DNA of 54,272 bases from a virus (Duplodnaviria; Caudoviricetes), in the IMG/VR virus record IMGVR_UViG_3300037502_000299, positions 1 through 54,272 of that record; one strand, given 5' to 3'. A program made the position numbers and the translations under genes. Shown here piece after piece: positions 1 through 54,272 of this stretch. How positions within the stretch are numbered: position 1 is the stretch's first letter; each line of letters begins with the position of its first letter. The notes under the pieces were generated by a model that searched no databases, was not told the DNA's origin, and was given only the letters and a program-made list of their open reading frames with translations.

Positions 1-61
1 AAACACCCCCCCATGCAAAAAATAAAGGCTTTGTAAAAAAATTTCTACAAAAAATGTTGAA

Positions 62-74
62 AATCAAGGACTTA
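62..74 (+). promoter_or_regulatory. IHF-binding consensus site near the packaging genes
   Basis: AATCAAGGACTTA matches WATCAANNNNTTR and is preceded by A-tracts (17-54). Confidence 0.45.
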
Positions 75-108
75 GGGTAAACAGGGTGTAAAGTATGCTT
101 TACAGAAA

Positions 109-453
109 TTAAATTGCTTTTGGATCGAAGTTGTATAACTCGGAGTAGACTGATTTAATACGAAGAAATTTAGGGCCATGTTGATCAAAGTCATCATCGC
201 CTCGAACGTAGAGAGCTAGGTGAACCATTTCATGAAGGAGAGTTTGAAAGATTGTAATGAAGTGACCACAAGAACCAGAACTTATTTCAATTGCCATGTC
301 TACTTCGTCAAAACAACCATATATATTAGGGTTTTTAATGACACGGAACTTAACTTTGTCTGATTTGGGCATAGGAAGGGTATTGAAAGGTGCCATTTGG
401 CAGGCCATGTTGTATAGAATCTCTAAATTCTTTTTAGTTAACGTGGTTTTCAT
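109..453 (-). CDS. SprT-like zinc metalloprotease domain protein
   Basis: TLLHEMVH (HExxH) followed by a downstream HGPKF, the SprT-type pattern. Confidence 0.7.
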   Translation of the reverse strand: MKTTLTKKNLEILYNMACQMAPFNTLPMPKSDKVKFRVIKNPNIYGCFDEVDMAIEISSGSCGHFITIFQTLLHEMVHLALYVRGDDDFDQHGPKFLRIKSVYSELYNFDPKAI

Positions 454-459
454 ACAGTT

Positions 460-465
460 ATTATA
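460..465 (-). promoter_or_regulatory. -10 box for probable leaderless transcription of the SprT-like gene
   Basis: Minus-strand TATAAT 6 nt upstream of the ATG at 453, with no room for a Shine-Dalgarno. Confidence 0.45.
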
Positions 466-475
466 CTAAAAAAGG

Positions 476-505
476 TTGCGACTTAATGACAAAGTAGTAT
501 AAAAT
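476..505 (+). promoter_or_regulatory. Putative sigma70 promoter of the packaging/structural operon
   Basis: TTGCGA (476-481), 18-nt spacer, TAAAAT (500-505) upstream of the first + strand gene. Confidence 0.35.
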
Positions 506-535
506 CATAAAATAGCTGCAAATATAAACTCATAG

Positions 536-1156
536 GTGATACAGCAACCCATGCAAACTGAACAAAATCAAACACTTAACGATAAAGAAGTCGTTATAAT
601 ACCCCATTTAGAGGAAAATATTTCTCTACCTAGAAACGTCCGTGATGCATTACCTGACTTAACTAACGAAGAAGAGTTAGAAATGCTAACTAACACCATG
701 AGACTTCTCTCAGACATAACCGGAGAGCCTATTCAAGCTACGAAAGAAGACATTGCAGAGGCAAAAACAGTAATTACAACTATGACTAAAGAGCCTCAAA
801 CCAAATTACATCTAAAAAAATATAAAAATGGCACATTAGCAAGCTTAGCAGGTATGGTTGCAGAGTTAGATGCACAAGTTGTTGATGAGTTAAAAGATTT
901 AAAGACGTTTGTAGTTAACGGACTCATAAAAGAAGCTGCTACTGCAGAAAAGTCTAAGGAAAGAATCACAGCACTACGTGCAATTGGTGAGGTAGATGGA
1001 GTAGATGCCTTTAAAAAGACTACAGAAGTCATACATAAGAGTATGTCATTAGATGATATTGAAGATAAACTAAGAACCTTAGTAAATAAAATAGAAAAAC
1101 GTATTCAAGATAAAAAATCTGAAGTTATAGATGCAGAAATAGTAAAAGATGAGTGA
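536..1156 (+). CDS. Putative terminase small subunit
   Basis: Directly upstream of and overlapping TerL; helical 206-aa protein; assignment is positional. Confidence 0.5.
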   Translation: MIQQPMQTEQNQTLNDKEVVIIPHLEENISLPRNVRDALPDLTNEEELEMLTNTMRLLSDITGEPIQATKEDIAEAKTVITTMTKEPQTKLHLKKYKNGTLASLAGMVAELDAQVVDELKDLKTFVVNGLIKEAATAEKSKERITALRAIGEVDGVDAFKKTTEVIHKSMSLDDIEDKLRTLVNKIEKRIQDKKSEVIDAEIVKDE

Positions 1157-2699
1157 TGAAAAGAAGGAACAAGAGGCTCGGATAGCGAGTTTACTTATAT
1201 TTTTACAGTCTAATAACAAGTATTTAGAAGATAAAGAAGCTACGCTAGTTGATGGACTAGTAGAGGCTATGGGTGGTAAGATAGTACAAGATGTTGGCAG
1301 TACAAGTTTTCTAGAATTTATACAACATGTTTATCCAGGTTATATGGTAGGAGCGCATCATGCTAGGTTGGCTAAGATATTTGAAGATATTGCTGCGGGA
1401 AAGAAGAAACGAGTTATTGTTAACATTGCACCGAGACATGGTAAGTCAGAGCTTATTTCATATCTTGCGCCAGCATGGTTCCTCGGTAAATTTCCTCACA
1501 AAAAGGTTATTATGGCGTCTCACACAGCTGACTTGGCGGTTAGTTTTGGTCGTCGTGTCCGTAATTTGGTGGGCTCAGATGCGTATAAGGACATATTTCC
1601 GCAAGTAGAACTGCAAGCAGACAGTAAATCTGCATCACGATGGGGAACAAACTCTAATGGAGAGTATTTTGCAATTGGTGTTGGTGGTGCCCTCGCTGGT
1701 CGCGGCGCTGATCTTTTTATCATTGATGATCCACACTCCGAACAAGATGCAAAACTTGGAAGGCCTGATGTGTTTCTCCCTGCTTGGGAGTGGTTTCAGT
1801 CTGGCCCTCTTCAACGTCTTATGCCGAACGGTGCGATTATTGTAGTGATGACACGTTGGTCTAAGCTTGATCTGACTGGACAGATTGTAAACCAGATGAT
1901 TAAGAATGAAGATGTAGATCAGTGGGAAGTTGTAGAGTTTCCTGCAATTATTGAGGATAAAGAAGGTAATGAAGTACCGCTTTGGCCTGAGTTTTGGAGT
2001 TTAGAAGAATTATTAAGTAAGAAAGCAGCACTTGATGTTAGATATTGGAACTCACAGTACTTACAGAACCCAGTATCAGAAGAAGGTGCGTTAATTAAAA
2101 GAGAATGGTGGAAAATATGGGATGGTGAAGATCCTCCCACCTGCGAATTTACAATAATGAGTTTAGATGCAGCCCAAGAGGCTAATAATAGAGCGGACTA
2201 CAACGCGCTCACTACTTGGGGCGTCTTTTTTAACGAAGAAACCAATAACTATAATATAATACTATTAAATTCAATTAAAAAACGATTAGAGTTCCCTGAT
2301 CTTAAAGAATTAGTCTTACAAGAATATAAAGATTGGGAACCTGATGCATTTATGGTTGAAAAAAAGTCTAACGGTGCCGCACTCTACCAAGAAATGCGTA
2401 GAATGGGCTTACCTATTGGCGAATTTACGCCCGGTAAAGGGCAAGATAAGATTAGTAGAGTAAATGCTATTTCCGATTTATTCAGAAGTGGTATAGTATG
2501 GGCGCCTGATAGACGTTGGGCGCATGATGTAATAGAAGAATGTAACGATTTTCCTAGTGGTGCCAATGATGACTTGGTAGATAGCACTACTTTAGCATTA
2601 ATGCGGTTTAGACAAGGTGGATTTATTAGACTACCTAGTGATGAACCTGAAGAAATACCAGGATTTAAAAGCTCACGAAACAGATTGTATTTAGTTTAA
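1149..2699 (+). CDS. terL: Terminase large subunit
   Basis: Walker A IAPRHGKSE, Walker B LFIIDDP, coupling motif VMTRW, RNase H-like nuclease residues SLDAA and NDDLVDS. Confidence 0.95.
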   Translation: MSDEKKEQEARIASLLIFLQSNNKYLEDKEATLVDGLVEAMGGKIVQDVGSTSFLEFIQHVYPGYMVGAHHARLAKIFEDIAAGKKKRVIVNIAPRHGKSELISYLAPAWFLGKFPHKKVIMASHTADLAVSFGRRVRNLVGSDAYKDIFPQVELQADSKSASRWGTNSNGEYFAIGVGGALAGRGADLFIIDDPHSEQDAKLGRPDVFLPAWEWFQSGPLQRLMPNGAIIVVMTRWSKLDLTGQIVNQMIKNEDVDQWEVVEFPAIIEDKEGNEVPLWPEFWSLEELLSKKAALDVRYWNSQYLQNPVSEEGALIKREWWKIWDGEDPPTCEFTIMSLDAAQEANNRADYNALTTWGVFFNEETNNYNIILLNSIKKRLEFPDLKELVLQEYKDWEPDAFMVEKKSNGAALYQEMRRMGLPIGEFTPGKGQDKISRVNAISDLFRSGIVWAPDRRWAHDVIEECNDFPSGANDDLVDSTTLALMRFRQGGFIRLPSDEPEEIPGFKSSRNRLYLV

Positions 2700-2709
2700 G
2701 GATAAATAT

Positions 2710-5178
2710 ATGGCAGATATAGATAAAAGTTTAGCACAAGCACCACAAGGAATAGAAGAGTTAGCTATGAGTCAACCAGACCTTGCTATTGAAATTGAAA
2801 ATCCAGAAAGCGTTACTTTAGATGATGGTAGCATGGAAATTACTATTGTGCCTGGTAAAGAACAAAATGATGAGTTTAATGATAACTTAGCAGAGGATAT
2901 GGACGAAGGTCAGCTCACTGAATTATCAGGAAATTTAATTGGTGAATATGATGCTGATATTAATTCAAGAAAAGATTGGTTAACAACTTATGTGGATGGC
3001 TTAGAGTTACTAGGTCTTAAAGTTGAAGACAGAACAGAACCGTGGCCTGGGGCATGCAATGTGTACCACCCCTTGATGACAGAAGCGCTGGTTAAATTCC
3101 AAGCTGAAACTATGATGGAGACATTTCCAGCGGCAGGCCCAGTTAAAACAGTGATTGTTGGTAAGCAAACAAAAGAAAAAGAAGAAGCTGCCGAACGTGT
3201 AAAAGATGATATGAATTATCAACTCACGGATATGATGCCTGAGTACAGACCTGAGCACGAAAGAATGTTATGGGGTCTAGGGTTATCTGGTAATGCATTT
3301 AAAAAAGTTTATTATGATCCTAACATTGAGCGTCAAGTATCAATGTATGTCCCTGCCGAAGATATTGTAGTTCCATACGGCGCATCTAGTTTAGAAACAG
3401 CAGAACGCGTCACGCATGTGATGAGAAAAACAAAAAATGAATTACATAAATTACAAGTAGCAGGTTTTTATCGTGATGTAGATTTAGGTGAACCATTCTT
3501 AGACATTGATGAAGCTGAAAAGAAAATCGCAGAGAAGTTAGGATTTAATCCTACAGAGGATGACAGATATAAAATTCTTGAGATGCATGTTAATCTTGAT
3601 TTAGAAAACGGTGATAGTGAAGATGGCATTGCATTACCTTATGTTATAACTATTGAAAAGGGTACAGGTACAATCTTAGCAATACGTCGTAATTGGAATC
3701 CAGATGACAAATTAAAAGCTAAGCGTCAACACTTTGTACACTACGGATATATTCCTGGATTTGGTTTCTATTGTTTTGGTTTAATTCATTTAATCGGAGC
3801 ATTTGCTAAATCAGGTACGATGATTCTTCGTCAATTAGTTGATGCAGGTACATTATCAAATCTTCCTGGTGGTCTTAAGTCTCGTGGGTTACGTATTAAA
3901 GGTGACGATACACCGATTGCTCCAGGTGAATGGCGTGACGTAGATGTACCTAGTGGTGCAGTAAGAGATAATATCTTACCATTACCATATAAAGAGCCAT
4001 CACAAGTTCTTAATCAGTTAATGAATCAAATCATTGAAGAAGGTAGACGTTTTGCATCAGCTGCTGATATGAAAGTCTCTGATATGTCTGCTAATTCTCC
4101 AGTGGGTACTACACTAGCAATTCTTGAACGTACATTAAAAGTAATGAGTGCTGTACAAGCTCGTATTTACTATGCAATGAAACAAGAGTTTAAATTACTT
4201 AAAGGTATTATTCGTGATTACACACCAACAGAGTATTCATACGAACCTGAAGTAGGCAATAGACGCGCTAAACAATCTGATTATGATAATGTAGATGTTA
4301 TTCCTGTATCAGATCCTAATGCTGCAACCATGTCACAAAAAGTGGTTCAGTACCAAGCAGTCATGCAAATGGCAGCTCAAAGCCCACAAATCTACGATCA
4401 AGTAGAACTTAATAAACAGATGTTAGAAGTACTTGGTATTAAAAATATTGGAAAACTTATTCCGTCAGCTGATGACCAAAAACCAAAAGACCCTGTTTCA
4501 GAGAATATGAATATTATTAACGGTAAACCTGTTAAAGCATTTATTTATCAAGACCATCAAGCACATATTCAAGTACATATGATGGCTATGCAAGATCCTA
4601 AGATTCAAGAAATGGTAGGACAGAACCCACAAGCAGGTGCAATTCAAGCTGCAGCTATGGCACATATTAATGAGCACGTTGCGTTTGAATATAGAAAACA
4701 ACTTGAAGAACAATTAGGAGTTCCATTACCAGCCCCTGATGAAACATTACCAGAAGATGTTGAATATGAATTATCTAAAGTAATGGCTGAAGCTGCTAAA
4801 AAACTTGCTGCTAAATCTGCTTCAGAAGCACAACAAGAACAAGCTCAACAGCAGGCTCAAGATCCAATTATTCAAATGCAACAACAAGAATTAGCGTTGA
4901 AAGCACAAGACTTACAGATTAAAGCACAAAAAACTCAAGCAGATATTCAAGCTGAACAAACTAGATTAGCACTTGATAAAATGCGTATTGAATCACAAGA
5001 ACGTATTGCTGGCGCTCAACTAGGTGCTGATACTGTAATGGCTAATAAAGAGTTACAAGCTAAAGAATTAATTGAAGGTGCTAAGTTGGGTATTAATGCA
5101 GTAAGTCAAAAAGAAGAACGCTCAATTAGAGAAAAACAAATGGAATTACAAAGGAATCAACAACCAACAGAGGAGTAG
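2710..5178 (+). CDS. Portal protein (large, podovirus-type, with Gln-rich C-terminal coiled coil)
   Basis: Follows TerL; 822 aa; GNAFKKVYYD motif; long Q-rich helical tail as in P22-like portals. Confidence 0.88.
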   Translation: MADIDKSLAQAPQGIEELAMSQPDLAIEIENPESVTLDDGSMEITIVPGKEQNDEFNDNLAEDMDEGQLTELSGNLIGEYDADINSRKDWLTTYVDGLELLGLKVEDRTEPWPGACNVYHPLMTEALVKFQAETMMETFPAAGPVKTVIVGKQTKEKEEAAERVKDDMNYQLTDMMPEYRPEHERMLWGLGLSGNAFKKVYYDPNIERQVSMYVPAEDIVVPYGASSLETAERVTHVMRKTKNELHKLQVAGFYRDVDLGEPFLDIDEAEKKIAEKLGFNPTEDDRYKILEMHVNLDLENGDSEDGIALPYVITIEKGTGTILAIRRNWNPDDKLKAKRQHFVHYGYIPGFGFYCFGLIHLIGAFAKSGTMILRQLVDAGTLSNLPGGLKSRGLRIKGDDTPIAPGEWRDVDVPSGAVRDNILPLPYKEPSQVLNQLMNQIIEEGRRFASAADMKVSDMSANSPVGTTLAILERTLKVMSAVQARIYYAMKQEFKLLKGIIRDYTPTEYSYEPEVGNRRAKQSDYDNVDVIPVSDPNAATMSQKVVQYQAVMQMAAQSPQIYDQVELNKQMLEVLGIKNIGKLIPSADDQKPKDPVSENMNIINGKPVKAFIYQDHQAHIQVHMMAMQDPKIQEMVGQNPQAGAIQAAAMAHINEHVAFEYRKQLEEQLGVPLPAPDETLPEDVEYELSKVMAEAAKKLAAKSASEAQQEQAQQQAQDPIIQMQQQELALKAQDLQIKAQKTQADIQAEQTRLALDKMRIESQERIAGAQLGADTVMANKELQAKELIEGAKLGINAVSQKEERSIREKQMELQRNQQPTEE

Positions 5179-5181
5179 TAC

Positions 5182-5376
5182 ATGGACCAAACGCTAGAGC
5201 TATTATTGTCTCGAATAGATGATCAGCGCAAAACAGTATTAATAAATTTAGGAGACGGAGCAGCAAAAGATTTTGCTTCGTACCAAAATATGACAGGATA
5301 TATACGAGGTCTATCCGTCGCAGAAAGTATCATTAAAGACCTTGCACAAAGAATGGAGACATTTGAAGATGAGTGA
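5182..5376 (+). CDS. Small hypothetical head-module protein
   Basis: RBS GAGGAG; tightly packed between portal and GroES-like gene. Confidence 0.7.
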   Translation: MDQTLELLLSRIDDQRKTVLINLGDGAAKDFASYQNMTGYIRGLSVAESIIKDLAQRMETFEDE

Positions 5377-5812
5377 CATACTCACAATGAATAAGAGCAT
5401 AGTTGATGCAAGCGGTCGACCAGTTTATATTCCAAGCGTAGATGAAGTAAAAGTAGAAGATATACCGATTGAAGAACGTGGTTTACAGTTACCTGAGCCT
5501 AAAGGATACAAGATACTTTGTGCAATTCCTGATGCTTCAGAAACATATAAAGGTGGTATTGTAAAAGCGGATTCAACTAGAACTATAGAAGAGCATTCAA
5601 CTGTAGTTTTATTTGTAGTAAAAGTAGGTGATTTAGCTTATAAAGATGAGACTAGATTTCCTACAGGTCCATGGTGTAAAGAGGGTGATTTTGTTTTGAC
5701 ACGTGCATACGCAGGTACAAGATTTAAAATCCACGGAAGAGAATTCCGCATTATTAACGACGATACAGTCGAGGGGGTTGTTGAAGATCCTCGTGGCTAT
5801 ACTCGCGCATAA
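5369..5812 (+). CDS. GroES/Cpn10-like co-chaperonin (start moved to ATG 5369)
   Basis: PKGYKIL..KGGIV..VVKVGD..KEGDFV..YAGTRFKIHGREFRIINDDTVEGVV follows the Cpn10 pattern; GGAG precedes ATG 5369. Confidence 0.8.
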   Translation: MSDILTMNKSIVDASGRPVYIPSVDEVKVEDIPIEERGLQLPEPKGYKILCAIPDASETYKGGIVKADSTRTIEEHSTVVLFVVKVGDLAYKDETRFPTGPWCKEGDFVLTRAYAGTRFKIHGREFRIINDDTVEGVVEDPRGYTRA

Positions 5813-5822
5813 GGAGAACTAA

Positions 5823-6845
5823 ATGGCTGACGTAAAAGATGGCGATATTGTATTTGAATATCCAGAGGATGACGAAATACCAGCAGCTAAACCTGCTGAA
5901 GAAAAAGAAGTAAAAGTTTCTGCTGAAAAAAATGAAGTTAAGGTAGAAACAAAGGCAGATGATATTGATCTTGAAATTGAAGACGATACTCCTGTTGAAG
6001 ATAAAGGCAAAGAACCTTTACCTAAAGAAAAAGTTGAAGAGCTAGAAAATGACACTTTAGAAGATTATTCTGAACGTGTTAAACAACGTATGGCTCAGCT
6101 TAAAAAAGTTTGGCATGACGAAAGACGTGCTAAAGAATCTGCTGATCGTGAAAGACAGGAAGCAATTAGGTTTGCACAACAAATTGCAGAGGAAAATAAA
6201 AAGCTTAAAACTACTTTAGAGTCAGGTGAATCAACTTATATTGAAACACTTAAAAATGCTCTTGAGAGTGAACTTGCTTTAGCTAAAGAATCTTACCGTA
6301 AAGCTTATGATACAGGCGAAACAGATAGTATAATTGAAGCACAACAGAAAATGAATGATGCTCAGTTTAGACTGTCACAAGCTAAACAATATGAGCCTAG
6401 ATTTAAAAATGCTTTACAAGAGGATAAAAATCCTGTATATATACAACAAAATGAACAACCTTCATTTAAACCAGACGATAAAGCTTTAAAATGGCAAGAA
6501 AAAAACGAATGGTTTGGTAAAGATGAAGAAATGACAAGCCTTGCATTAGGCTTACATGAGAAATTAGTTAGAAGTGGGATTAGTCCTACATCTGATGAAT
6601 ATTACCGTCGTATTGATAGTACGATGCAGAAACGATTCCCAGAACACTTTGGGGATGCAACGCTAGACGAGGAAACACCCGCCCAGCGCACAAAACCTTC
6701 GACTGTAGTTGCTCCGGCAACGCGTAGTACCGCGCCTAAAAAAGTACGATTGACGAAGACACAAGTAGCGTTAGCCAAGAAATTTGGTCTAACACCGGAA
6801 CAATATGCAAGAGAAACTTTAAAATTGGAGAACGCAAATGGATAA
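5823..6845 (+). CDS. Capsid scaffolding protein
   Basis: Acidic N-terminus, coiled coil, C-terminal helix-turn-helix LTKTQVALAKKFGLTPEQYA; upstream of the capsid genes. Confidence 0.7.
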   Translation: MADVKDGDIVFEYPEDDEIPAAKPAEEKEVKVSAEKNEVKVETKADDIDLEIEDDTPVEDKGKEPLPKEKVEELENDTLEDYSERVKQRMAQLKKVWHDERRAKESADRERQEAIRFAQQIAEENKKLKTTLESGESTYIETLKNALESELALAKESYRKAYDTGETDSIIEAQQKMNDAQFRLSQAKQYEPRFKNALQEDKNPVYIQQNEQPSFKPDDKALKWQEKNEWFGKDEEMTSLALGLHEKLVRSGISPTSDEYYRRIDSTMQKRFPEHFGDATLDEETPAQRTKPSTVVAPATRSTAPKKVRLTKTQVALAKKFGLTPEQYARETLKLENANG

Positions 6846-7287
6846 TAAAAGATTAGATCGTGAACAAGATACAAGGGATGATTTTCAAAGACCTGATAGC
6901 TGGAAACCTGCATCATTACTACCTGAGTTTAAAAAGGTACCTGGTTGGGCTTATCGTTGGATTCGTACTAGTGTTATGAACGAGGCTGATAATCTAAATG
7001 TATCCTCCAAAATGCGTGAAGGATGGGAACCCGTTAAATTAGCGGACCACCCTGAAATGAAGTTAATGGTCGACCAAAATTCCCGTTTCAAAGACGGTGT
7101 TGAAATTGGTGGATTATTACTTTGCAAGATCCCAGAAGAGTTCGTTGCACAACGTAAGGCTCACTATGCTAAACAATCACAGCAACAAGCCGATGCAGTT
7201 GACAACAGCTTTATGAAACAAAACGATCCACGTATGCCTCTTTTCTCAGAGAAGAAGTCTACAACATCGTTTGGTAAAGGTAATTAA
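6838..7287 (+). CDS. Conserved-looking phage head-module protein
   Basis: PGWAYRWIR..EGWEPV..GGLLLCKIP pattern; lies between scaffold and capsid. Confidence 0.65.
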   Translation: MDNKRLDREQDTRDDFQRPDSWKPASLLPEFKKVPGWAYRWIRTSVMNEADNLNVSSKMREGWEPVKLADHPEMKLMVDQNSRFKDGVEIGGLLLCKIPEEFVAQRKAHYAKQSQQQADAVDNSFMKQNDPRMPLFSEKKSTTSFGKGN

Positions 7288-7310
7288 TATAAACTTATAA
7301 GGAGAATAAA

Positions 7311-7934
7311 ATGGCATATCCAACCATTAACAGTCCTTACGGTTTTCAACCAGTTAATCGTTATGATGGTATTCCGTACGCCGGGGCAACTTTACAGATC
7401 CCAATTGGCGCTTCGTACAATACCCCAATCTATAACGGTTCTTCAGTTAAAATCGTACAGAACGGCACGCTTGAATTATCAGCAGCTACAACTACCGGTA
7501 CTATTATCGGCGTTGCAACTGGCTTTCAATACACTAATTCATCAGGCCAAACAGTTCAAGCTCAATACTACCCAGGTACTAGCGTTACTAACGCTATCGC
7601 TTACGTAGTTGTTGATGCATCAGCTGAATTTAAAGTATCATTAACAGTTTCAGGCGCTCCTACAGTAGTAGTTGGTGCTAATGCAACTATTGTTGGTACA
7701 AACTTAGCTGAAATTCAAAACAGTAACGGTTCAACATCAACAGGTAATTCACAAGCTTCATGTGTGATCCCTGCTAACGGTGCTGGTGCTGCTACAACAT
7801 TACCATGGAGAGTAGTTGCAGTAGTTCCAGACACAGCTTACTTGTCAGGTTCTACAGTGCTTTACCCAGAAGTACTTGTAAAAATTAACAACCCACAGTT
7901 AACTGCCCTTACTGGCGTTAATTACGTAGCTTAA
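7311..7934 (+). CDS. Putative capsid decoration/cement protein
   Basis: Beta-rich 207-aa protein, strong RBS AAGGAG, immediately before the major capsid gene. Confidence 0.6.
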   Translation: MAYPTINSPYGFQPVNRYDGIPYAGATLQIPIGASYNTPIYNGSSVKIVQNGTLELSAATTTGTIIGVATGFQYTNSSGQTVQAQYYPGTSVTNAIAYVVVDASAEFKVSLTVSGAPTVVVGANATIVGTNLAEIQNSNGSTSTGNSQASCVIPANGAGAATTLPWRVVAVVPDTAYLSGSTVLYPEVLVKINNPQLTALTGVNYVA

Positions 7935-7950
7935 CTAAGGAGAATAAAAC

Positions 7951-8868
7951 ATGGCTATTTCACGTGCACAGCTCCTAAAAGAGCTATTACCAGGACTTAA
8001 CGCGCTATTCGGTTTAGAGTACAAGCGTTATGGCGAAGAACATAAAGAAGTTTATGAAACAGAGACTTCAGAGCGTTCATTCGAAGAAGAAACAAAACTT
8101 TCAGGTTTCTCAGCAGCACCAGTCAAAAACGAAGGCACAGCAATCGCTTATGACAATGCTCAAGAAGCTTGGACTGCTCGATACAATCATCAAACTATTG
8201 CTCTTGGTTTCTCTCTAACAGAAGAAGCTGTAGAAGATAACTTGTATGATACATTATCAGCTCGTTACACAAAGGCTTTAGCTCGCGCTATGGCATACAC
8301 AAAACAAGTTAAAGCAGCTGCAGTATTAAACAATGGCTTCAACACTTCTGGTTCTTACAACGGCGGTGATGGTGTTTCATTATTTAACACAGCTCACCCA
8401 CTTGTTTCAGGCGGTACAAACAGCAACACTCAATCAACTCCAACAGACTTGAACGAAACAGCACTAGAAAACGCTGTTATTCAAATTGCTGCATGGACAG
8501 ATGAGCGTGGCCTATTGATCGCTGCTCAACCACGTAAGTTAGTAGTTCCACCAGGTAATCAATTCGTTGCAACTCGTTTGCTCGAAACTGAACTTCGTGT
8601 TTCTACAGCTGACAACGACATCAACGCTATTAAGAATAATGGTTCAATCCCAGAAGGTTACACAATTAACCACTTCTTAACAGATCCAGATGCGTACTTC
8701 TTAACAACTGATGTACCTAACGGCATGAAACACTTTGTGCGTACTCCGTTATCAACATCTATGGATGGCGACTTCGATACAGGTAACGTTCGTTACAAGG
8801 CTCGTGAGCGTTATTCATTCGGTTGGTCTGATCCTCTCGGTATGTGGGGTTCACCAGGCGCTGCTTAA
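7951..8868 (+). CDS. Major capsid protein (HK97 fold)
   Basis: MAISRAQLLKELLPGLNALFG..PRKLVVPP..RYKARERYSFGWSD; strong RBS; followed by a terminator. Confidence 0.9.
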   Translation: MAISRAQLLKELLPGLNALFGLEYKRYGEEHKEVYETETSERSFEEETKLSGFSAAPVKNEGTAIAYDNAQEAWTARYNHQTIALGFSLTEEAVEDNLYDTLSARYTKALARAMAYTKQVKAAAVLNNGFNTSGSYNGGDGVSLFNTAHPLVSGGTNSNTQSTPTDLNETALENAVIQIAAWTDERGLLIAAQPRKLVVPPGNQFVATRLLETELRVSTADNDINAIKNNGSIPEGYTINHFLTDPDAYFLTTDVPNGMKHFVRTPLSTSMDGDFDTGNVRYKARERYSFGWSDPLGMWGSPGAA

Positions 8869-8898
8869 TTGCACACTTGGTTTTAATGTACTAGGATT

Positions 8899-8925
8899 AA
8901 CCCTGCTTCGGCGGGGTTTTTCTTT
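8899..8925 (+). terminator. Rho-independent terminator after the capsid gene
   Basis: AACCCTGC-TTCG-GCGGGGTT stem with UUCG loop followed by a T-rich tract. Confidence 0.85.
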
Positions 8926-8949
8926 GCCTGCTATTCATGATTTTCTCTA

Positions 8950-9001
8950 TTTCACAGGCAAAATAAAAGCGTAATATGTGAAGCATACACACGGTGTGTA
9001 T
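8950..9001 (+). promoter_or_regulatory. Putative pqqA promoter and 5' palindrome
   Basis: TTTCAC/TTCACA (8950-8956), TAATAT (8972-8977), then perfect inverted repeat ATACACAC-G-GTGTGTAT (8985-9001). Confidence 0.4.
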
Positions 9002-9021
9002 AAAATTTTAGGAGAACTACT

Positions 9022-9093
9022 ATGTGGACAAAACCAGCTGCAACAGAAATGAGATTTGGCTTTGAAGTAACTATGTACGTAATGAACAAGTAA
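9022..9093 (+). CDS. pqqA: Pyrroloquinoline quinone precursor peptide PqqA (not in ORF track)
   Basis: Translates to MWTKPAATEMRFGFEVTMYVMNK*, with the PqqA W-x-K-P and R-x-G-F-E-V-T-x-Y (ExxxY) signature; RBS AGGAGA at 9010-9015. Confidence 0.95.
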   Translation: MWTKPAATEMRFGFEVTMYVMNK

Positions 9094-9122
9094 TGATTAT
9101 CGTAACAGATTGTTATTAAATT

Positions 9123-9144
9123 AGGGGCTTCGGCCCCTTTTTTT
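9123..9144 (+). terminator. Rho-independent terminator closing the pqqA cassette
   Basis: AGGGGC-TTCG-GCCCCT followed by a T run. Confidence 0.9.
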
Positions 9145-9145
9145 G

Positions 9146-9184
9146 TGCTATAATGCTTGCAAATAGTACGAATTCAGGTATTAT
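9146..9184 (+). promoter_or_regulatory. Promoter(s) restarting transcription after the pqqA terminator
   Basis: Extended -10 TGcTATAAT (9146-9154); also TTGCAA (9157-9162), 16 nt, TATTAT (9179-9184). Confidence 0.5.
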
Positions 9185-9192
9185 TTGGGAAT

Positions 9193-9260
9193 CCGGGTTA
9201 CCCGGTTCATTAGACTGTCCCGGCAGACGCATACAAGACTAATGAGCTTAACTTTGTATG
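9193..9260 (+). ncRNA. Candidate pseudoknotted cis-regulatory RNA leader
   Basis: GGTTCATTAG/CTAATGAGCT stem, inner CTGT/GCAG hairpin, CATACAAG/TTTGTATG pseudoknot ending next to the SD AAGGA. Confidence 0.5.
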
Positions 9261-9274
9261 AAGGAAAAAATATC

Positions 9275-9751
9275 ATGGCAATAACTACATTTAGCGGCCC
9301 AGTCCGATCACTCGCCGGTTTTATTACAGGTACAGATGGTGTTTCAACAGTTACAGCATCAACATTATCAGTAACAGCAGCTGATTATAATGGTCAAACA
9401 ATCAATTTATCACGTGCAGCAGGTATTACAGTAACTCTACCAGCAGCTACAGGTTCAAACGCTGTTTACACATTCGTAATTACAACAGCAGTTACATCTA
9501 ATAACTATGTTATTCAAGTTGCTAATGCAACAGATACTATGAATGGTTTAGCTTCAGTAGGTGGAACTACAGCTTCTGTATTTGGTACATTACCAGCTTC
9601 TGACACAATCACTATGAACGGTACAACAACAGGCGGTTTAGTTGGTTCTTATGTTCAAGTTACTGATATTGCAGCAGGTGAATACTTAGTATCTGCAGCT
9701 TTAGTAGGTTCTGGTACACCAGCAACACCATTCAGCGCAGCTGTAAGTTAA
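9275..9751 (+). CDS. Putative virion structural protein (head fibre/decoration-like); start moved to ATG 9275
   Basis: MAITTFSGPV.. Thr/Gly-rich beta protein; AAGGA RBS at 9261-9265. Confidence 0.65.
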   Translation: MAITTFSGPVRSLAGFITGTDGVSTVTASTLSVTAADYNGQTINLSRAAGITVTLPAATGSNAVYTFVITTAVTSNNYVIQVANATDTMNGLASVGGTTASVFGTLPASDTITMNGTTTGGLVGSYVQVTDIAAGEYLVSAALVGSGTPATPFSAAVS

Positions 9752-9761
9752 TTAATCACTT

Positions 9762-9780
9762 GGGGGTACTTAGCCCCCTT
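9762..9780 (+). terminator. Weak terminator-like hairpin
   Basis: GGGGGT-ACTTA-GCCCCC followed only by TTACT. Confidence 0.35.
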
Positions 9781-9802
9781 ACTAAAATAAAGGAGATTAA
9801 TT

Positions 9803-10300
9803 ATGGCAATGCAATATGATGTACAAAGTGCACACACAAATGTCAGCGCTAAGATGGTCGTAGGACGCACTAGAGTTAAAGGCATTGTTTTAGGCGGTGC
9901 AGCAGGTACTTTAAATCTATGGGATGCAACTCAAGCACCAACGGCAGTTACCTATGCTAGAAGCGCTGCCGGCGTTATTACAATTACACACAATGCTCAC
10001 GGCTTTGTAGCTGGTCAAAAAATCGGTTTAACATTTGCTGCGGGTACAGGTGGTACAGCTACTAATGGCAACTATGTAATTCTTACAGCTGCTACTAACA
10101 CATATACAGTTCAAGATATTAATACAGGTGCTATTACTGCTGGTGCAGCTGCTAACGAAAATACTCGTTGGTTGTTCTCAGTAGATAATGCAGATACTGT
10201 TCCATATAATATTATTGTTCCTGGTGAAGGCATGTTAGCTGAGAATGGTGTTTACGCACAATTATCTAGTGTTCCAAACGTAGAAATATTTTATGGCTAA
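9803..10300 (+). CDS. Putative virion structural protein
   Basis: RBS AAGGAG; beta-rich; contains a VITITHNAHGF..G.KI segment like that in the 28041 tail protein. Confidence 0.6.
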   Translation: MAMQYDVQSAHTNVSAKMVVGRTRVKGIVLGGAAGTLNLWDATQAPTAVTYARSAAGVITITHNAHGFVAGQKIGLTFAAGTGGTATNGNYVILTAATNTYTVQDINTGAITAGAAANENTRWLFSVDNADTVPYNIIVPGEGMLAENGVYAQLSSVPNVEIFYG

Positions 10301-10547
10301 AAAAGGCGTATCCTTAGCAGTCGGACGTGGTGAGAAGCTCCCTGTGTCTAAAGGCGCAGGTCTTACCGCTAAAGGACGTGCTAAATATAACCGAGCTACA
10401 GGATCAAACCTAAAAGCTCCGCAACCTGAAGGGGGCGCTCGTAAAAAATCATTCTGTGCAAGAATGTCGGGCATGCCTGGTCCAATGAAAGATGAAAAAG
10501 GTAGACCTACTCGCAAGGCTGCTTCTTTAAAAAGGTGGAAATGTTAA
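10293..10547 (+). CDS. Small basic phage protein (GLTAKGR..SFCARM..RWKC type)
   Basis: Overlaps both neighbours; motif pattern common in aquatic phage head regions. Confidence 0.7.
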   Translation: MAKKGVSLAVGRGEKLPVSKGAGLTAKGRAKYNRATGSNLKAPQPEGGARKKSFCARMSGMPGPMKDEKGRPTRKAASLKRWKC

Positions 10548-10735
10548 TGACAAAATATTTTGAAAATGTAGATGAACATACTAAACATTTAATAGATGGG
10601 GTTTCGGTGGCAACAGTTATGGGTACATTAATGAGCTGGTTACCAGCAATCGCAGCACTCTTTACTATTATATGGACTGCTATTCGTATTTACGAAACTA
10701 AAACTGTGCAAGGCTGGTTAAAAAAAGGTAAGTAA
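10547..10735 (+). CDS. Small membrane protein (holin-like); start at ATG 10547
   Basis: TAATG coupling; hydrophobic helix WLPAIAALFTIIWTAIRIY and basic C-terminus. Confidence 0.55.
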   Translation: MTKYFENVDEHTKHLIDGVSVATVMGTLMSWLPAIAALFTIIWTAIRIYETKTVQGWLKKGK

Positions 10736-10736
10736 T

Positions 10737-10958
10737 ATGAAATCTTTTATAGACAGAGTATTTAAATCAAAGCAACAAAAGCAAAAGGAATTATTAAATG
10801 AAATCACTCATAAAGAAGTTAAAGACCAAGCTACAGAAGCTATTGTCGAAGCTATCATTAAAGAAGTAAAAAAAGAAGAAGTAGTTAAGCCTAAAAAACC
10901 TAATCACTTCCCAGATTGTAATTGTTTTAAATGTTTAAGATGGAAACAAAATGCCTAG
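10737..10958 (+). CDS. Hypothetical protein with C-terminal H/CxCxxC cluster
   Basis: HFPDCNCFKC; tightly packed in the operon. Confidence 0.55.
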   Translation: MKSFIDRVFKSKQQKQKELLNEITHKEVKDQATEAIVEAIIKEVKKEEVVKPKKPNHFPDCNCFKCLRWKQNA

Positions 10959-11301
10959 TAAATCTAAGAAACAACATAATTTAATGGCAGCTGTAGCTAA
11001 TAACCCAGCCTTCGCTAAGAAAGTTGGTATTAAAAAATCAGTAGGAGAAGAGTTTATGAAAGCAGATAAAGGTAAAAAATTTAAAGGAGGCGGTATGATG
11101 GACAAGAAAGATATGGCTCAAGATAAAAAGATGGCTAAAAAAGCAGTTGGTATGCATGAAAGCCAGTTACATGGTGGTAAGAAATCTGATTTAGCTAAAC
11201 TTAAAAAAGGTGGTATGGCTAAGATGAAAAAAGGTGGTTCATGCTACGCTAAAGGCGGCGGTATTGAGAAAAAAGGTAAGACTAAAGGAAAGATGATTTA
11301 A
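10951..11301 (+). CDS. Small Lys/Gly-rich protein (KKGG / GKTKG family)
   Basis: FKGGG, LKKGG, MKKGG, YAKGG repeats; ends KGKTKGKMI. Confidence 0.75.
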   Translation: MPSKSKKQHNLMAAVANNPAFAKKVGIKKSVGEEFMKADKGKKFKGGGMMDKKDMAQDKKMAKKAVGMHESQLHGGKKSDLAKLKKGGMAKMKKGGSCYAKGGGIEKKGKTKGKMI

Positions 11302-11303
11302 TC

Positions 11304-11603
11304 ATGGGACTATTAGGCAAAAACACAGCATCAGCAACAGCGTCACCAGACGGTGGAGGTTCTTCAGAGCCATCAGGATTTTTTGGTTCAATATTAAAAG
11401 ATGCAGTTGGACAATTAAAAACTCAAGGTGGATTTGATTCTGCATTAAGTGGTACACCTAAAACTCAAGTTAATCTTAATTTAGTTGATGATAAATTTGA
11501 AGGTAAGGGTATGAAAAAAGGTGGCAAAGTGAAAGCCTCTTCGGCATCTAAACGTGCAGATGGTTGTTGTAAAAAAGGTAAAACAAAAGGAAGGATGATT
11601 TAA
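11304..11603 (+). CDS. Small Lys/Gly-rich protein (KKGG / GKTKG family)
   Basis: Ends MKKGGKVKASSASKRADGCCKKGKTKGRMI. Confidence 0.75.
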   Translation: MGLLGKNTASATASPDGGGSSEPSGFFGSILKDAVGQLKTQGGFDSALSGTPKTQVNLNLVDDKFEGKGMKKGGKVKASSASKRADGCCKKGKTKGRMI

Positions 11604-11605
11604 TC

Positions 11606-12019
11606 ATGGCTGATGCAGGAAAAAAACCTATGAAAGTAATTAAAGAAGGGGATATGTCTCCTGAAACTAAAGCTTTACCTGATGAAGTAATTAAACCACC
11701 AAAAGGAATTGGCGAGTCTGAAAAAGATATGGATCCAATACCTAAAAAAGCTGCACCTACAGGATATACCCCCAAAGATGTCAGCAGCAAAAAACCCGAA
11801 CCTACTTTTAAATCAGACGTTGATGATATAGTATCAGGAGTTAAAAAAGTTGAGGATAGATTAAATAAAGGTATAGCAAAAGCTGCAGGGAAAACGGAAA
11901 AAGGAATTTTAAATACAAAACTCAGTAAAGACTATAAAAAAGGCGGTTCAGTTTCATCAGCTTCCAAACGTGCAGATGGTATTGCTACAAAAGGCAAAAC
12001 TAGAGGAAGGATTTGCTAA
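11606..12019 (+). CDS. Small Lys/Gly-rich protein (KKGG / GKTKG family)
   Basis: Ends YKKGGSVSSASKRADGIATKGKTRGRIC. Confidence 0.75.
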   Translation: MADAGKKPMKVIKEGDMSPETKALPDEVIKPPKGIGESEKDMDPIPKKAAPTGYTPKDVSSKKPEPTFKSDVDDIVSGVKKVEDRLNKGIAKAAGKTEKGILNTKLSKDYKKGGSVSSASKRADGIATKGKTRGRIC

Positions 12020-12279
12020 TGAGACCTTCACGTGGTATGGGTGCTATAAAGAAAACTAAGATTCCTAGTGCAAAAGAAAACACTATGCCTAAAGGCGTGG
12101 TTAAAAAACGTCGTGATAACACAGACTTTACTCAGTTTAAAGAAGGTGGACCTGTAGGACTTTATGCAAATATAAATGCTCGTAAAAAAGCAGGTACTTC
12201 AAGACCAAAATCGAAGTCTACAATATCACCTAAAGCTTATGCAAACATGAAAGCAGGATTTCCTAAAGGGAAAAAATAA
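12019..12279 (+). CDS. Small basic protein; start at ATG 12019
   Basis: TAATG coupling at both ends; RGMGA and FKEGG motifs. Confidence 0.7.
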   Translation: MRPSRGMGAIKKTKIPSAKENTMPKGVVKKRRDNTDFTQFKEGGPVGLYANINARKKAGTSRPKSKSTISPKAYANMKAGFPKGKK

Positions 12280-13217
12280 TGGTAGATAGAACCACAGGAC
12301 AGACAAGTTTTAATTTAGATTTAAATAATCTAGTTGAAGATGCATTTGAACGATGTGGACAAGAGTTACGTACTGGATATGATTTACGTACTGCACGACG
12401 TTCTTTAAACTTGATGACGATTGAATGGGCTAATCGCGGTATTAACTTATGGACTGTAGAGCCTGGTCAGATTAGTTTAGAACAAGGTCGTATTATGTAT
12501 CCGTTGCCTGTAGACACGATTGATCTACTTGATATGGTGACGCGTACTGGAACAGGATCAAACCAACAAGACATTAATATTAACCGTATTAGTGAATCAA
12601 CCTACATTACAATACCAAATAAAAATGCAACGGGTCGTCCTATTCAAGTATGGATTAATAGACAAAGTGGCCAAGAGAACCCTACAGATATTTTATTAAA
12701 TGAAACTTTAACAGGTACTGATACAACTAATGACGACACTATAACTCTCTCTTCTACTGTAGGCTTAGCTCAGTTTGGTTTTATTAAGATTGGTGTTGAA
12801 ACTATTCAGTATGGTGGTATCAGTGGTAATACTATTACAGGATGTATTCGTGCGGTTAATAATACAGTAATTGCACCTCATTCGATTGGGGATAGAGTCT
12901 ATGTGCAAAATCTTCCAACAGTCAATGTATGGCCAGCACCGGATCAAAGTAATTTCTATCAGTTTGTTTATTACAGATTAAGACGTATACAAGATGCAGG
13001 TAACGGTGTCACTGTAGAAGACATTCCGTTTAGATTTATTCCTTGCATGGTTGCAGGGTTAGCTGCTTATTTAAGTATGAAATTACCTAATGTTATGCCT
13101 GATAGAATTGCCATGCTAAGAGCAGACTACGAATCAGCGTTTCAACTAGCAGCAGATGAGGATAGAGAAAAAGCAAGTGTGAGGTTTGTACCTCGTGAAA
13201 TGTTTTACCACGGGTAA
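12279..13217 (+). CDS. Putative head-tail adaptor/neck protein
   Basis: ARRSLNLM..EWANRGINLW N-terminus; VWPAPD and IPFRF..GLAAYL C-terminus typical of adaptor proteins. Confidence 0.6.
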   Translation: MVDRTTGQTSFNLDLNNLVEDAFERCGQELRTGYDLRTARRSLNLMTIEWANRGINLWTVEPGQISLEQGRIMYPLPVDTIDLLDMVTRTGTGSNQQDININRISESTYITIPNKNATGRPIQVWINRQSGQENPTDILLNETLTGTDTTNDDTITLSSTVGLAQFGFIKIGVETIQYGGISGNTITGCIRAVNNTVIAPHSIGDRVYVQNLPTVNVWPAPDQSNFYQFVYYRLRRIQDAGNGVTVEDIPFRFIPCMVAGLAAYLSMKLPNVMPDRIAMLRADYESAFQLAADEDREKASVRFVPREMFYHG

Positions 13218-13221
13218 TTAA

Positions 13222-13653
13222 ATGCCAATTAAATACGCTAGTGCCAAGAATTCCATATCCCAATGTGATCGATGTGGATTTAGATTTAAACTAACGCAAT
13301 TAAAACGCTTAGTTATAAAGACAAAAAATGTTAATATACTCGTATGCCCAGAATGTTGGGAACCGGATCAGCCACAGTTAAGCTTAGGCCTATACCCAGT
13401 TAATGATCCGCAAGCAGTGCGAAATCCAAGACCCGACAGTCCTAGTTATTATCAGGCAGGTTTAAATGGGTTACAAACAGTAGAAGTAACAGGGCCATTA
13501 CAAACTGAAACAGGTGTACCTACACTAGGTAGTAGAATTATACAATGGGGTTGGAACCCTGTAGGTGGGGCAAGACTAAACGATGCTGGATTAACGCCAA
13601 ATGATCTAGTAGGTATAGGTAACGTAGGCACAGTAACAGTAACAACAACTTAA
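13222..13653 (+). CDS. Zn-ribbon phage protein (neck region)
   Basis: CDRC..CPEC followed by PQL..DPQAVRNPRPD. Confidence 0.65.
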   Translation: MPIKYASAKNSISQCDRCGFRFKLTQLKRLVIKTKNVNILVCPECWEPDQPQLSLGLYPVNDPQAVRNPRPDSPSYYQAGLNGLQTVEVTGPLQTETGVPTLGSRIIQWGWNPVGGARLNDAGLTPNDLVGIGNVGTVTVTTT

Positions 13654-13664
13654 GGAGAAGTAAC

Positions 13665-13859
13665 ATGGCATATAAATCAGGAGCTGATGGTATTACTAAA
13701 CAAGGTAAAACTAAAGGTAAAAATTTAGGCAATGACGGCGCTAAAGTAGGTATCGAAAAAGGCCCTAAACATGCAGGTTCTAAAGGTGGTAAAAAGAACA
13801 TTGACATGAAAACTATGGGTCGCGGTATGGCTAAAGTTGCAGCACAGAAAAAAGGATAA
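13665..13859 (+). CDS. Small basic protein (GKTKG family)
   Basis: ADGITKQGKTKG motif; RBS AAGGAG. Confidence 0.7.
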   Translation: MAYKSGADGITKQGKTKGKNLGNDGAKVGIEKGPKHAGSKGGKKNIDMKTMGRGMAKVAAQKKG

Positions 13860-13864
13860 TTATC

Positions 13865-14086
13865 ATGGCAGAATATAAACAACCAATCGTTGTACCTAAT
13901 GCAGATATTAGTTTTAGCCAAGACCCTAACAAGTTAAAAGCTCAAGACTTAAATCAAGGTACAGCTAGACAACGTGTAAGTGCAGGGGACCCAGGTTCTA
14001 ACAAAATGAATAGACACGGTGAAACACAAATTCGTGGTTGCGGCGCAGCAACTAAGGGTACTAAAGCTAGAGGCCCAATGGCGTAA
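13865..14086 (+). CDS. Small basic protein (RGxGAATKG family)
   Basis: C-terminal IRGCGAATKGTKARGPMA. Confidence 0.7.
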   Translation: MAEYKQPIVVPNADISFSQDPNKLKAQDLNQGTARQRVSAGDPGSNKMNRHGETQIRGCGAATKGTKARGPMA

Positions 14087-14089
14087 TAA

Positions 14090-14731
14090 ATGAATTACAG
14101 TCAGCTCGTAGCACAGATACAGGATTACACGGAAAATCAGTTTACTACTACGGTAATAAATACGTTTATTACTCAAGCTGAACAGAGGATCTATAATACA
14201 GTCCAATTACCAGCGTTACGTAAAAACGTAACAGGTACAACTACGTCTGGAAATAAGTATTTAGCTATACCTACGGGTTGGTTATCTACATTTAGCTTAG
14301 CTGTAATTAATGCAAATAATGAATACTTGTATCTTTTAAATAAGGACGTGAACTTTATTAGACAATCATTTCCTGATACAGATTCAGATTTTTATGGTGT
14401 GCCTGAGTATTACGCAGTGTTTGACCAAAACACATTTATTATGGGGCCAACACCTGATGCCAGTTATGCAGTAGAGTTACATTATTTTTACTATCCTGAA
14501 TCAATTACAACTGTGGCAGGTGGTACAACTTGGTTAGGTGATAACTTTAGTTCAGTTCTTTTATATGGTTCTTTACTAGAAGCTTACACTTATATGAAGG
14601 GCGAAAAAGACGTACTTGATAATTATAGAGTTAGATATGACGAAGCAATGCTTCTATTGAAACAACTTGCAGACGGCAAAGATAGACAAGATGCATATAG
14701 ATCAGGTCAAGTAAGGTATCCAGTTCAATGA
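14090..14731 (+). CDS. Head-tail adaptor/tail tubular protein-like
   Basis: MNYSQL..IQDYTE..FITQAEQRI..GPTPD..LLYGSLLEAY adaptor pattern. Confidence 0.65.
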   Translation: MNYSQLVAQIQDYTENQFTTTVINTFITQAEQRIYNTVQLPALRKNVTGTTTSGNKYLAIPTGWLSTFSLAVINANNEYLYLLNKDVNFIRQSFPDTDSDFYGVPEYYAVFDQNTFIMGPTPDASYAVELHYFYYPESITTVAGGTTWLGDNFSSVLLYGSLLEAYTYMKGEKDVLDNYRVRYDEAMLLLKQLADGKDRQDAYRSGQVRYPVQ

Positions 14732-15153
14732 TTTTAGGACAAGCACAGACCACGACGTTTAAACTAAATCTATTAAAAGGTTTAGAGAATTTTTTTACAG
14801 GTTCACCTTATACATATAAAATTGCTTTGTATGATGCAACGGCTACTATTAATAGCGAAACAACGGCATATACAACAACTAACGAAATTACAGGTACGGG
14901 CTATACTGCAGGGGGATTAACATTAACTCCTACGGTTGGTAGTGATACTAGTAATAACACGGCTTATGTAACATTTGCCAATGTAACTTGGAGTCCTGCA
15001 AATTTTGCTGCAGCAGGCGCCTTGATATATAATAGCACTACAAACGCATCAGTCGCAGTATTAAGCTTTGGTGGGGTAAAAACAGCCACTACAACATTTA
15101 CAATAGAATTTCCAGCAGCTACCTCAACCACTGCTGTATTACGAATTAATTAA
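14728..15153 (+). CDS. Putative tail structural protein
   Basis: YKIALY..NEITGTGYTAGG..GALIYN..VLSFG pattern. Confidence 0.6.
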   Translation: MILGQAQTTTFKLNLLKGLENFFTGSPYTYKIALYDATATINSETTAYTTTNEITGTGYTAGGLTLTPTVGSDTSNNTAYVTFANVTWSPANFAAAGALIYNSTTNASVAVLSFGGVKTATTTFTIEFPAATSTTAVLRIN

Positions 15154-15163
15154 GGAGTCAATT

Positions 15164-15769
15164 ATGAATCAAAGAGAACAAGGCGGATTTGGCGATCACG
15201 CTAGCGTCGTTTTAAATGCTGGTGCACAAGCTAATGAAACTGTAGGTATTGAAGGTATTTACAAAGTTGAATGCCGTGATAAAGACGGTAATTTAAAATG
15301 GGAAGATTCGTTTCCTAATCTAGTAGTTGCAGTTGGTAAACAACTCTTATTAGACACATTATTAAAAGGCGTTAGTTACTCAGTAGTTGGTCCGTTTTTA
15401 GGTCTTACAAGTGCATCTTTAACACCGGCAGCTACAGATACTATGGCTACTATTGTCCCATCTTCTGAATTTATTAACTACACAGTAGGTGGTTCAGCAG
15501 TACGTGGTACAGCAGTATTTGCTTCAGCAACGTCTACAGGTACAACACCAACAAACGTAACTACTTCAACAGCCACTGCGATTACTTACACAATTACAGG
15601 TGCAGGTGGTACAGTTTATGGATGTTTCTTAGTTACAGGTACTGGCGCATCAAGTGCTCAAGGTAATACAGGCGGTACATTGTACAGCGTAGGTAACTTC
15701 GCAACTGCTAAAATTACAACAGCAGGTGATACAGTAAGCGTTACATATTCAGCAACTGCTACAAGCTAA
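15164..15769 (+). CDS. Putative tail structural protein
   Basis: G.YKVEC.DKDG..W...NLVV..G pattern; Thr-rich. Confidence 0.6.
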   Translation: MNQREQGGFGDHASVVLNAGAQANETVGIEGIYKVECRDKDGNLKWEDSFPNLVVAVGKQLLLDTLLKGVSYSVVGPFLGLTSASLTPAATDTMATIVPSSEFINYTVGGSAVRGTAVFASATSTGTTPTNVTTSTATAITYTITGAGGTVYGCFLVTGTGASSAQGNTGGTLYSVGNFATAKITTAGDTVSVTYSATATS

Positions 15770-15779
15770 AGGAGCTTAA

Positions 15780-17744
15780 ATGGCTCTTGTAGTCAAGGAT
15801 CGGGTACAGGAAAACTCCACGACTAGTGGTACCGGCACACTCACGCTCTCAGGGGCAGTGCCTGGGTTTCAATCCTTTGCTGTTATTGGTAATGGCAATA
15901 CTACTTTCTACACCATCTATGACAACATAGCTCAGGTTTGGGAAGTAGGTATTGGTACTTATACTTCTTCAGGCACTACTTTATCTAGAGATACGGTACT
16001 ATCAAACTCATCTGGTACTACTTCACCTATTAGTTTAGCTGGTAATGCAGTTTCTGTATTTGTTACTTATCCTGCAGAAAAATCAGTTAATCTAAATGCA
16101 TCAGGTAATGTAAGTCCATTAGGTACTGTTAGTTCTGGTACATGGAACGGTTCTACTATCGGTGTAGCTTATGGTGGTACAGGCGTTACAACATCATCTG
16201 GCGCTAACTCAGTAGTTTTAAGAGACGCTAATCAGAACATAAATGTTAATAGAGTTAATCAAGCTAACACAAGTACTACAGCAGCTGGTGGAACCACTGC
16301 ACTGACCACAGCATCAAGTTACATTCATTCTCTCATTGGTACAGGGGGACAAACATATACATTACCTGATGCGACTACTTTAACTACTGGCGTAGCGTTT
16401 GTATTTAATAACCTCGCTACCGGAAACATAACAATTCAAGATTATGCTACTGCCACGATTGGAACAATTCCATCTGGTGGAGCTGGTGCAGTATTTTTAA
16501 CTAATAACGCTACAGTTGGTGGTACTTGGGACTTACATAGCTATCTTCCAGAAGGCGTGACCTTCGGCACCAATGCGTTTAATCTCGGATCTGCAGTTAT
16601 TACAGGTGGTACTTGGAATGGCGGCACAATAGGAACTGCTTATGGCGGTACAGGCTTAACTTCTTTCTCTGCAGCAAACTATGCTTTATACTCAACATCA
16701 TCAAGCACACTAACAGCGGGTACATTACCTGTTGCAGCGGGGGGTACAAATGTCACTTCATTTACAGCTAATGGTATTGTTTATGGTAATGGTACATCTG
16801 CATTAGGTGTTACAGCAGCAGGCGCTACAGGAGAAGTCTTAATAGGTAATACAGGATCTGCTCCAACGTGGGGTTCATTATCAGGTTCAGCAGTTACAAC
16901 ATTCCAAACATCGTTAAGTGGATTAACACCAAGTACAGCTACAACTGGCGCTGTAACTTTAGCAGGCACATTAGGTGCTACATCAGGCGGTACAGGATTA
17001 ACTTCTTACACGACTGGTGATATTATTTATTCATCAGCTACAAACACATTAGCTAAATTACCTGCGGGTACTAACGGACAAATACTTAGTTTAGCTTCAG
17101 GCATTCCTTCATGGATCAATAATACAGCATCTGGTGTTTCGTTTGTAGTAACAAATATTACTGCGTCTGCTAGCCAAACAACCTTTACAGTTAGTTATAC
17201 AGTAGGTCTAGTAGAAGTTTATAGAAACGGTGTTAAATTAGCGATTGCTGACTATACAGCATCAAATGGTACTACGATTGTTTTAACTAACCCCGCTAAT
17301 GCAGGAGATGTGATTGAGGTCGTAGCGTTTGGATCTGTTAATACAGCAGCGGTAATTACAGCAGAAGACTTTAGTGGTACAGGCTCTCAAACAGCATTTA
17401 CAATGTCTGTAACCCCAGCTAACTCAGCATCAGTCATTATAGCTATATCAGGTGTCGTTCAAGACCCAAGCACATATACAGTATCAGGAACTACATTAAC
17501 ATTCTCAACAGCACCCCCAGCAGGTACTGACAATATTTCATGCCGTTACCTAGCTCTACCTACCACTACGACAGGAACAGGGGCTGTAATTAATGCAACT
17601 AATGGTATAATTATTAATAACCAAACTATCTCAGCTTCTTATACAATACCTGTGGGCAGTAATGCCATGAGTACGGGTCCTGTAACAGCAGCAAGTGGTG
17701 TAACCGTTACTGTCTCTGCAGGCAGTAGATACATAGTTATTTAA
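15780..17744 (+). CDS. Tail fibre protein
   Basis: MALVVKDRVQE..GTGT N-terminal anchor; repeated GTWNG..AYGGTG units; VYRNGV..DY and ISGVVQDP..Y Ig-like modules. Confidence 0.75.
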   Translation: MALVVKDRVQENSTTSGTGTLTLSGAVPGFQSFAVIGNGNTTFYTIYDNIAQVWEVGIGTYTSSGTTLSRDTVLSNSSGTTSPISLAGNAVSVFVTYPAEKSVNLNASGNVSPLGTVSSGTWNGSTIGVAYGGTGVTTSSGANSVVLRDANQNINVNRVNQANTSTTAAGGTTALTTASSYIHSLIGTGGQTYTLPDATTLTTGVAFVFNNLATGNITIQDYATATIGTIPSGGAGAVFLTNNATVGGTWDLHSYLPEGVTFGTNAFNLGSAVITGGTWNGGTIGTAYGGTGLTSFSAANYALYSTSSSTLTAGTLPVAAGGTNVTSFTANGIVYGNGTSALGVTAAGATGEVLIGNTGSAPTWGSLSGSAVTTFQTSLSGLTPSTATTGAVTLAGTLGATSGGTGLTSYTTGDIIYSSATNTLAKLPAGTNGQILSLASGIPSWINNTASGVSFVVTNITASASQTTFTVSYTVGLVEVYRNGVKLAIADYTASNGTTIVLTNPANAGDVIEVVAFGSVNTAAVITAEDFSGTGSQTAFTMSVTPANSASVIIAISGVVQDPSTYTVSGTTLTFSTAPPAGTDNISCRYLALPTTTTGTGAVINATNGIIINNQTISASYTIPVGSNAMSTGPVTAASGVTVTVSAGSRYIVI

Positions 17745-17753
17745 GGATAAAAA

Positions 17754-18818
17754 TTGGCATCTCAAATAAATGCAAGTAATTCTGGTTTTGGTGGCATAGT
17801 CTCTACTGGAGATTCTAGCGGAGAATTACAACTTCAAGCAGCTGGTACTACAATTGCTAATATAACTGCAACTGGAATGGCTGTTACTGGCACTTTATCT
17901 GCTACTGGACGATTAAATTTACCTACATGGACAACAGCTACAAGACCATCAAGCCCATCAACAGGAACGACAGGTTATAATACAACTACATCTCAGATAG
18001 AAGTTTATAATGCTACATATAGCTCATGGGTTAATGCAGGATCTTCTGGAGTTACTTATTCTGCTACATATTTAGTAGTAGCTGGTGGAGGGGGTGGTGG
18101 AACAAATATTGGTGGTGGTGGCGGTGCTGGAGGATATTTAACTGGTACTACTAATTTATCAGTCGGAACAACATATACAGCTACTGTAGGTGCTGGTGGC
18201 GGAGCAACAACAACAGGAAGCAATTCTGTATTCTCATCAATCACTTCATCTGGTGGTGGAGGTGGCGGTAATTATGGAACAAATGGTAAAGCAGGGGGCT
18301 CCGGTGGCGGAGGTGGTGTAGATGGTGGTAGCGGAGCTGCTGGAACATCTGGTCAAGGATTTGCTGGCGGTAATGGCGTTGCATCTATATCTACAAACTT
18401 TCCATCTGGAGGTGGCGGCGGATCTTCTGCGGTAGGAGCTAATGGTACATCAAATGGTGCATCGGGTTCAGGCGGAGCAGGAACAGCAAACTCTATCACG
18501 GGATCATCTGTAACATATGCTGGAGGTGGCGGTGCTGGTGCGTACAATAATTCAGTAGGTAGCGGTGGATCTGGCGGTGGTGCTAATGGAAGCAACGGAG
18601 CAAGTGGAACTGGCGGATCTGGAACAGCTAATACAGGCGGTGGAGGTGGCGGTGGAGGCTACAGTAGTGGAGCAGGTGGAACTGGCGGTTCAGGTGTAGT
18701 TATTCTTTCAGTCCCCACGGCAAACTACACAGGTACAACAACTGGTTCACCTACAATTACAACCTCAGGTTCTAATACTATTATTAAATTTAACTCATCT
18801 GGCACATATACAGCATAG
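17754..18818 (+). CDS. Glycine-rich tail-fibre-associated protein (paralogue 1)
   Basis: WTTATRP module, YLVVAGGGGG..ANTGGGGGG..GGSGVVI domain, ends GTYTA; TTG start with AAGGA. Confidence 0.75.
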   Translation: MASQINASNSGFGGIVSTGDSSGELQLQAAGTTIANITATGMAVTGTLSATGRLNLPTWTTATRPSSPSTGTTGYNTTTSQIEVYNATYSSWVNAGSSGVTYSATYLVVAGGGGGGTNIGGGGGAGGYLTGTTNLSVGTTYTATVGAGGGATTTGSNSVFSSITSSGGGGGGNYGTNGKAGGSGGGGGVDGGSGAAGTSGQGFAGGNGVASISTNFPSGGGGGSSAVGANGTSNGASGSGGAGTANSITGSSVTYAGGGGAGAYNNSVGSGGSGGGANGSNGASGTGGSGTANTGGGGGGGGYSSGAGGTGGSGVVILSVPTANYTGTTTGSPTITTSGSNTIIKFNSSGTYTA

Positions 18819-18826
18819 GATAAAAC

Positions 18827-19462
18827 ATGGCAAGCATAGTAGTCGCAGGAGATACATCAGGAACCGTAACCTTAGCTGCCCCAGCAGTATCAGGTACAAC
18901 TACGCTCACCCTGCCTACAACAAGTGGGACTGTATTGACAAGTGCAAGTACTATTCCTACAAGCCAATTATCTGGCTCTATTTCTTCAGCTTCTTTACCC
19001 GCTGGAAGTATTATTCAAGTTATTCAATCTACAAAAACAGACGCAACTACAGTCACAAGCACTTCTTATGTTGATGTAACAGGCCTATCATTATCTATTA
19101 CTCCGTCATCTACATCTAGTAGGATTTTAATTATGTATTCAGTTGATGCAGGCACAAATGGGGATATTTGCCATGGGTACGGAACTTTAGTTAGAAATTC
19201 TACTGAAATTTTTAAAGCTGATGCTGCTGGAATTAGAAGATGTGCCACATTTGTTGTTAATACAAACGGACAAGGCCAATATACATTTAGTGGTTCTTAT
19301 ATTGACTCTCCATCAACTACTTCAGCAACTACATACAAGATTCAAGTTTTAAGTTCTAATGGAACTGCTATAGCTATTAATAGATCAGGAAGAGATGAGA
19401 ATTTAGCAGGGTATGATGGAAGAGCAGTATCTTCTATAACAGCTATGGAAATAAAAGGATAA
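18827..19462 (+). CDS. Tail fibre-related protein
   Basis: GSIIQV..GLSLSITPSSTSSRILI..DSPSTTSATTYKIQ..SSITAMEI domain. Confidence 0.7.
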   Translation: MASIVVAGDTSGTVTLAAPAVSGTTTLTLPTTSGTVLTSASTIPTSQLSGSISSASLPAGSIIQVIQSTKTDATTVTSTSYVDVTGLSLSITPSSTSSRILIMYSVDAGTNGDICHGYGTLVRNSTEIFKADAAGIRRCATFVVNTNGQGQYTFSGSYIDSPSTTSATTYKIQVLSSNGTAIAINRSGRDENLAGYDGRAVSSITAMEIKG

Positions 19463-19465
19463 ATA

Positions 19466-20539
19466 ATGCCACTCTTACTTACAGGCGCAGCAGGTTCATC
19501 TACACTAGATAGTTCTACAGGGTTAGCTATTGCTACTTGGACAACTGCTACACGCCCCACAAGCCCTGTTGCCGGACAGATTGGGTATAGCTCTACTTTT
19601 ACAACATTAGAAGTTTATAACGGTACAGGATGGGAAATTATTAATGGTGTTTGGACGACAGCAACAAGACCTACAACCCCTCCTATGGGAACGATTGGAT
19701 ACAATACAACGACAGGTCAAATAGAAGCTTATAATTCTACAACTGCAGTATGGGCTAATGCCGGGACTTCTGGGGTTACATATTCAGCATCTTATTTAAT
19801 TGTAGCTGGTGGGGGTTCAGGTGGTAATCAGTTAGGATCATCAACTTATGCTTCAGCAGGGGGCGGAGCAGGGGGATTATTAACTGGCACATCAACATTA
19901 ACTATAGGAACAACATATTCGTTTGTTGTTGGTGCAGGGGGCACAACACCAAGCATAGGTTCTAATTCTACAGGATTTAGTCTTACAGCAATTGGTGGTG
20001 GTTGTGGCATACCTACAGGTGCAGCTTCAAAAAATGGAGGTTCTGGTGGAGGCGGTGGAGACCCTGTAGGTGCTGCAGACACAACAGGCGGAACAGGCAC
20101 TGCAGGTCAAGGTAATGCTGGTGGTAATAACTCAGGAGGCCAAGGAACATCTGCAGGTGGTGGCGGAGCTGGTGCCGCAGGTTCTGGAACACAAGGTGGT
20201 GTTGGACTCTCAAACTCTATCACAGGCTCTTCAGTATTTTATGCTGGTGGAGGTTCAGGTACTACAGGTTCAACTGTAACTGGCGGAAATGGTGGTGGCG
20301 GAAATGGTGGCTTATTTGCCAACTCAACTGCTGGAACTGCTAATACTGGTGGGGGCGGTGGAGGTTCTCAAGGTCCAAGTGGGGGTTCTCAAGCGGGTAA
20401 AAATGGTGGTTCTGGAGTAGTTATTTTATCCGTACCCACAGCCAACTATTCAGGCACGACAACAGGTTCACCTACAGTTACAACATCAGGTTCTAATACT
20501 ATTATTAAATTTAACTCATCTGGCAGTTATACAGCTTAA
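19466..20539 (+). CDS. Glycine-rich tail-fibre-associated protein (paralogue 2)
   Basis: Two WTTATRP modules plus the same Gly-rich domain; ends GSYTA. Confidence 0.75.
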   Translation: MPLLLTGAAGSSTLDSSTGLAIATWTTATRPTSPVAGQIGYSSTFTTLEVYNGTGWEIINGVWTTATRPTTPPMGTIGYNTTTGQIEAYNSTTAVWANAGTSGVTYSASYLIVAGGGSGGNQLGSSTYASAGGGAGGLLTGTSTLTIGTTYSFVVGAGGTTPSIGSNSTGFSLTAIGGGCGIPTGAASKNGGSGGGGGDPVGAADTTGGTGTAGQGNAGGNNSGGQGTSAGGGGAGAAGSGTQGGVGLSNSITGSSVFYAGGGSGTTGSTVTGGNGGGGNGGLFANSTAGTANTGGGGGGSQGPSGGSQAGKNGGSGVVILSVPTANYSGTTTGSPTVTTSGSNTIIKFNSSGSYTA

Positions 20540-20558
20540 TTTTTAAAGGAGAAAAACA

Positions 20559-20873
20559 ATGTCACATTTTGCAAAAGTAGTAGACGGTAAAGTAACACAG
20601 GTCATCGTGGCTGAACCAGAATTTTTTGATACATTCGTAGATTCAAGTCCAGGTACTTGGCTACAAACAAGTTATAATACGTATGGCAATCAACACCCAG
20701 AAGGTAGACCTTTAAGAGGTAACTACGCAGGAATCGGGTTTACATACGATGCAGTAAACGATGTATTCTATGCCCCTAAACCATCAGACACAGCAGTGTT
20801 AAACGAAACAACATGGTTATGGGAAGATACAGAAGCTCAAGCACCAGAATTACCACAAGATCCACAAGGATAA
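20559..20873 (+). CDS. Small tail-fibre accessory/chaperone-like protein
   Basis: MSHFAKV..WLQTSYNT..RGNYAGIGFTYD..DVFYAPKP pattern commonly seen beside Gly-rich fibre genes. Confidence 0.65.
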   Translation: MSHFAKVVDGKVTQVIVAEPEFFDTFVDSSPGTWLQTSYNTYGNQHPEGRPLRGNYAGIGFTYDAVNDVFYAPKPSDTAVLNETTWLWEDTEAQAPELPQDPQG

Positions 20874-20877
20874 CTAA

Positions 20878-21093
20878 ATGACATACGCAGTCAATGTAGC
20901 AACACTAGGTTCTAGCGGAGGAACGTCCATATCTACATGGACTACAGGAACTCGTCCATCTTTACCTTTAACAGGGCAGATTGGATATAACACAACTACA
21001 AGCTCACCAGAATATTATAACGGAAGTTCTTGGCAATCTATAACTACAACAGGAAAGTCTATTGCTATGTCAATAGTATTTGGAGGAAGTTAA
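20878..21093 (+). CDS. Mini fibre-module protein
   Basis: One WTTGTRP..GYNTTT module; ends GKSIAMSIVFG. Confidence 0.6.
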   Translation: MTYAVNVATLGSSGGTSISTWTTGTRPSLPLTGQIGYNTTTSSPEYYNGSSWQSITTTGKSIAMSIVFGGS

Positions 21094-21094
21094 T

Positions 21095-21454
21095 ATGGCA
21101 GCACCTAATATAGTCAATGTAACAACAATTACAGGAAAAACCACAGGAGCAGCTCTTACTACAAGTAGTGCAGATATTGTCACTAATTCAGCAGCTAGTG
21201 GTAAAGTATTTAAAATAAATGCTATTTATGTAGCTAACGTTGATGGTACAAGTAACGCTGACGCTACAGTATCTTTTTTTAATGCTGATAATACAACATC
21301 ATATAAATTAGCTCATACGATTACAGTCCCTGCCGATGCAACATTAGACTTAATAAGCAAACATATTTATCTTGAAGAAGGTGACAAAATTACAGCTTTA
21401 GCCTCTGCTAATGGAGACTTAGAGATTGTTGTGTCTTATGAGGAAATAAATTAA
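21095..21454 (+). CDS. Tail-associated beta protein; start at ATG 21095
   Basis: MAAPNIVNV..YLEEGDKI..SYEEI; GGAGG upstream. Confidence 0.65.
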   Translation: MAAPNIVNVTTITGKTTGAALTTSSADIVTNSAASGKVFKINAIYVANVDGTSNADATVSFFNADNTTSYKLAHTITVPADATLDLISKHIYLEEGDKITALASANGDLEIVVSYEEIN

Positions 21455-22332
21455 TGAAACGTCATAATGGCGGAATAGTGGGTAAATTTAATGCCACTTC
21501 AACCTCTAGTGCAAAAGGTAGATTTTCTTTATCTGAAATACAAGAAGCCCTTTTAAACGGCACTTGGCCATTACAAATTATTACTGCTGACTATTTAGTA
21601 GTTGCGGGCGGTGGTGGTGGTGGTGGGGATAACATTAATGGAACACAATCTGGTGGTGGTGGAGCAGGGGGGTTTTTAACTGGATCTTTAACATTATCTA
21701 GTACCACAGTTTATACCATTACTGTAGGTGCTGGTGGTGGCGGTGCTGGTGGTACTAATCGTGGTGGATCAGGATCAGATTCAGTATTAAGTGGAACAGG
21801 AATAACTACAGTCACATCTACAGGTGGTGGTGGGGGAGCGGGACGAAGTAATAATACTGGTATAAGTGGTGGTTCAGGCGGTGCATCAACTAATAATGGC
21901 TCTGCTGGATCAGGTACAGCTGGACAAGGTAATAATGGCGGTGTAGGTAACAGTGATGGTGGTGGCGGAGGTGGTGGCGCTGGCGCAGTTGGTGGTACTC
22001 CTAATGGAGGTAGTGGATTAGCATCTTCTATCACAGGCTCTTCAGTATTTTATGCTGGTGGTGGTGGAGGCAGATTAGGTACTTCTCCTTTTACAACAGG
22101 CACAGGTGGCGCAGGTGGTGGCGCTAATTATGGAGGCGGTGGCGGTGCGAATACTGGTGGCGGTGGTGGAGGTGGTGGTGGATCTGGTGGTGGATCTGGT
22201 GGTTCAGGAGTAGTTATTATTTCAATCCCTACATCAAAATATACAGGAACAACTACAGGAAGCCCTACTATAACAACTTCAGGTTCTAATACAATTATGA
22301 CATTTACAGCTTCAGGCACATATACAGCATAA
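21454..22332 (+). CDS. Glycine-rich tail-fibre-associated protein (paralogue 3)
   Basis: Same Gly-rich domain with a different N-terminus; ends GTYTA. Confidence 0.75.
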   Translation: MKRHNGGIVGKFNATSTSSAKGRFSLSEIQEALLNGTWPLQIITADYLVVAGGGGGGGDNINGTQSGGGGAGGFLTGSLTLSSTTVYTITVGAGGGGAGGTNRGGSGSDSVLSGTGITTVTSTGGGGGAGRSNNTGISGGSGGASTNNGSAGSGTAGQGNNGGVGNSDGGGGGGGAGAVGGTPNGGSGLASSITGSSVFYAGGGGGRLGTSPFTTGTGGAGGGANYGGGGGANTGGGGGGGGGSGGGSGGSGVVIISIPTSKYTGTTTGSPTITTSGSNTIMTFTASGTYTA

Positions 22333-22341
22333 GGATAAATC

Positions 22342-23328
22342 ATGCCATTAACACAAGTCCCACCAGCGCTTTTAACTTCCACTACAGGAACAGGATCAAC
22401 TGTTGTACTAGGTACATCGCCTACGATTACTTCGCCTACTGTTACAGGCCAATTAAATTTTCCTGTGTGGACTACAGCTACACGCCCTGGAAGCCCAAGT
22501 ATGGGAACCGTTGGATATAATACTACAACAGGTCAAATCGAAGTTTATAATACAGATTCTAATACATGGAAGAACGCAGGTACTTCTGGAGCTGGATATA
22601 CCGTAGAATATTTTATTGTTGGTGGCGGAGCTGGTGGTGGTTTTGGTGTTTATGCATCAGGTGGTGGAGGTGGAGGTGGATATACAACAACTTCAAGCTT
22701 ATTTATTTCAACAGGAGTTTCTTCAACTGTTACGGTAGGTGCTGGTGGAGCAGCTTACACTTCAGGGCAAGTTTCTTCTCTTGTATCTAGTGGGACAACT
22801 TATTCAGCTGCTGGAGGTGTAGGAGGAAATCTAGGTGCTGGTAACTACGCAGGGACAGCTGGTGGTTCTGGCGGTGGTGGTGGTAGTTATGCTGCTTATG
22901 GCGCTGCTGCTAATGGTGGTACTGATGGAAGCAATGGAGCATATAGTGCTTATGATAGCGGAGTAGGACAGGGAACTACAACTCGTTATTTTGCAACCGC
23001 TGGAGCAACTCTTTATTCTGGCGGTGGTGGTGGTGGAGCTAGTAATTATTCAGGTTCATCGGCTGCTGGTAGTGGCGGTTCGGGTGGTGGCGGTGGAGGC
23101 GGTGCAGCTGGTACAGGTACAGGAACTGCAGGAACTGCAAACACAGGTGGCGGTGGCGGTGGTGGCGGTGGTTCAGCAGGGGGCAGTGGTGGTACTGGAG
23201 GTGCTGGAGGATCAGGTATTGTTGTTATTCGCTACCCCGGTGCTCAAAGAGGTACAGGTGGTACAGTCACTTCAAGCGGTGGATACACATATCATACATT
23301 CACAACATCAGGTACATATACAGCATAA
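22342..23328 (+). CDS. Glycine-rich tail-fibre-associated protein (paralogue 4)
   Basis: WTTATRP module plus Gly-rich domain ending GGSGIVVIRY..HTFTTSGTYTA. Confidence 0.75.
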   Translation: MPLTQVPPALLTSTTGTGSTVVLGTSPTITSPTVTGQLNFPVWTTATRPGSPSMGTVGYNTTTGQIEVYNTDSNTWKNAGTSGAGYTVEYFIVGGGAGGGFGVYASGGGGGGGYTTTSSLFISTGVSSTVTVGAGGAAYTSGQVSSLVSSGTTYSAAGGVGGNLGAGNYAGTAGGSGGGGGSYAAYGAAANGGTDGSNGAYSAYDSGVGQGTTTRYFATAGATLYSGGGGGGASNYSGSSAAGSGGSGGGGGGGAAGTGTGTAGTANTGGGGGGGGGSAGGSGGTGGAGGSGIVVIRYPGAQRGTGGTVTSSGGYTYHTFTTSGTYTA

Positions 23329-24236
23329 TGTTTGGATACGCTGCCTTTGCTCAACCTACCTTTGCTTCCTTAGCGGGTAATGCGATTGTATTTTCTTTAG
23401 TTGAGAATATTGGGGTAGCCGATGCAAATAGCCAAGTCTGGAGCTTTACACAAAATGTTGCAGAGAATATTGAGGTTGGAGATTTAAATTCTCCCGCAGG
23501 TATTTTCATAGGTACACTAAATGAGAACATAGGATTAGCAGACGCAAGTACACAATTATCAACGTTCTTACAAAGTATCACAGAAGATGTTGCTGTTAAC
23601 GATGTAGAAAATATAAGCGCTCAGTTTAGTGCATCAGACACAGAAAATATCGGAGTCCAAGAAGAAGCTATACCTTACTTTGCAGCGTTACAAAGCATTA
23701 CAGAAAATGCAGATCTAAACGACGTTGAAACCATAGCTGCAAACTTTGTAGCTTCAGATACAGAAAATATAAACGTAGCCGATGATGCTACCGTGACTGC
23801 TCAATTCGCAGTATCTAGAACTGAGAATATAAACCTAGCTGACTTAAATAATATCACTGCTAACTTTAGTGTCACAAGGGCAGAAGACATTACGCTAGAT
23901 GATTTAAAAACAATTATCTCTATATTTACGTTTGATATTACAGAGAACGTTAACGTGGCTGATGCCAACATCACATCAGCTAACTTTGTACAAAGTATCG
24001 CAGAAAACGTCAGCCCTGCAGACTCTTATGTTGTGGTGGCTAATTTTGCTACTTCTATTACAGAGGCTATTACGCTACTTGATGATTTATGCTATAACGG
24101 CTGGTTTAAGATTGATGATTCACAAACTGCAGCTTGGGCTGCTATTGGACCTGCACCTGCTGGGGTCTGGGTAGATGTGAACGATGCTCAAACACCAAGT
24201 TGGGGCGCAATTGATACATCACAGCCTTGTAAATAA
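23328..24236 (+). CDS. Acidic tandem-repeat virion protein
   Basis: MFG..AFAQ.TFASL start; about 20-aa repeats with ENI..D; C-terminal W..(I/V).D.QT..W twice. Confidence 0.65.
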   Translation: MFGYAAFAQPTFASLAGNAIVFSLVENIGVADANSQVWSFTQNVAENIEVGDLNSPAGIFIGTLNENIGLADASTQLSTFLQSITEDVAVNDVENISAQFSASDTENIGVQEEAIPYFAALQSITENADLNDVETIAANFVASDTENINVADDATVTAQFAVSRTENINLADLNNITANFSVTRAEDITLDDLKTIISIFTFDITENVNVADANITSANFVQSIAENVSPADSYVVVANFATSITEAITLLDDLCYNGWFKIDDSQTAAWAAIGPAPAGVWVDVNDAQTPSWGAIDTSQPCK

Positions 24237-24271
24237 GATATAATACGGATAACTAAAATAAAGGAATTATT

Positions 24272-25099
24272 ATGGCAAGTACCTATTCACCACTTAAAAT
24301 AGAGCTTATTGGAACAGGCGACCAATCGGGTACCTGGGGGGTCACTACAAACACTAATTTAGGCACAGCAATTGAAGAGGCTATCACAGGAACGGCCGAT
24401 GTTACATTCTCAAGTGCTGACGTTACTTTAACCCTTACTAATACTAATACAACCCAAACTGCTCGTAACCTACGTCTAAACTTAGTAGGTACAGTAGGCG
24501 CTGCCCAAAACCTAATTGTACCTAGTATTGAAAAGCAATACATTGTTAATAATACTTTAGGTTATGACATCACAGTTAAGAACTCAACCGGTACAGGTGT
24601 GGCTGTACCTGCAGGCAAATCCATGATTGTGTTTAATACAGGATCAAACGTGGTTGAAACAGTAACAGCTCTAGCTACAGGCACAGTGATCCCCGTTGCA
24701 AACGGTGGTACAGGCGCTTCTACTGCATCTCTTACATCGTTCAATAATATTACAGGCTATACAGCGTCCGGTGCTACGGGTACTACGAGTTCTAACTTAG
24801 TATTCTCAGCTTCCCCTACTCTAACAGGTACGCCTCTAGCACCTACAGCGGCCCCTGGTACTAACACTACTCAAGTTGCAACCACTGCGTTTGTAGGAGC
24901 CGCGGTCACTGCAGCCACAGGTTCTTTAGGAACAATGTCTACACAAAATGCTAGTGCTGTTGCAATTACAGGAGGCACTATTACGGGCACTACAGTTAAC
25001 ACTGTAACAGTAGGATCAAATGCATCAGGAACTAAAACAATTTCAACAAGCACTCCAACCGGCGGTTCAGATGGAGATATTTGGTACCAAGTAACTTAA
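24272..25099 (+). CDS. Tail fibre/baseplate-attachment protein
   Basis: MASTYS..GDQSGTWG..TNTNL N-terminus; SPTLTGTPLAPTA..ATTAFV fibre repeat; C-terminal GDIWY. Confidence 0.7.
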   Translation: MASTYSPLKIELIGTGDQSGTWGVTTNTNLGTAIEEAITGTADVTFSSADVTLTLTNTNTTQTARNLRLNLVGTVGAAQNLIVPSIEKQYIVNNTLGYDITVKNSTGTGVAVPAGKSMIVFNTGSNVVETVTALATGTVIPVANGGTGASTASLTSFNNITGYTASGATGTTSSNLVFSASPTLTGTPLAPTAAPGTNTTQVATTAFVGAAVTAATGSLGTMSTQNASAVAITGGTITGTTVNTVTVGSNASGTKTISTSTPTGGSDGDIWYQVT

Positions 25100-25105
25100 T
25101 ATAAA

Positions 25106-26470
25106 ATGCCATTAGTTTATGTAAAACAATCCGGTGTTTGGAAAACAGTCCAACGCATCTACGTTAAAGATGGAGGAGCTTGGAAAAACCTTCAAGTAGG
25201 ACTTGTTACGCAAAGTGGTATAGGCAAACAATTTTATCCAAATTCAGTAGGTCCAACAACTTATAGTACTGCAGGGTCTTATACTTACACAGTACCTGCT
25301 ACAGTCACTTCTATTAGTGTGGCTGCCACAGGTGGCGGCGGTGCAGGGCAAGTATCATTTTTTAATGCAGGGTCATGGACTCAATCTAATGGCGCTGCAG
25401 GCAGTAGTTCTACAGTAACTAACGGCACTTGGACAATAACTTCTAATGGCGGTGGAGGTGGTTCATCTGGCGGAACAGGTGGTACTGTATCTATATCAGG
25501 TGCCTCATCTACTACACTTAATCAAACAGGTGGAAGTAAGTCAGGTGGTACTGGCGGTAGTTCATATTATGGTTCAGGTTCCGCACAAGGTGGAAGTTTT
25601 TCAAAACCTGCTACACCAAATTCTGGAGCAGGGGGCGGTGCTGGATTCCAAAATGATGGACCTCAAAACTATGGTGGCTCAGGTGGTGGTACAGGGATTG
25701 CAGTTTTTGCAGTAACACCCGGTCAAACCATTAATATTACAGTAGGTGCAGGTGCTACAGGTGCCAATGTTGATTATACAAAAGGAAGTAGTTTTGGCTC
25801 TTACGCAGGTAATGGCGGCACGGGTTTTGTATCTATTACACCAATAAATCCTAACGTTACTACATACTCTACTAATGGAACTTTCACAGTACCGATAGGC
25901 ATAACATCTCTTACTATGACTGCGGTTGGTGGTTCTGGTGGCGGAGGTGGCGGAGGTACTGGAGCTGGACAGACAGGTAGTACATCTAGTAAAGATAGTA
26001 GAACAATTACTGTTACTCCCGGTGAAACACTTACTATATCTGTAGGTCAAGGGGGCCAAGGCGGCAGGTCAGGTATATCTAATTGCGGCAGTAATGGTAT
26101 AAATTGGATTAACATTAATAATGATCCCGCACAAACAAGAGGACAAGGTGGTAGCGGGTATGTTAGTGGAGGTGCTGGAAGTGGCTCTGGATGCCCTAAC
26201 TCATTTAATTCTACTGGTGGCTGGTCTGGCGGCGGTGGCGGGTCAAGTGCATATGTATACTCAGGTGGAACAGTTATAGCTGGTGGTGGAGCTGGTGGTA
26301 ATGGCGGTATAAATTATGGTGGTGGTAGCGGAACAGGTGGTACAGGCGGTAATTCAGGTACTGGTAATCAAGGTGCAACAGGGGTAACAGGTGGTGCTGG
26401 ACAAGGTGCAACATTCTCTGGTGGATACGGAACTGACGGTTCAGCTGGATATGTAACTATCTCATGGTAA
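25106..26470 (+). CDS. Glycine-rich fibre-tip protein with duplicated Gly-rich domain
   Basis: YVK..GVWK N-terminal repeats; two (Y/F)TVP..GGGG..VTPG..VG.G..G(F/Y)V.I domains. Confidence 0.7.
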   Translation: MPLVYVKQSGVWKTVQRIYVKDGGAWKNLQVGLVTQSGIGKQFYPNSVGPTTYSTAGSYTYTVPATVTSISVAATGGGGAGQVSFFNAGSWTQSNGAAGSSSTVTNGTWTITSNGGGGGSSGGTGGTVSISGASSTTLNQTGGSKSGGTGGSSYYGSGSAQGGSFSKPATPNSGAGGGAGFQNDGPQNYGGSGGGTGIAVFAVTPGQTINITVGAGATGANVDYTKGSSFGSYAGNGGTGFVSITPINPNVTTYSTNGTFTVPIGITSLTMTAVGGSGGGGGGGTGAGQTGSTSSKDSRTITVTPGETLTISVGQGGQGGRSGISNCGSNGINWININNDPAQTRGQGGSGYVSGGAGSGSGCPNSFNSTGGWSGGGGGSSAYVYSGGTVIAGGGAGGNGGINYGGGSGTGGTGGNSGTGNQGATGVTGGAGQGATFSGGYGTDGSAGYVTISW

Positions 26471-26763
26471 ATTATAAAGAATCAGTAGAGTTTATTAATG
26501 CTCATAAGGATAAAGTAAGAGGCGTTATCATGACTACTTTAAGTTGCAAAGCTTGTGAACCTATTATTAATATATTTAATGAGTCTACTATACCGTTTGT
26601 TGCATTAAACGCAGATTCAGATGATTTAATTTATAAACCTCTTGGATATCCACAAACGTATTTGTTTTCTGAAAATAATAAATGTTATACAAGAGTAGAT
26701 GTTTTTGATTCTAGAATGTTTTATGAGTGGTTAGATAAAATTAAGGATTGGGAAGGAGTTTAA
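26464..26763 (+). CDS. Thioredoxin-fold protein
   Basis: CKAC motif after a beta strand; downstream GYPQTYLF resembles the cis-Pro loop. Confidence 0.55.
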   Translation: MVNYKESVEFINAHKDKVRGVIMTTLSCKACEPIINIFNESTIPFVALNADSDDLIYKPLGYPQTYLFSENNKCYTRVDVFDSRMFYEWLDKIKDWEGV

Positions 26764-26764
26764 T

Positions 26765-27112
26765 ATGAATGAATCAGCAAGAGAAGCAGCAAGTCGGTTT
26801 ATAGGCAAGTTCGGTATGCCTATGATTGTATTTTTAGTTTGTGTAGGCGTATTTGCCGCAATGTTTTTATCTGCCGAAGCATTAACACCTGTTATAGGAT
26901 TAGTATCTACTGCAGCTATGGCGCTCATTGGTATTCTTACAGGTATTACAGGTACTAAAGATAAAGAAGAAAGACCTGAAATAGAAGTCATTAAAGAGCT
27001 TGTAGCTAGATTAGATAAATCAGAAGTGCCTATGTCTGTAACAGTTGAAGGAGATAAAGTTACAGTGACTAAAGGTTCTGACTCAATTATTACAAAGGGT
27101 AAACAATGTTAA
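26765..27112 (+). CDS. Two-TM membrane protein (lysis cassette, holin/antiholin-like)
   Basis: Two hydrophobic helices; upstream of holin and endolysin. Confidence 0.55.
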   Translation: MNESAREAASRFIGKFGMPMIVFLVCVGVFAAMFLSAEALTPVIGLVSTAAMALIGILTGITGTKDKEERPEIEVIKELVARLDKSEVPMSVTVEGDKVTVTKGSDSIITKGKQC

Positions 27113-27591
27113 GCATACTATCATCTATCTTAGGCTTCGCTACAGCAGGGCTTCCAAACGTTTTAAACTTCTTCCAACAAAAGGGAGATCAAAAACATGA
27201 ACGTGAGATGGCTAAGCTACAAACCGAACGTGAACTTCAAATGGCTGAACGAGGTTTTATAGCTCAACAAAAAATAGAAGAGATTAAGCTAGATCAAGTT
27301 GAAGCACAAACTTATGCAGAAGAACGTGTAGCTTTATATGAACATGATAAAAAATTAGTTGACTCTGCTTCTCCTACAGTACGTAACTGGAATGGTATGG
27401 TAAGACCTGTGGTTGCATTTATCTTTGTAGGTGAGTTAGTCTTAATTAATTTTGTATCATTAGCTTGGGCTATGTGGTCAGGCGTTGATTTTATTGTAGC
27501 TTCTCATGAAGTATTTTCAACAGATGAAATGGCTATCGTAGCATCTATTATTGGTTTCTACTTTGGCTCAAGGACTTGGGAAAAGAAATAA
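27106..27591 (+). CDS. Putative holin
   Basis: VRPVVAF..TM..IIGFYFGSR signature of 3TM-type phage holins; adjacent to endolysin. Confidence 0.65.
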   Translation: MLSILSSILGFATAGLPNVLNFFQQKGDQKHEREMAKLQTERELQMAERGFIAQQKIEEIKLDQVEAQTYAEERVALYEHDKKLVDSASPTVRNWNGMVRPVVAFIFVGELVLINFVSLAWAMWSGVDFIVASHEVFSTDEMAIVASIIGFYFGSRTWEKK

Positions 27592-28041
27592 GTGAATGTT
27601 TCAGAACGCGGCATTAAGCTCATTAAACATCATGAAGGCATGCGTTCTCGGCCCTATCGTTGTCCTGCTGGGCTGTGGACTGTTGGCGTGGGTCATCTTA
27701 TTGGGGATGGCAAATCTTTGCCTGAATCTTGGAATAGAACTTTTACGGAAGCTGAAATAGATGGAATTCTTAAATCCGACCTACGTCGCTTCGAGCTGGG
27801 AGTACATAAGATGCTACCTAACGTGTCTCTTCGACAACATGAATTTGACGCTATTATTAGTTTTTGCTTCAATTTGGGCCTTGGATGCTTTCAAAGATCA
27901 ACACTCCGTCAAGCGCTTCTACGCGGCAATAAAAAGGCGGCTATGGAATCGTTAGTGAAATATTGTCGTGCAGGTGGTAAAATACTTAGAGGTCTACAAA
28001 TTCGTAGATTAGATGAACGTGCACTTTTTGAAGGTAGATAA
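27592..28041 (+). CDS. Endolysin, GH24 (phage lysozyme)
   Basis: HEG..PYRCPAGLWTVGVGH catalytic region, FDAIISF.FNLG, GLQIRR..E. Confidence 0.92.
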   Translation: MNVSERGIKLIKHHEGMRSRPYRCPAGLWTVGVGHLIGDGKSLPESWNRTFTEAEIDGILKSDLRRFELGVHKMLPNVSLRQHEFDAIISFCFNLGLGCFQRSTLRQALLRGNKKAAMESLVKYCRAGGKILRGLQIRRLDERALFEGR

Positions 28042-30014
28042 TGGCACTAAGTAAACTTATATTTAAACCAGGAGTTAACCGAGATCAAACTAACTATGCA
28101 TCAGAAGGTGGTTGGTATGAAACTCAGCTCGTTCGTTTTAGATCAGGCTTTCCTGAAAAGTTTGGTGGTTGGACAGTATCTAACTTAAATCAATACACAG
28201 ATTCTGCACGTGCTATATTCTCATGGTCAACTACTGATGGATCTAACTTATTAGGTATTGGTACTAACTCAAGAGTTTATGTAGGTGCAGGTACAACATT
28301 ACATGACATCACACCTGTCTATGCTACCTACACTAATGCTACTACACCTTCTTCTAGTAATTGCATAGGTACGACAAATGGTTCTAAAACAGTTACAGTT
28401 ACTATAACAGGTCATGGCGCTACTACAGGAACTTATGTATTATTTAGTGGTATTGCTGGTCCTACGATTGGGGGTATACCTGTAACTGAAATGAATACAA
28501 CTGTTCAAGTGACAGTGCTAGACTCTAATACATTTACGTTCCAAGCTACAACGACTGCTACATCAACTACAACAGGACAAGGCGGTACAGGCATTACGGT
28601 TATTATTTATATGCCCGCCGGATACCCTATAGCTACTGCAGGTTATGGCTGGGGTACTTCTACTTGGAGTCGAGGTACTTGGGGTTCTGGTTCAACATCA
28701 CCTATCTTCCAACCTGCACGTCTTATTTTTATGGATAAGTTTAATAACGATTTAGTATTTAATACTCAATACGATGCAGTATCAGGTACAGGTGGTGAAA
28801 TATATTATTGGACATATAACACAGCGTTTAGTAATGATGCAGTTTTATTAAAATCATTAGCAGGTGCGGTTGCTGTACCACAAAAAGTTACTAAGATATT
28901 ATTTACACCACAAGGTTTCTTACTTGCATTAGGTTGTACTAACTATGATGCAACAGCGGCGGCACCTGATTATTTAGGAACTTATGATCCACTACTTATT
29001 CGTTGGTCTAATGTTGATCCTGATATAGGTCCTGAACCCGAAAATTGGCAACCTACAACTATTAACACTGCAGGGTTCTTACGACTTCAATCAGGTTCAA
29101 GAATTGTAACTGCAATTAATACACGACAAGAAACACTTATATTTACTAATACATCATTATCATCTATTCAATTTTTAGGTACGGCTGAGGTATTTGGTTT
29201 ACAAGAGTTATCTCATAACATTTCTATCATTGGCGCTAATGCACTTGTGGGCTCTAACAATATTACTTACTGGATGGGCCGAGATAGATTTTATACATAC
29301 TCTGGTCGTGTAGATACATTACCTTGTACGATCAGACAATATATATTTACTGATATTAACTTTACTCAAAGTGCGCTTATTTTTGCAGGTGTTAATAATA
29401 AATTTACAGAGATTATTTGGTTTTATTGTTCTGCAGCTTCTAGTGAGATTGATCGCTATGTAGTCTTTAACTACCTTGAAAACATTTGGTACTACGGACA
29501 ATTATCAAGAACTGCATGGATTGACTCTGGTGTATTTAATAACCCTGTAGGACTATCTAATGGCTGGGTATATCAACATGAAAACGGTACAAACGATGGA
29601 CAACCTTTAGGAGCTGCTCCACTTCCTATTACTTCGTTTATTCAATCTGCTGACGTTGATATTGATGATGGTGATAAATATATGTTAATACGTCGTGTTA
29701 TTCCTGATATTAACTTTAGAGGTTCTGATACTAATAATGAAGTAACAGGTGCTGCAATTATTCCTGAAGCTGATATTACTGTAGGTGTACGTAACTTCCC
29801 TGGTGCTGCATCAGCTACCATAAATGCAGAGGGTGTTGCTACAGGTGCTACGATTGTAACTGCGACAGCTACCGTTGACCAATATACAAACCAAGTATTT
29901 ATTAGAGCTCGTGGTCGTCAAATGAATTTTAGAATTGCATCAGATACTGTAGGTACGCAGTGGCAACTAGGTATGCCAAGAGTTGATGCACGGCCAGATG
30001 GAACAAGAAACTAA
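28041..30014 (+). CDS. Tail nozzle/DNA-stabilisation protein (P22 gp10-like position)
   Basis: FKPGVN..EGGW..VRFR.G.PEK.GGW start; IRWS; beta-propeller-like; RARGRQ..PDG.R end. Confidence 0.65.
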   Translation: MALSKLIFKPGVNRDQTNYASEGGWYETQLVRFRSGFPEKFGGWTVSNLNQYTDSARAIFSWSTTDGSNLLGIGTNSRVYVGAGTTLHDITPVYATYTNATTPSSSNCIGTTNGSKTVTVTITGHGATTGTYVLFSGIAGPTIGGIPVTEMNTTVQVTVLDSNTFTFQATTTATSTTTGQGGTGITVIIYMPAGYPIATAGYGWGTSTWSRGTWGSGSTSPIFQPARLIFMDKFNNDLVFNTQYDAVSGTGGEIYYWTYNTAFSNDAVLLKSLAGAVAVPQKVTKILFTPQGFLLALGCTNYDATAAAPDYLGTYDPLLIRWSNVDPDIGPEPENWQPTTINTAGFLRLQSGSRIVTAINTRQETLIFTNTSLSSIQFLGTAEVFGLQELSHNISIIGANALVGSNNITYWMGRDRFYTYSGRVDTLPCTIRQYIFTDINFTQSALIFAGVNNKFTEIIWFYCSAASSEIDRYVVFNYLENIWYYGQLSRTAWIDSGVFNNPVGLSNGWVYQHENGTNDGQPLGAAPLPITSFIQSADVDIDDGDKYMLIRRVIPDINFRGSDTNNEVTGAAIIPEADITVGVRNFPGAASATINAEGVATGATIVTATATVDQYTNQVFIRARGRQMNFRIASDTVGTQWQLGMPRVDARPDGTRN

Positions 30015-30682
30015 TGACTACTTCCGTTGTAAGAGCTACTAAGGCCCCCAACTTACCTATACCTACAATTGCGTATAGTCAAACAGTTCAAGAATCTTTT
30101 AGTAATGCACTACGTTTATATTTTAATACTTTAGATGCCTTTACTACGAATTTAAGTACTACCGCTGGTGGATCTGCTTTAAGCTTTCCTCACATTGCGG
30201 CATACGATACAACCGACCAATATGCTACGGCTAGTAATACACCTACGATTGTTAAATGGAATACATTAGATTCTGGTTTAGGTTTTACTTTAGATCCAGG
30301 GTTTTATGCAACGGCTGACTATACTGGGTTTTACAAAATAGATTACAGCCTTCAGTTTGCTAATACCGCAAACGCACCACATGACGTAGTAGTATGGATG
30401 AGAGTTAATAACATAGATGTGGCTGGATCTGCTAGTAAAATAACTATAACTTCTCGTAAAAGTGCAGGCGTTCCTAGCTATGTATTAATGTATTCAACTA
30501 TACCTTTTGCAGTTAACGCAGGGGATGAGATAGCACTATGGTGGGCTACGGACTTAGCTTATAATCCTGTAGGACCTGTAGATGGTGTTTACATGGAATA
30601 TGCACCAGCACAAACTGTACCATATCCTCACCCGTCAATTCCCTCAGCAATTGGCGCAATTACCTTTGTTTCTAGACTATAG
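30014..30682 (+). CDS. Tail-associated protein with C-terminal beta-sandwich
   Basis: APNLP..LRLYFN helical N-terminus followed by G.YKIDYSLQF..P.IPS domain. Confidence 0.55.
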   Translation: MTTSVVRATKAPNLPIPTIAYSQTVQESFSNALRLYFNTLDAFTTNLSTTAGGSALSFPHIAAYDTTDQYATASNTPTIVKWNTLDSGLGFTLDPGFYATADYTGFYKIDYSLQFANTANAPHDVVVWMRVNNIDVAGSASKITITSRKSAGVPSYVLMYSTIPFAVNAGDEIALWWATDLAYNPVGPVDGVYMEYAPAQTVPYPHPSIPSAIGAITFVSRL

Positions 30683-30720
30683 ATATGATATTATTACTGT
30701 ATATTTAAGGATTTTTAATT

Positions 30721-32397
30721 ATGATTAATCAATCAGCACAAGGTTTAGCTTCCCTAGGTCGTAACGGCGATTCAATGCTCGTCCATATGAGCCCAGAAGA
30801 AGTAGGTGGCCTTCAACAAATAGGTAATTCATTAGGCATTAAGATGTCTACTAACCCTCATACCGGTATGCCAGAAGCATTTAGCTTTGGCGATTTCTTT
30901 ACTTCATTCCTACCTACCATTGTTGGTGCTGCTGTTGGTGGCCCAGCTGGTGCTGGATTTATGTCTTCAACGATGACTCCTATTTTAGCAGGTGCTGGTA
31001 CAGGCGCTTTGTTAGCTGCAGCTAAAGGCGATGATCCATTAATGGGTGGTCTCATGGGCGGTATGGGTGGTTATGGTGGTGCTGGATTAGGCTCAACATT
31101 TGGTAAAGCATTTGGTAAAGTCGGCGGAACTACCGCAGGTGCTGTAGATGATATGATTGCTGCAAATACTGCGCAACAATTAACAGGCGGGGGTGTAGGA
31201 AATATTGGCGCTTTTAGTAATTTTAAAGATGTAATATCTCCTGTAGCATCTGCTACTCCTAAAGCTGTTACAAGCCTTACAAATCAAATTAGTCCATTTA
31301 CTAATAATGCTTTAGGTCCAAGCTTAGGCGTACAAAATGTAAATCCAACAGTTGGTGTTAACGCAGGTGGTTACGATGCTGCAGCTACAGCCGCGGCTGA
31401 ATTAAATAAACCCTCACAAATTATGACAAACTTAGGTGATTTTGGTACTGGGGTTAAAGAATTAACAGGTTTTGGCGACATGTCTATTGGCGATGCCTAT
31501 AAAAAATTCACTGACGCTGGTGGTACTGCTATGGACTTAGCTATGCCTGTTGGAGGTGGAGTATTAGCAGGGATAGAACCTTCTGATTTAGGTTATGGTG
31601 GTGGTGATCTTTATGATGATCCGGATAAAGGTAAATACAGAGGTCCACAAGGCCAACTTAATTTAAGTGATAAATACGATACAGGCCTTCGTTTAGTTGC
31701 AAAGGGTGGTTACATTGATGGTTATGCTCTAGGTGGTGCTGTTCGTCCTAATCCGTCTGTAGGTGGAGGACTATCTGATTTATATAACCGTGCAGAAGGC
31801 GCTACTACACAAAATATTTCAAGTGATGGATATGGTATAGGACGTCTTAATAATCTGGCAGGTGAACAATCTATGTATCAAGCTCAAACATTAGGTTATG
31901 CTGAAGGTGGTAATGTTTCTAATTATATGACACCAAATACGCCCCTTTTAAATCAAAGAAATGTTTTTTTAGAAACTATGACAAAAGATAATCCTACCCC
32001 TGTTAATTTTGATAGCTATACTGGGAATATAACTCCTAACACTCAGAATGAATTAACCTTGTTTAATACTATAGGAAATTTAAAACCCGAAGCATTAGAT
32101 TATTTGTCAGAACTACGTAAAAAAAGTAATTTTGGAATGGTTAAAGGCGGATATTTAGATGGCGAAGGTGATGGTATGTCTGACTCAATCCCTGCTACAA
32201 TAGAAGGCAAACAACCAGCTCGTTTAGCAGACGGTGAATTTGTAGTACCTGCAGATGTTGTAAGTCATTTAGGTAATGGCTCATCTAAAGCTGGATCAAA
32301 AAGATTATATGCTATGTTAGATAAAGTAAGACATGCACGTACAGGAAATAAAAAACAAGGTAAAGAAATTAAGGCAGAGAAATACCTACCTGCATGA
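30721..32397 (+). CDS. Internal virion/ejection protein
   Basis: GRNGDSMLVHM..NPHTGMPEAF N-terminus; GDGMSDSIPA..LADGEFVVPADVV C-terminus; Gly/Ala-rich. Confidence 0.65.
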   Translation: MINQSAQGLASLGRNGDSMLVHMSPEEVGGLQQIGNSLGIKMSTNPHTGMPEAFSFGDFFTSFLPTIVGAAVGGPAGAGFMSSTMTPILAGAGTGALLAAAKGDDPLMGGLMGGMGGYGGAGLGSTFGKAFGKVGGTTAGAVDDMIAANTAQQLTGGGVGNIGAFSNFKDVISPVASATPKAVTSLTNQISPFTNNALGPSLGVQNVNPTVGVNAGGYDAAATAAAELNKPSQIMTNLGDFGTGVKELTGFGDMSIGDAYKKFTDAGGTAMDLAMPVGGGVLAGIEPSDLGYGGGDLYDDPDKGKYRGPQGQLNLSDKYDTGLRLVAKGGYIDGYALGGAVRPNPSVGGGLSDLYNRAEGATTQNISSDGYGIGRLNNLAGEQSMYQAQTLGYAEGGNVSNYMTPNTPLLNQRNVFLETMTKDNPTPVNFDSYTGNITPNTQNELTLFNTIGNLKPEALDYLSELRKKSNFGMVKGGYLDGEGDGMSDSIPATIEGKQPARLADGEFVVPADVVSHLGNGSSKAGSKRLYAMLDKVRHARTGNKKQGKEIKAEKYLPA

Positions 32398-32807
32398 ACA
32401 CCGTACAAATCGTAGCACCTAATAACATATATAATGTTTGGGAAGATATAAAAGAATATTTAAATGCATCAATCAATGTAAGCGGTGGTGATTTTACTTT
32501 AGACCAATTAAAGTTATTACTAGTAAGAGGCGAACAAACTTTATTAGTATCCGTCAATAAAGAAAATAAAATAAACGGAGCCATGACTGTAGAATTTATT
32601 AATAATGCTAATGCAAGAACTATGTTTATTACAGCATTAGGTGGTAGTGGAATTGTAAATGATGAAACGTTTAGCCAAGTAGAAACATGGGCTAAAATGC
32701 AAGGTGCGACAAAAGCTAGTGCATGGGCACAAGAAGCTCAAGCAAGACTGTATAAACTAAAAGCAAACTTTAATACCGTACGAATGGTTGTGGAGAAAGA
32801 TTTATGA
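32394..32807 (+). CDS. GNAT-like fold protein among ejection genes
   Basis: FITALGG..VETWAK..GA..ARLY pattern; position like small acetyltransferase-like genes in podoviruses. Confidence 0.45.
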   Translation: MNTVQIVAPNNIYNVWEDIKEYLNASINVSGGDFTLDQLKLLLVRGEQTLLVSVNKENKINGAMTVEFINNANARTMFITALGGSGIVNDETFSQVETWAKMQGATKASAWAQEAQARLYKLKANFNTVRMVVEKDL

Positions 32808-33919
32808 AATTATTTAATTTGTTTAATTGGGTAACTAACCTAGTAGAAACATTTACCTTTTATGGTGGTGGTTCTAAAGGCGGCGGTGGTGGTGGTAATA
32901 CTACGCAAACTTCCTATTCTACAAACTTGCCTGAATATGCTAAACCATTCTATGAAGAGCTTTTAAAACAAACAGGTAAACAAGTTTATCAAACAGATGC
33001 ATCTGGTAATGTTACAGGTGTTAAAGAATATACTCCATATACAGGTCCACGCGTAGCAGCGTTCACACCAGAACAAGAAGCCGTACAAAGAGAAGTAGCA
33101 GGCATGACTACACCAGGCGGTTTTGGTACAGCAGCTTCTGGATTAGGTGCCGGAACAGCGTTAGGTTTTGGTGCAGCGGGTGCTGGATTAAGTTCTGCAT
33201 TAGGCTACACTCCAACAGCTATTTCTGGTGGTACATTTACACCTGGCGCGGCAGCGTATTATGGTAGTCCATATGAATCAGCAGTAACAGACGTTGCAGT
33301 GCGTGAAGCTCGTCGTCAAGGTGATATAGAAAGATCTCGTGGCGCAATGGGTGCTATTGGTCGAGGTACATTTGGTGGTGCCCGTCAAGGTTTAATGCAA
33401 GCTGAACAAGATAGAAATCTAGCGCAAAACATAGGGGATATTAGAGCTAAAGGTGCTCAGGCTGGATATGAGAACGCACAAAAAATGTTTGAAGCAGACC
33501 AAGCTCGTCGTATGAAAGCAGCTGAACTAGGTCAACAAGGACAACAATTTGCTGCAGGTCTTGGTAAAGATATTGGTCTTGGTGGTCTACAAGCTGGTAT
33601 GGAAGGTGCTGCTAAAACAGGTGCATTGGCTGCAACAGAACAAGTATCTAACCTTGAAAGACTTAAAGCACAAGCCGCATCGGGGGGTGAAAGACAAGCA
33701 CTACAACAAGAAATTGATAACCTTAAATATCAACAATTCCAAGAAGAACGTAATTATCAAAAAGCACAACTTGATTACCTCAGTAATATTCTTCGTGGTA
33801 ACGCAGCAGCATTGGGTACTACTCAAGTACAATATGCACCAGCTCCAAGTTTAGCTTCACAATTAGGTGGTGTAGGATTAGCAGGGTTAGGACTTTATAA
33901 TATATTAGGAAATAGATAG
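32804..33919 (+). CDS. DNA ejection/pilot protein
   Basis: GGGSKGGGG N-terminal motif, LPEYAKP, GTFGGARQ, Gln/Ala/Gly-rich helices, hydrophobic GLAGLGLY end. Confidence 0.65.
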   Translation: MKLFNLFNWVTNLVETFTFYGGGSKGGGGGGNTTQTSYSTNLPEYAKPFYEELLKQTGKQVYQTDASGNVTGVKEYTPYTGPRVAAFTPEQEAVQREVAGMTTPGGFGTAASGLGAGTALGFGAAGAGLSSALGYTPTAISGGTFTPGAAAYYGSPYESAVTDVAVREARRQGDIERSRGAMGAIGRGTFGGARQGLMQAEQDRNLAQNIGDIRAKGAQAGYENAQKMFEADQARRMKAAELGQQGQQFAAGLGKDIGLGGLQAGMEGAAKTGALAATEQVSNLERLKAQAASGGERQALQQEIDNLKYQQFQEERNYQKAQLDYLSNILRGNAAALGTTQVQYAPAPSLASQLGGVGLAGLGLYNILGNR

Positions 33920-33920
33920 T

Positions 33921-35480
33921 ATGAACATTATTAAACTACAGAATATGTTACGTGGTGTGGCTGATGAGGCACTTATTGGTTATGTTCAAAATCCACAAGG
34001 TGAAGTACCTAGTTATTTAGCACTAAGTGAATTACAACGTAGAAAAGATACACGTGCTAAATATCAAGCTGAACAAGCTCCAGAATCAAGTGTAGCTGAA
34101 GAATTAACACAAACTCCCAGTCAAGGCGGCCTTGCGACGCTAGCTAAAAACCCACAACCTGGTGCTCCTATGTCGCAAGGTGTCGCCGACTTACCTGTTG
34201 CTGATGATATGTATCAAGAAGATAGCTTTGCAGGGGGCGGTATTGTGGCATTTGAAGATGGTGGAGATGTAAAACGTTACGCTGCTGGTGACTATGTTAT
34301 CCCCTCTAAAACTCCATCAGAATATTGGCAAGCTATAAAAAATAGCGGTAGTATTGGTAAATCATTTATGTATAACAAATTTGAAACTCCATATGATGAA
34401 GCTATTAAATATTATGCAGGGTTAAAAAATACAGCTACTGATCCAGAATCAGCAAGACAATTAGATAATGCTATTCAAGAATTACAACTACAAAAATATC
34501 AATTTACTCGTAGTAAAGAAGATCCTACTGAAAGAATGATGCAAACAGGCCTTAAACCTACATTCTCAGGTAAACCTTTACCTAAAGTTATAACATTGGA
34601 AGATTTAGATAAAAAAATAATTGGAGATACTAATCCTCCGTCACCATCGGTAAATCCTGTTAAACAAGTTAAAGAAGGGGCAACCGGTCAAAAACAAGAC
34701 GAGCCAACAATAAAAACTACAGAATCTGTAGAAGTAACAGGTGATCCTTTCTATTTTGAAGAAAGACCTGAAGTTGTAGCTGAACAGGAAAAACAACGAT
34801 TTAAAGATATGTATGGTGAAGACCCATTTACTAAACGTGGTAAAGAACGTCTTGAAAAAATGGAAGCTCGTGCTAAACGTATGGAAGATATGGCACCGGG
34901 TATGGCTATGTTAGAAGCAGGATTAAGTATAGCTGGTGGTAGTTCTCCGTTTGCTTTACAAAATATTGGTCAAGGTGCATTAGCTGGTGTTAAATCTTAT
35001 GGTGAGGCTCAAAATAAATTAGCTGATCTTGAAGAAAAACGATTTAACGTTGATTCTAAACTTGCAGATGCACAAAGAACAGTAGAACTTGCTGCTATGC
35101 AACATGGCTTTAAGAGTGAAGAATATAACAAAGCTGCTAATGATCTTAAGAGACTTGAGTTACTTAAAGGTAAACTTGATATTAAGAAATACGAAACACT
35201 TGCTGGCACTAATGAAACAAAAATGGTTATGAAACAAAAACAAGATTTCTTAAGAGATAGAGATAAATATTTAAAAGATAATTGGCGAGTTAAAAACGCT
35301 ATAGATGTATATAATGACCAAAATGCATTTAATAAACTTAATGAAACACAGAAAAAAGCTGTATTGCAAGATGTAAATACGTATAATCTATATGTACAAA
35401 ATTTAAAATTAAGTTATCCTCTTGCTAATATGGATTTACCTGCTAGAGATCCCATTGCACTTTTAAATAGAGTTAGATAA
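33921..35480 (+). CDS. Internal virion/ejection protein
   Basis: FAGGGIVAFEDGG motif; AGLSIAGG.SPFALQNIGQG amphipathic segment; coiled coils. Confidence 0.6.
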   Translation: MNIIKLQNMLRGVADEALIGYVQNPQGEVPSYLALSELQRRKDTRAKYQAEQAPESSVAEELTQTPSQGGLATLAKNPQPGAPMSQGVADLPVADDMYQEDSFAGGGIVAFEDGGDVKRYAAGDYVIPSKTPSEYWQAIKNSGSIGKSFMYNKFETPYDEAIKYYAGLKNTATDPESARQLDNAIQELQLQKYQFTRSKEDPTERMMQTGLKPTFSGKPLPKVITLEDLDKKIIGDTNPPSPSVNPVKQVKEGATGQKQDEPTIKTTESVEVTGDPFYFEERPEVVAEQEKQRFKDMYGEDPFTKRGKERLEKMEARAKRMEDMAPGMAMLEAGLSIAGGSSPFALQNIGQGALAGVKSYGEAQNKLADLEEKRFNVDSKLADAQRTVELAAMQHGFKSEEYNKAANDLKRLELLKGKLDIKKYETLAGTNETKMVMKQKQDFLRDRDKYLKDNWRVKNAIDVYNDQNAFNKLNETQKKAVLQDVNTYNLYVQNLKLSYPLANMDLPARDPIALLNRVR

Positions 35481-35502
35481 TAAGGAATAGACTGAGCCTA
35501 CT

Positions 35503-38500
35503 ATGGCATTAATAGACGAACTACGCGCTAAATATCCTGACCGATATAGGACTATGACCGACAAGGAGGTAGCCGATCAACTATATAATGCTCACTATGC
35601 CACCGAAATGCCTAAGATTACTTTTTATAAGCAATTAGGTGTAGACGTTCCCGAATCAAGTTATGCTGAAATAATAGCTAGAGATATACCGTTAGCTGGT
35701 GCGCAAGGTACAGTTGGTTTATATGAAGCGGCTAAAGGTCTTACAGGGTATATTCCATTCACAAAAGGTAAAATTCCTAAAGCAATAGAAAGCGCAGAAA
35801 AATCTGTTCTTGGTGGTACATCTTCCGACTTACAACAATATCTAGAGTCCTTAAAATCTGAAGGTCAACAAATGGTATCGCAAGGTGCCGCAGAAATACA
35901 ACCTACAGGAAATATAATACAAGACACTATTGCACAACTTCAATACGCTGGACAAAACCCACAACAAATACCACAAATAATTGCGCAATCATTGCCATCT
36001 ACTTACGGAGGTGCATTGGTTGGTAGGGGTATAACTAAAACTGCTGGTAGGTTTGGTAAAGATGTTTCTCCAATTACTGCCGCTGCATCGGGGGAAGGTA
36101 CAATAGCTGCTGGTGCTGGTCTTGAGTCTATACGTCAACAAACAGAAGATAGAGAAGTTACAGGTGGACAACAAGCTATAGCCGCATTTAGTGGTTATAT
36201 GACTAATAGATTAGGTAGGCTTGGTGCTAAAGCAGCAAAATATCTAGATGCTGGTGATATAGATGTTATCTGGACACAAGGCACTACAGGTGTTACATCT
36301 GCTGCAAATCAAAAAGCGCAAAGTAAACTATTAGCTGGTCTTAAGTCAGCACTTAGCGAATCAGTATTTGAAGAACTTCCACAATCAGCGCAAGAACAAA
36401 TATCACAGAACGTAGCTCTTGGTAGACCTTGGGATGAGGGCGTTGCAGAACAAATGGCTGGGGGTATAATTGGTGGTGCAGGTGCAGGGTTTGGTTTTGG
36501 TGCATACAATCAATATAAAATAAACAAAGCAATAGAAGACATGCCTCCACCTGGAGATATAACTGCAGAACCGCCAGGCACAGATATAGAAGTACCAAAG
36601 ACAGATACTAAGAAAAATGCTCAAACAAGAAAAGAACTGTTAGACTCTATTGAAGACGAAGAAACTAGAAAGTCATTAGAAGAACTTTTAGGTAAGAAAG
36701 GACAACCAAGTGGAACTCAGCAGACAACAGCTGGAACTAGCGATGCAATATCTGGACGATCCACTGATGGAACTGCCGGAGGAGTTAAAAAACCTGTCGG
36801 AGGTGGAGTGGCTGGGGCTGCAACTGATGAACTCACAGATAAGACTGGAGAGGCAAGAAGCGACGTTGCATTAGAAAACATCACAACAAATGATGTAGGT
36901 AAACCTTTTCCAACAATAGGTCAAGCGCATAAATTCCGTAGAGATAATAAGTTACAAGATTTATATTCTGTTAAAGAATTAGATGATGGTACGATTGCTC
37001 TTGTGCCAAAGATACCAGTTACAGAACAACAACCCCCAGTAACCAAAACTAAAAAACCTGCAGTAACTAAAGAACCTGAAGTAGCTGCAGAAGAAACAGA
37101 AGAAGATATAGCAGATGAAGAAATAGGCTGGGAGAAGTTTGAAGAAACCAAACCTGATGGCACTATGACTACAGGATATAGAAGAAAACAAACTACAGCA
37201 AAAACTCCTAAATCAACTGAAGTATTAAAAACAGCCGCAGAACTTACAGAAGCTGATAAAGCTGATTTAGATCAAGAAGAGTCAGATGAAGACGCTGCAA
37301 GCCAAGCTAGAATAAATGAAGCTAATGAAAACGGATTTGATGATTTACCTGATTATGTTAAAACAGGTTCTAAATTAGCTGCTAAATCCCCAGTAGTACA
37401 GGCTAATGAATCTAATCCTAATGCAGATACTACAGTTAAAAAACAAGAAGCTAGGCGATTAGCAGTTAAACATGCTGCATTTGACCAAGCAATGGACGAG
37501 TTTGATACTGTAAGTATTGAAGACTTTGATGCAAGATTAAAAGAATTATCTGATGAGAAAAAGGCTGAAACAGGTAAAGAATATTCTATTAATAAACCTT
37601 TAGAATTTATAAAAGGCCTTACTCAAGCACAACGTTTTAGTAATTATTATAAAGAGTTTAATAAATTTTTAGGTACAAAACAATTAAAACCTAGAAGAAT
37701 TAAACAAGCAACTACTCGCGAAGACTTTTTAAAAACTCTATCTAAAGAAGAAAGAAAATTATTTAATAGAGCATATTCTAGCTATATAACTACACAAGTT
37801 AAAACAATGAAATCTGGTGTTGGGTCTGTTGATGAAACGGAATCTAATGTAGATGCGTTATATAGAAAACTACAAGCTGAAATAGAATTGGTTAAAAAGA
37901 AAAAAGGTAGCCAAGCTAAAGTAGATAAGTATAAAGCTCAGTATTTAGCAGAAAGACAAAAACTACAAAAAGTATCACAGTCTAGACAAGTTGTTGAGAA
38001 AGATACATCTGCACTATTTGATAGAGTTGCTAATTTAGAACAAGCTATTAAAGATGGTGAGAATGAAATCAAGTCTATTAAAGCTGCCAAAAAAATTAAA
38101 GATAAAGCAGTGCAAATTAAAGGTGTTCAAACACAGATTAATAAAGACAGAGCTGAATTAAAACGTGCTAAAGCAGAATTAGATATTGCCCAAAAAACTA
38201 CTACAGTACTAGGCGCTCCGGGAAGATACACAAATATAGCTGATGAAGATACTCGCGCTGCTGAAATAGTAGCTAAAGAAAATAAAAAGAATGAAATAAA
38301 AGAGACAGGAACTCCTGAAGAAGTAGCGGAAGTTCTAGATGAAGAGACCGAAGAAGAAGCTAAAAAAATAATAGCATCGGATAAAGAAAAGGCTCAAGCA
38401 AAAGCTGAAGAGAAGGCTAAAAAACAACCTAAAATTACTGTTGTTGGTAAGCTAAACATGATTGTGTCTAAGAGTATTACTCAAGGTAAGAATGCTATTG

Positions 38501-41500
38501 AGATATTGTCAGACCTGTACGATAGTAAGAATAAAGAAAAAGCTCGTAGCTACCAACGCACTGCCCTGTTGTTTAGTGAAGTATTAGATAAGCTTAAGAA
38601 AAAAGGTTATGCCTTACCTAAAGTAGTATTTGGTCCAGTACCTAATGATCGTCCTGGTATGTTTAATCCAGAAACAAATACTATTACAATTAATGATACT
38701 TCAGAAGTAGAGTACGGTAGGGTATTAGTGCACGAAACATTACATTATTTATTAGACCATATAGTAGAAGAATATCAAAAAAATCCTAATAGTAACTTAC
38801 TATCCCCATCTCAAAAAGCATATCTAGGAGCCCTAGTAGAATCATACAACTATGCTATACCGAAATTAGGTGAGCAATTTAAAGGCATGGAGTTCAAAGA
38901 GTTCCTAGCTGAAGCAGTGGAAGGCATGCAGTTTTCAATAGAATTAGGTAAATTAAAACCTATGCCTGGTCGTGTATTACCATTCTTACGACAATTAGCT
39001 AGAGACATTGCAGGTATGTTAGGATTTAGACTTGAACATAACTTGCCTGCGGTAGATAAAGGTGCACCAGCTCAAGCCTATATATTAGAAGCAGTATTAA
39101 ACGATATTGAAAGTATTCTTACAGGTGAAGATTATGTGGCACCTAATCCATTATTTAGGTCTGGTGATGTATCATTTGCTAGAAAAATAGATTTATCTGA
39201 TGATGCCGAAGAAGCTAGTAAAGTAGAAAGAACATTTGATGAGTTAGTAGATAATGATAAGAGCACCATGTTAGAACGTGGAATTAAAACTTCCATACAA
39301 AAAACAGTTGAGCTTTTCTCCAGTGGTCAAAACTTTATAGATGAAATGGCTACTCTATTTTCTAATGAGCGGTTTGTATTAGAAAGAATACAAGAAAATA
39401 TGGATAGAGCAGGGTCTATAAGCTATGCTGATGATTCATTTAATAACTTTTATGATTATATATCTACAGCTTTTGGTAAAGCACAATGGTATTTAAAACA
39501 AAAAATAGAAAATCCTAGAAAGACTTATATTAGAACTTTAGCTAATTTTGCAAATGCTAAGGGAGTATCTAATTCTAAAGCAGCTACAATATTAAAATAC
39601 TATCAAATAGCGTTTCATGCACCTGAAAGACGTATGACAAAATGGTTAATGAACGTGCCATTAGAAAAATTAAATAAGGTTAAATTTAGAAGTTCTTTAT
39701 TTGGCACTGTAAATGACACTCCAGCAAACATTAGAGAAAGAATTTTTGATACGATATCTTCTGATGTTATAGCTAAACTAGACGAGCCTCAAAGAAAATA
39801 TATTGCTGATTCATTAAGAAATGATTTAATTAGATTGGTTAATTCTAAGGGTGCTATTACTGAAACAGGATATAGTCCAGCAGGTTATAAGAAAACAAAT
39901 ATGACAGAAGCAGACTATAACGTTATTGAAGATTTAAACTTTAATGATGAGCAAGCATGTAAGAGTAAGTATATGGCTGAGTCGACTGAAATGAAAACTT
40001 TGGTACAACAATTCTTTGCTTCTAAAAAACAATTACTAGATGCTACTATAGAATTAAATAGAATGTCAGGTTACTGGAGTACTGCTACAGACGCTATTGT
40101 TGAGTTTTATGGATGGAAAAACTACTCACCATTCAAGGTTAGACCTGGAGATAAAGCAGCATCTAAATTAAACATTGAAGGTACTGCATTAGGTAATACG
40201 GGTAAAGGTTTTACAGGCGGTAGATTTGAAGGTAGTAGTGCTGATGTAGAAAACCCAGTGCATCAAGTATTGGTTGAAGCTGCGCAATCTGCTGCTAGAG
40301 CTGGTGCTGATGGGTTAATGAGATCAATTATAAATGCGGTAAATCAAGGTTATCTAAAAGGTCATATGGTAGATGCCAAGGGAATGCCTCGTAAGAAAGC
40401 TGAAATAAATAAACCTACTTATACATTCCAAGAAAGATTTACAGGAAAAGTAGATGAAGCATTACTAAAAAGACCTGATATATTATATTCTTACAACAAA
40501 GATGGTTCTATGGATTTAGTTAGAATTACTGATCCAAAACAATTAGAAGCTATCCGTAGAACTTATGCTATTAATAATGAAGGAATAATAAATAGTGTAA
40601 CGCAATTTTTAAATAAAGGTACAAGCCTCATGGGTCAAGGGCACACTAGATTAAACCCTGGATTTGGTCCTTATAACTTTGTACGTGACCTTTTAACCAA
40701 TGCTGGTATTGTATCAATGAAAGAAAACCCAGTGTTAGGGGCTAGAATTATTTCATCAGTTGCAACAGAATTAATAGCTAAAAGAGGTTTAGCTAAATCA
40801 GCTAGATTCTCATTCTTATTTCACAATAATAAAATAGATGATATTAAAAAATTGGCGGATAAAGACCAATTCTATCAATCTTTAATTGAGTATGGTGAAA
40901 ACGGTGGTAACGTTTCTGTGGTGCAAGGATTAAGTGCAGCTAGTGCTATGGAACAATTATCTAAACAATTAGATAAAAGTCTGACTTTAAAAAATAGAGA
41001 TGATGTACTTAAATATTTTGATATGTATAACTCAATGTTTGAGTTTGGTGCTCGTGTAGCAGTATATAGAGTTATGAAACGACATTTCCAAAATCAAATG
41101 GCTAAAGAATTAAATGTACCACCTAGTCAAGTAGAAAAAGCTGCAATTCAAAAAGCCGTTGCATATACAAAAAATCTAGCAAACTTTGAAGAACGTGGAT
41201 TAGCTACTAAACAATTAGGTACTTACTTTATGTTCTTTGGAGCTAGTGCTGTTGGTGCTAGACAAGCTTTAAAAGCTTTAAGTCCTGCATGGAGAAAATA
41301 TGAAGCAGTAGCTAATACCTTACCTGAAGTAGATCAAAAAGATCCAGTTAAAATGGCTAAATTTAAAAAACGTTTTATGTACCAAAAACATATGAGTAGA
41401 TTAGTAGCAGCTGCTATGATAGGTATGGGTTATAGTATATGGCATTTAATGCACATGATGGCAGGGGATGACGATGACTTAGATCAAGAAGGTAGAAATA

Positions 41501-42540
41501 AAATAGCTACAGATGACTCCCGTAGGTGGACTAGAAATGCTAGAATTTATTTAGGTTATGATACTAATACTCATAAAGATATAATGGGTAATATACCATG
41601 GGGTTTTGGTCCTAATGCATTTATGGCTTTTGGAGCACAAGTAGCAGCATATACTTCAGGTGAAGGAGTACAATTAAAAGACTTTGCTGTTAATACTCTT
41701 CATATTGCAATGGACTCTTATCTTCCTATTCCTACAACAGGTATTGATCCAGTAGAAAATACTACAGCGTTTCTTGTTGATTTAATAACACCAAGCGTAG
41801 GCAAGCCATTTATTGAATTTGCTATGAATAAAAACTCATTAGATATGCAAATTTATAGGAGTAATTATAGTAGGTATTCATCCGCTTATGCTGGTAGTGA
41901 TGTTGTGCCTAAATATTTTAAAGACGCATCTGAAACATTATTTGATGCTACCAATGGTAAAGTAGTATTATCGCCAGATCAAATGTATTTCTATGCTAAT
42001 AATTTTGCTGATGGATTAACTAAAATAGCAGAGAGTTTATATGGCGGAATAGCTGTGTTAAAAGGTGAGAAGTATTTTGATCCTGAAAAAGACCTATTTG
42101 TTTTAGATAGTTTCTTGTCTACTACTTCTAATCTTGATGCTAGACGATTCGATGTTTTAAGGAACAATATAGAACGTAAATCTAAAGTATTAGAAGATAT
42201 GAAGCTACGTAATCCAAATCAAGCATACACATTTGCTACAGTAACTAACCCTCATTTAGATGTAAAAATAAAAGTTTTAAACTACTTTGATAATAAAGCA
42301 TTAAAGCCATTAGATACGGCGGCTAATCAAATTAGAAATAATCCTTTGCTTACATCTAAAGAAAAAACTGATCTTTTATATAGAAACAAACTAGAAAAGA
42401 ATCATGTAAAAAAAGGTGTATATGACACTATAAAATCACTAGATGATTTAGGTGAAGATAGAATTAATGTTTTATTAGAAATGATTGATCAGGATGAAGC
42501 AGCGATGGACTTACGCAACGCGCCAGACTCTAACCCCTAG
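35503..42540 (+). CDS. Giant polyvalent/ejection protein with zincin metallopeptidase motif
   Basis: 2345 aa; G.FNP..TITI..LVHETLH..EFLAE zincin signature; C-terminal region with FFGASAVG and IPWGFG resembling LPD38-type domains. Confidence 0.7.
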   Translation: MALIDELRAKYPDRYRTMTDKEVADQLYNAHYATEMPKITFYKQLGVDVPESSYAEIIARDIPLAGAQGTVGLYEAAKGLTGYIPFTKGKIPKAIESAEKSVLGGTSSDLQQYLESLKSEGQQMVSQGAAEIQPTGNIIQDTIAQLQYAGQNPQQIPQIIAQSLPSTYGGALVGRGITKTAGRFGKDVSPITAAASGEGTIAAGAGLESIRQQTEDREVTGGQQAIAAFSGYMTNRLGRLGAKAAKYLDAGDIDVIWTQGTTGVTSAANQKAQSKLLAGLKSALSESVFEELPQSAQEQISQNVALGRPWDEGVAEQMAGGIIGGAGAGFGFGAYNQYKINKAIEDMPPPGDITAEPPGTDIEVPKTDTKKNAQTRKELLDSIEDEETRKSLEELLGKKGQPSGTQQTTAGTSDAISGRSTDGTAGGVKKPVGGGVAGAATDELTDKTGEARSDVALENITTNDVGKPFPTIGQAHKFRRDNKLQDLYSVKELDDGTIALVPKIPVTEQQPPVTKTKKPAVTKEPEVAAEETEEDIADEEIGWEKFEETKPDGTMTTGYRRKQTTAKTPKSTEVLKTAAELTEADKADLDQEESDEDAASQARINEANENGFDDLPDYVKTGSKLAAKSPVVQANESNPNADTTVKKQEARRLAVKHAAFDQAMDEFDTVSIEDFDARLKELSDEKKAETGKEYSINKPLEFIKGLTQAQRFSNYYKEFNKFLGTKQLKPRRIKQATTREDFLKTLSKEERKLFNRAYSSYITTQVKTMKSGVGSVDETESNVDALYRKLQAEIELVKKKKGSQAKVDKYKAQYLAERQKLQKVSQSRQVVEKDTSALFDRVANLEQAIKDGENEIKSIKAAKKIKDKAVQIKGVQTQINKDRAELKRAKAELDIAQKTTTVLGAPGRYTNIADEDTRAAEIVAKENKKNEIKETGTPEEVAEVLDEETEEEAKKIIASDKEKAQAKAEEKAKKQPKITVVGKLNMIVSKSITQGKNAIEILSDLYDSKNKEKARSYQRTALLFSEVLDKLKKKGYALPKVVFGPVPNDRPGMFNPETNTITINDTSEVEYGRVLVHETLHYLLDHIVEEYQKNPNSNLLSPSQKAYLGALVESYNYAIPKLGEQFKGMEFKEFLAEAVEGMQFSIELGKLKPMPGRVLPFLRQLARDIAGMLGFRLEHNLPAVDKGAPAQAYILEAVLNDIESILTGEDYVAPNPLFRSGDVSFARKIDLSDDAEEASKVERTFDELVDNDKSTMLERGIKTSIQKTVELFSSGQNFIDEMATLFSNERFVLERIQENMDRAGSISYADDSFNNFYDYISTAFGKAQWYLKQKIENPRKTYIRTLANFANAKGVSNSKAATILKYYQIAFHAPERRMTKWLMNVPLEKLNKVKFRSSLFGTVNDTPANIRERIFDTISSDVIAKLDEPQRKYIADSLRNDLIRLVNSKGAITETGYSPAGYKKTNMTEADYNVIEDLNFNDEQACKSKYMAESTEMKTLVQQFFASKKQLLDATIELNRMSGYWSTATDAIVEFYGWKNYSPFKVRPGDKAASKLNIEGTALGNTGKGFTGGRFEGSSADVENPVHQVLVEAAQSAARAGADGLMRSIINAVNQGYLKGHMVDAKGMPRKKAEINKPTYTFQERFTGKVDEALLKRPDILYSYNKDGSMDLVRITDPKQLEAIRRTYAINNEGIINSVTQFLNKGTSLMGQGHTRLNPGFGPYNFVRDLLTNAGIVSMKENPVLGARIISSVATELIAKRGLAKSARFSFLFHNNKIDDIKKLADKDQFYQSLIEYGENGGNVSVVQGLSAASAMEQLSKQLDKSLTLKNRDDVLKYFDMYNSMFEFGARVAVYRVMKRHFQNQMAKELNVPPSQVEKAAIQKAVAYTKNLANFEERGLATKQLGTYFMFFGASAVGARQALKALSPAWRKYEAVANTLPEVDQKDPVKMAKFKKRFMYQKHMSRLVAAAMIGMGYSIWHLMHMMAGDDDDLDQEGRNKIATDDSRRWTRNARIYLGYDTNTHKDIMGNIPWGFGPNAFMAFGAQVAAYTSGEGVQLKDFAVNTLHIAMDSYLPIPTTGIDPVENTTAFLVDLITPSVGKPFIEFAMNKNSLDMQIYRSNYSRYSSAYAGSDVVPKYFKDASETLFDATNGKVVLSPDQMYFYANNFADGLTKIAESLYGGIAVLKGEKYFDPEKDLFVLDSFLSTTSNLDARRFDVLRNNIERKSKVLEDMKLRNPNQAYTFATVTNPHLDVKIKVLNYFDNKALKPLDTAANQIRNNPLLTSKEKTDLLYRNKLEKNHVKKGVYDTIKSLDDLGEDRINVLLEMIDQDEAAMDLRNAPDSNP

Positions 42541-42711
42541 ATGTTTGTCTTTGCTGGTTATAAAAACTTTTACTTGTACTTTAGCCCTTTTAGCACCACA
42601 CTCAACGGCATAAACCATTTCTGCAGTATTTAAAGTAGGTATAAAAAAACTATCCCCAACGTCCATATGTTCGAAGGGGAATAGCCACGTAGGTTCACTA
42701 TGCTGATCCAG
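42511..42711 (-). CDS. Small conserved-type phage protein (FPF..MDVGDSFF..GVRVWR); not in ORF track; probable CTG start
   Basis: Open frame (L)DQHSEPTWLFPFEHMDVGDSFFIPT..HLGVRVWRVA*; AAGGAG lies upstream of CTG 42711; alternative ATG at 42666. Confidence 0.7.
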   Translation of the reverse strand: MDQHSEPTWLFPFEHMDVGDSFFIPTLNTAEMVYAVECGAKRAKVQVKVFITSKDKHLGVRVWRVA

Positions 42712-45622
42712 AAATCTCTCCTTTTACTTTATCTAATATATCTTTCTTTTGAAATGCGTAGCACATTAGATTATATTCAGAACTACTTGCATCTTTCCAA
42801 CCTGTCAGCATGCGTTTTTTTTCTTCCCAGAATTTAATATCTGAATTAGCAATACGTTTTTTAAAGTCGCTCTTATTAATATCCAATTCAGCAATTAGAT
42901 AGTTATTAAATATACTTCTTGGTATATAGATAGTGCCTGTATCGTCTTCTGCTCTGATAACTAATGGTGTTCTAGGTTCATCTGCAACCTTACCATCTCT
43001 CATAACTAAAGTGCCAGAGTGGTTCTTAATTAAAAACTCTGTAAGAATATTCTCATAGTCGATAGTATTAAACTGGATAACATTGTTCTTGATGTTTAGC
43101 ATCTCTGTAACCAACCTAGTATATAATTTTTCTACATTACAATTATCTAATATGCCATATTCAAGAGCTAGTTCACCACAACCTAAAGGTAAGGCAATCA
43201 AGTTATGATAGTATCTATCACCTGGGTCAGTACCATAATCTGCTACAAATCTGTCTACCCATTTCTGAAAACGTGGTCCTAGCTTATGGTCGTCCTCCAT
43301 ACTGTATAGCCTAATTACTTCACCTTTGTTTTCTATATCAAATAAAGCTTGTATAAATTTAGGGCCAGAGTGACCATAGTTTAATTTAAATGTTTCAAAC
43401 ACTCGTTTACCATAGTTTAAATCTGTTTGTAGTATCTTAGGTTGACCTAACATAAATTCTATAATACGAGCAACCTCACCGTTAGGGTCATGTTTCAATG
43501 CGGATAACTTATCGTATATAGATTTATTAGATGTAAACAAAGCAATCATACTAGCTGAAGCTTCAAAATCTCGTTCTGCATTAACGGATGCTTGCATTCT
43601 AATTTTAGGTTTACCAGTAGAAATCATATGAGATAATTCTGATATATCTTCAGGGTCTAAGTTAGTTACCTCATCGTGTGCATACGTCATATTATGTAGG
43701 GTGCTAATTCTTCCTTTTAAGGCATTGAATGTACCGCCTTTTTTAGCATGAACATATAATACTTTAGGGTTACCCCATATACTTACAGCTGAAAATAATG
43801 CTCCTGTTTTAGCCGCACCTGTATCACCTGTTAAACAAACAATAGCACCATCTGTATTAGTGTAAGCCATAAGAGGAGATGCAAAACCACATAACATAGC
43901 ATATTGATGTAGTTCCATACCAGGCGCATCTAGTTGATTAGCAGCTTTCTTCCAATCTTCAAACGTACCTTTTGGTGTCATATGCCTACCAATCTTATCT
44001 GTAATGGCGGAGAAAGGTATTTTAGTTTCACTACCATCTCTTTTATATTCTCTATCACCTATAACAAAAGATGTTCTATCATCATCAGTCCAACCTAATT
44101 GATTTCTAATAATGTCTGCCTCCATCTCATTAGACATGACAGTACCCCATTTAATTATATAATCCATAACTGTTACTACCTCGTGCTTTCTTAAATAAAT
44201 ACCATTATTGGCTAAATGTGATGCTGTTTTAATTGGTTCATAAGCTAACCTAATTGGGAATAAAAACTCTACTGGTTTATCTTTAGGAAATGTGCATCTT
44301 ATTAATAGGCAATCACCATCTGCTGGATTTTTAAGTCTTTGTCTTGGTTTAAAATTATAGCTTGATACTTCAGTTGGTTCTTGTTCTATGTATTGTTGTG
44401 TTTCTTCATTCCATACAGGAAGTTCTTTTTTATAAATGCCACCATTAGCCCCGTGAATATATGGAAACATATTAGGTGGTAAGAAAAAAACTTCTTCAGT
44501 AGCTAGTGCAGTAGTAGAATTTTGAGTTATTACTTCACCTATTTTTTCTTCTACAGGTACAGGTGTCATTTTAAATACTTTACCTAGTTTAAGGGGGTTA
44601 GTAATCCTACCTCTATGTGGGCAACCATTACAACCACCTGGATTAGCATTGTCAAAAGAATTACAGGAATGGACGCCATCAAACGAAGCCGCCTTTAATA
44701 TCGTAGCTTCACGGTTATAGTTTTTAGCCCCTTCTGATAAGGTATGTATTGCAGTTTCAGCATCTACGCAACGACTAGCTACGGTTAGTCCAGCAGTCCA
44801 TAGTTCATAACTAACGTCATCAGGATGCTCCATCATGTGTTTAATCTGATTACATCCAGTGCCTGCAATACTTTCTTTTAGTATCTTATCGAAGCTAGCT
44901 TCCCAGTTATCTAGTCCATGCATTCTTCTTTCTTCTTCAGTTAATCCTTTGAATGCAGACTTTAATATATCTTCAGTAGATTGTGTTTCTTCGCCTAGAA
45001 ATTGTTTAAACTCTTCAAAGACGTAGACAGGTAATTCATCGCTAATTACTTTTGTTGGTGATGGGGGATTAGTTTTATAGTTAAGGCAGTTAGGTGCGCG
45101 AGTTACACGACCTTTATCAGCTGTTACTGATGGGTCTATTTTAAAGCCTTTATCTAGGCATAGCTTTTTAAATTTCTCAGCATATGTTTTCCATTCTTCA
45201 ATAGGAATATCAGCATCAAATGCCCACCACGCCCATATACCTCGGCCAGAGTCTAGTCTAATAGGTGGGGGTAAATTAACATCTTCAATAAATTTATCTA
45301 TTGCATTGTTAGCTTCTTCTTTAGATAGATACTTTTTATTATTTTTTTCCTCATCAGGTACATTATCTTGAGGGTCTACGTCTAAATCAACAAATAAAGA
45401 CCTAGAATATAAAGCATTATCTTTTCTTGAATAACCTTTTTGAGAACTATGTGTGACATATATATTGTCTCCATCTTGTTTTAATTCATTTATTTTAGGT
45501 TCTATTTCATCTATTGATTCTACATAATAATTAGTTGTTTTGCCTGTAAGAGATATAGTTGCTATACAATACACCCCTTGAGATGGCAATACTTTCTTAT
45601 AAAATTCCGTTGTGCCTATCAT
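42698..45622 (-). CDS. Primase-helicase (AEP/RepB-like N-terminus, Cys cluster, DUF927-type helicase); start moved to ATG 45622
   Basis: FVDLDVD and DSGRG motifs; C..F..CNGCPH cluster; QLGW..FVIGD; Walker A-like GDTGAAKT and HDEVT. Confidence 0.8.
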   Translation of the reverse strand: MIGTTEFYKKVLPSQGVYCIATISLTGKTTNYYVESIDEIEPKINELKQDGDNIYVTHSSQKGYSRKDNALYSRSLFVDLDVDPQDNVPDEEKNNKKYLSKEEANNAIDKFIEDVNLPPPIRLDSGRGIWAWWAFDADIPIEEWKTYAEKFKKLCLDKGFKIDPSVTADKGRVTRAPNCLNYKTNPPSPTKVISDELPVYVFEEFKQFLGEETQSTEDILKSAFKGLTEEERRMHGLDNWEASFDKILKESIAGTGCNQIKHMMEHPDDVSYELWTAGLTVASRCVDAETAIHTLSEGAKNYNREATILKAASFDGVHSCNSFDNANPGGCNGCPHRGRITNPLKLGKVFKMTPVPVEEKIGEVITQNSTTALATEEVFFLPPNMFPYIHGANGGIYKKELPVWNEETQQYIEQEPTEVSSYNFKPRQRLKNPADGDCLLIRCTFPKDKPVEFLFPIRLAYEPIKTASHLANNGIYLRKHEVVTVMDYIIKWGTVMSNEMEADIIRNQLGWTDDDRTSFVIGDREYKRDGSETKIPFSAITDKIGRHMTPKGTFEDWKKAANQLDAPGMELHQYAMLCGFASPLMAYTNTDGAIVCLTGDTGAAKTGALFSAVSIWGNPKVLYVHAKKGGTFNALKGRISTLHNMTYAHDEVTNLDPEDISELSHMISTGKPKIRMQASVNAERDFEASASMIALFTSNKSIYDKLSALKHDPNGEVARIIEFMLGQPKILQTDLNYGKRVFETFKLNYGHSGPKFIQALFDIENKGEVIRLYSMEDDHKLGPRFQKWVDRFVADYGTDPGDRYYHNLIALPLGCGELALEYGILDNCNVEKLYTRLVTEMLNIKNNVIQFNTIDYENILTEFLIKNHSGTLVMRDGKVADEPRTPLVIRAEDDTGTIYIPRSIFNNYLIAELDINKSDFKKRIANSDIKFWEEKKRMLTGWKDASSSEYNLMCYAFQKKDILDKVKGEISGSA

Positions 45623-45715
45623 GTTTATTCTTTCTATTTTTAGAGACAACACTGCCCCACCACACCAAACGTGTGTTTTTAAAATAACTACCGAGAAATT
45701 CTATTTTACTACTTT

Positions 45716-46027
45716 TTAAATCTTATTGCTTACGTTATACTCTAAATATTTTTTAGCATCGAGAAGAGTACTTACAGGTAAATCCCCCTCATGTAGCCCT
45801 TCTCTAACCAATACCATAAAGTTTTCAATACGCGTACAATTTTTATCTCTAATAGCCTTGCCTCTAAACCAACTATGAATAGTCATTCTTGATACCCCAA
45901 AAACTTCTGCCACATATTGCGCAGGTAGGTTAGCTTTGACACATAGTTTTGCCAATCTTACACCCAATCTTTTTGAGTCAAGATCAGATAGAGCCATTAA
46001 ATATCCTTTACTATATGGTCTTGCCAT
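45716..46027 (-). CDS. Cro/XRE-like HTH DNA-binding protein
   Basis: AQYVAEVFGVSRMTIHSWFRG helix-turn-helix. Confidence 0.75.
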   Translation of the reverse strand: MARPYSKGYLMALSDLDSKRLGVRLAKLCVKANLPAQYVAEVFGVSRMTIHSWFRGKAIRDKNCTRIENFMVLVREGLHEGDLPVSTLLDAKKYLEYNVSNKI

Positions 46028-46036
46028 TTATTTCCC

Positions 46037-46909
46037 CTATGTTTTAACTGACCATTTTTTCATTACATCATTAGCATTGTTTACTACTTGTGGTTTAGCT
46101 TCTTCAGTACTTCTTAATACTGGCTCGTCCACTACATCTGCTACTGGCGTACTTGCAACTTGTGTTGTAACAACTTCTTCACTTGTTGAGTCAGTTTGAT
46201 ATACGGTTAATTTAACAGCACCCTCTGCGGCGGCAGATTTACTTTGTCTTTGTAACACTTCTAAGTCATTAGCATTAACAGCAGCTGCTGGACTAAATAA
46301 AACTTTAGGTGTAGAAGCTTTAGCATCAAATTGCATGCGAGTTACTACACGACCAGCACTAACATTATTGTTAGCTAATAATTGAACATAAGGTCTGAAT
46401 GGATACTTACCGCCTTCTTCCTTACCGAAACATGATGTAGCAGGTAAAACTAATTGCATAACATCGCCAGCAGGGTCGTTAGGTAATACAACAGCCATTC
46501 TCCATGATAGACGACATGCAGTCCCTGTGCCATTAGCCCCTGAATTTTTAGCACTAAATTGACAAGTATCGCATGTTTTAGATTGTGGTGTTTTTACATC
46601 AATATCAGGTACACGAGAATCACTAGACCAACATGTAGGACTAATCTTCTCACCTTCCTTATATGATTGTGCGTAGAATGTTCTTGATGCAGTATGTGCC
46701 ATCTTAACAATTACAACGTCCATGTAATTATTTTCTGAAACACTTACTTCTTTACCACCAACTACTTTTCTAAATGCTTTACCACGAATTGAAATACGTT
46801 TGTTACCTTGATTTATGGCACCACCAGCAACGGCTAAGGTATCTTCATCTAGCCCTGTTTGGATTAATGCACCACTATTTTGTAATATTACTGATAATTC
46901 ATTACTCAT
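46037..46909 (-). CDS. Putative ssDNA-binding/replication accessory protein; start at ATG 46909
   Basis: RISIRG..F, PTCWS.D, C..C..AC cysteines and low-complexity tail; located in replication module; GGAG RBS. Confidence 0.5.
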   Translation of the reverse strand: MSNELSVILQNSGALIQTGLDEDTLAVAGGAINQGNKRISIRGKAFRKVVGGKEVSVSENNYMDVVIVKMAHTASRTFYAQSYKEGEKISPTCWSSDSRVPDIDVKTPQSKTCDTCQFSAKNSGANGTGTACRLSWRMAVVLPNDPAGDVMQLVLPATSCFGKEEGGKYPFRPYVQLLANNNVSAGRVVTRMQFDAKASTPKVLFSPAAAVNANDLEVLQRQSKSAAAEGAVKLTVYQTDSTSEEVVTTQVASTPVADVVDEPVLRSTEEAKPQVVNNANDVMKKWSVKT

Positions 46910-46920
46910 TATATTCTCCA

Positions 46921-47331
46921 CTAAATTGACTTGCTTGTTGGTTTGCGTACAGTTATTTTAAATTCTCGCATAGTGCTGATACCGGGAGGAAGACCATCCT
47001 CTGAACGAGAACTCATAAACTCTTTAAAATTATTCTGACTTATACGTTGTTGCAAGAGGTCTAGTGCGTTGTTTTCCACAACGAATTGCTTAAAGTTGTC
47101 CCAATCGCTACAAACAAAATCTTCTTTTAAAGACTTAATGATAGTCCCACTCCCTGTACGAATGCTATCAGCATTTATTTCATTGCAGGCTAACATCATA
47201 GCCCGTTCCAATTCTTCTAAGTCTGCTTTTAATTCAGCATCCTTTAATTCAAATTGGTTCTTAAGTGTATTCCTCTCTGTTCTAATTGTCAAGTATGTTG
47301 TTACTAAATCATCTAATTTCATATCACTCAT
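46921..47331 (-). CDS. Conserved-type replication-module protein
   Basis: Coiled coil, SIRT..GT, DW..F..FV..LLQQRI..PPGI pattern. Confidence 0.6.
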   Translation of the reverse strand: MSDMKLDDLVTTYLTIRTERNTLKNQFELKDAELKADLEELERAMMLACNEINADSIRTGSGTIIKSLKEDFVCSDWDNFKQFVVENNALDLLQQRISQNNFKEFMSSRSEDGLPPGISTMREFKITVRKPTSKSI

Positions 47332-48893
47332 GTTTCTATTTCCTCTCTATAAAGATCAACTAATTTACTATGCATATCTACTTTGTTTTGTAGCATATCA
47401 TACATTCTCCTTTCAATATCTGAACCTTGTAAATGAACTACTGTCATTTTATTTTTCTGACCAACTCTATCCATACGGGCAATACATTGTAGATATGTTT
47501 CGACTGATAACACTGGAGACCAAAACACTACTGTGTCTGCCGCAGTAAGAGTTACACCATGCGATGCCGCTTGAGGTTGAATAACTAATACACGAGGGTC
47601 ATACATGTTTTGAAATCTAGATATAATTGCAGAGCGTTCGGTAGCCGATACTTGTCCGTTAATTATTTCATTAGTGATGCCATGTGCATCAAGATACTTA
47701 GATACTACTTGAATGGTATGTCTATATGGCACGAAAATAATTGTTTTGTTTTCTGTCTCGTCTAGCACCTCTTGTAATGCATTTAGACGTGGACTAATAT
47801 CAAATTCAATAACATCTTTATTATCCGTATACACTGCCCCACCAGAAATTTGTAGTAGTTTGTTAAGGTTAGCCGCCGCGTTAACCGCAGTTACTTGTTC
47901 TCCAGCCGCACTGATTAGCCATTCTTTTTTTAATTCACTATAATATTTATGCACTTGGGCTGTTAGTGGAACTTCTCTTGTCTGATACATAACGTCGGGT
48001 AAGTCAAGACAATCTTTTTTAGCATATCGTATAGCAGGTTTTAATGCTTTAAATACTTCATCTTTTGCGTTCGTCTTTGGTAGCCACTTAAATCTAGATA
48101 CTTGATACATAACTTTATCTCGCCATCCTGCCGTCACCTTAGGAACTCTTTGAGGACACACTAATCTAGCTAATCCATATGCATCTACTGGGGACTGTGA
48201 AGCTGGGGTTCCTGTTAACATCCATAATCTAGTTGATGGTTTTAATATTTTAGCTAAAGTTTTCCATCGGGAAGTTGTAATAGTTTTATAAGCATTAGCT
48301 TCGTCTATTACAATTAAATCAAACTCGGCTTTAGATATAGCATCTCTGACTACATTTACGCCATCATAATTTATGATTACAAATTCATATTCACCATTAA
48401 TTATTTTTGTTCTTTTCTCTGCGGTGCCATGTGCTACTGCTACAGTTCTATGCATGCAAGTATTAAAGACATCGCCTTGCCATGCTGAATACATAATAGA
48501 TAAAGGACATATGATAAGAACACGTTTTATTTTGCCTTGCTTCATAAGATAATCAGCCGCCCAAAGTACTGACGAGGTTTTGCCTGTGCCTGCTTCATTA
48601 AAACAAAAAGCACGATGATTAATTGATAAGAATTCGGAAGTTACACGTTGATGGTCGAAAGGTTCATATAACCCTGGCCAATTATAATCTCTTGTGATAG
48701 GGGACGGTAAATTGTTTCTAAATGATACTAGTTGGTTTAGCCGAGTCATTTCATCCAGCCCCCAGTATACTAGCACTTCGGAGAGATTGCCTCTCTGTTC
48801 TAATACTTCGCTTTTTTCTATGTTATTAATTATGCTATCTACTATGTGAGTAGGAGCAACAAATTTTACTGCTGAATTTTCTATAATTTCCAT
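47328..48893 (-). CDS. SNF2-family (SF2) helicase
   Basis: EAGTGKT, IVIDEA, LTGTP, HGVTLT and QCIARMDRVGQ motifs. Confidence 0.9.
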   Translation of the reverse strand: MEIIENSAVKFVAPTHIVDSIINNIEKSEVLEQRGNLSEVLVYWGLDEMTRLNQLVSFRNNLPSPITRDYNWPGLYEPFDHQRVTSEFLSINHRAFCFNEAGTGKTSSVLWAADYLMKQGKIKRVLIICPLSIMYSAWQGDVFNTCMHRTVAVAHGTAEKRTKIINGEYEFVIINYDGVNVVRDAISKAEFDLIVIDEANAYKTITTSRWKTLAKILKPSTRLWMLTGTPASQSPVDAYGLARLVCPQRVPKVTAGWRDKVMYQVSRFKWLPKTNAKDEVFKALKPAIRYAKKDCLDLPDVMYQTREVPLTAQVHKYYSELKKEWLISAAGEQVTAVNAAANLNKLLQISGGAVYTDNKDVIEFDISPRLNALQEVLDETENKTIIFVPYRHTIQVVSKYLDAHGITNEIINGQVSATERSAIISRFQNMYDPRVLVIQPQAASHGVTLTAADTVVFWSPVLSVETYLQCIARMDRVGQKNKMTVVHLQGSDIERRMYDMLQNKVDMHSKLVDLYREEIET

Positions 48894-48944
48894 ACTATCC
48901 TTTAACTAAGTCTCACCGAGACTTCTAAATATTACTAACTGACT

Positions 48945-48972
48945 AGTCTACTACACTAAACTTATATGTCAA
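48945..48972 (-). promoter_or_regulatory. Sigma70 promoter upstream of the helicase operon
   Basis: Minus-strand TTGACA (48972-48967), 16 nt, TAGACT (48950-48945); downstream inverted repeat at 48908-48924. Confidence 0.6.
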
Positions 48973-48975
48973 GTA

Positions 48976-49287
48976 TTATTTTTTACGTTCTTTTTTACTA
49001 ACTTCGGAAATTAAATTACCTTGAGAATCTCTTTTGAATGAACGGTTTTTAGACGCACTTTGAATACGTAATCCGTTCTTATTTGAACCGCCTTTGTCAA
49101 GTGCTTTTACATGAGCAACGTCTTTACCTTCTCGCATATCAGCCTTGCCATTACCATTTAAATCCTTACCTTTTTTATCGATAGAACGACGACCACGCTG
49201 ACGTTCCATACGACGTTCGTGTTCACCACGAGCTTTTTGTTGCTCGTATTCTTTCTTATAGGGTCTTGGTTTATTAACGTAAGGCAT
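48976..49287 (-). CDS. Small HNH-like protein
   Basis: GKDVAHVKALDKGGSN..SKNRS beta-beta-alpha pattern. Confidence 0.65.
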   Translation of the reverse strand: MPYVNKPRPYKKEYEQQKARGEHERRMERQRGRRSIDKKGKDLNGNGKADMREGKDVAHVKALDKGGSNKNGLRIQSASKNRSFKRDSQGNLISEVSKKERKK

Positions 49288-49293
49288 GGCTAT

Positions 49294-49299
49294 ATTATA
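49294..49299 (-). promoter_or_regulatory. -10 box for probable leaderless transcription
   Basis: TATAAT 6 nt upstream of ATG 49287. Confidence 0.4.
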
Positions 49300-49301
49300 T
49301 C

Positions 49302-49961
49302 TTAAGTCTTATTAAAATCACAGCTTTTTACAGGACAGTATCCACATAGAGGGGTAGGGTTTGGTTGCCATGTATTTGAAATATATGAGTTATCTAATCT
49401 TAAAAGTGTTCCTAAAAACTGCCCCCAATACTTGTCTATGTCTTGTCGTTTATATTCTTCGGGGATAAATTGGTTATGAGCTAAGAATAATAATCCTGCT
49501 TTAACTTTATTTATCTGCGGAAAATGGGCAAACGTCATTAGTGCCATAAGTTTTAATTGTTTAGGGTCGGGATACTTATTACTTCCCGTTTTATAATCTA
49601 CAATAAATGCAGTGTCACCATCAATAATAAGTAAGTCACAAATACCACGCACCCAACGGTCAGAACTCTCAAACTCGCAAGGCGTTTTTTCTTTTGTAAG
49701 TGCCATTTCATGTTCACAATATTTTTCTCCTGGAATTGCGATTAAATTATCTACTAACTCTTTATATCGCTCATAATTTTTAGCTAGTGCAGTATTACTT
49801 CTTACATAATCTTCGAGTGCTTTATGCACCTCTTTACCATATATAGTTTGTGGAGTGTCTTGAGAAATGTAGTTTTTAGCTACTCGAATTTCGTAGTATT
49901 TTTTAGGACAGTTTTGATATTCTTTAAGGGAAGAATAAGACCATGTAAAATCACTCATCAA
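49302..49961 (-). CDS. PD-(D/E)XK Cas4-like/RecB-type exonuclease
   Basis: SYSS..CP, RGICDL, IVDYKTG, QL, C-terminal CGYC..C (four-Cys arrangement). Confidence 0.88.
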   Translation of the reverse strand: MMSDFTWSYSSLKEYQNCPKKYYEIRVAKNYISQDTPQTIYGKEVHKALEDYVRSNTALAKNYERYKELVDNLIAIPGEKYCEHEMALTKEKTPCEFESSDRWVRGICDLLIIDGDTAFIVDYKTGSNKYPDPKQLKLMALMTFAHFPQINKVKAGLLFLAHNQFIPEEYKRQDIDKYWGQFLGTLLRLDNSYISNTWQPNPTPLCGYCPVKSCDFNKT

Positions 49962-50472
49962 TAAATTTGTTACTCTTTCTGTTGTTTAAACTACCTTGTA
50001 TAACTTGTAGATTTTCGGGAACATGTAACCCCGATACGTTTTTACCCTGTAATGGAATAATATGGTCAACATGCCACTGAATACCTGTTACTTTAGTTAA
50101 AGATGATGCCAACACATACATAGCCTTTATTTGTAATTTATTTTCTTCAGTTAACCATATAGGTAATCTTTGTTTTCTTACAGTATATCTTTTATTAGTA
50201 TGAAAATTTATTATACCTTTATTTCTACTTCGCCATTCTTTATCTCTAGCATACTTTTTTTCTTTTATCTTTTCAAAATTTTGATGATACCAAGCTAAAG
50301 TTCTAGCATTTTCTTTGTCTTTATTATTTTCTCTATATTTTTTACTATATTCCCTATTATATGCGTTTCTTTTAGCTTTATTTTTTTCTCTGTATTCTTT
50401 AAATGCTTTTTTATGTTCTTGATAATAACGTTTTCCAGCTTCTTTTTTATCTTCAGAGTTACTGTAAGGCAT
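49951..50472 (-). CDS. Free-standing HNH homing endonuclease
   Basis: HVDHIIPLQG..VSGLHVPENLQ..N.RKSN; basic helical N-terminus. Confidence 0.85.
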   Translation of the reverse strand: MPYSNSEDKKEAGKRYYQEHKKAFKEYREKNKAKRNAYNREYSKKYRENNKDKENARTLAWYHQNFEKIKEKKYARDKEWRSRNKGIINFHTNKRYTVRKQRLPIWLTEENKLQIKAMYVLASSLTKVTGIQWHVDHIIPLQGKNVSGLHVPENLQVIQGSLNNRKSNKFIDE

Positions 50473-50474
50473 TA

Positions 50475-50732
50475 TTAATCTTTCTTTTGCACTTCGCCTG
50501 TCGATTTATTTAATTCGTATTCTGCTAATGCTTTATATATTTCCTCATCCTCTTTGATACTTTCTTCTAAGGCTTTTACAACCTCAGGATTCTCTAACAT
50601 TTTCTCTACCATTTCTTCATGAGGTATAGGTTTTTTCTTTCTAAATATAGCATCAAAGTTTTTTTCAAACATTTCACTATTAGGTTTAGATTGTATCCAA
50701 TCTCCAGTCACATCATTTTTAGCAGTCGCCAT
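50475..50732 (-). CDS. Hypothetical protein; start at ATG 50732
   Basis: MATAKNDVTGD..NFDAIFRKK; GGAG upstream; overlaps end of polA. Confidence 0.6.
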   Translation of the reverse strand: MATAKNDVTGDWIQSKPNSEMFEKNFDAIFRKKKPIPHEEMVEKMLENPEVVKALEESIKEDEEIYKALAEYELNKSTGEVQKKD

Positions 50733-52587
50733 AACTTTCTCCATATTTAGCTTCACATGCAACGGGTAGTCCTTCCGCCCATGTAGGTGGTGTTGACATT
50801 ATATCAGTAATAAATTTCATAGCGGTATCTATTTCTTCTTTAGAAACAACATTAACTATAGCATCATGCACGGTTAAAACGGGTCTATACTTTTCACTTA
50901 TATGTAGCATTTGTTCGCCTACAATAATTCTAGCCAATGCCTGCACTACGTTTTCGACTACCGAACCGCCCCATATAGTGATGTCACCTCTTCTAGACTT
51001 ATAAACAAACTTAGTCTTACCATCTATTTTTTCTTGCCGTAAGTTCGGATAATAAATGTATAGTCCATTTGGTAGTTTAATCCCGGCTGCGGAAACTTCT
51101 AAACATTTATGTCGTCCAAGATAATATGGCTTCATAGTAGGTGACCAATTAGCCATATCTTTTAATGCTTTATCACATTCTTCCCATAATTTAATTACTT
51201 TATCATTAACTTCACGATAAACCTTAACAAGTCTTTGGCATTCTAAGTCATCTAATACTGCACATGGCGGTTGAGTCTTTAATGTATGTTGTAGCTTTGC
51301 CCACCCTGTCCCATACCCTAGACCTAACGTGCATGTCTTACCAACGAATCGTTCAGTTGCATCAGCTTTAGTAATAGTCCTACCGTATACCTTTGAAGCG
51401 AATTCGGAATACACATCTCGACCATCTTTATACCACTCTACTATATCGTCTTGTCCTGCTAACCATACAAGAACCCTAGCTTCAATTTGTGATGAGTCAC
51501 AGTTAATAACTAATGAGCCTCTTGGTGCTATAACTGCATTTTTAAGGGCTTTCTTTTTCATATCTCGTGAGGGTAAATTTTGAAAGTTTACTTTGTCTGA
51601 GCCTGCCCATCGCCCTGTGTGAGCGCCATAATACTTAAGTGGGATAGGTAATTTGCCTTTGTTACGAGAGCCAATATCTAAGAATCTTTTAATCCTTGAC
51701 TCTTCTATGGTTGATTTAGTGCCTAGACGAACAGCACATAGTTCTTGTATGAATGGGTCTTCATGTTCAGTTAATGCAATAAAGCCTTCATCATTTTTAG
51801 CTAACGCAAATGTTTCTTTGTCTGTCGCTGGAGATATTTTTAACGGAACCTCAACATTATGTTCTTCTAATAGTTCCGCAAATTGTTTATTAGATGCTAA
51901 CTTTTTACGAACGCACTCTTCATCTTCGCATTCAAGCCTAACCATTAAATTGCCTAGCAACTCTTTCTTTTCCGTCTCGACCTCATCTAGTCTATCAGAT
52001 AACAAAGCATCATCAAGACACAATACAGGCTCCATATACATACGAAGTGTTAAGTCTATTAATTTTAGTTCATTTGTAGGAAAGTTTTGGGATAGTATAT
52101 TATATAATTTATAGGTAAGTTCAACATCGTTCTTACAATACTCACCGTATTTTTCTAGTTCGTCTTTGGTAAACTCTTGTAACCGTTTACCTTTAGCATT
52201 TATTACTTCAGTGCCTTTTTTACCTAGATTATACCGTTCAACAAGATACGCAAGAGAGCCACCCACATCCACACCATGCTTAGCACGAGCCATGCCAAGA
52301 GTATCAAGATAAATAGCTGGAATAATGTTGAAAATAAACGAGAGAATAGCCCCATCGAATTGTGTATTATGGCAAAGTAAGATGGCTTCGTTCCAATCAA
52401 TCTCCACAAGTCTACTTTTAATATAGTTATGTGTGCCTGTAATCCATTTAGTTTCTTGGTCGTCAATCTTAATACCCACTCCAATAACTTGAAATCTTTC
52501 ATCGCGTATGTATTCCTCTGTGGTTAAATTAGATAGACTAAATCCAGTATCGTAGAATGTTTCAAAATCTAGTGTGATAAATTTCAT
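50719..52587 (-). CDS. polA: Family A DNA polymerase with 3'-5' exonuclease; start moved to ATG 52587
   Basis: ExoI LDFET, HNTQFD, YCKND; HTGRW; motif A DSSQIEAR; motif B K..TLGLGYG; motif C VHDA. Confidence 0.93.
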   Translation of the reverse strand: MKFITLDFETFYDTGFSLSNLTTEEYIRDERFQVIGVGIKIDDQETKWITGTHNYIKSRLVEIDWNEAILLCHNTQFDGAILSFIFNIIPAIYLDTLGMARAKHGVDVGGSLAYLVERYNLGKKGTEVINAKGKRLQEFTKDELEKYGEYCKNDVELTYKLYNILSQNFPTNELKLIDLTLRMYMEPVLCLDDALLSDRLDEVETEKKELLGNLMVRLECEDEECVRKKLASNKQFAELLEEHNVEVPLKISPATDKETFALAKNDEGFIALTEHEDPFIQELCAVRLGTKSTIEESRIKRFLDIGSRNKGKLPIPLKYYGAHTGRWAGSDKVNFQNLPSRDMKKKALKNAVIAPRGSLVINCDSSQIEARVLVWLAGQDDIVEWYKDGRDVYSEFASKVYGRTITKADATERFVGKTCTLGLGYGTGWAKLQHTLKTQPPCAVLDDLECQRLVKVYREVNDKVIKLWEECDKALKDMANWSPTMKPYYLGRHKCLEVSAAGIKLPNGLYIYYPNLRQEKIDGKTKFVYKSRRGDITIWGGSVVENVVQALARIIVGEQMLHISEKYRPVLTVHDAIVNVVSKEEIDTAMKFITDIMSTPPTWAEGLPVACEAKYGESYGDC

Positions 52588-52603
52588 ATTGACCTTAATT
52601 AGT

Positions 52604-52693
52604 GCTATCTTATGCAAACGACAGATAGCGGTGCCGTCCTAACTTATGACTAGGATGTATGAGTAAACCTAGTCATCTCACTTGCATTGTGAG
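52604..52693 (-). ncRNA. Candidate multi-pseudoknot structured RNA in the polA leader
   Basis: Three perfect stems plus loop-loop complementarity ATGCAA/TTGCAT and ACGGC/GTCGT. Confidence 0.5.
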
Positions 52694-52703
52694 GGATGTT
52701 TGG

Positions 52704-52778
52704 TGGGCTACTAGCGGTTTATATAAGTGCAAAAATACCATCACGAATTTAAACATATAAATAAAGTGCTTTCGCCCA
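52704..52778 (-). ncRNA. Candidate RNA with loop-E/bulged-G motif
   Basis: UGGGC-GAA-AGC ... GCU-AGUA-GCCCA with inner UUUAUAU/AUAUAAA stem. Confidence 0.45.
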
Positions 52779-52784
52779 TAACTC

Positions 52785-53024
52785 TTAGAGTGTTGATAAT
52801 AATAACAAAACAATTACCACTATGGCAAACATTATTTTTTCGTTTCGTTTTTCATATTTATCTGTATGGTCGGGTTTGTAACTTCCACCCCATGCTTCTT
52901 TTGCACTGCGTGGTGTAGAAGTATCTATACTGTCAGGCTGAAAAAATCTCCAACCTTTTTTTGCGTTCTTAGCAAATATTTTAATTTGCCAGTCTTCTAA
53001 GCTTTGTAAATTTGTGTGTTTCAC
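52785..53024 (-). CDS. Small protein with C-terminal TM helix; probable GTG start at 53024
   Basis: AGGAG precedes GTG 53024; ends IMFAIVVIVLLLLSTL. Confidence 0.6.
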   Translation of the reverse strand: MKHTNLQSLEDWQIKIFAKNAKKGWRFFQPDSIDTSTPRSAKEAWGGSYKPDHTDKYEKRNEKIMFAIVVIVLLLLSTL

Positions 53025-53046
53025 AATTTTTCTCCTCTTAGGTTTA

Positions 53047-53241
53047 TTATTTTGCGTATTTCTCAAATTCATTACGGCACTCGGTAGAACACCAACGGCG
53101 GTCATCTTTGACTGGGTCTTCACACCATATACATTTCCCTGTTTGATTAGAAGGTTTTTTGATTTTATCTTTGGCATTTCTTACCCCCATGTCAATCATG
53201 TGTTGCATTAAATCATTGGCTACGTCAGCATCATCACTCAT
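53047..53241 (-). CDS. TraR/DksA-like C4 zinc-finger protein
   Basis: N-terminal MSDDADVA (compare F TraR MSDEADEA) and CIWC..WCSTEC. Confidence 0.6.
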   Translation of the reverse strand: MSDDADVANDLMQHMIDMGVRNAKDKIKKPSNQTGKCIWCEDPVKDDRRWCSTECRNEFEKYAK

Positions 53242-53243
53242 AT

Positions 53244-53510
53244 TTATTTATGCCTTCTTGCTCCTCTTGAGTTTACTTTGGAAGTCATATAGGTAGGCAC
53301 TTGAATTGCGTCTTTCTTTTTTAGTTTATAAAATTGATGTTTAGTAATTCCAAAATAATCTAGCACATCTTGTCGCACTAACGGTTTCTTTTCTTCAAAA
53401 TATTGGTTGATTTTTTTGGCAAGTTCTGCTTCTTCTACGGACAATATTCTTTCTTGTTCTAATCTAGAATGGTGCTGAGCCGTATAATTTAGTAAATTCA
53501 TCATAGTCAA
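53244..53510 (-). CDS. Hypothetical protein, possible HTH
   Basis: RQDVLDYFGITKHQFYKL resembles an HTH; exact start uncertain. Confidence 0.5.
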   Translation of the reverse strand: MTMMNLLNYTAQHHSRLEQERILSVEEAELAKKINQYFEEKKPLVRQDVLDYFGITKHQFYKLKKKDAIQVPTYMTSKVNSRGARRHK

Positions 53511-53655
53511 ATTCTTTCATAATTTCTTTAGGTAGTTTTATTACTTTAGCATGCGGGTTGTTATCTGTAAACCATTTTGCTTCCTTGACAGACCATCTAT
53601 GTTTGCGTATGACTTCACCTTCATCATCTACGATTGCATAACTAAATGGAATCAT
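53464..53655 (-). CDS. Hypothetical protein
   Basis: ATGA-coupled to the upstream small ORF. Confidence 0.6.
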   Translation of the reverse strand: MIPFSYAIVDDEGEVIRKHRWSVKEAKWFTDNNPHAKVIKLPKEIMKEFDYDEFTKLYGSAPF

Positions 53656-53783
53656 TTCTTTTGTTCTTCCTGCGTTTGTTCTACTTTAGGTTTATCCAAT
53701 TCAAAATCTCTTTTAAGGTTATCTTTATGCACACCAAACCATACGGCTATGTAAATCGCAGTTAGAATTGCTATTGCATCCAT
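53652..53783 (-). CDS. 43-aa membrane-anchored protein (not in ORF track)
   Basis: MDAIAILTAIYIAVWFGVHKDNLKRDFELDKPKVEQTQEEQKK*; AGGAG upstream; fills the gap between neighbours exactly. Confidence 0.65.
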   Translation of the reverse strand: MDAIAILTAIYIAVWFGVHKDNLKRDFELDKPKVEQTQEEQKK

Positions 53784-53784
53784 G

Positions 53785-53991
53785 TTAAAAACTCCTTTGT
53801 TCAAAACATTCTAAGTGTGACTTCACATAAAAGTTAGGTCTAATTTCTTCATATAATTCACCTTGTATACATTTTAAATTCATACTGTATTTCTTTTGCA
53901 CATGAATGGATTGCATCACTGCCCATGTTAAACAGCACCCAATAATAAATCCTACTACTGCAAATCCTGTGCCTTCATATTTATTATTCAT
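53785..53991 (-). CDS. Small membrane protein
   Basis: N-terminal TM GFAVVGFIIGCCLTWAVM; TAATG coupling; AGGAG RBS. Confidence 0.6.
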   Translation of the reverse strand: MNNKYEGTGFAVVGFIIGCCLTWAVMQSIHVQKKYSMNLKCIQGELYEEIRPNFYVKSHLECFEQRSF

Positions 53992-54230
53992 TACACTCTC
54001 CTTGTTAAATAAGTTCTACTTACTCGACACATCTTATTACCTTTAATTACATTAATTACATTACATTTAATCGTTGGTTTATTTTGCGATATTAGATATT
54101 GTTCACCTACTACTTGCACGCCCGCTTGAGTGGCTACACTTGTAGCAAGGGATACACACCCTAAATTAATGACCAATGTTAGCATCAATAAGACGCTTGG
54201 TAGCTTCTTTATAACTTTTAACGCCGTCAT
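53991..54230 (-). CDS. Possible lipoprotein
   Basis: Basic N-terminus, hydrophobic stretch and NLGC lipobox-like motif; start uncertain. Confidence 0.45.
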   Translation of the reverse strand: MTALKVIKKLPSVLLMLTLVINLGCVSLATSVATQAGVQVVGEQYLISQNKPTIKCNVINVIKGNKMCRVSRTYLTRRV

Positions 54231-54270
54231 GTTTTTCAGCTTTCTCTTCACATTTATATAAAGGGGTTAA
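54166..54270 (-). CDS. 3' end of a gene truncated by the window edge
   Basis: Open frame ..LTPLYKCEEKAEKHDGVKSYKEATKRLIDANIGH* running from the window end. Confidence 0.4.
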   Translation of the reverse strand, partial: LTPLYKCEEKAEKHDGVKSYKEATKRLIDANIGH

Positions 54271-54272
54271 GA

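Follow-up and report, generated by a model that had tools for sequence, protein, structure and literature searches.

A virus genome from IMG/VR carries, between its capsid gene and further structural genes, a complete pqqA gene for the precursor peptide of PQQ, identical in its product to the PqqA of Methylophilaceae and separated from the rest of the pathway. In PQQ synthesis, PqqE together with PqqD cross-links a Glu and a Tyr of PqqA, and PqqB, PqqC and peptidases mature the product to PQQ; one PqqA peptide is consumed per PQQ. The window, by which we mean the whole stretch of DNA analyzed, is the entire virus record, 54,272 bases long, linear and ~86% complete as estimated by CheckV. We consider it probable that this pqqA is functional and translated, that selection maintains it in a lytic-type Methylophilaceae phage, and that it supplies the substrate of PQQ synthesis to host enzymes. 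As part of this reading, the host would be of the OM43, LD28 or Methylopumilus kind.

A PqqA gene in a phage genome

The gene is a 23-codon ORF on the plus strand, running from an ATG at 9022 to a TAA at 9091-9093, and its translation is MWTKPAATEMRFGFEVTMYVMNK. This is exactly the peptide claimed in an earlier interpretation made from the letters alone (hereafter the sequence-only reading), which had also described the AGGAGA ribosome-binding site and the EVTMY motif, both of which we find as described. In that motif E15 (9064-9066) and Y19 (9076-9078) form an intact E-x-x-x-Y, so that the two residues of PqqA that become PQQ are present in the window peptide. The assignment to PqqA, which had been proposed without a family model, survives the profile check: the Pfam model PF08042 (gathering score 21.1) aligns over 19/19 model positions and gives 42.4 bits (E 6.4e-11), and the NCBIfam equivalog TIGR02107 (cut-off 20) gives 40.4 bits. 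No other place in the record gave a PqqA match. With 23 codons and its own AGGAGA, the gene also has the form usual for PqqA, an ORF of ~20-40 aa with its own translation signals. Linkage to pqqBCDE, which is typical of PqqA, is absent here; because hosts too have orphan copies, this linkage does not define the family. ORF 9022-9093 is a genuine PqqA gene, and the match is far beyond chance.

The surroundings are those of a phage. The window encodes a large terminase (TerL), a portal, the major head protein (7951-8868), a tail fibre and virion structural proteins, together with a primase/helicase, a helicase and a DNA polymerase, and phage genes flank pqqA on both sides. Because terminase, portal, head, tail fibre and DNA polymerase genes are distributed over the two sides, we conclude that pqqA is encoded in a genuine virus genome. 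Its peptide is identical to Methylophilaceae PqqA, as is expected of an auxiliary gene in the sense of a host-derived gene of a host pathway. At the end of the structural module, a single plus-strand ORF of 2345 codons (35503-42540) may encode a giant internal virion or tail protein.

The sequence-only reading had seen no pqqBCDE in the window, and tblastn with PqqB, C, D and E agrees, returning only noise (E >= 0.14); the same queries recovered the operon in 25/120 host loci among the matches listed. No PQQ-type dehydrogenase, methanol dehydrogenase included, was found in the window, nor was any tRNA gene. No Rfam family reaches its gathering score in the window, and around the cassette there are only chance-level matches. 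Neither tyrosine integrase (PF00589) nor serine resolvase (PF00239) has a match in the window, and ~14% of the genome may be missing from it. As judged from this gene content the phage is probably of lytic type, with no sign of lysogeny seen.

The cassette and its capsid lineage

The gene is closely framed by punctuation on both sides (Table 1). In 800 bases, where 0.7 terminator-like sites would be expected, a scan found three, and the second hairpin starts 30 bases past the pqqA stop codon. A capsid relative, L350, presents the empty site: there, the capsid terminator is joined directly to sequence that corresponds to the window from ~9140 on. The stretch ~8920-9140 is therefore an insertion, and it brought its own terminator. 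Read from these junctions, pqqA is a small self-terminated cassette lodged between the terminator of the major capsid gene and the promoter of the next gene.

Table 1. The pqqA cassette and its flanks (window coordinates).
Feature	Position	Strand	Basis
Major head protein gene, directly upstream of cassette	7951..8868	+	phrog_371, E 1.4e-21
Terminator-like hairpin and T-run ending the capsid gene; left insertion border	8899..8928 (hairpin 8899-8918)	+	8-bp stem, 5 GC pairs
Weak promoter-like pair TTCACA-15 nt-TAATAT, non-canonical spacing	8951..8977	+	appears only with relaxed spacer limit
Perfect palindrome, 8+8 around one central base, just upstream of RBS	8985..9001	.	read from sequence
Shine-Dalgarno AGGAGA, 6 nt before ATG	9010..9015	+	sequence; AGGAG-type sites also precede 120 listed IMG/VR copies
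pqqA, 23-aa PQQ precursor peptide with cross-link residues E15, Y19	9022..9093	+	family models
Cassette's own intrinsic-terminator-like hairpin and T-run; right insertion border	9123..9145 (hairpin 9123-9138)	+	terminator scan
Promoter-like TTGCAA-16 nt-TATTAT of next gene; phage backbone, not cassette	9157..9184	+	kept in pqqA-less relative L350
Downstream structural-module gene	9275..9751	+	ATG 9275, in frame with ORF 9185-9751

No consensus sigma-70 promoter was found upstream of the window's pqqA by a consensus scan. The palindrome at 8985-9001 is a candidate for binding a regulator, and it is not conserved in the aligned capsid relatives. The leader of the next gene (9157-9270) is conserved in L350, which is without pqqA, and partly in L352; it contains the promoter-like site, a short GC hairpin and a conserved stretch that extends to the start codon at 9275, and it has no Rfam family match. 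A PHROG search returned no match for the gene that follows this leader. Across viral copies of pqqA, a terminator-like site lies within 100 nt after the gene in 62/121 loci, compared to 16/605 random same-strand segments, and promoter-like sites upstream are modestly enriched (37/123 loci against 77/615). By analogy, the arrangement recalls the morons of lambdoid phages, in that it would be a small, self-contained cassette with its own terminator, placed between backbone genes and absent from relatives such as L350. It is unlike them in having neither a clear consensus promoter nor a sign of lysogeny.

Relatives of the capsid protein occur in at least 600 IMG/VR stretches, from which the best 80 were used (84-98% identity); 11 of these had too little downstream sequence and were left out. 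An HMM search of these best 80 of at least 600 found pqqA after the capsid gene in 6/69 judgeable relatives, and in the other 63/69 no pqqA lies up to 2.5 kb from the capsid gene. We then mapped the trait on a quick capsid tree of 80 rows, in which 17 carry pqqA, 13 of them brought in from the pqqA scan, and the remaining 63 do not. Carriage requires four changes on this tree, of which well-supported branches force only one, compared to a mean of 15.6 changes for shuffled labels, and 0/500 shuffles were as low as four. Carriage is thus clustered, and the cassette is therefore an accessory trait of certain sub-lineages, probably the ones that infect Methylophilaceae. The tree is compatible with a single origin of the cassette in the window's capsid group.

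If the cassette were a recently captured and functionally neutral passenger, a hitch-hiking fragment of host DNA, then a short gene, lying in an intergenic hot spot behind the terminator of the capsid gene and missing from most close capsid relatives, is what one would find. However, such a passenger is at odds with the clustering of carriage on the capsid tree, and also with the intact ORF and Shine-Dalgarno site in 120/120 listed loci of our first IMG/VR scan, across neighbours that have diverged to less than 50% identity. The existence of phage-enriched alleles and the presence of pqqA in every complete methylophage isolate, both described below, point the same way. We regard neutral carriage as the least probable of the explanations weighed here.

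Orphan pqqA in cultured phages, uncultured viruses and hosts

The sequence-only reading had proposed a search of phage databases. In a tblastn search of 50,697 phage records, the peptide matched 12. Identity to the window's peptide is 100% in Manatee Spring podovirus, 96% in Venkman and P19250A, 91% in MEP301, 87% in MEP401 and MEP402, and 77% in four Melnitz records. Six of these phages, P19250A, Venkman, MEP301, MEP401, MEP402 and Melnitz, are all of the complete OM43/LD28 phages named in the literature searched, and pqqA is thus present in 6/6 fully sequenced OM43/LD28 isolates, which span Kyanoviridae, Zobellviridae and unclassified lineages. A seventh isolate, HIM624-A, has a partial genome of 23.5 kb, and it is absent among the 12 matched records. 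The PF08042 model scored 37-43 bits in each of five isolates (all but MEP401), in Manatee Spring podovirus and in the capsid relative L346; the MEP401 gene was identified by its tblastn match alone.

These genes have largely escaped annotation, so that for GenBank isolates the sequence-only reading's remark that ORF calling misses the gene holds true. GenBank shows no feature under the pqqA match in Venkman, P19250A, MEP301, MEP401 and MEP402, and in Melnitz and Manatee Spring podovirus the only feature annotated at pqqA is a 'hypothetical protein' on the opposite strand. These opposite-strand calls, at 2961-3056 of L126 (Melnitz) and 2067-2195 of L127 (Manatee Spring podovirus), overlap pqqA and are probably mis-calls made in place of a gene of 23-24 codons.

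The cultured methylophages are like the window in having an orphan pqqA, with peptides 77-96% identical to the window's. They differ from it in lineage and in insertion site: the window's pqqA follows the capsid gene on the same strand, whereas in Venkman, MEP301 and Manatee Spring virus the gene is antisense and adjoins a recombination module, in P19250A it lies at a convergent junction and in Melnitz it stands just before tRNA-Leu. PqqE had no match in the complete genomes of five isolates. A PqqC model had no match in the isolates either, which says little, as it found none in any control genome. Two records named 'Acinetobacter phage MD-2021a' (L128, CAKLQF020000010.1, and CAKLQH020000055.1) were set aside; the ppk gene and the entire pqqABCDE operon on them indicate pieces of a bacterial chromosome that were filed as phage.

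Uncultured viruses extend this carriage considerably. The pattern W-x-K-P-x3-E-x-R-x-G-x-E-V-T-x-Y, run as degenerate DNA, matched at least 120 IMG/VR loci, and in 120/120 among the matches listed the ORF is complete, at 23-25 aa, with an AGGAG-type site upstream. When patterns for Ser6 and Thr4 were added, the number of different loci of the Glu9 (Methylophilaceae) type rose to at least 334. PqqB-E were found in the examined flanks of 0/334 of these viral loci among the matches listed; the same test on host loci among the matches listed found them in 25/120 and 23/120. The neighbours of pqqA among the listed loci include YqaJ exonuclease (34), Sak (25), Erf (19) and SSB (16), as well as endolysins, DnaB-type helicase and, in 14 loci, the window-type major head protein. 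The gene is antisense to its neighbours in 36/125 viral loci among the matches listed. In L061, a Glu9-type locus of the T4-like group, pqqA is convergent with a gp23-like major head gene.

A pattern for a second, Asp9 type matched at least 120 further viral contigs (L665-L784), with 58 peptide variants and a locus GC of 29-60%. Only 1/120 of these loci among the matches listed has a PqqB match, and 93/120 listed loci share proteins with other pqqA phage loci. Representatives scanned from the most-shared clusters are for the most part T4-like (gp23-like head, scaffold, prohead protease, tail tube, UvsY). The hosts of Asp9-type viruses need not be methylotrophs. With this type included, pqqA occurs on at least 454 IMG/VR contigs. 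These scans together therefore place orphan viral pqqA far more widely than in one lake or one host family.

On the host side, a stricter pattern was run against 185,579 species genomes, and the titles listed are mostly Methylophilaceae, including the genera Methylophilus, Methylotenera, Methylobacillus, Methylovorus, Novimethylophilus and Ca. Methylopumilus. Among the matches listed, the window's exact peptide ranks first both in hosts (59/131 hits) and in viruses (29/120 loci). The resemblance to Methylophilaceae PqqA that had been proposed in the sequence-only reading is thus a full identity with 59 Methylophilaceae genome hits among those listed. In nucleotides, the best match among hosts lies in a Ca. 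Methylopumilus MAG and reaches 92% over 87 nt. This nucleotide homology covers the Shine-Dalgarno site and the ORF only (~85-100 nt) and stops at the Shine-Dalgarno site and at the stop codon.

PqqA matches were present in 151/151 sampled Methylophilaceae genomes, at 1-12 each, these being matches and not strict copy numbers. Three matches are the rule among 28 Methylophilaceae genomes of 1.2-1.4 Mb (21 genomes); five others have two, and there is one genome each with a single match and with four. Such multiple matches suggest that peptide dosage matters. In three genomes of this size (G113, G119 and G089), two matches lie ~200 bases apart on the same strand, as a tandem duplication. Host pqqA stood without nearby PqqB-E in 95/120 and 97/120 loci among the matches listed. 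The idea that these host orphans reside in prophages was rejected, as only 7/120 host loci had hits to phage neighbour proteins, and these were weak (E 1e-5 to 1e-7). Chromosomal Methylophilaceae PqqA and the window's gene thus agree in the peptide itself, in length, in the Shine-Dalgarno site and in E-x-x-x-Y, and most host copies are orphans too; unlike them, the window's copy is phage-borne, between capsid and structural genes, and is without host flanks.

Selection on the peptide and its proposed use in infection

Among the matches listed, 121 viral copies comprise 107 distinct nucleotide versions. Their entropy at codon positions 1/2/3 is 0.31/0.22/0.91, and the pooled pN/pS is 0.154 with a pS of 0.62, estimates that are biased downward, and thus inflate the constraint, as the search patterns fixed 10 residues including E and Y. 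E15 and Y19 are, as this pattern demands, invariant in 107/107 versions. Residues that the pattern left free are nevertheless kept: F14 in 107/107, N22 in 104/107 and M10 in 102/107, each with synonymous variation. In addition, in 284 phage pairs whose neighbouring YqaJ proteins are less than 50% identical, the median identity of PqqA is 95%. Together, these codon and residue patterns show purifying selection at the level of the peptide, with synonymous sites near saturation.

This pattern bears on whether the element might work as DNA and not as a peptide, that is, as a homology patch to dispersed host pqqA that serves attP-like integration or recombination by phage annealing proteins. In many phages pqqA does lie beside a recombination module (the YqaJ, Sak and Erf loci counted above), often antisense, and hosts do carry several dispersed copies. 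However, synonymous sites near saturation beneath a conserved peptide are the opposite of what a site of DNA identity needs. Moreover, the window showed neither a tyrosine integrase nor a serine resolvase, and identity to hosts reaches at best the 92% over 87 nt given above, short of the exact shared core that, together with an integrase, marks an attP. Nor are the host pqqA loci related prophage junctions, given the few weak hits among them. A role at the DNA level therefore strikes us as very improbable.

We also find alleles that are enriched in the phage copies. Ser6 is present in 36/125 viral loci and 0/131 host hits, both among the matches listed, and on a Thr4 (WTTP) background in 39/120 viral and 3/123 host copies, again among the matches listed. 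A pattern specific for Ser6 matched at least 120 viral contigs and two stretches in 185,579 species genomes, a phage/host ratio that is overstated because IMG/VR is redundant and the genome set holds one genome per species, although its direction is still clear. Phage copies also vary more than host copies at leader residues 6-8. From these comparisons it appears clear that phage pqqA has its own history and is not simply re-sampled from hosts. Thr4 was itself considered as a phage allele and rejected, since at least 120 host stretches carry it. Both host contigs that carry Ser6 have a true chromosomal setting, with ResB, cytochrome c, PolA and an ABC transporter. These MAG contigs (L249 and L250) are the only stretches in the genome collection with the Ser6 (TCN) allele, and they could be phage-to-host transfers.

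The same alleles raise the question of whether the peptide is made for some other end. It might occupy or redirect host PqqD/PqqE, provide PQQ for other quinoproteins or for redox protection, or, as a signal, change how the host regulates methylotrophy. The enrichment of Ser6 in phages on two backgrounds, with leader residues 6-8 variable, could mean altered handling, and orphan pqqA of the Asp9 type occurs in at least 120 further viral contigs whose hosts need not be methylotrophs. The window's peptide, however, is letter for letter the commonest host PqqA, which makes a decoy or dominant-negative function unlikely for this copy, and the cross-link residues and leader are strongly conserved, as expected of a true substrate. 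We consider a different role unlikely overall, and more possible for the variant alleles.

We return, then, to the supply of PQQ substrate to host enzymes. In an infected cell, host PqqD and PqqE would take the phage peptide and cross-link Glu15 and Tyr19, after which host PqqB, PqqC and peptidases would mature the cross-linked peptide to PQQ. Processing by the host is expected because the phage peptide is identical to host PqqA. The phage-driven extra copy would keep or raise the supply of PQQ for periplasmic methanol dehydrogenase, and hence energy, and would do so over a long infection during which transcription by the host may fall off. The OM43 phages MEP401 and MEP402 reportedly have latent periods of 17-20 h (PMC10580990). 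We infer that the gene is expressed in infection, that host enzymes process its product and that the phage benefits.

Several considerations weigh against phage-driven supply. First, an intact terminator lies between the capsid gene and pqqA, and the window has no consensus promoter. Second, hosts already have several pqqA copies, and as long as their transcription holds up, one more may contribute little. Third, by our own reasoning, PQQ and methanol dehydrogenase may be stable enough to need no new synthesis. The 63/69 close capsid relatives without the gene near the capsid, and the merely modest enrichment of promoter-like sites, also count on this side. Contigs of four RNA libraries (X2, X5, X7 and X8), at a likeness of at least 90%, cover the head genes and the bin containing pqqA, although contigs cannot show transcripts. 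One contig of 500 nt in X7 spans 9065-9303. Most contigs that match pqqA diverge just past its stop codon, with seven loose ends at 9094 in X7, and therefore stem from other pqqA loci. The 24 sequencing runs contained just 10-19% of the words from 6000-12000.

Viral pqqA, together with the substrate-supply reading, is already published, and the window's copy is not the first of its kind; the sequence-only reading had allowed that surveys might already mention virus-borne pqqA. Coutinho et al., 2020 (PMC7678222) describe a viral PqqA in the Lake Baikal population VP_266, which infects methylotrophs, and read it as an auxiliary gene that supports methanol dehydrogenase; they also cite the established chemistry of the PQQ pathway. 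Compared by this description, VP_266 and the window are alike as viruses of freshwater methylotrophs with a PqqA precursor. The Baikal populations are described as also having a viral methanol dehydrogenase (PMC7678222), whereas the window has none. A reservoir study of 2026 lists viral pqqA, pqqE and pqqD as phosphate-solubilising auxiliary genes (PMC13188868). The MEP301, MEP401/402 and Venkman papers do not contain 'pqq' in their main texts, although supplements may list the gene, and the Melnitz paper uses the word only for a component of a medium. Within the literature searched, the breadth of carriage appears to be unreported: pqqA in all complete isolates and on at least 454 contigs, its orphan status and a phage-enriched allele.

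The psbA gene of cyanophages codes for a complete membrane protein; both its expression and the benefit it brings have been documented. By analogy, the window's phage would likewise carry only the fast-consumed part of a host energy system and leave the host to give the rest, with the difference that its product is a predicted sacrificial substrate of 23 aa. More tentatively, orphan pqqA might be a hallmark auxiliary gene of methylotroph phages, and more widely of the phages of PQQ producers, as psbA marks cyanophages. Peptide supply would then be the step in maintaining PQQ and methanol dehydrogenase that is most sensitive to host shut-off, the gene would have been taken up repeatedly, and phage alleles such as Ser6 would be tuned for processing in the infected cell. 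The settings that this proposal would unite are capsid-adjacent podovirus-like, recombination-module, Zobellviridae and T4-like, on the IMG/VR contigs counted above. If it is true, then pqqA could serve as a simple host-prediction marker for uncultured phages.

At 72 bases, pqqA would be among the smallest auxiliary metabolic genes known. It is in practice invisible to standard gene callers, and it is unannotated in six cultured methylophage genomes. As cultures of hosts and phages already exist, the substrate-supply idea is testable now. OM43, LD28 and Methylopumilus are abundant methylotrophs of coasts and lakes, and they gain energy through PQQ-dependent methanol dehydrogenase. If their phages top up the consumable part of PQQ synthesis, infections would alter how methanol is turned over in surface waters.

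Follow-up and report, generated by a model that had tools for sequence, protein, structure and literature searches.

Covariation points to a pseudoknotted leader RNA family upstream of polA and primase-helicase genes in uncultured lake phages

Only a few model phages are known to control their replication genes through folded leader RNAs, and the short intergenic region preceding the DNA polymerase gene of the uncultured virus analyzed here raises the question of whether its transcript belongs among them. Specifically, an earlier note, made from the sequence alone, had claimed that some 90 nucleotides (nt) directly upstream of polA form a compact, strand-specific RNA with a kissing loop and an H-type pseudoknot, unassigned to any family, ribozyme-like or regulatory, and controlling polymerase expression. 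This segment, referred to below as element B or module B, was followed up in the window, by which is meant the whole stretch of DNA analyzed (54,272 nt of an IMG/VR virus record estimated to be 86% complete), and in related loci. Positions are those of the window except where another locus is named.

Structural genes occupy the plus strand of the window, and a minus-strand block of early and replication genes starts at its right end. Along the minus strand this block consists of small open reading frames (ORFs), an intergenic region containing element B, polA, nucleases, an SNF2-type helicase, and a DUF927 primase-helicase (Table 1). The ORF caller extends polA by 10 codons to an in-frame TTG at 52617, giving a protein of 632 aa, and this TTG (52612-52617, minus strand) sits within the P3 loop of element B. 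Since homologues begin at the ATG at 52587, and since the SD-like AAGG fits it, this ATG is, as judged from the sequence, the true polA start. By polA, the nearest cultured phages are Pseudomonas phage KPP25 (35% identity) and some Rhizobium phages, and a blastn search with 1 kb around element B returned no match among 50,697 phage records. Farther upstream, a sigma-70-like site (52799-52828, minus strand; TTGCCA, 18 nt, and TATTAT with an upstream TG; 10 of 12 matches) overlaps the last codons of the upstream ORF; were this site active, module A, described below, would be the 5' end of the transcript. Two further ORFs of the window are recorded here for their own sake. One, of 2345 aa (35503-42540, plus strand), carries the large-polyvalent-protein domain LPD38 (3.4e-11), is convergent with the replication block, and has homologues of approximately 2400 aa in relatives that lack B. 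The other, of 136 aa (46921-47331, minus strand), matches a PHROG annotated 'minor head protein' (1.2e-24) and lies within the replication block, an odd location for a head protein.

Table 1. Positions in the window of module B, its parts, and its neighbors.
Feature	Position	Strand	Basis or remark
polA, family A DNA polymerase with 3'-5' exonuclease (proofreading) domain, 622 aa	50719-52587	-	PF00476 1.2e-30; PF01612 4.4e-07; phrog_17 2.7e-77
A/U-rich unstructured leader, 16 nt to the polA ATG, with SD-like AAGG (52596-52593)	52588-52603	-	sequence
Module B, whole pseudoknotted leader RNA, about 90 nt	52604-52693	-	sequence and covariance model R1
P3 3' strand, AGAUAGC	52604-52610	-	covariation
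Kissing strand UUGCAU, following GUCGU in the P3 loop; complement of P1-loop AUGCAA	52612-52617	-	covariation
PK1 3' strand GUCGU, first part of the P3 loop	52618-52622	-	covariation and RNAalifold
P3 5' strand GCUAUCU, pairs with 52610-52604	52623-52629	-	double changes at two pairs
PK1 5' strand ACGGC, pairs with 52622-52618, one G.U	52633-52637	-	covariation
P2 hairpin, 9 bp (52676-52668 / 52654-52646), 13-nt loop	52646-52676	-	MFE hairpin in 44 of 47 distinct copies
P1 hairpin, 5-bp stem CUCAC 52693-52689 / GUGAG 52681-52677	52677-52693	-	all 5 pairs covary
P1 loop AAUGCAA, 7 nt	52682-52688	-	sequence
Module A, conserved cassette directly 5' of B	52700-52783	-	72 distinct copies; RNAalifold on 42
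Upstream ORF, 130 aa, stop codon 8 nt 5' of module A	52785-53177	-	without family match

When read along the minus strand, B consists of P1, P2, an 8-nt linker, ACGGC, ACC, GCUAUCU, GUCGU, UUGCAU, a single A, and AGAUAGC. Together, PK1 and P3 form an H-type pseudoknot, and a kiss of six pairs joins the P1 loop to the P3 loop. The helices that the earlier note had drawn (P1, P2, PK1, P3, and the kiss) are all present where it had placed them on the minus strand, and the distance that it had put at about 16 nt between the end of the element and the polA ATG is exactly 16 nt, the ATG lying at 52587. When folded without its pseudoknots, the window copy reaches a nested minimum free energy (MFE) of -28.2 kcal/mol (z = -2.39), and 6 of 200 shuffled sequences fold equally well. 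Taken alone, the window sequence is thus mildly unusual, and the strong evidence is comparative.

The search for relatives took several routes. Among 42 polA-related viral loci with upstream sequence, 4 contain the whole intergenic element, 4 contain module A only, and 34 contain neither; in the last of these groups polA abuts the upstream ORF. A scan of viral sequences with a pattern of the core identified 31 copies in 26 loci, and a looser pattern produced 20 further loci, among which only L072 and L088 are real members; the other 18 were rejected as chance matches in G+C-rich coding DNA. A covariance model (R1) was built from 29 distinct copies with a structure consisting of P1 and P3 only. 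This model confirmed B copies in 29 of the 33 metagenome loci found by pattern, added divergent copies in three loci (L136, L172, and L111), and in the window has a single match, at 52600-52695 (95.7 bits, E 7.6e-18). The final model-based alignment (A2) holds 54 copies, 47 of them distinct, from viral and metagenome contigs. In 185,579 bacterial and archaeal species, represented by one genome each, a scan with the fixed pattern, which divergent copies would escape, gave four matches, none of which was confirmed by the model; a prokaryote genome match (L197; 22 bits, E 0.045, 64% G+C) was treated as chance.

Across the 47 distinct copies, the four alignable helices (P1, the kiss, PK1, and P3) are paired in 98.0% of cells as compared to 93.0% after shuffling, with 0 of 500 shuffles as high, and sliding the partners by 1-3 columns of the alignment drops pairing to 28-46%. 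Every one of these helices, the kiss and PK1 included, displays compensatory or wobble-to-Watson-Crick changes. Firstly, P1 has double changes at all five pairs. Secondly, the first pair of the kiss, A-U in 43 copies, is replaced by G-C in 3, with 0 mismatches, and the remaining five pairs are invariant. Additionally, individual pairs of PK1 alternate between C-G (43) and U-A (4), G.U (36) and G-C (11), and C-G (46) and U.G (1), the terminal A-U being unpaired in 9 of 47 copies, and pairs of P3 alternate between G-C (44) and A-U (3) and among U-A (37), U.G (8), and C-G (2). As PK1 and the kiss lie outside the structure given to the model, the alignment was not fitted to them. An independent run of RNAalifold on the same alignment recovered both P1 and the PK1 helix. 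P2 is too divergent in sequence and length to be aligned, and is recognized as a hairpin by MFE (Table 1); its compensatory changes are visible even among close relatives of the window copy. Strand specificity, which the earlier note had argued from its G-U pair, is likewise borne out, as the many G.U cells found across the 47 copies would be A.C on the plus strand, so that the fold belongs to the polA-sense transcript.

Taken together, covariation in 47 distinct copies upholds the description of a structured RNA with a kissing loop and an H-type pseudoknot, and the homologue and covariation check that had been proposed for it has returned dozens of homologues with compensatory changes in uncultured lake phages. 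By this comparative evidence, B is a real folded RNA family, so far without a name, and of the general kind phage leader RNA. The absence of a family assignment holds as well: a scan of 52300-53100 against Rfam 15 at E up to 10 yielded five sub-threshold chance matches, the best being snoR17 with 22.9 bits against a cut-off of 60, and no Rfam 15 family reached its gathering score.

Conservation within B is unevenly distributed. The 34-nt core, extending from PK1 through the end of P3, is nearly invariant, although the polA genes of the host phages are 66-96% identical, and the P1 stem and P2 vary freely. The P1 loop reads AAUGCAA in 43 of 47 copies and AGUGCAA in 3, and is missing in 1. Among unpaired bases, the A preceding the kiss strand is invariant, the PK1-P3 junction is A-CC in 42 of 47 copies, and the A after the kiss is present in 41 of 47. 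Tandem copies occur in which the kiss is altered to GUGCAA/UUGCAC together with an altered P3; this G-C form of the kiss is found in the upstream members of tandem pairs, and also in L111, whose PK1 is unlike that of those upstream copies and which is without P2. The altered kiss and P3 would block cross-pairing between tandem copies, which argues that each copy must fold alone. Minimal natural forms include L068b and L111, both without P2, and a locus (L215:2300-2338, plus strand) that consists of PK1 and P3 only, with no P1 or P2, and lies after an HTH gene and before a primase-helicase gene.

Sequence content of the P2 region is also distinctive. CUCC or CCUC occurs there in 31 of 47 copies as compared to 10.0 +/- 2.7 in shuffled sequences, and in 8 of 16 crude P2 types as compared to 8-11% of genome windows; the P2 of the window itself (loop 52655-52667) contains neither. 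The enrichment is real, and the motif resembles an anti-Shine-Dalgarno sequence. Pairing of the P2 loop with the SD was considered and rejected: the stretch complementary to a given leader spans just 3-6 nt, and no co-variation was visible by eye.

All copies of B are found in the sense orientation as intergenic leaders. Of the 47 distinct copies, 35 precede polA, 7 precede a 949-aa primase-helicase, and 5 precede another module or an ORF of other kind. An ORF is directly abutted by 40 copies, with 16-35 nt between P3 and the AUG; this AUG and the purines resembling an SD sit in A/U-rich sequence that the fold does not include. In the 7 copies without an adjoining start codon, the next element is module A, the G+C-rich module C, or a second B. 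Four complete genomes, recognized by their terminal repeats, contain exactly one B each (4 of 4). Five relatives are without B, among them a complete genome with a polA that shares 90% identity with that of the window; as B is absent from complete relatives, it is an optional and modular element. Of 22 sequencing runs, the four labelled as RNA consist of assembled contigs, three of these runs being probably DNA, and many of the sequences belong to relatives at under 95% identity; among them, a joint from 52539 to 52699 (X19, in two contigs) merely matches relatives that have module A and no B. In a comparison of the ORFs of five B-bearing and three B-free near-complete genomes, grouped in 1371 clusters, none was present in 5 of 5 of the former and 0 of 3 of the latter, which argues against a dedicated phage partner gene for B; three clusters were found at 4 of 5 versus 0 of 3, two of them structural-module ORFs and one a set of small overlapping ORFs.

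B is accompanied by two further modules. Module A is closed by the pairs GGGC (52777-52774) and GCCC (52708-52705) around an internal loop of GAAA and UAGUA, and contains an A/T-rich interior, a conserved GAUGGUAUUU block, and ACCAA at its end; it also stands alone before polA or primase in many relatives. Its flanks co-vary modestly (GAGC/GCUC in 3, GAGU/ACUC in 1, GGGU/ACCC in 2, wobbles in 5, and C.A mismatches in 3), and across the family they enclose GAAA opposite (G/U)AGUA, an internal loop that we take to be a loop-E or sarcin-ricin signature. RNAalifold and single-sequence folds both give a long A/U-rich hairpin, and the region also holds -10-like boxes; module A may therefore be an RNA hairpin, a promoter, or both. 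A Bacteroidota-type promoter was considered for module A and set aside, as the spacing of the conserved blocks varies and other genes here have good SDs. Module C, of approximately 120-200 nt, G+C-rich and structured, was observed at L236:3242-3443, L048:9282-9480, and L068:7689-7811 (minus strand). In some relatives it sits between B and the next gene or module; its single-sequence folds reach -49 to -55 kcal/mol, and an Rfam scan of these three loci yielded nothing but one chance match elsewhere.

The three modules share the manner in which they end. Each of A, B, and C finishes in a stem followed by ACCAA, and in L236 module C has the closing arrangement of module A (GAGG-GAAA ... AAGUA-CCUC-ACCAA). 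ACCAAUU is repeated on both sides of B (52700-52704 and 52600-52603 on the minus strand of the window, and in related loci), loci with module A only read ...GCCC-ACCAAUU-AAAAGG, and the modules vary in order and number within the intergenic space. The presence of ACCAA(UU) at module ends suggests that the cassettes A, B, and C were joined and shuffled by recombination at a short ACCAAUU repeat, and the neighboring A and C modules suggest a hot spot of structured-RNA cassette shuffling.

What, then, might B do? The explanation tentatively preferred here, which falls somewhat short of an even chance, is that B is a cis-acting leader module whose near-invariant core docks a conserved trans factor beside an unstructured ribosome-binding site (RBS). 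B would be transcribed within the leader of the first downstream replication gene, polA here and the primase-helicase gene in some relatives; P1, the variable P2, and the PK1-P3 pseudoknot would fold, and the leftover loop bases would kiss the P1 loop to produce a single compact body. As the core is almost invariant and the P1 stem and P2 drift, the core can be read as a sequence-specific docking surface. Its likeliest partner would be a host translation or RNA-decay protein, or a core phage replication protein. Such a factor would dock 16-35 nt 5' of the AUG, next to the A/U-rich RBS, and binding or folding would set the amount of replication enzyme via 30S access or mRNA lifetime, by analogy with the T4 gene 32 operator. 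Beyond the fold, strand, position, and optional, modular nature described above, we infer regulation by B, its level of action, and its partner.

Several observations bear on this docking model in opposite directions. That no B was confirmed in bacterial genomes by the pattern scan fits a phage-specific use better than a widespread metabolite sensor. Against the model is the finding that close relatives manage without B. The 7 of 47 copies that do not abut a start codon fit a position-independent action better than an RBS operator, and, as the regulated gene differs between genomes, simple autoregulation of polA cannot be general. The position of B makes the earlier proposal, control of polymerase expression, a plausible one; B also precedes the primase-helicase and is absent from close relatives. 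The non-abutting copies, the lack of a co-occurring gene, and the differing target also keep alive two of the rival readings considered below, namely a role in RNA processing or stability and one in transcription antitermination.

An alternative that appears unlikely, and that nevertheless merits attention, is that B serves as sensor in a class of riboswitches confined to phages (a new small ribozyme being less likely), in which the core would be an aptamer for a small molecule, such as a nucleotide-derived signal of the infected cell, and ligand binding would change expression of the replication gene. In small H-type pseudoknot aptamers, near-invariant paired bases and variable peripheral stems are typical, and B displays just such invariant pairs and variable periphery; tandem copies exist, and no B-specific protein gene was found. 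An expression platform is not evident, however, since the fold, which ends with P3, leaves out the SD-like purines farther downstream, and no terminator separates B from the AUG. Furthermore, Rfam models of small pseudoknot riboswitches (preQ1, SAM-II/V, SAM/SAH, fluoride, guanidine-III) give no match, nor does any other riboswitch model, and B was found in one phage clade, with the 185,579 prokaryote species negative by the pattern scan. Were this reading true, the phage would time synthesis of its DNA polymerase or primase by that signal, with a sharper response where tandem copies carry orthogonal kissing loops.

Rather unlikely as well is that B serves as a processing or stability module, a rigid body that blocks or directs a host RNase and thereby insulates the polA message from upstream RNA; candidate activities include RNase E scanning, a 5' exonuclease, RNase P, and RNase III. 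That A, B, and C are autonomous cassettes in varying intergenic order agrees with this proposal, which position independence also fits. Similarly, stacking of the 7-bp P3, whose first pair is G-C, on the 5-bp PK1 would build a helix of 12 bp with A-CCA or A-CUA after it, presumably resembling an acceptor/T-arm minihelix. A mere roadblock, though, would need no invariant sequence. A tRNA-like or RNase P substrate was specifically considered and rejected: P3 is followed by ACCA in just 11 of 47 copies, by ACUA in 18, and by other tails in 18, and ARAGORN finds no tRNA-like gene in the window.

Nascent B might also bind host RNA polymerase and promote read-through of terminators in the replication operon, in the manner of the put and EAR RNAs, an improbable account in our estimation. 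B is similar to these in size and belongs to a leader that opens the replication block or lies close to its start, its distance to the gene varies, its core is invariant, and it has no dedicated phage partner. Counting against antitermination, a simple scan of 42000-54272, blind to Rho-dependent sites, predicted no minus-strand terminator-like site, and in a complete genome (G001) a single gene of the block, the last one, follows B.

More doubtful still is a reading in which B acts as a start-codon decoy: UUGCAU would have two alternative partners, AUGCAA of the P1 loop and the same sequence at the ORF start, and P1 would decide on masking. The P1 loop AAUGCAA does equal the context, (A/U)AUGCAA, in which most of the downstream polA and primase genes start, and 30 of the 40 ORF-abutting copies precede an AUGCAA start (MQ.. 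in both polA and primase), with complementarity of up to 8 nt in primase leaders; the pseudoknot half that occurs alone, without P1 and P2 (L215), likewise precedes a primase gene starting with AUGCAA. The polA of the window, however, starts with AUGAAA, which creates an internal mismatch, and in L111 the kiss is changed to UUGCAC while the start is still AUGCAA. B also occurs beside other modules, and approximately 15 of the 34 B-free polA relatives start with ATGCAA as well, so that the match may be inherited rather than selected.

Very unlikely is a new self-cleaving ribozyme that would cut the polycistronic transcript ahead of polA, and the ribozyme-like character suggested in the earlier note finds no support. 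The compact double-pseudoknot fold of B, its invariant core, few invariant unpaired bases, and phage intergenic location would suit such a molecule, but hammerhead, twister, twister-sister, pistol, hatchet, HDV-like, and glmS models, and all other Rfam models, give no match at E up to 10, and no feature points to cleavage. B is moreover tied to the leaders of two genes and not scattered, and its helix order, as we take it, does not fit the pistol or HDV consensus. Finally, that B acts as DNA, as a promoter, an origin, or a single-strand hairpin site, is suggested by its place next to A/T-rich module A, where the replication genes begin, and is highly improbable given that the pseudoknot and kissing pairs covary and that G.U pairs are valid on one strand, unlike in duplex DNA sites.

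Whichever of these readings applies, B is a ready test object, small enough for probing, crystallography, or cryo-EM, and one that offers natural minimal variants (some without P2, one without P1 and P2) as well as orthogonal tandem copies. If its partner proved to be a metabolite or a factor of the host, B would reveal how these lake phages tune their polymerase supply; were it a simple stabilizer, it would still be a new insulating part.

In the available portions of the literature, including PMC10690425, PMC5737381, PMC2864571, and 10.64898/2026.09.22.753630, no such leader RNA of polA or primase genes is described. The main text of PMC10690425 contains 0 occurrences of the word 'polymerase'; its supplementary tables list approximately 8,500 IMG/VR candidates, 879 of them just upstream of genes, and the B motif may already be among these, without a name. 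Among characterized systems, the closest in arrangement to the model preferred here is T4 gene 32, whose product gp32 regulates the translation of its own message by way of a 5' pseudoknot that, according to the available text, has no Rfam model (PMC10690425). Like the gene 32 leader, B belongs to a phage replication gene and places a 5' pseudoknot ahead of an unstructured A/U-rich RBS stretch, here of 16-35 nt. [quoted passage not shown]

Two classes of RNA share part of the topology of B. In the pistol ribozyme, the loop of a 5' hairpin forms a pseudoknot of approximately 6 bp with a loop enclosed by a later helix, and the 5' hairpin loop of B pairs in the same manner. Described in an abstract as having three stems and a pseudoknot, pistol otherwise differs from B, which does not match its model, has PK1 in place of the inner P3 hairpin, a different order, and an extra P2, and contains no evident cleavage-site motif. 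In the rep leader of IncI-alpha and IncB plasmids, a hairpin loop pairs with a distal single strand and controls translation of the replication gene. The hairpin loop of B similarly pairs distally, upstream of a replication gene; in the plasmids, unlike in B, the distal strand adjoins the RBS, and control involves a leader peptide as well as an antisense RNA, neither of which was seen for B.

The EAR RNA of Bacillus, a cis-acting leader RNA, is grouped with HK022 put. The put RNAs, as far as the available text describes them, are approximately 70 nt long, consist of two stem-loops downstream of early promoters, function without any phage protein, and bind the zinc-binding domain of beta' (PMC9378689). 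By analogy, B may be likened to HK022 put as a phage leader RNA in the range of 70-100 nt that is sequence-specific and for which no phage-encoded partner was found. Unlike B, which has two hairpins plus a pseudoknot, HK022 put consists of a V-shaped pair of stem-loops that includes a triplex and lacks a pseudoknot; downstream of B no terminators are predicted, and binding of B to RNA polymerase is putative.

With respect to its surroundings, B invites comparison with the PeSLs of T4-type phages, described in the available text as short conserved regulatory cassettes at gene boundaries that undergo insertion, deletion, and shuffling (PMC2839356, PMC4122927). PeSLs combine a promoter with terminator stem-loops and flank variable genes, unlike B, which is a pseudoknot without terminator features or flanking variable genes and is present in one copy per genome; here, the cassettes themselves appear to shuffle. 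As in the shuffling of PeSLs, modules A, B, and C vary in order and number; the three modules here are joined at a repeated ACCAAUU.
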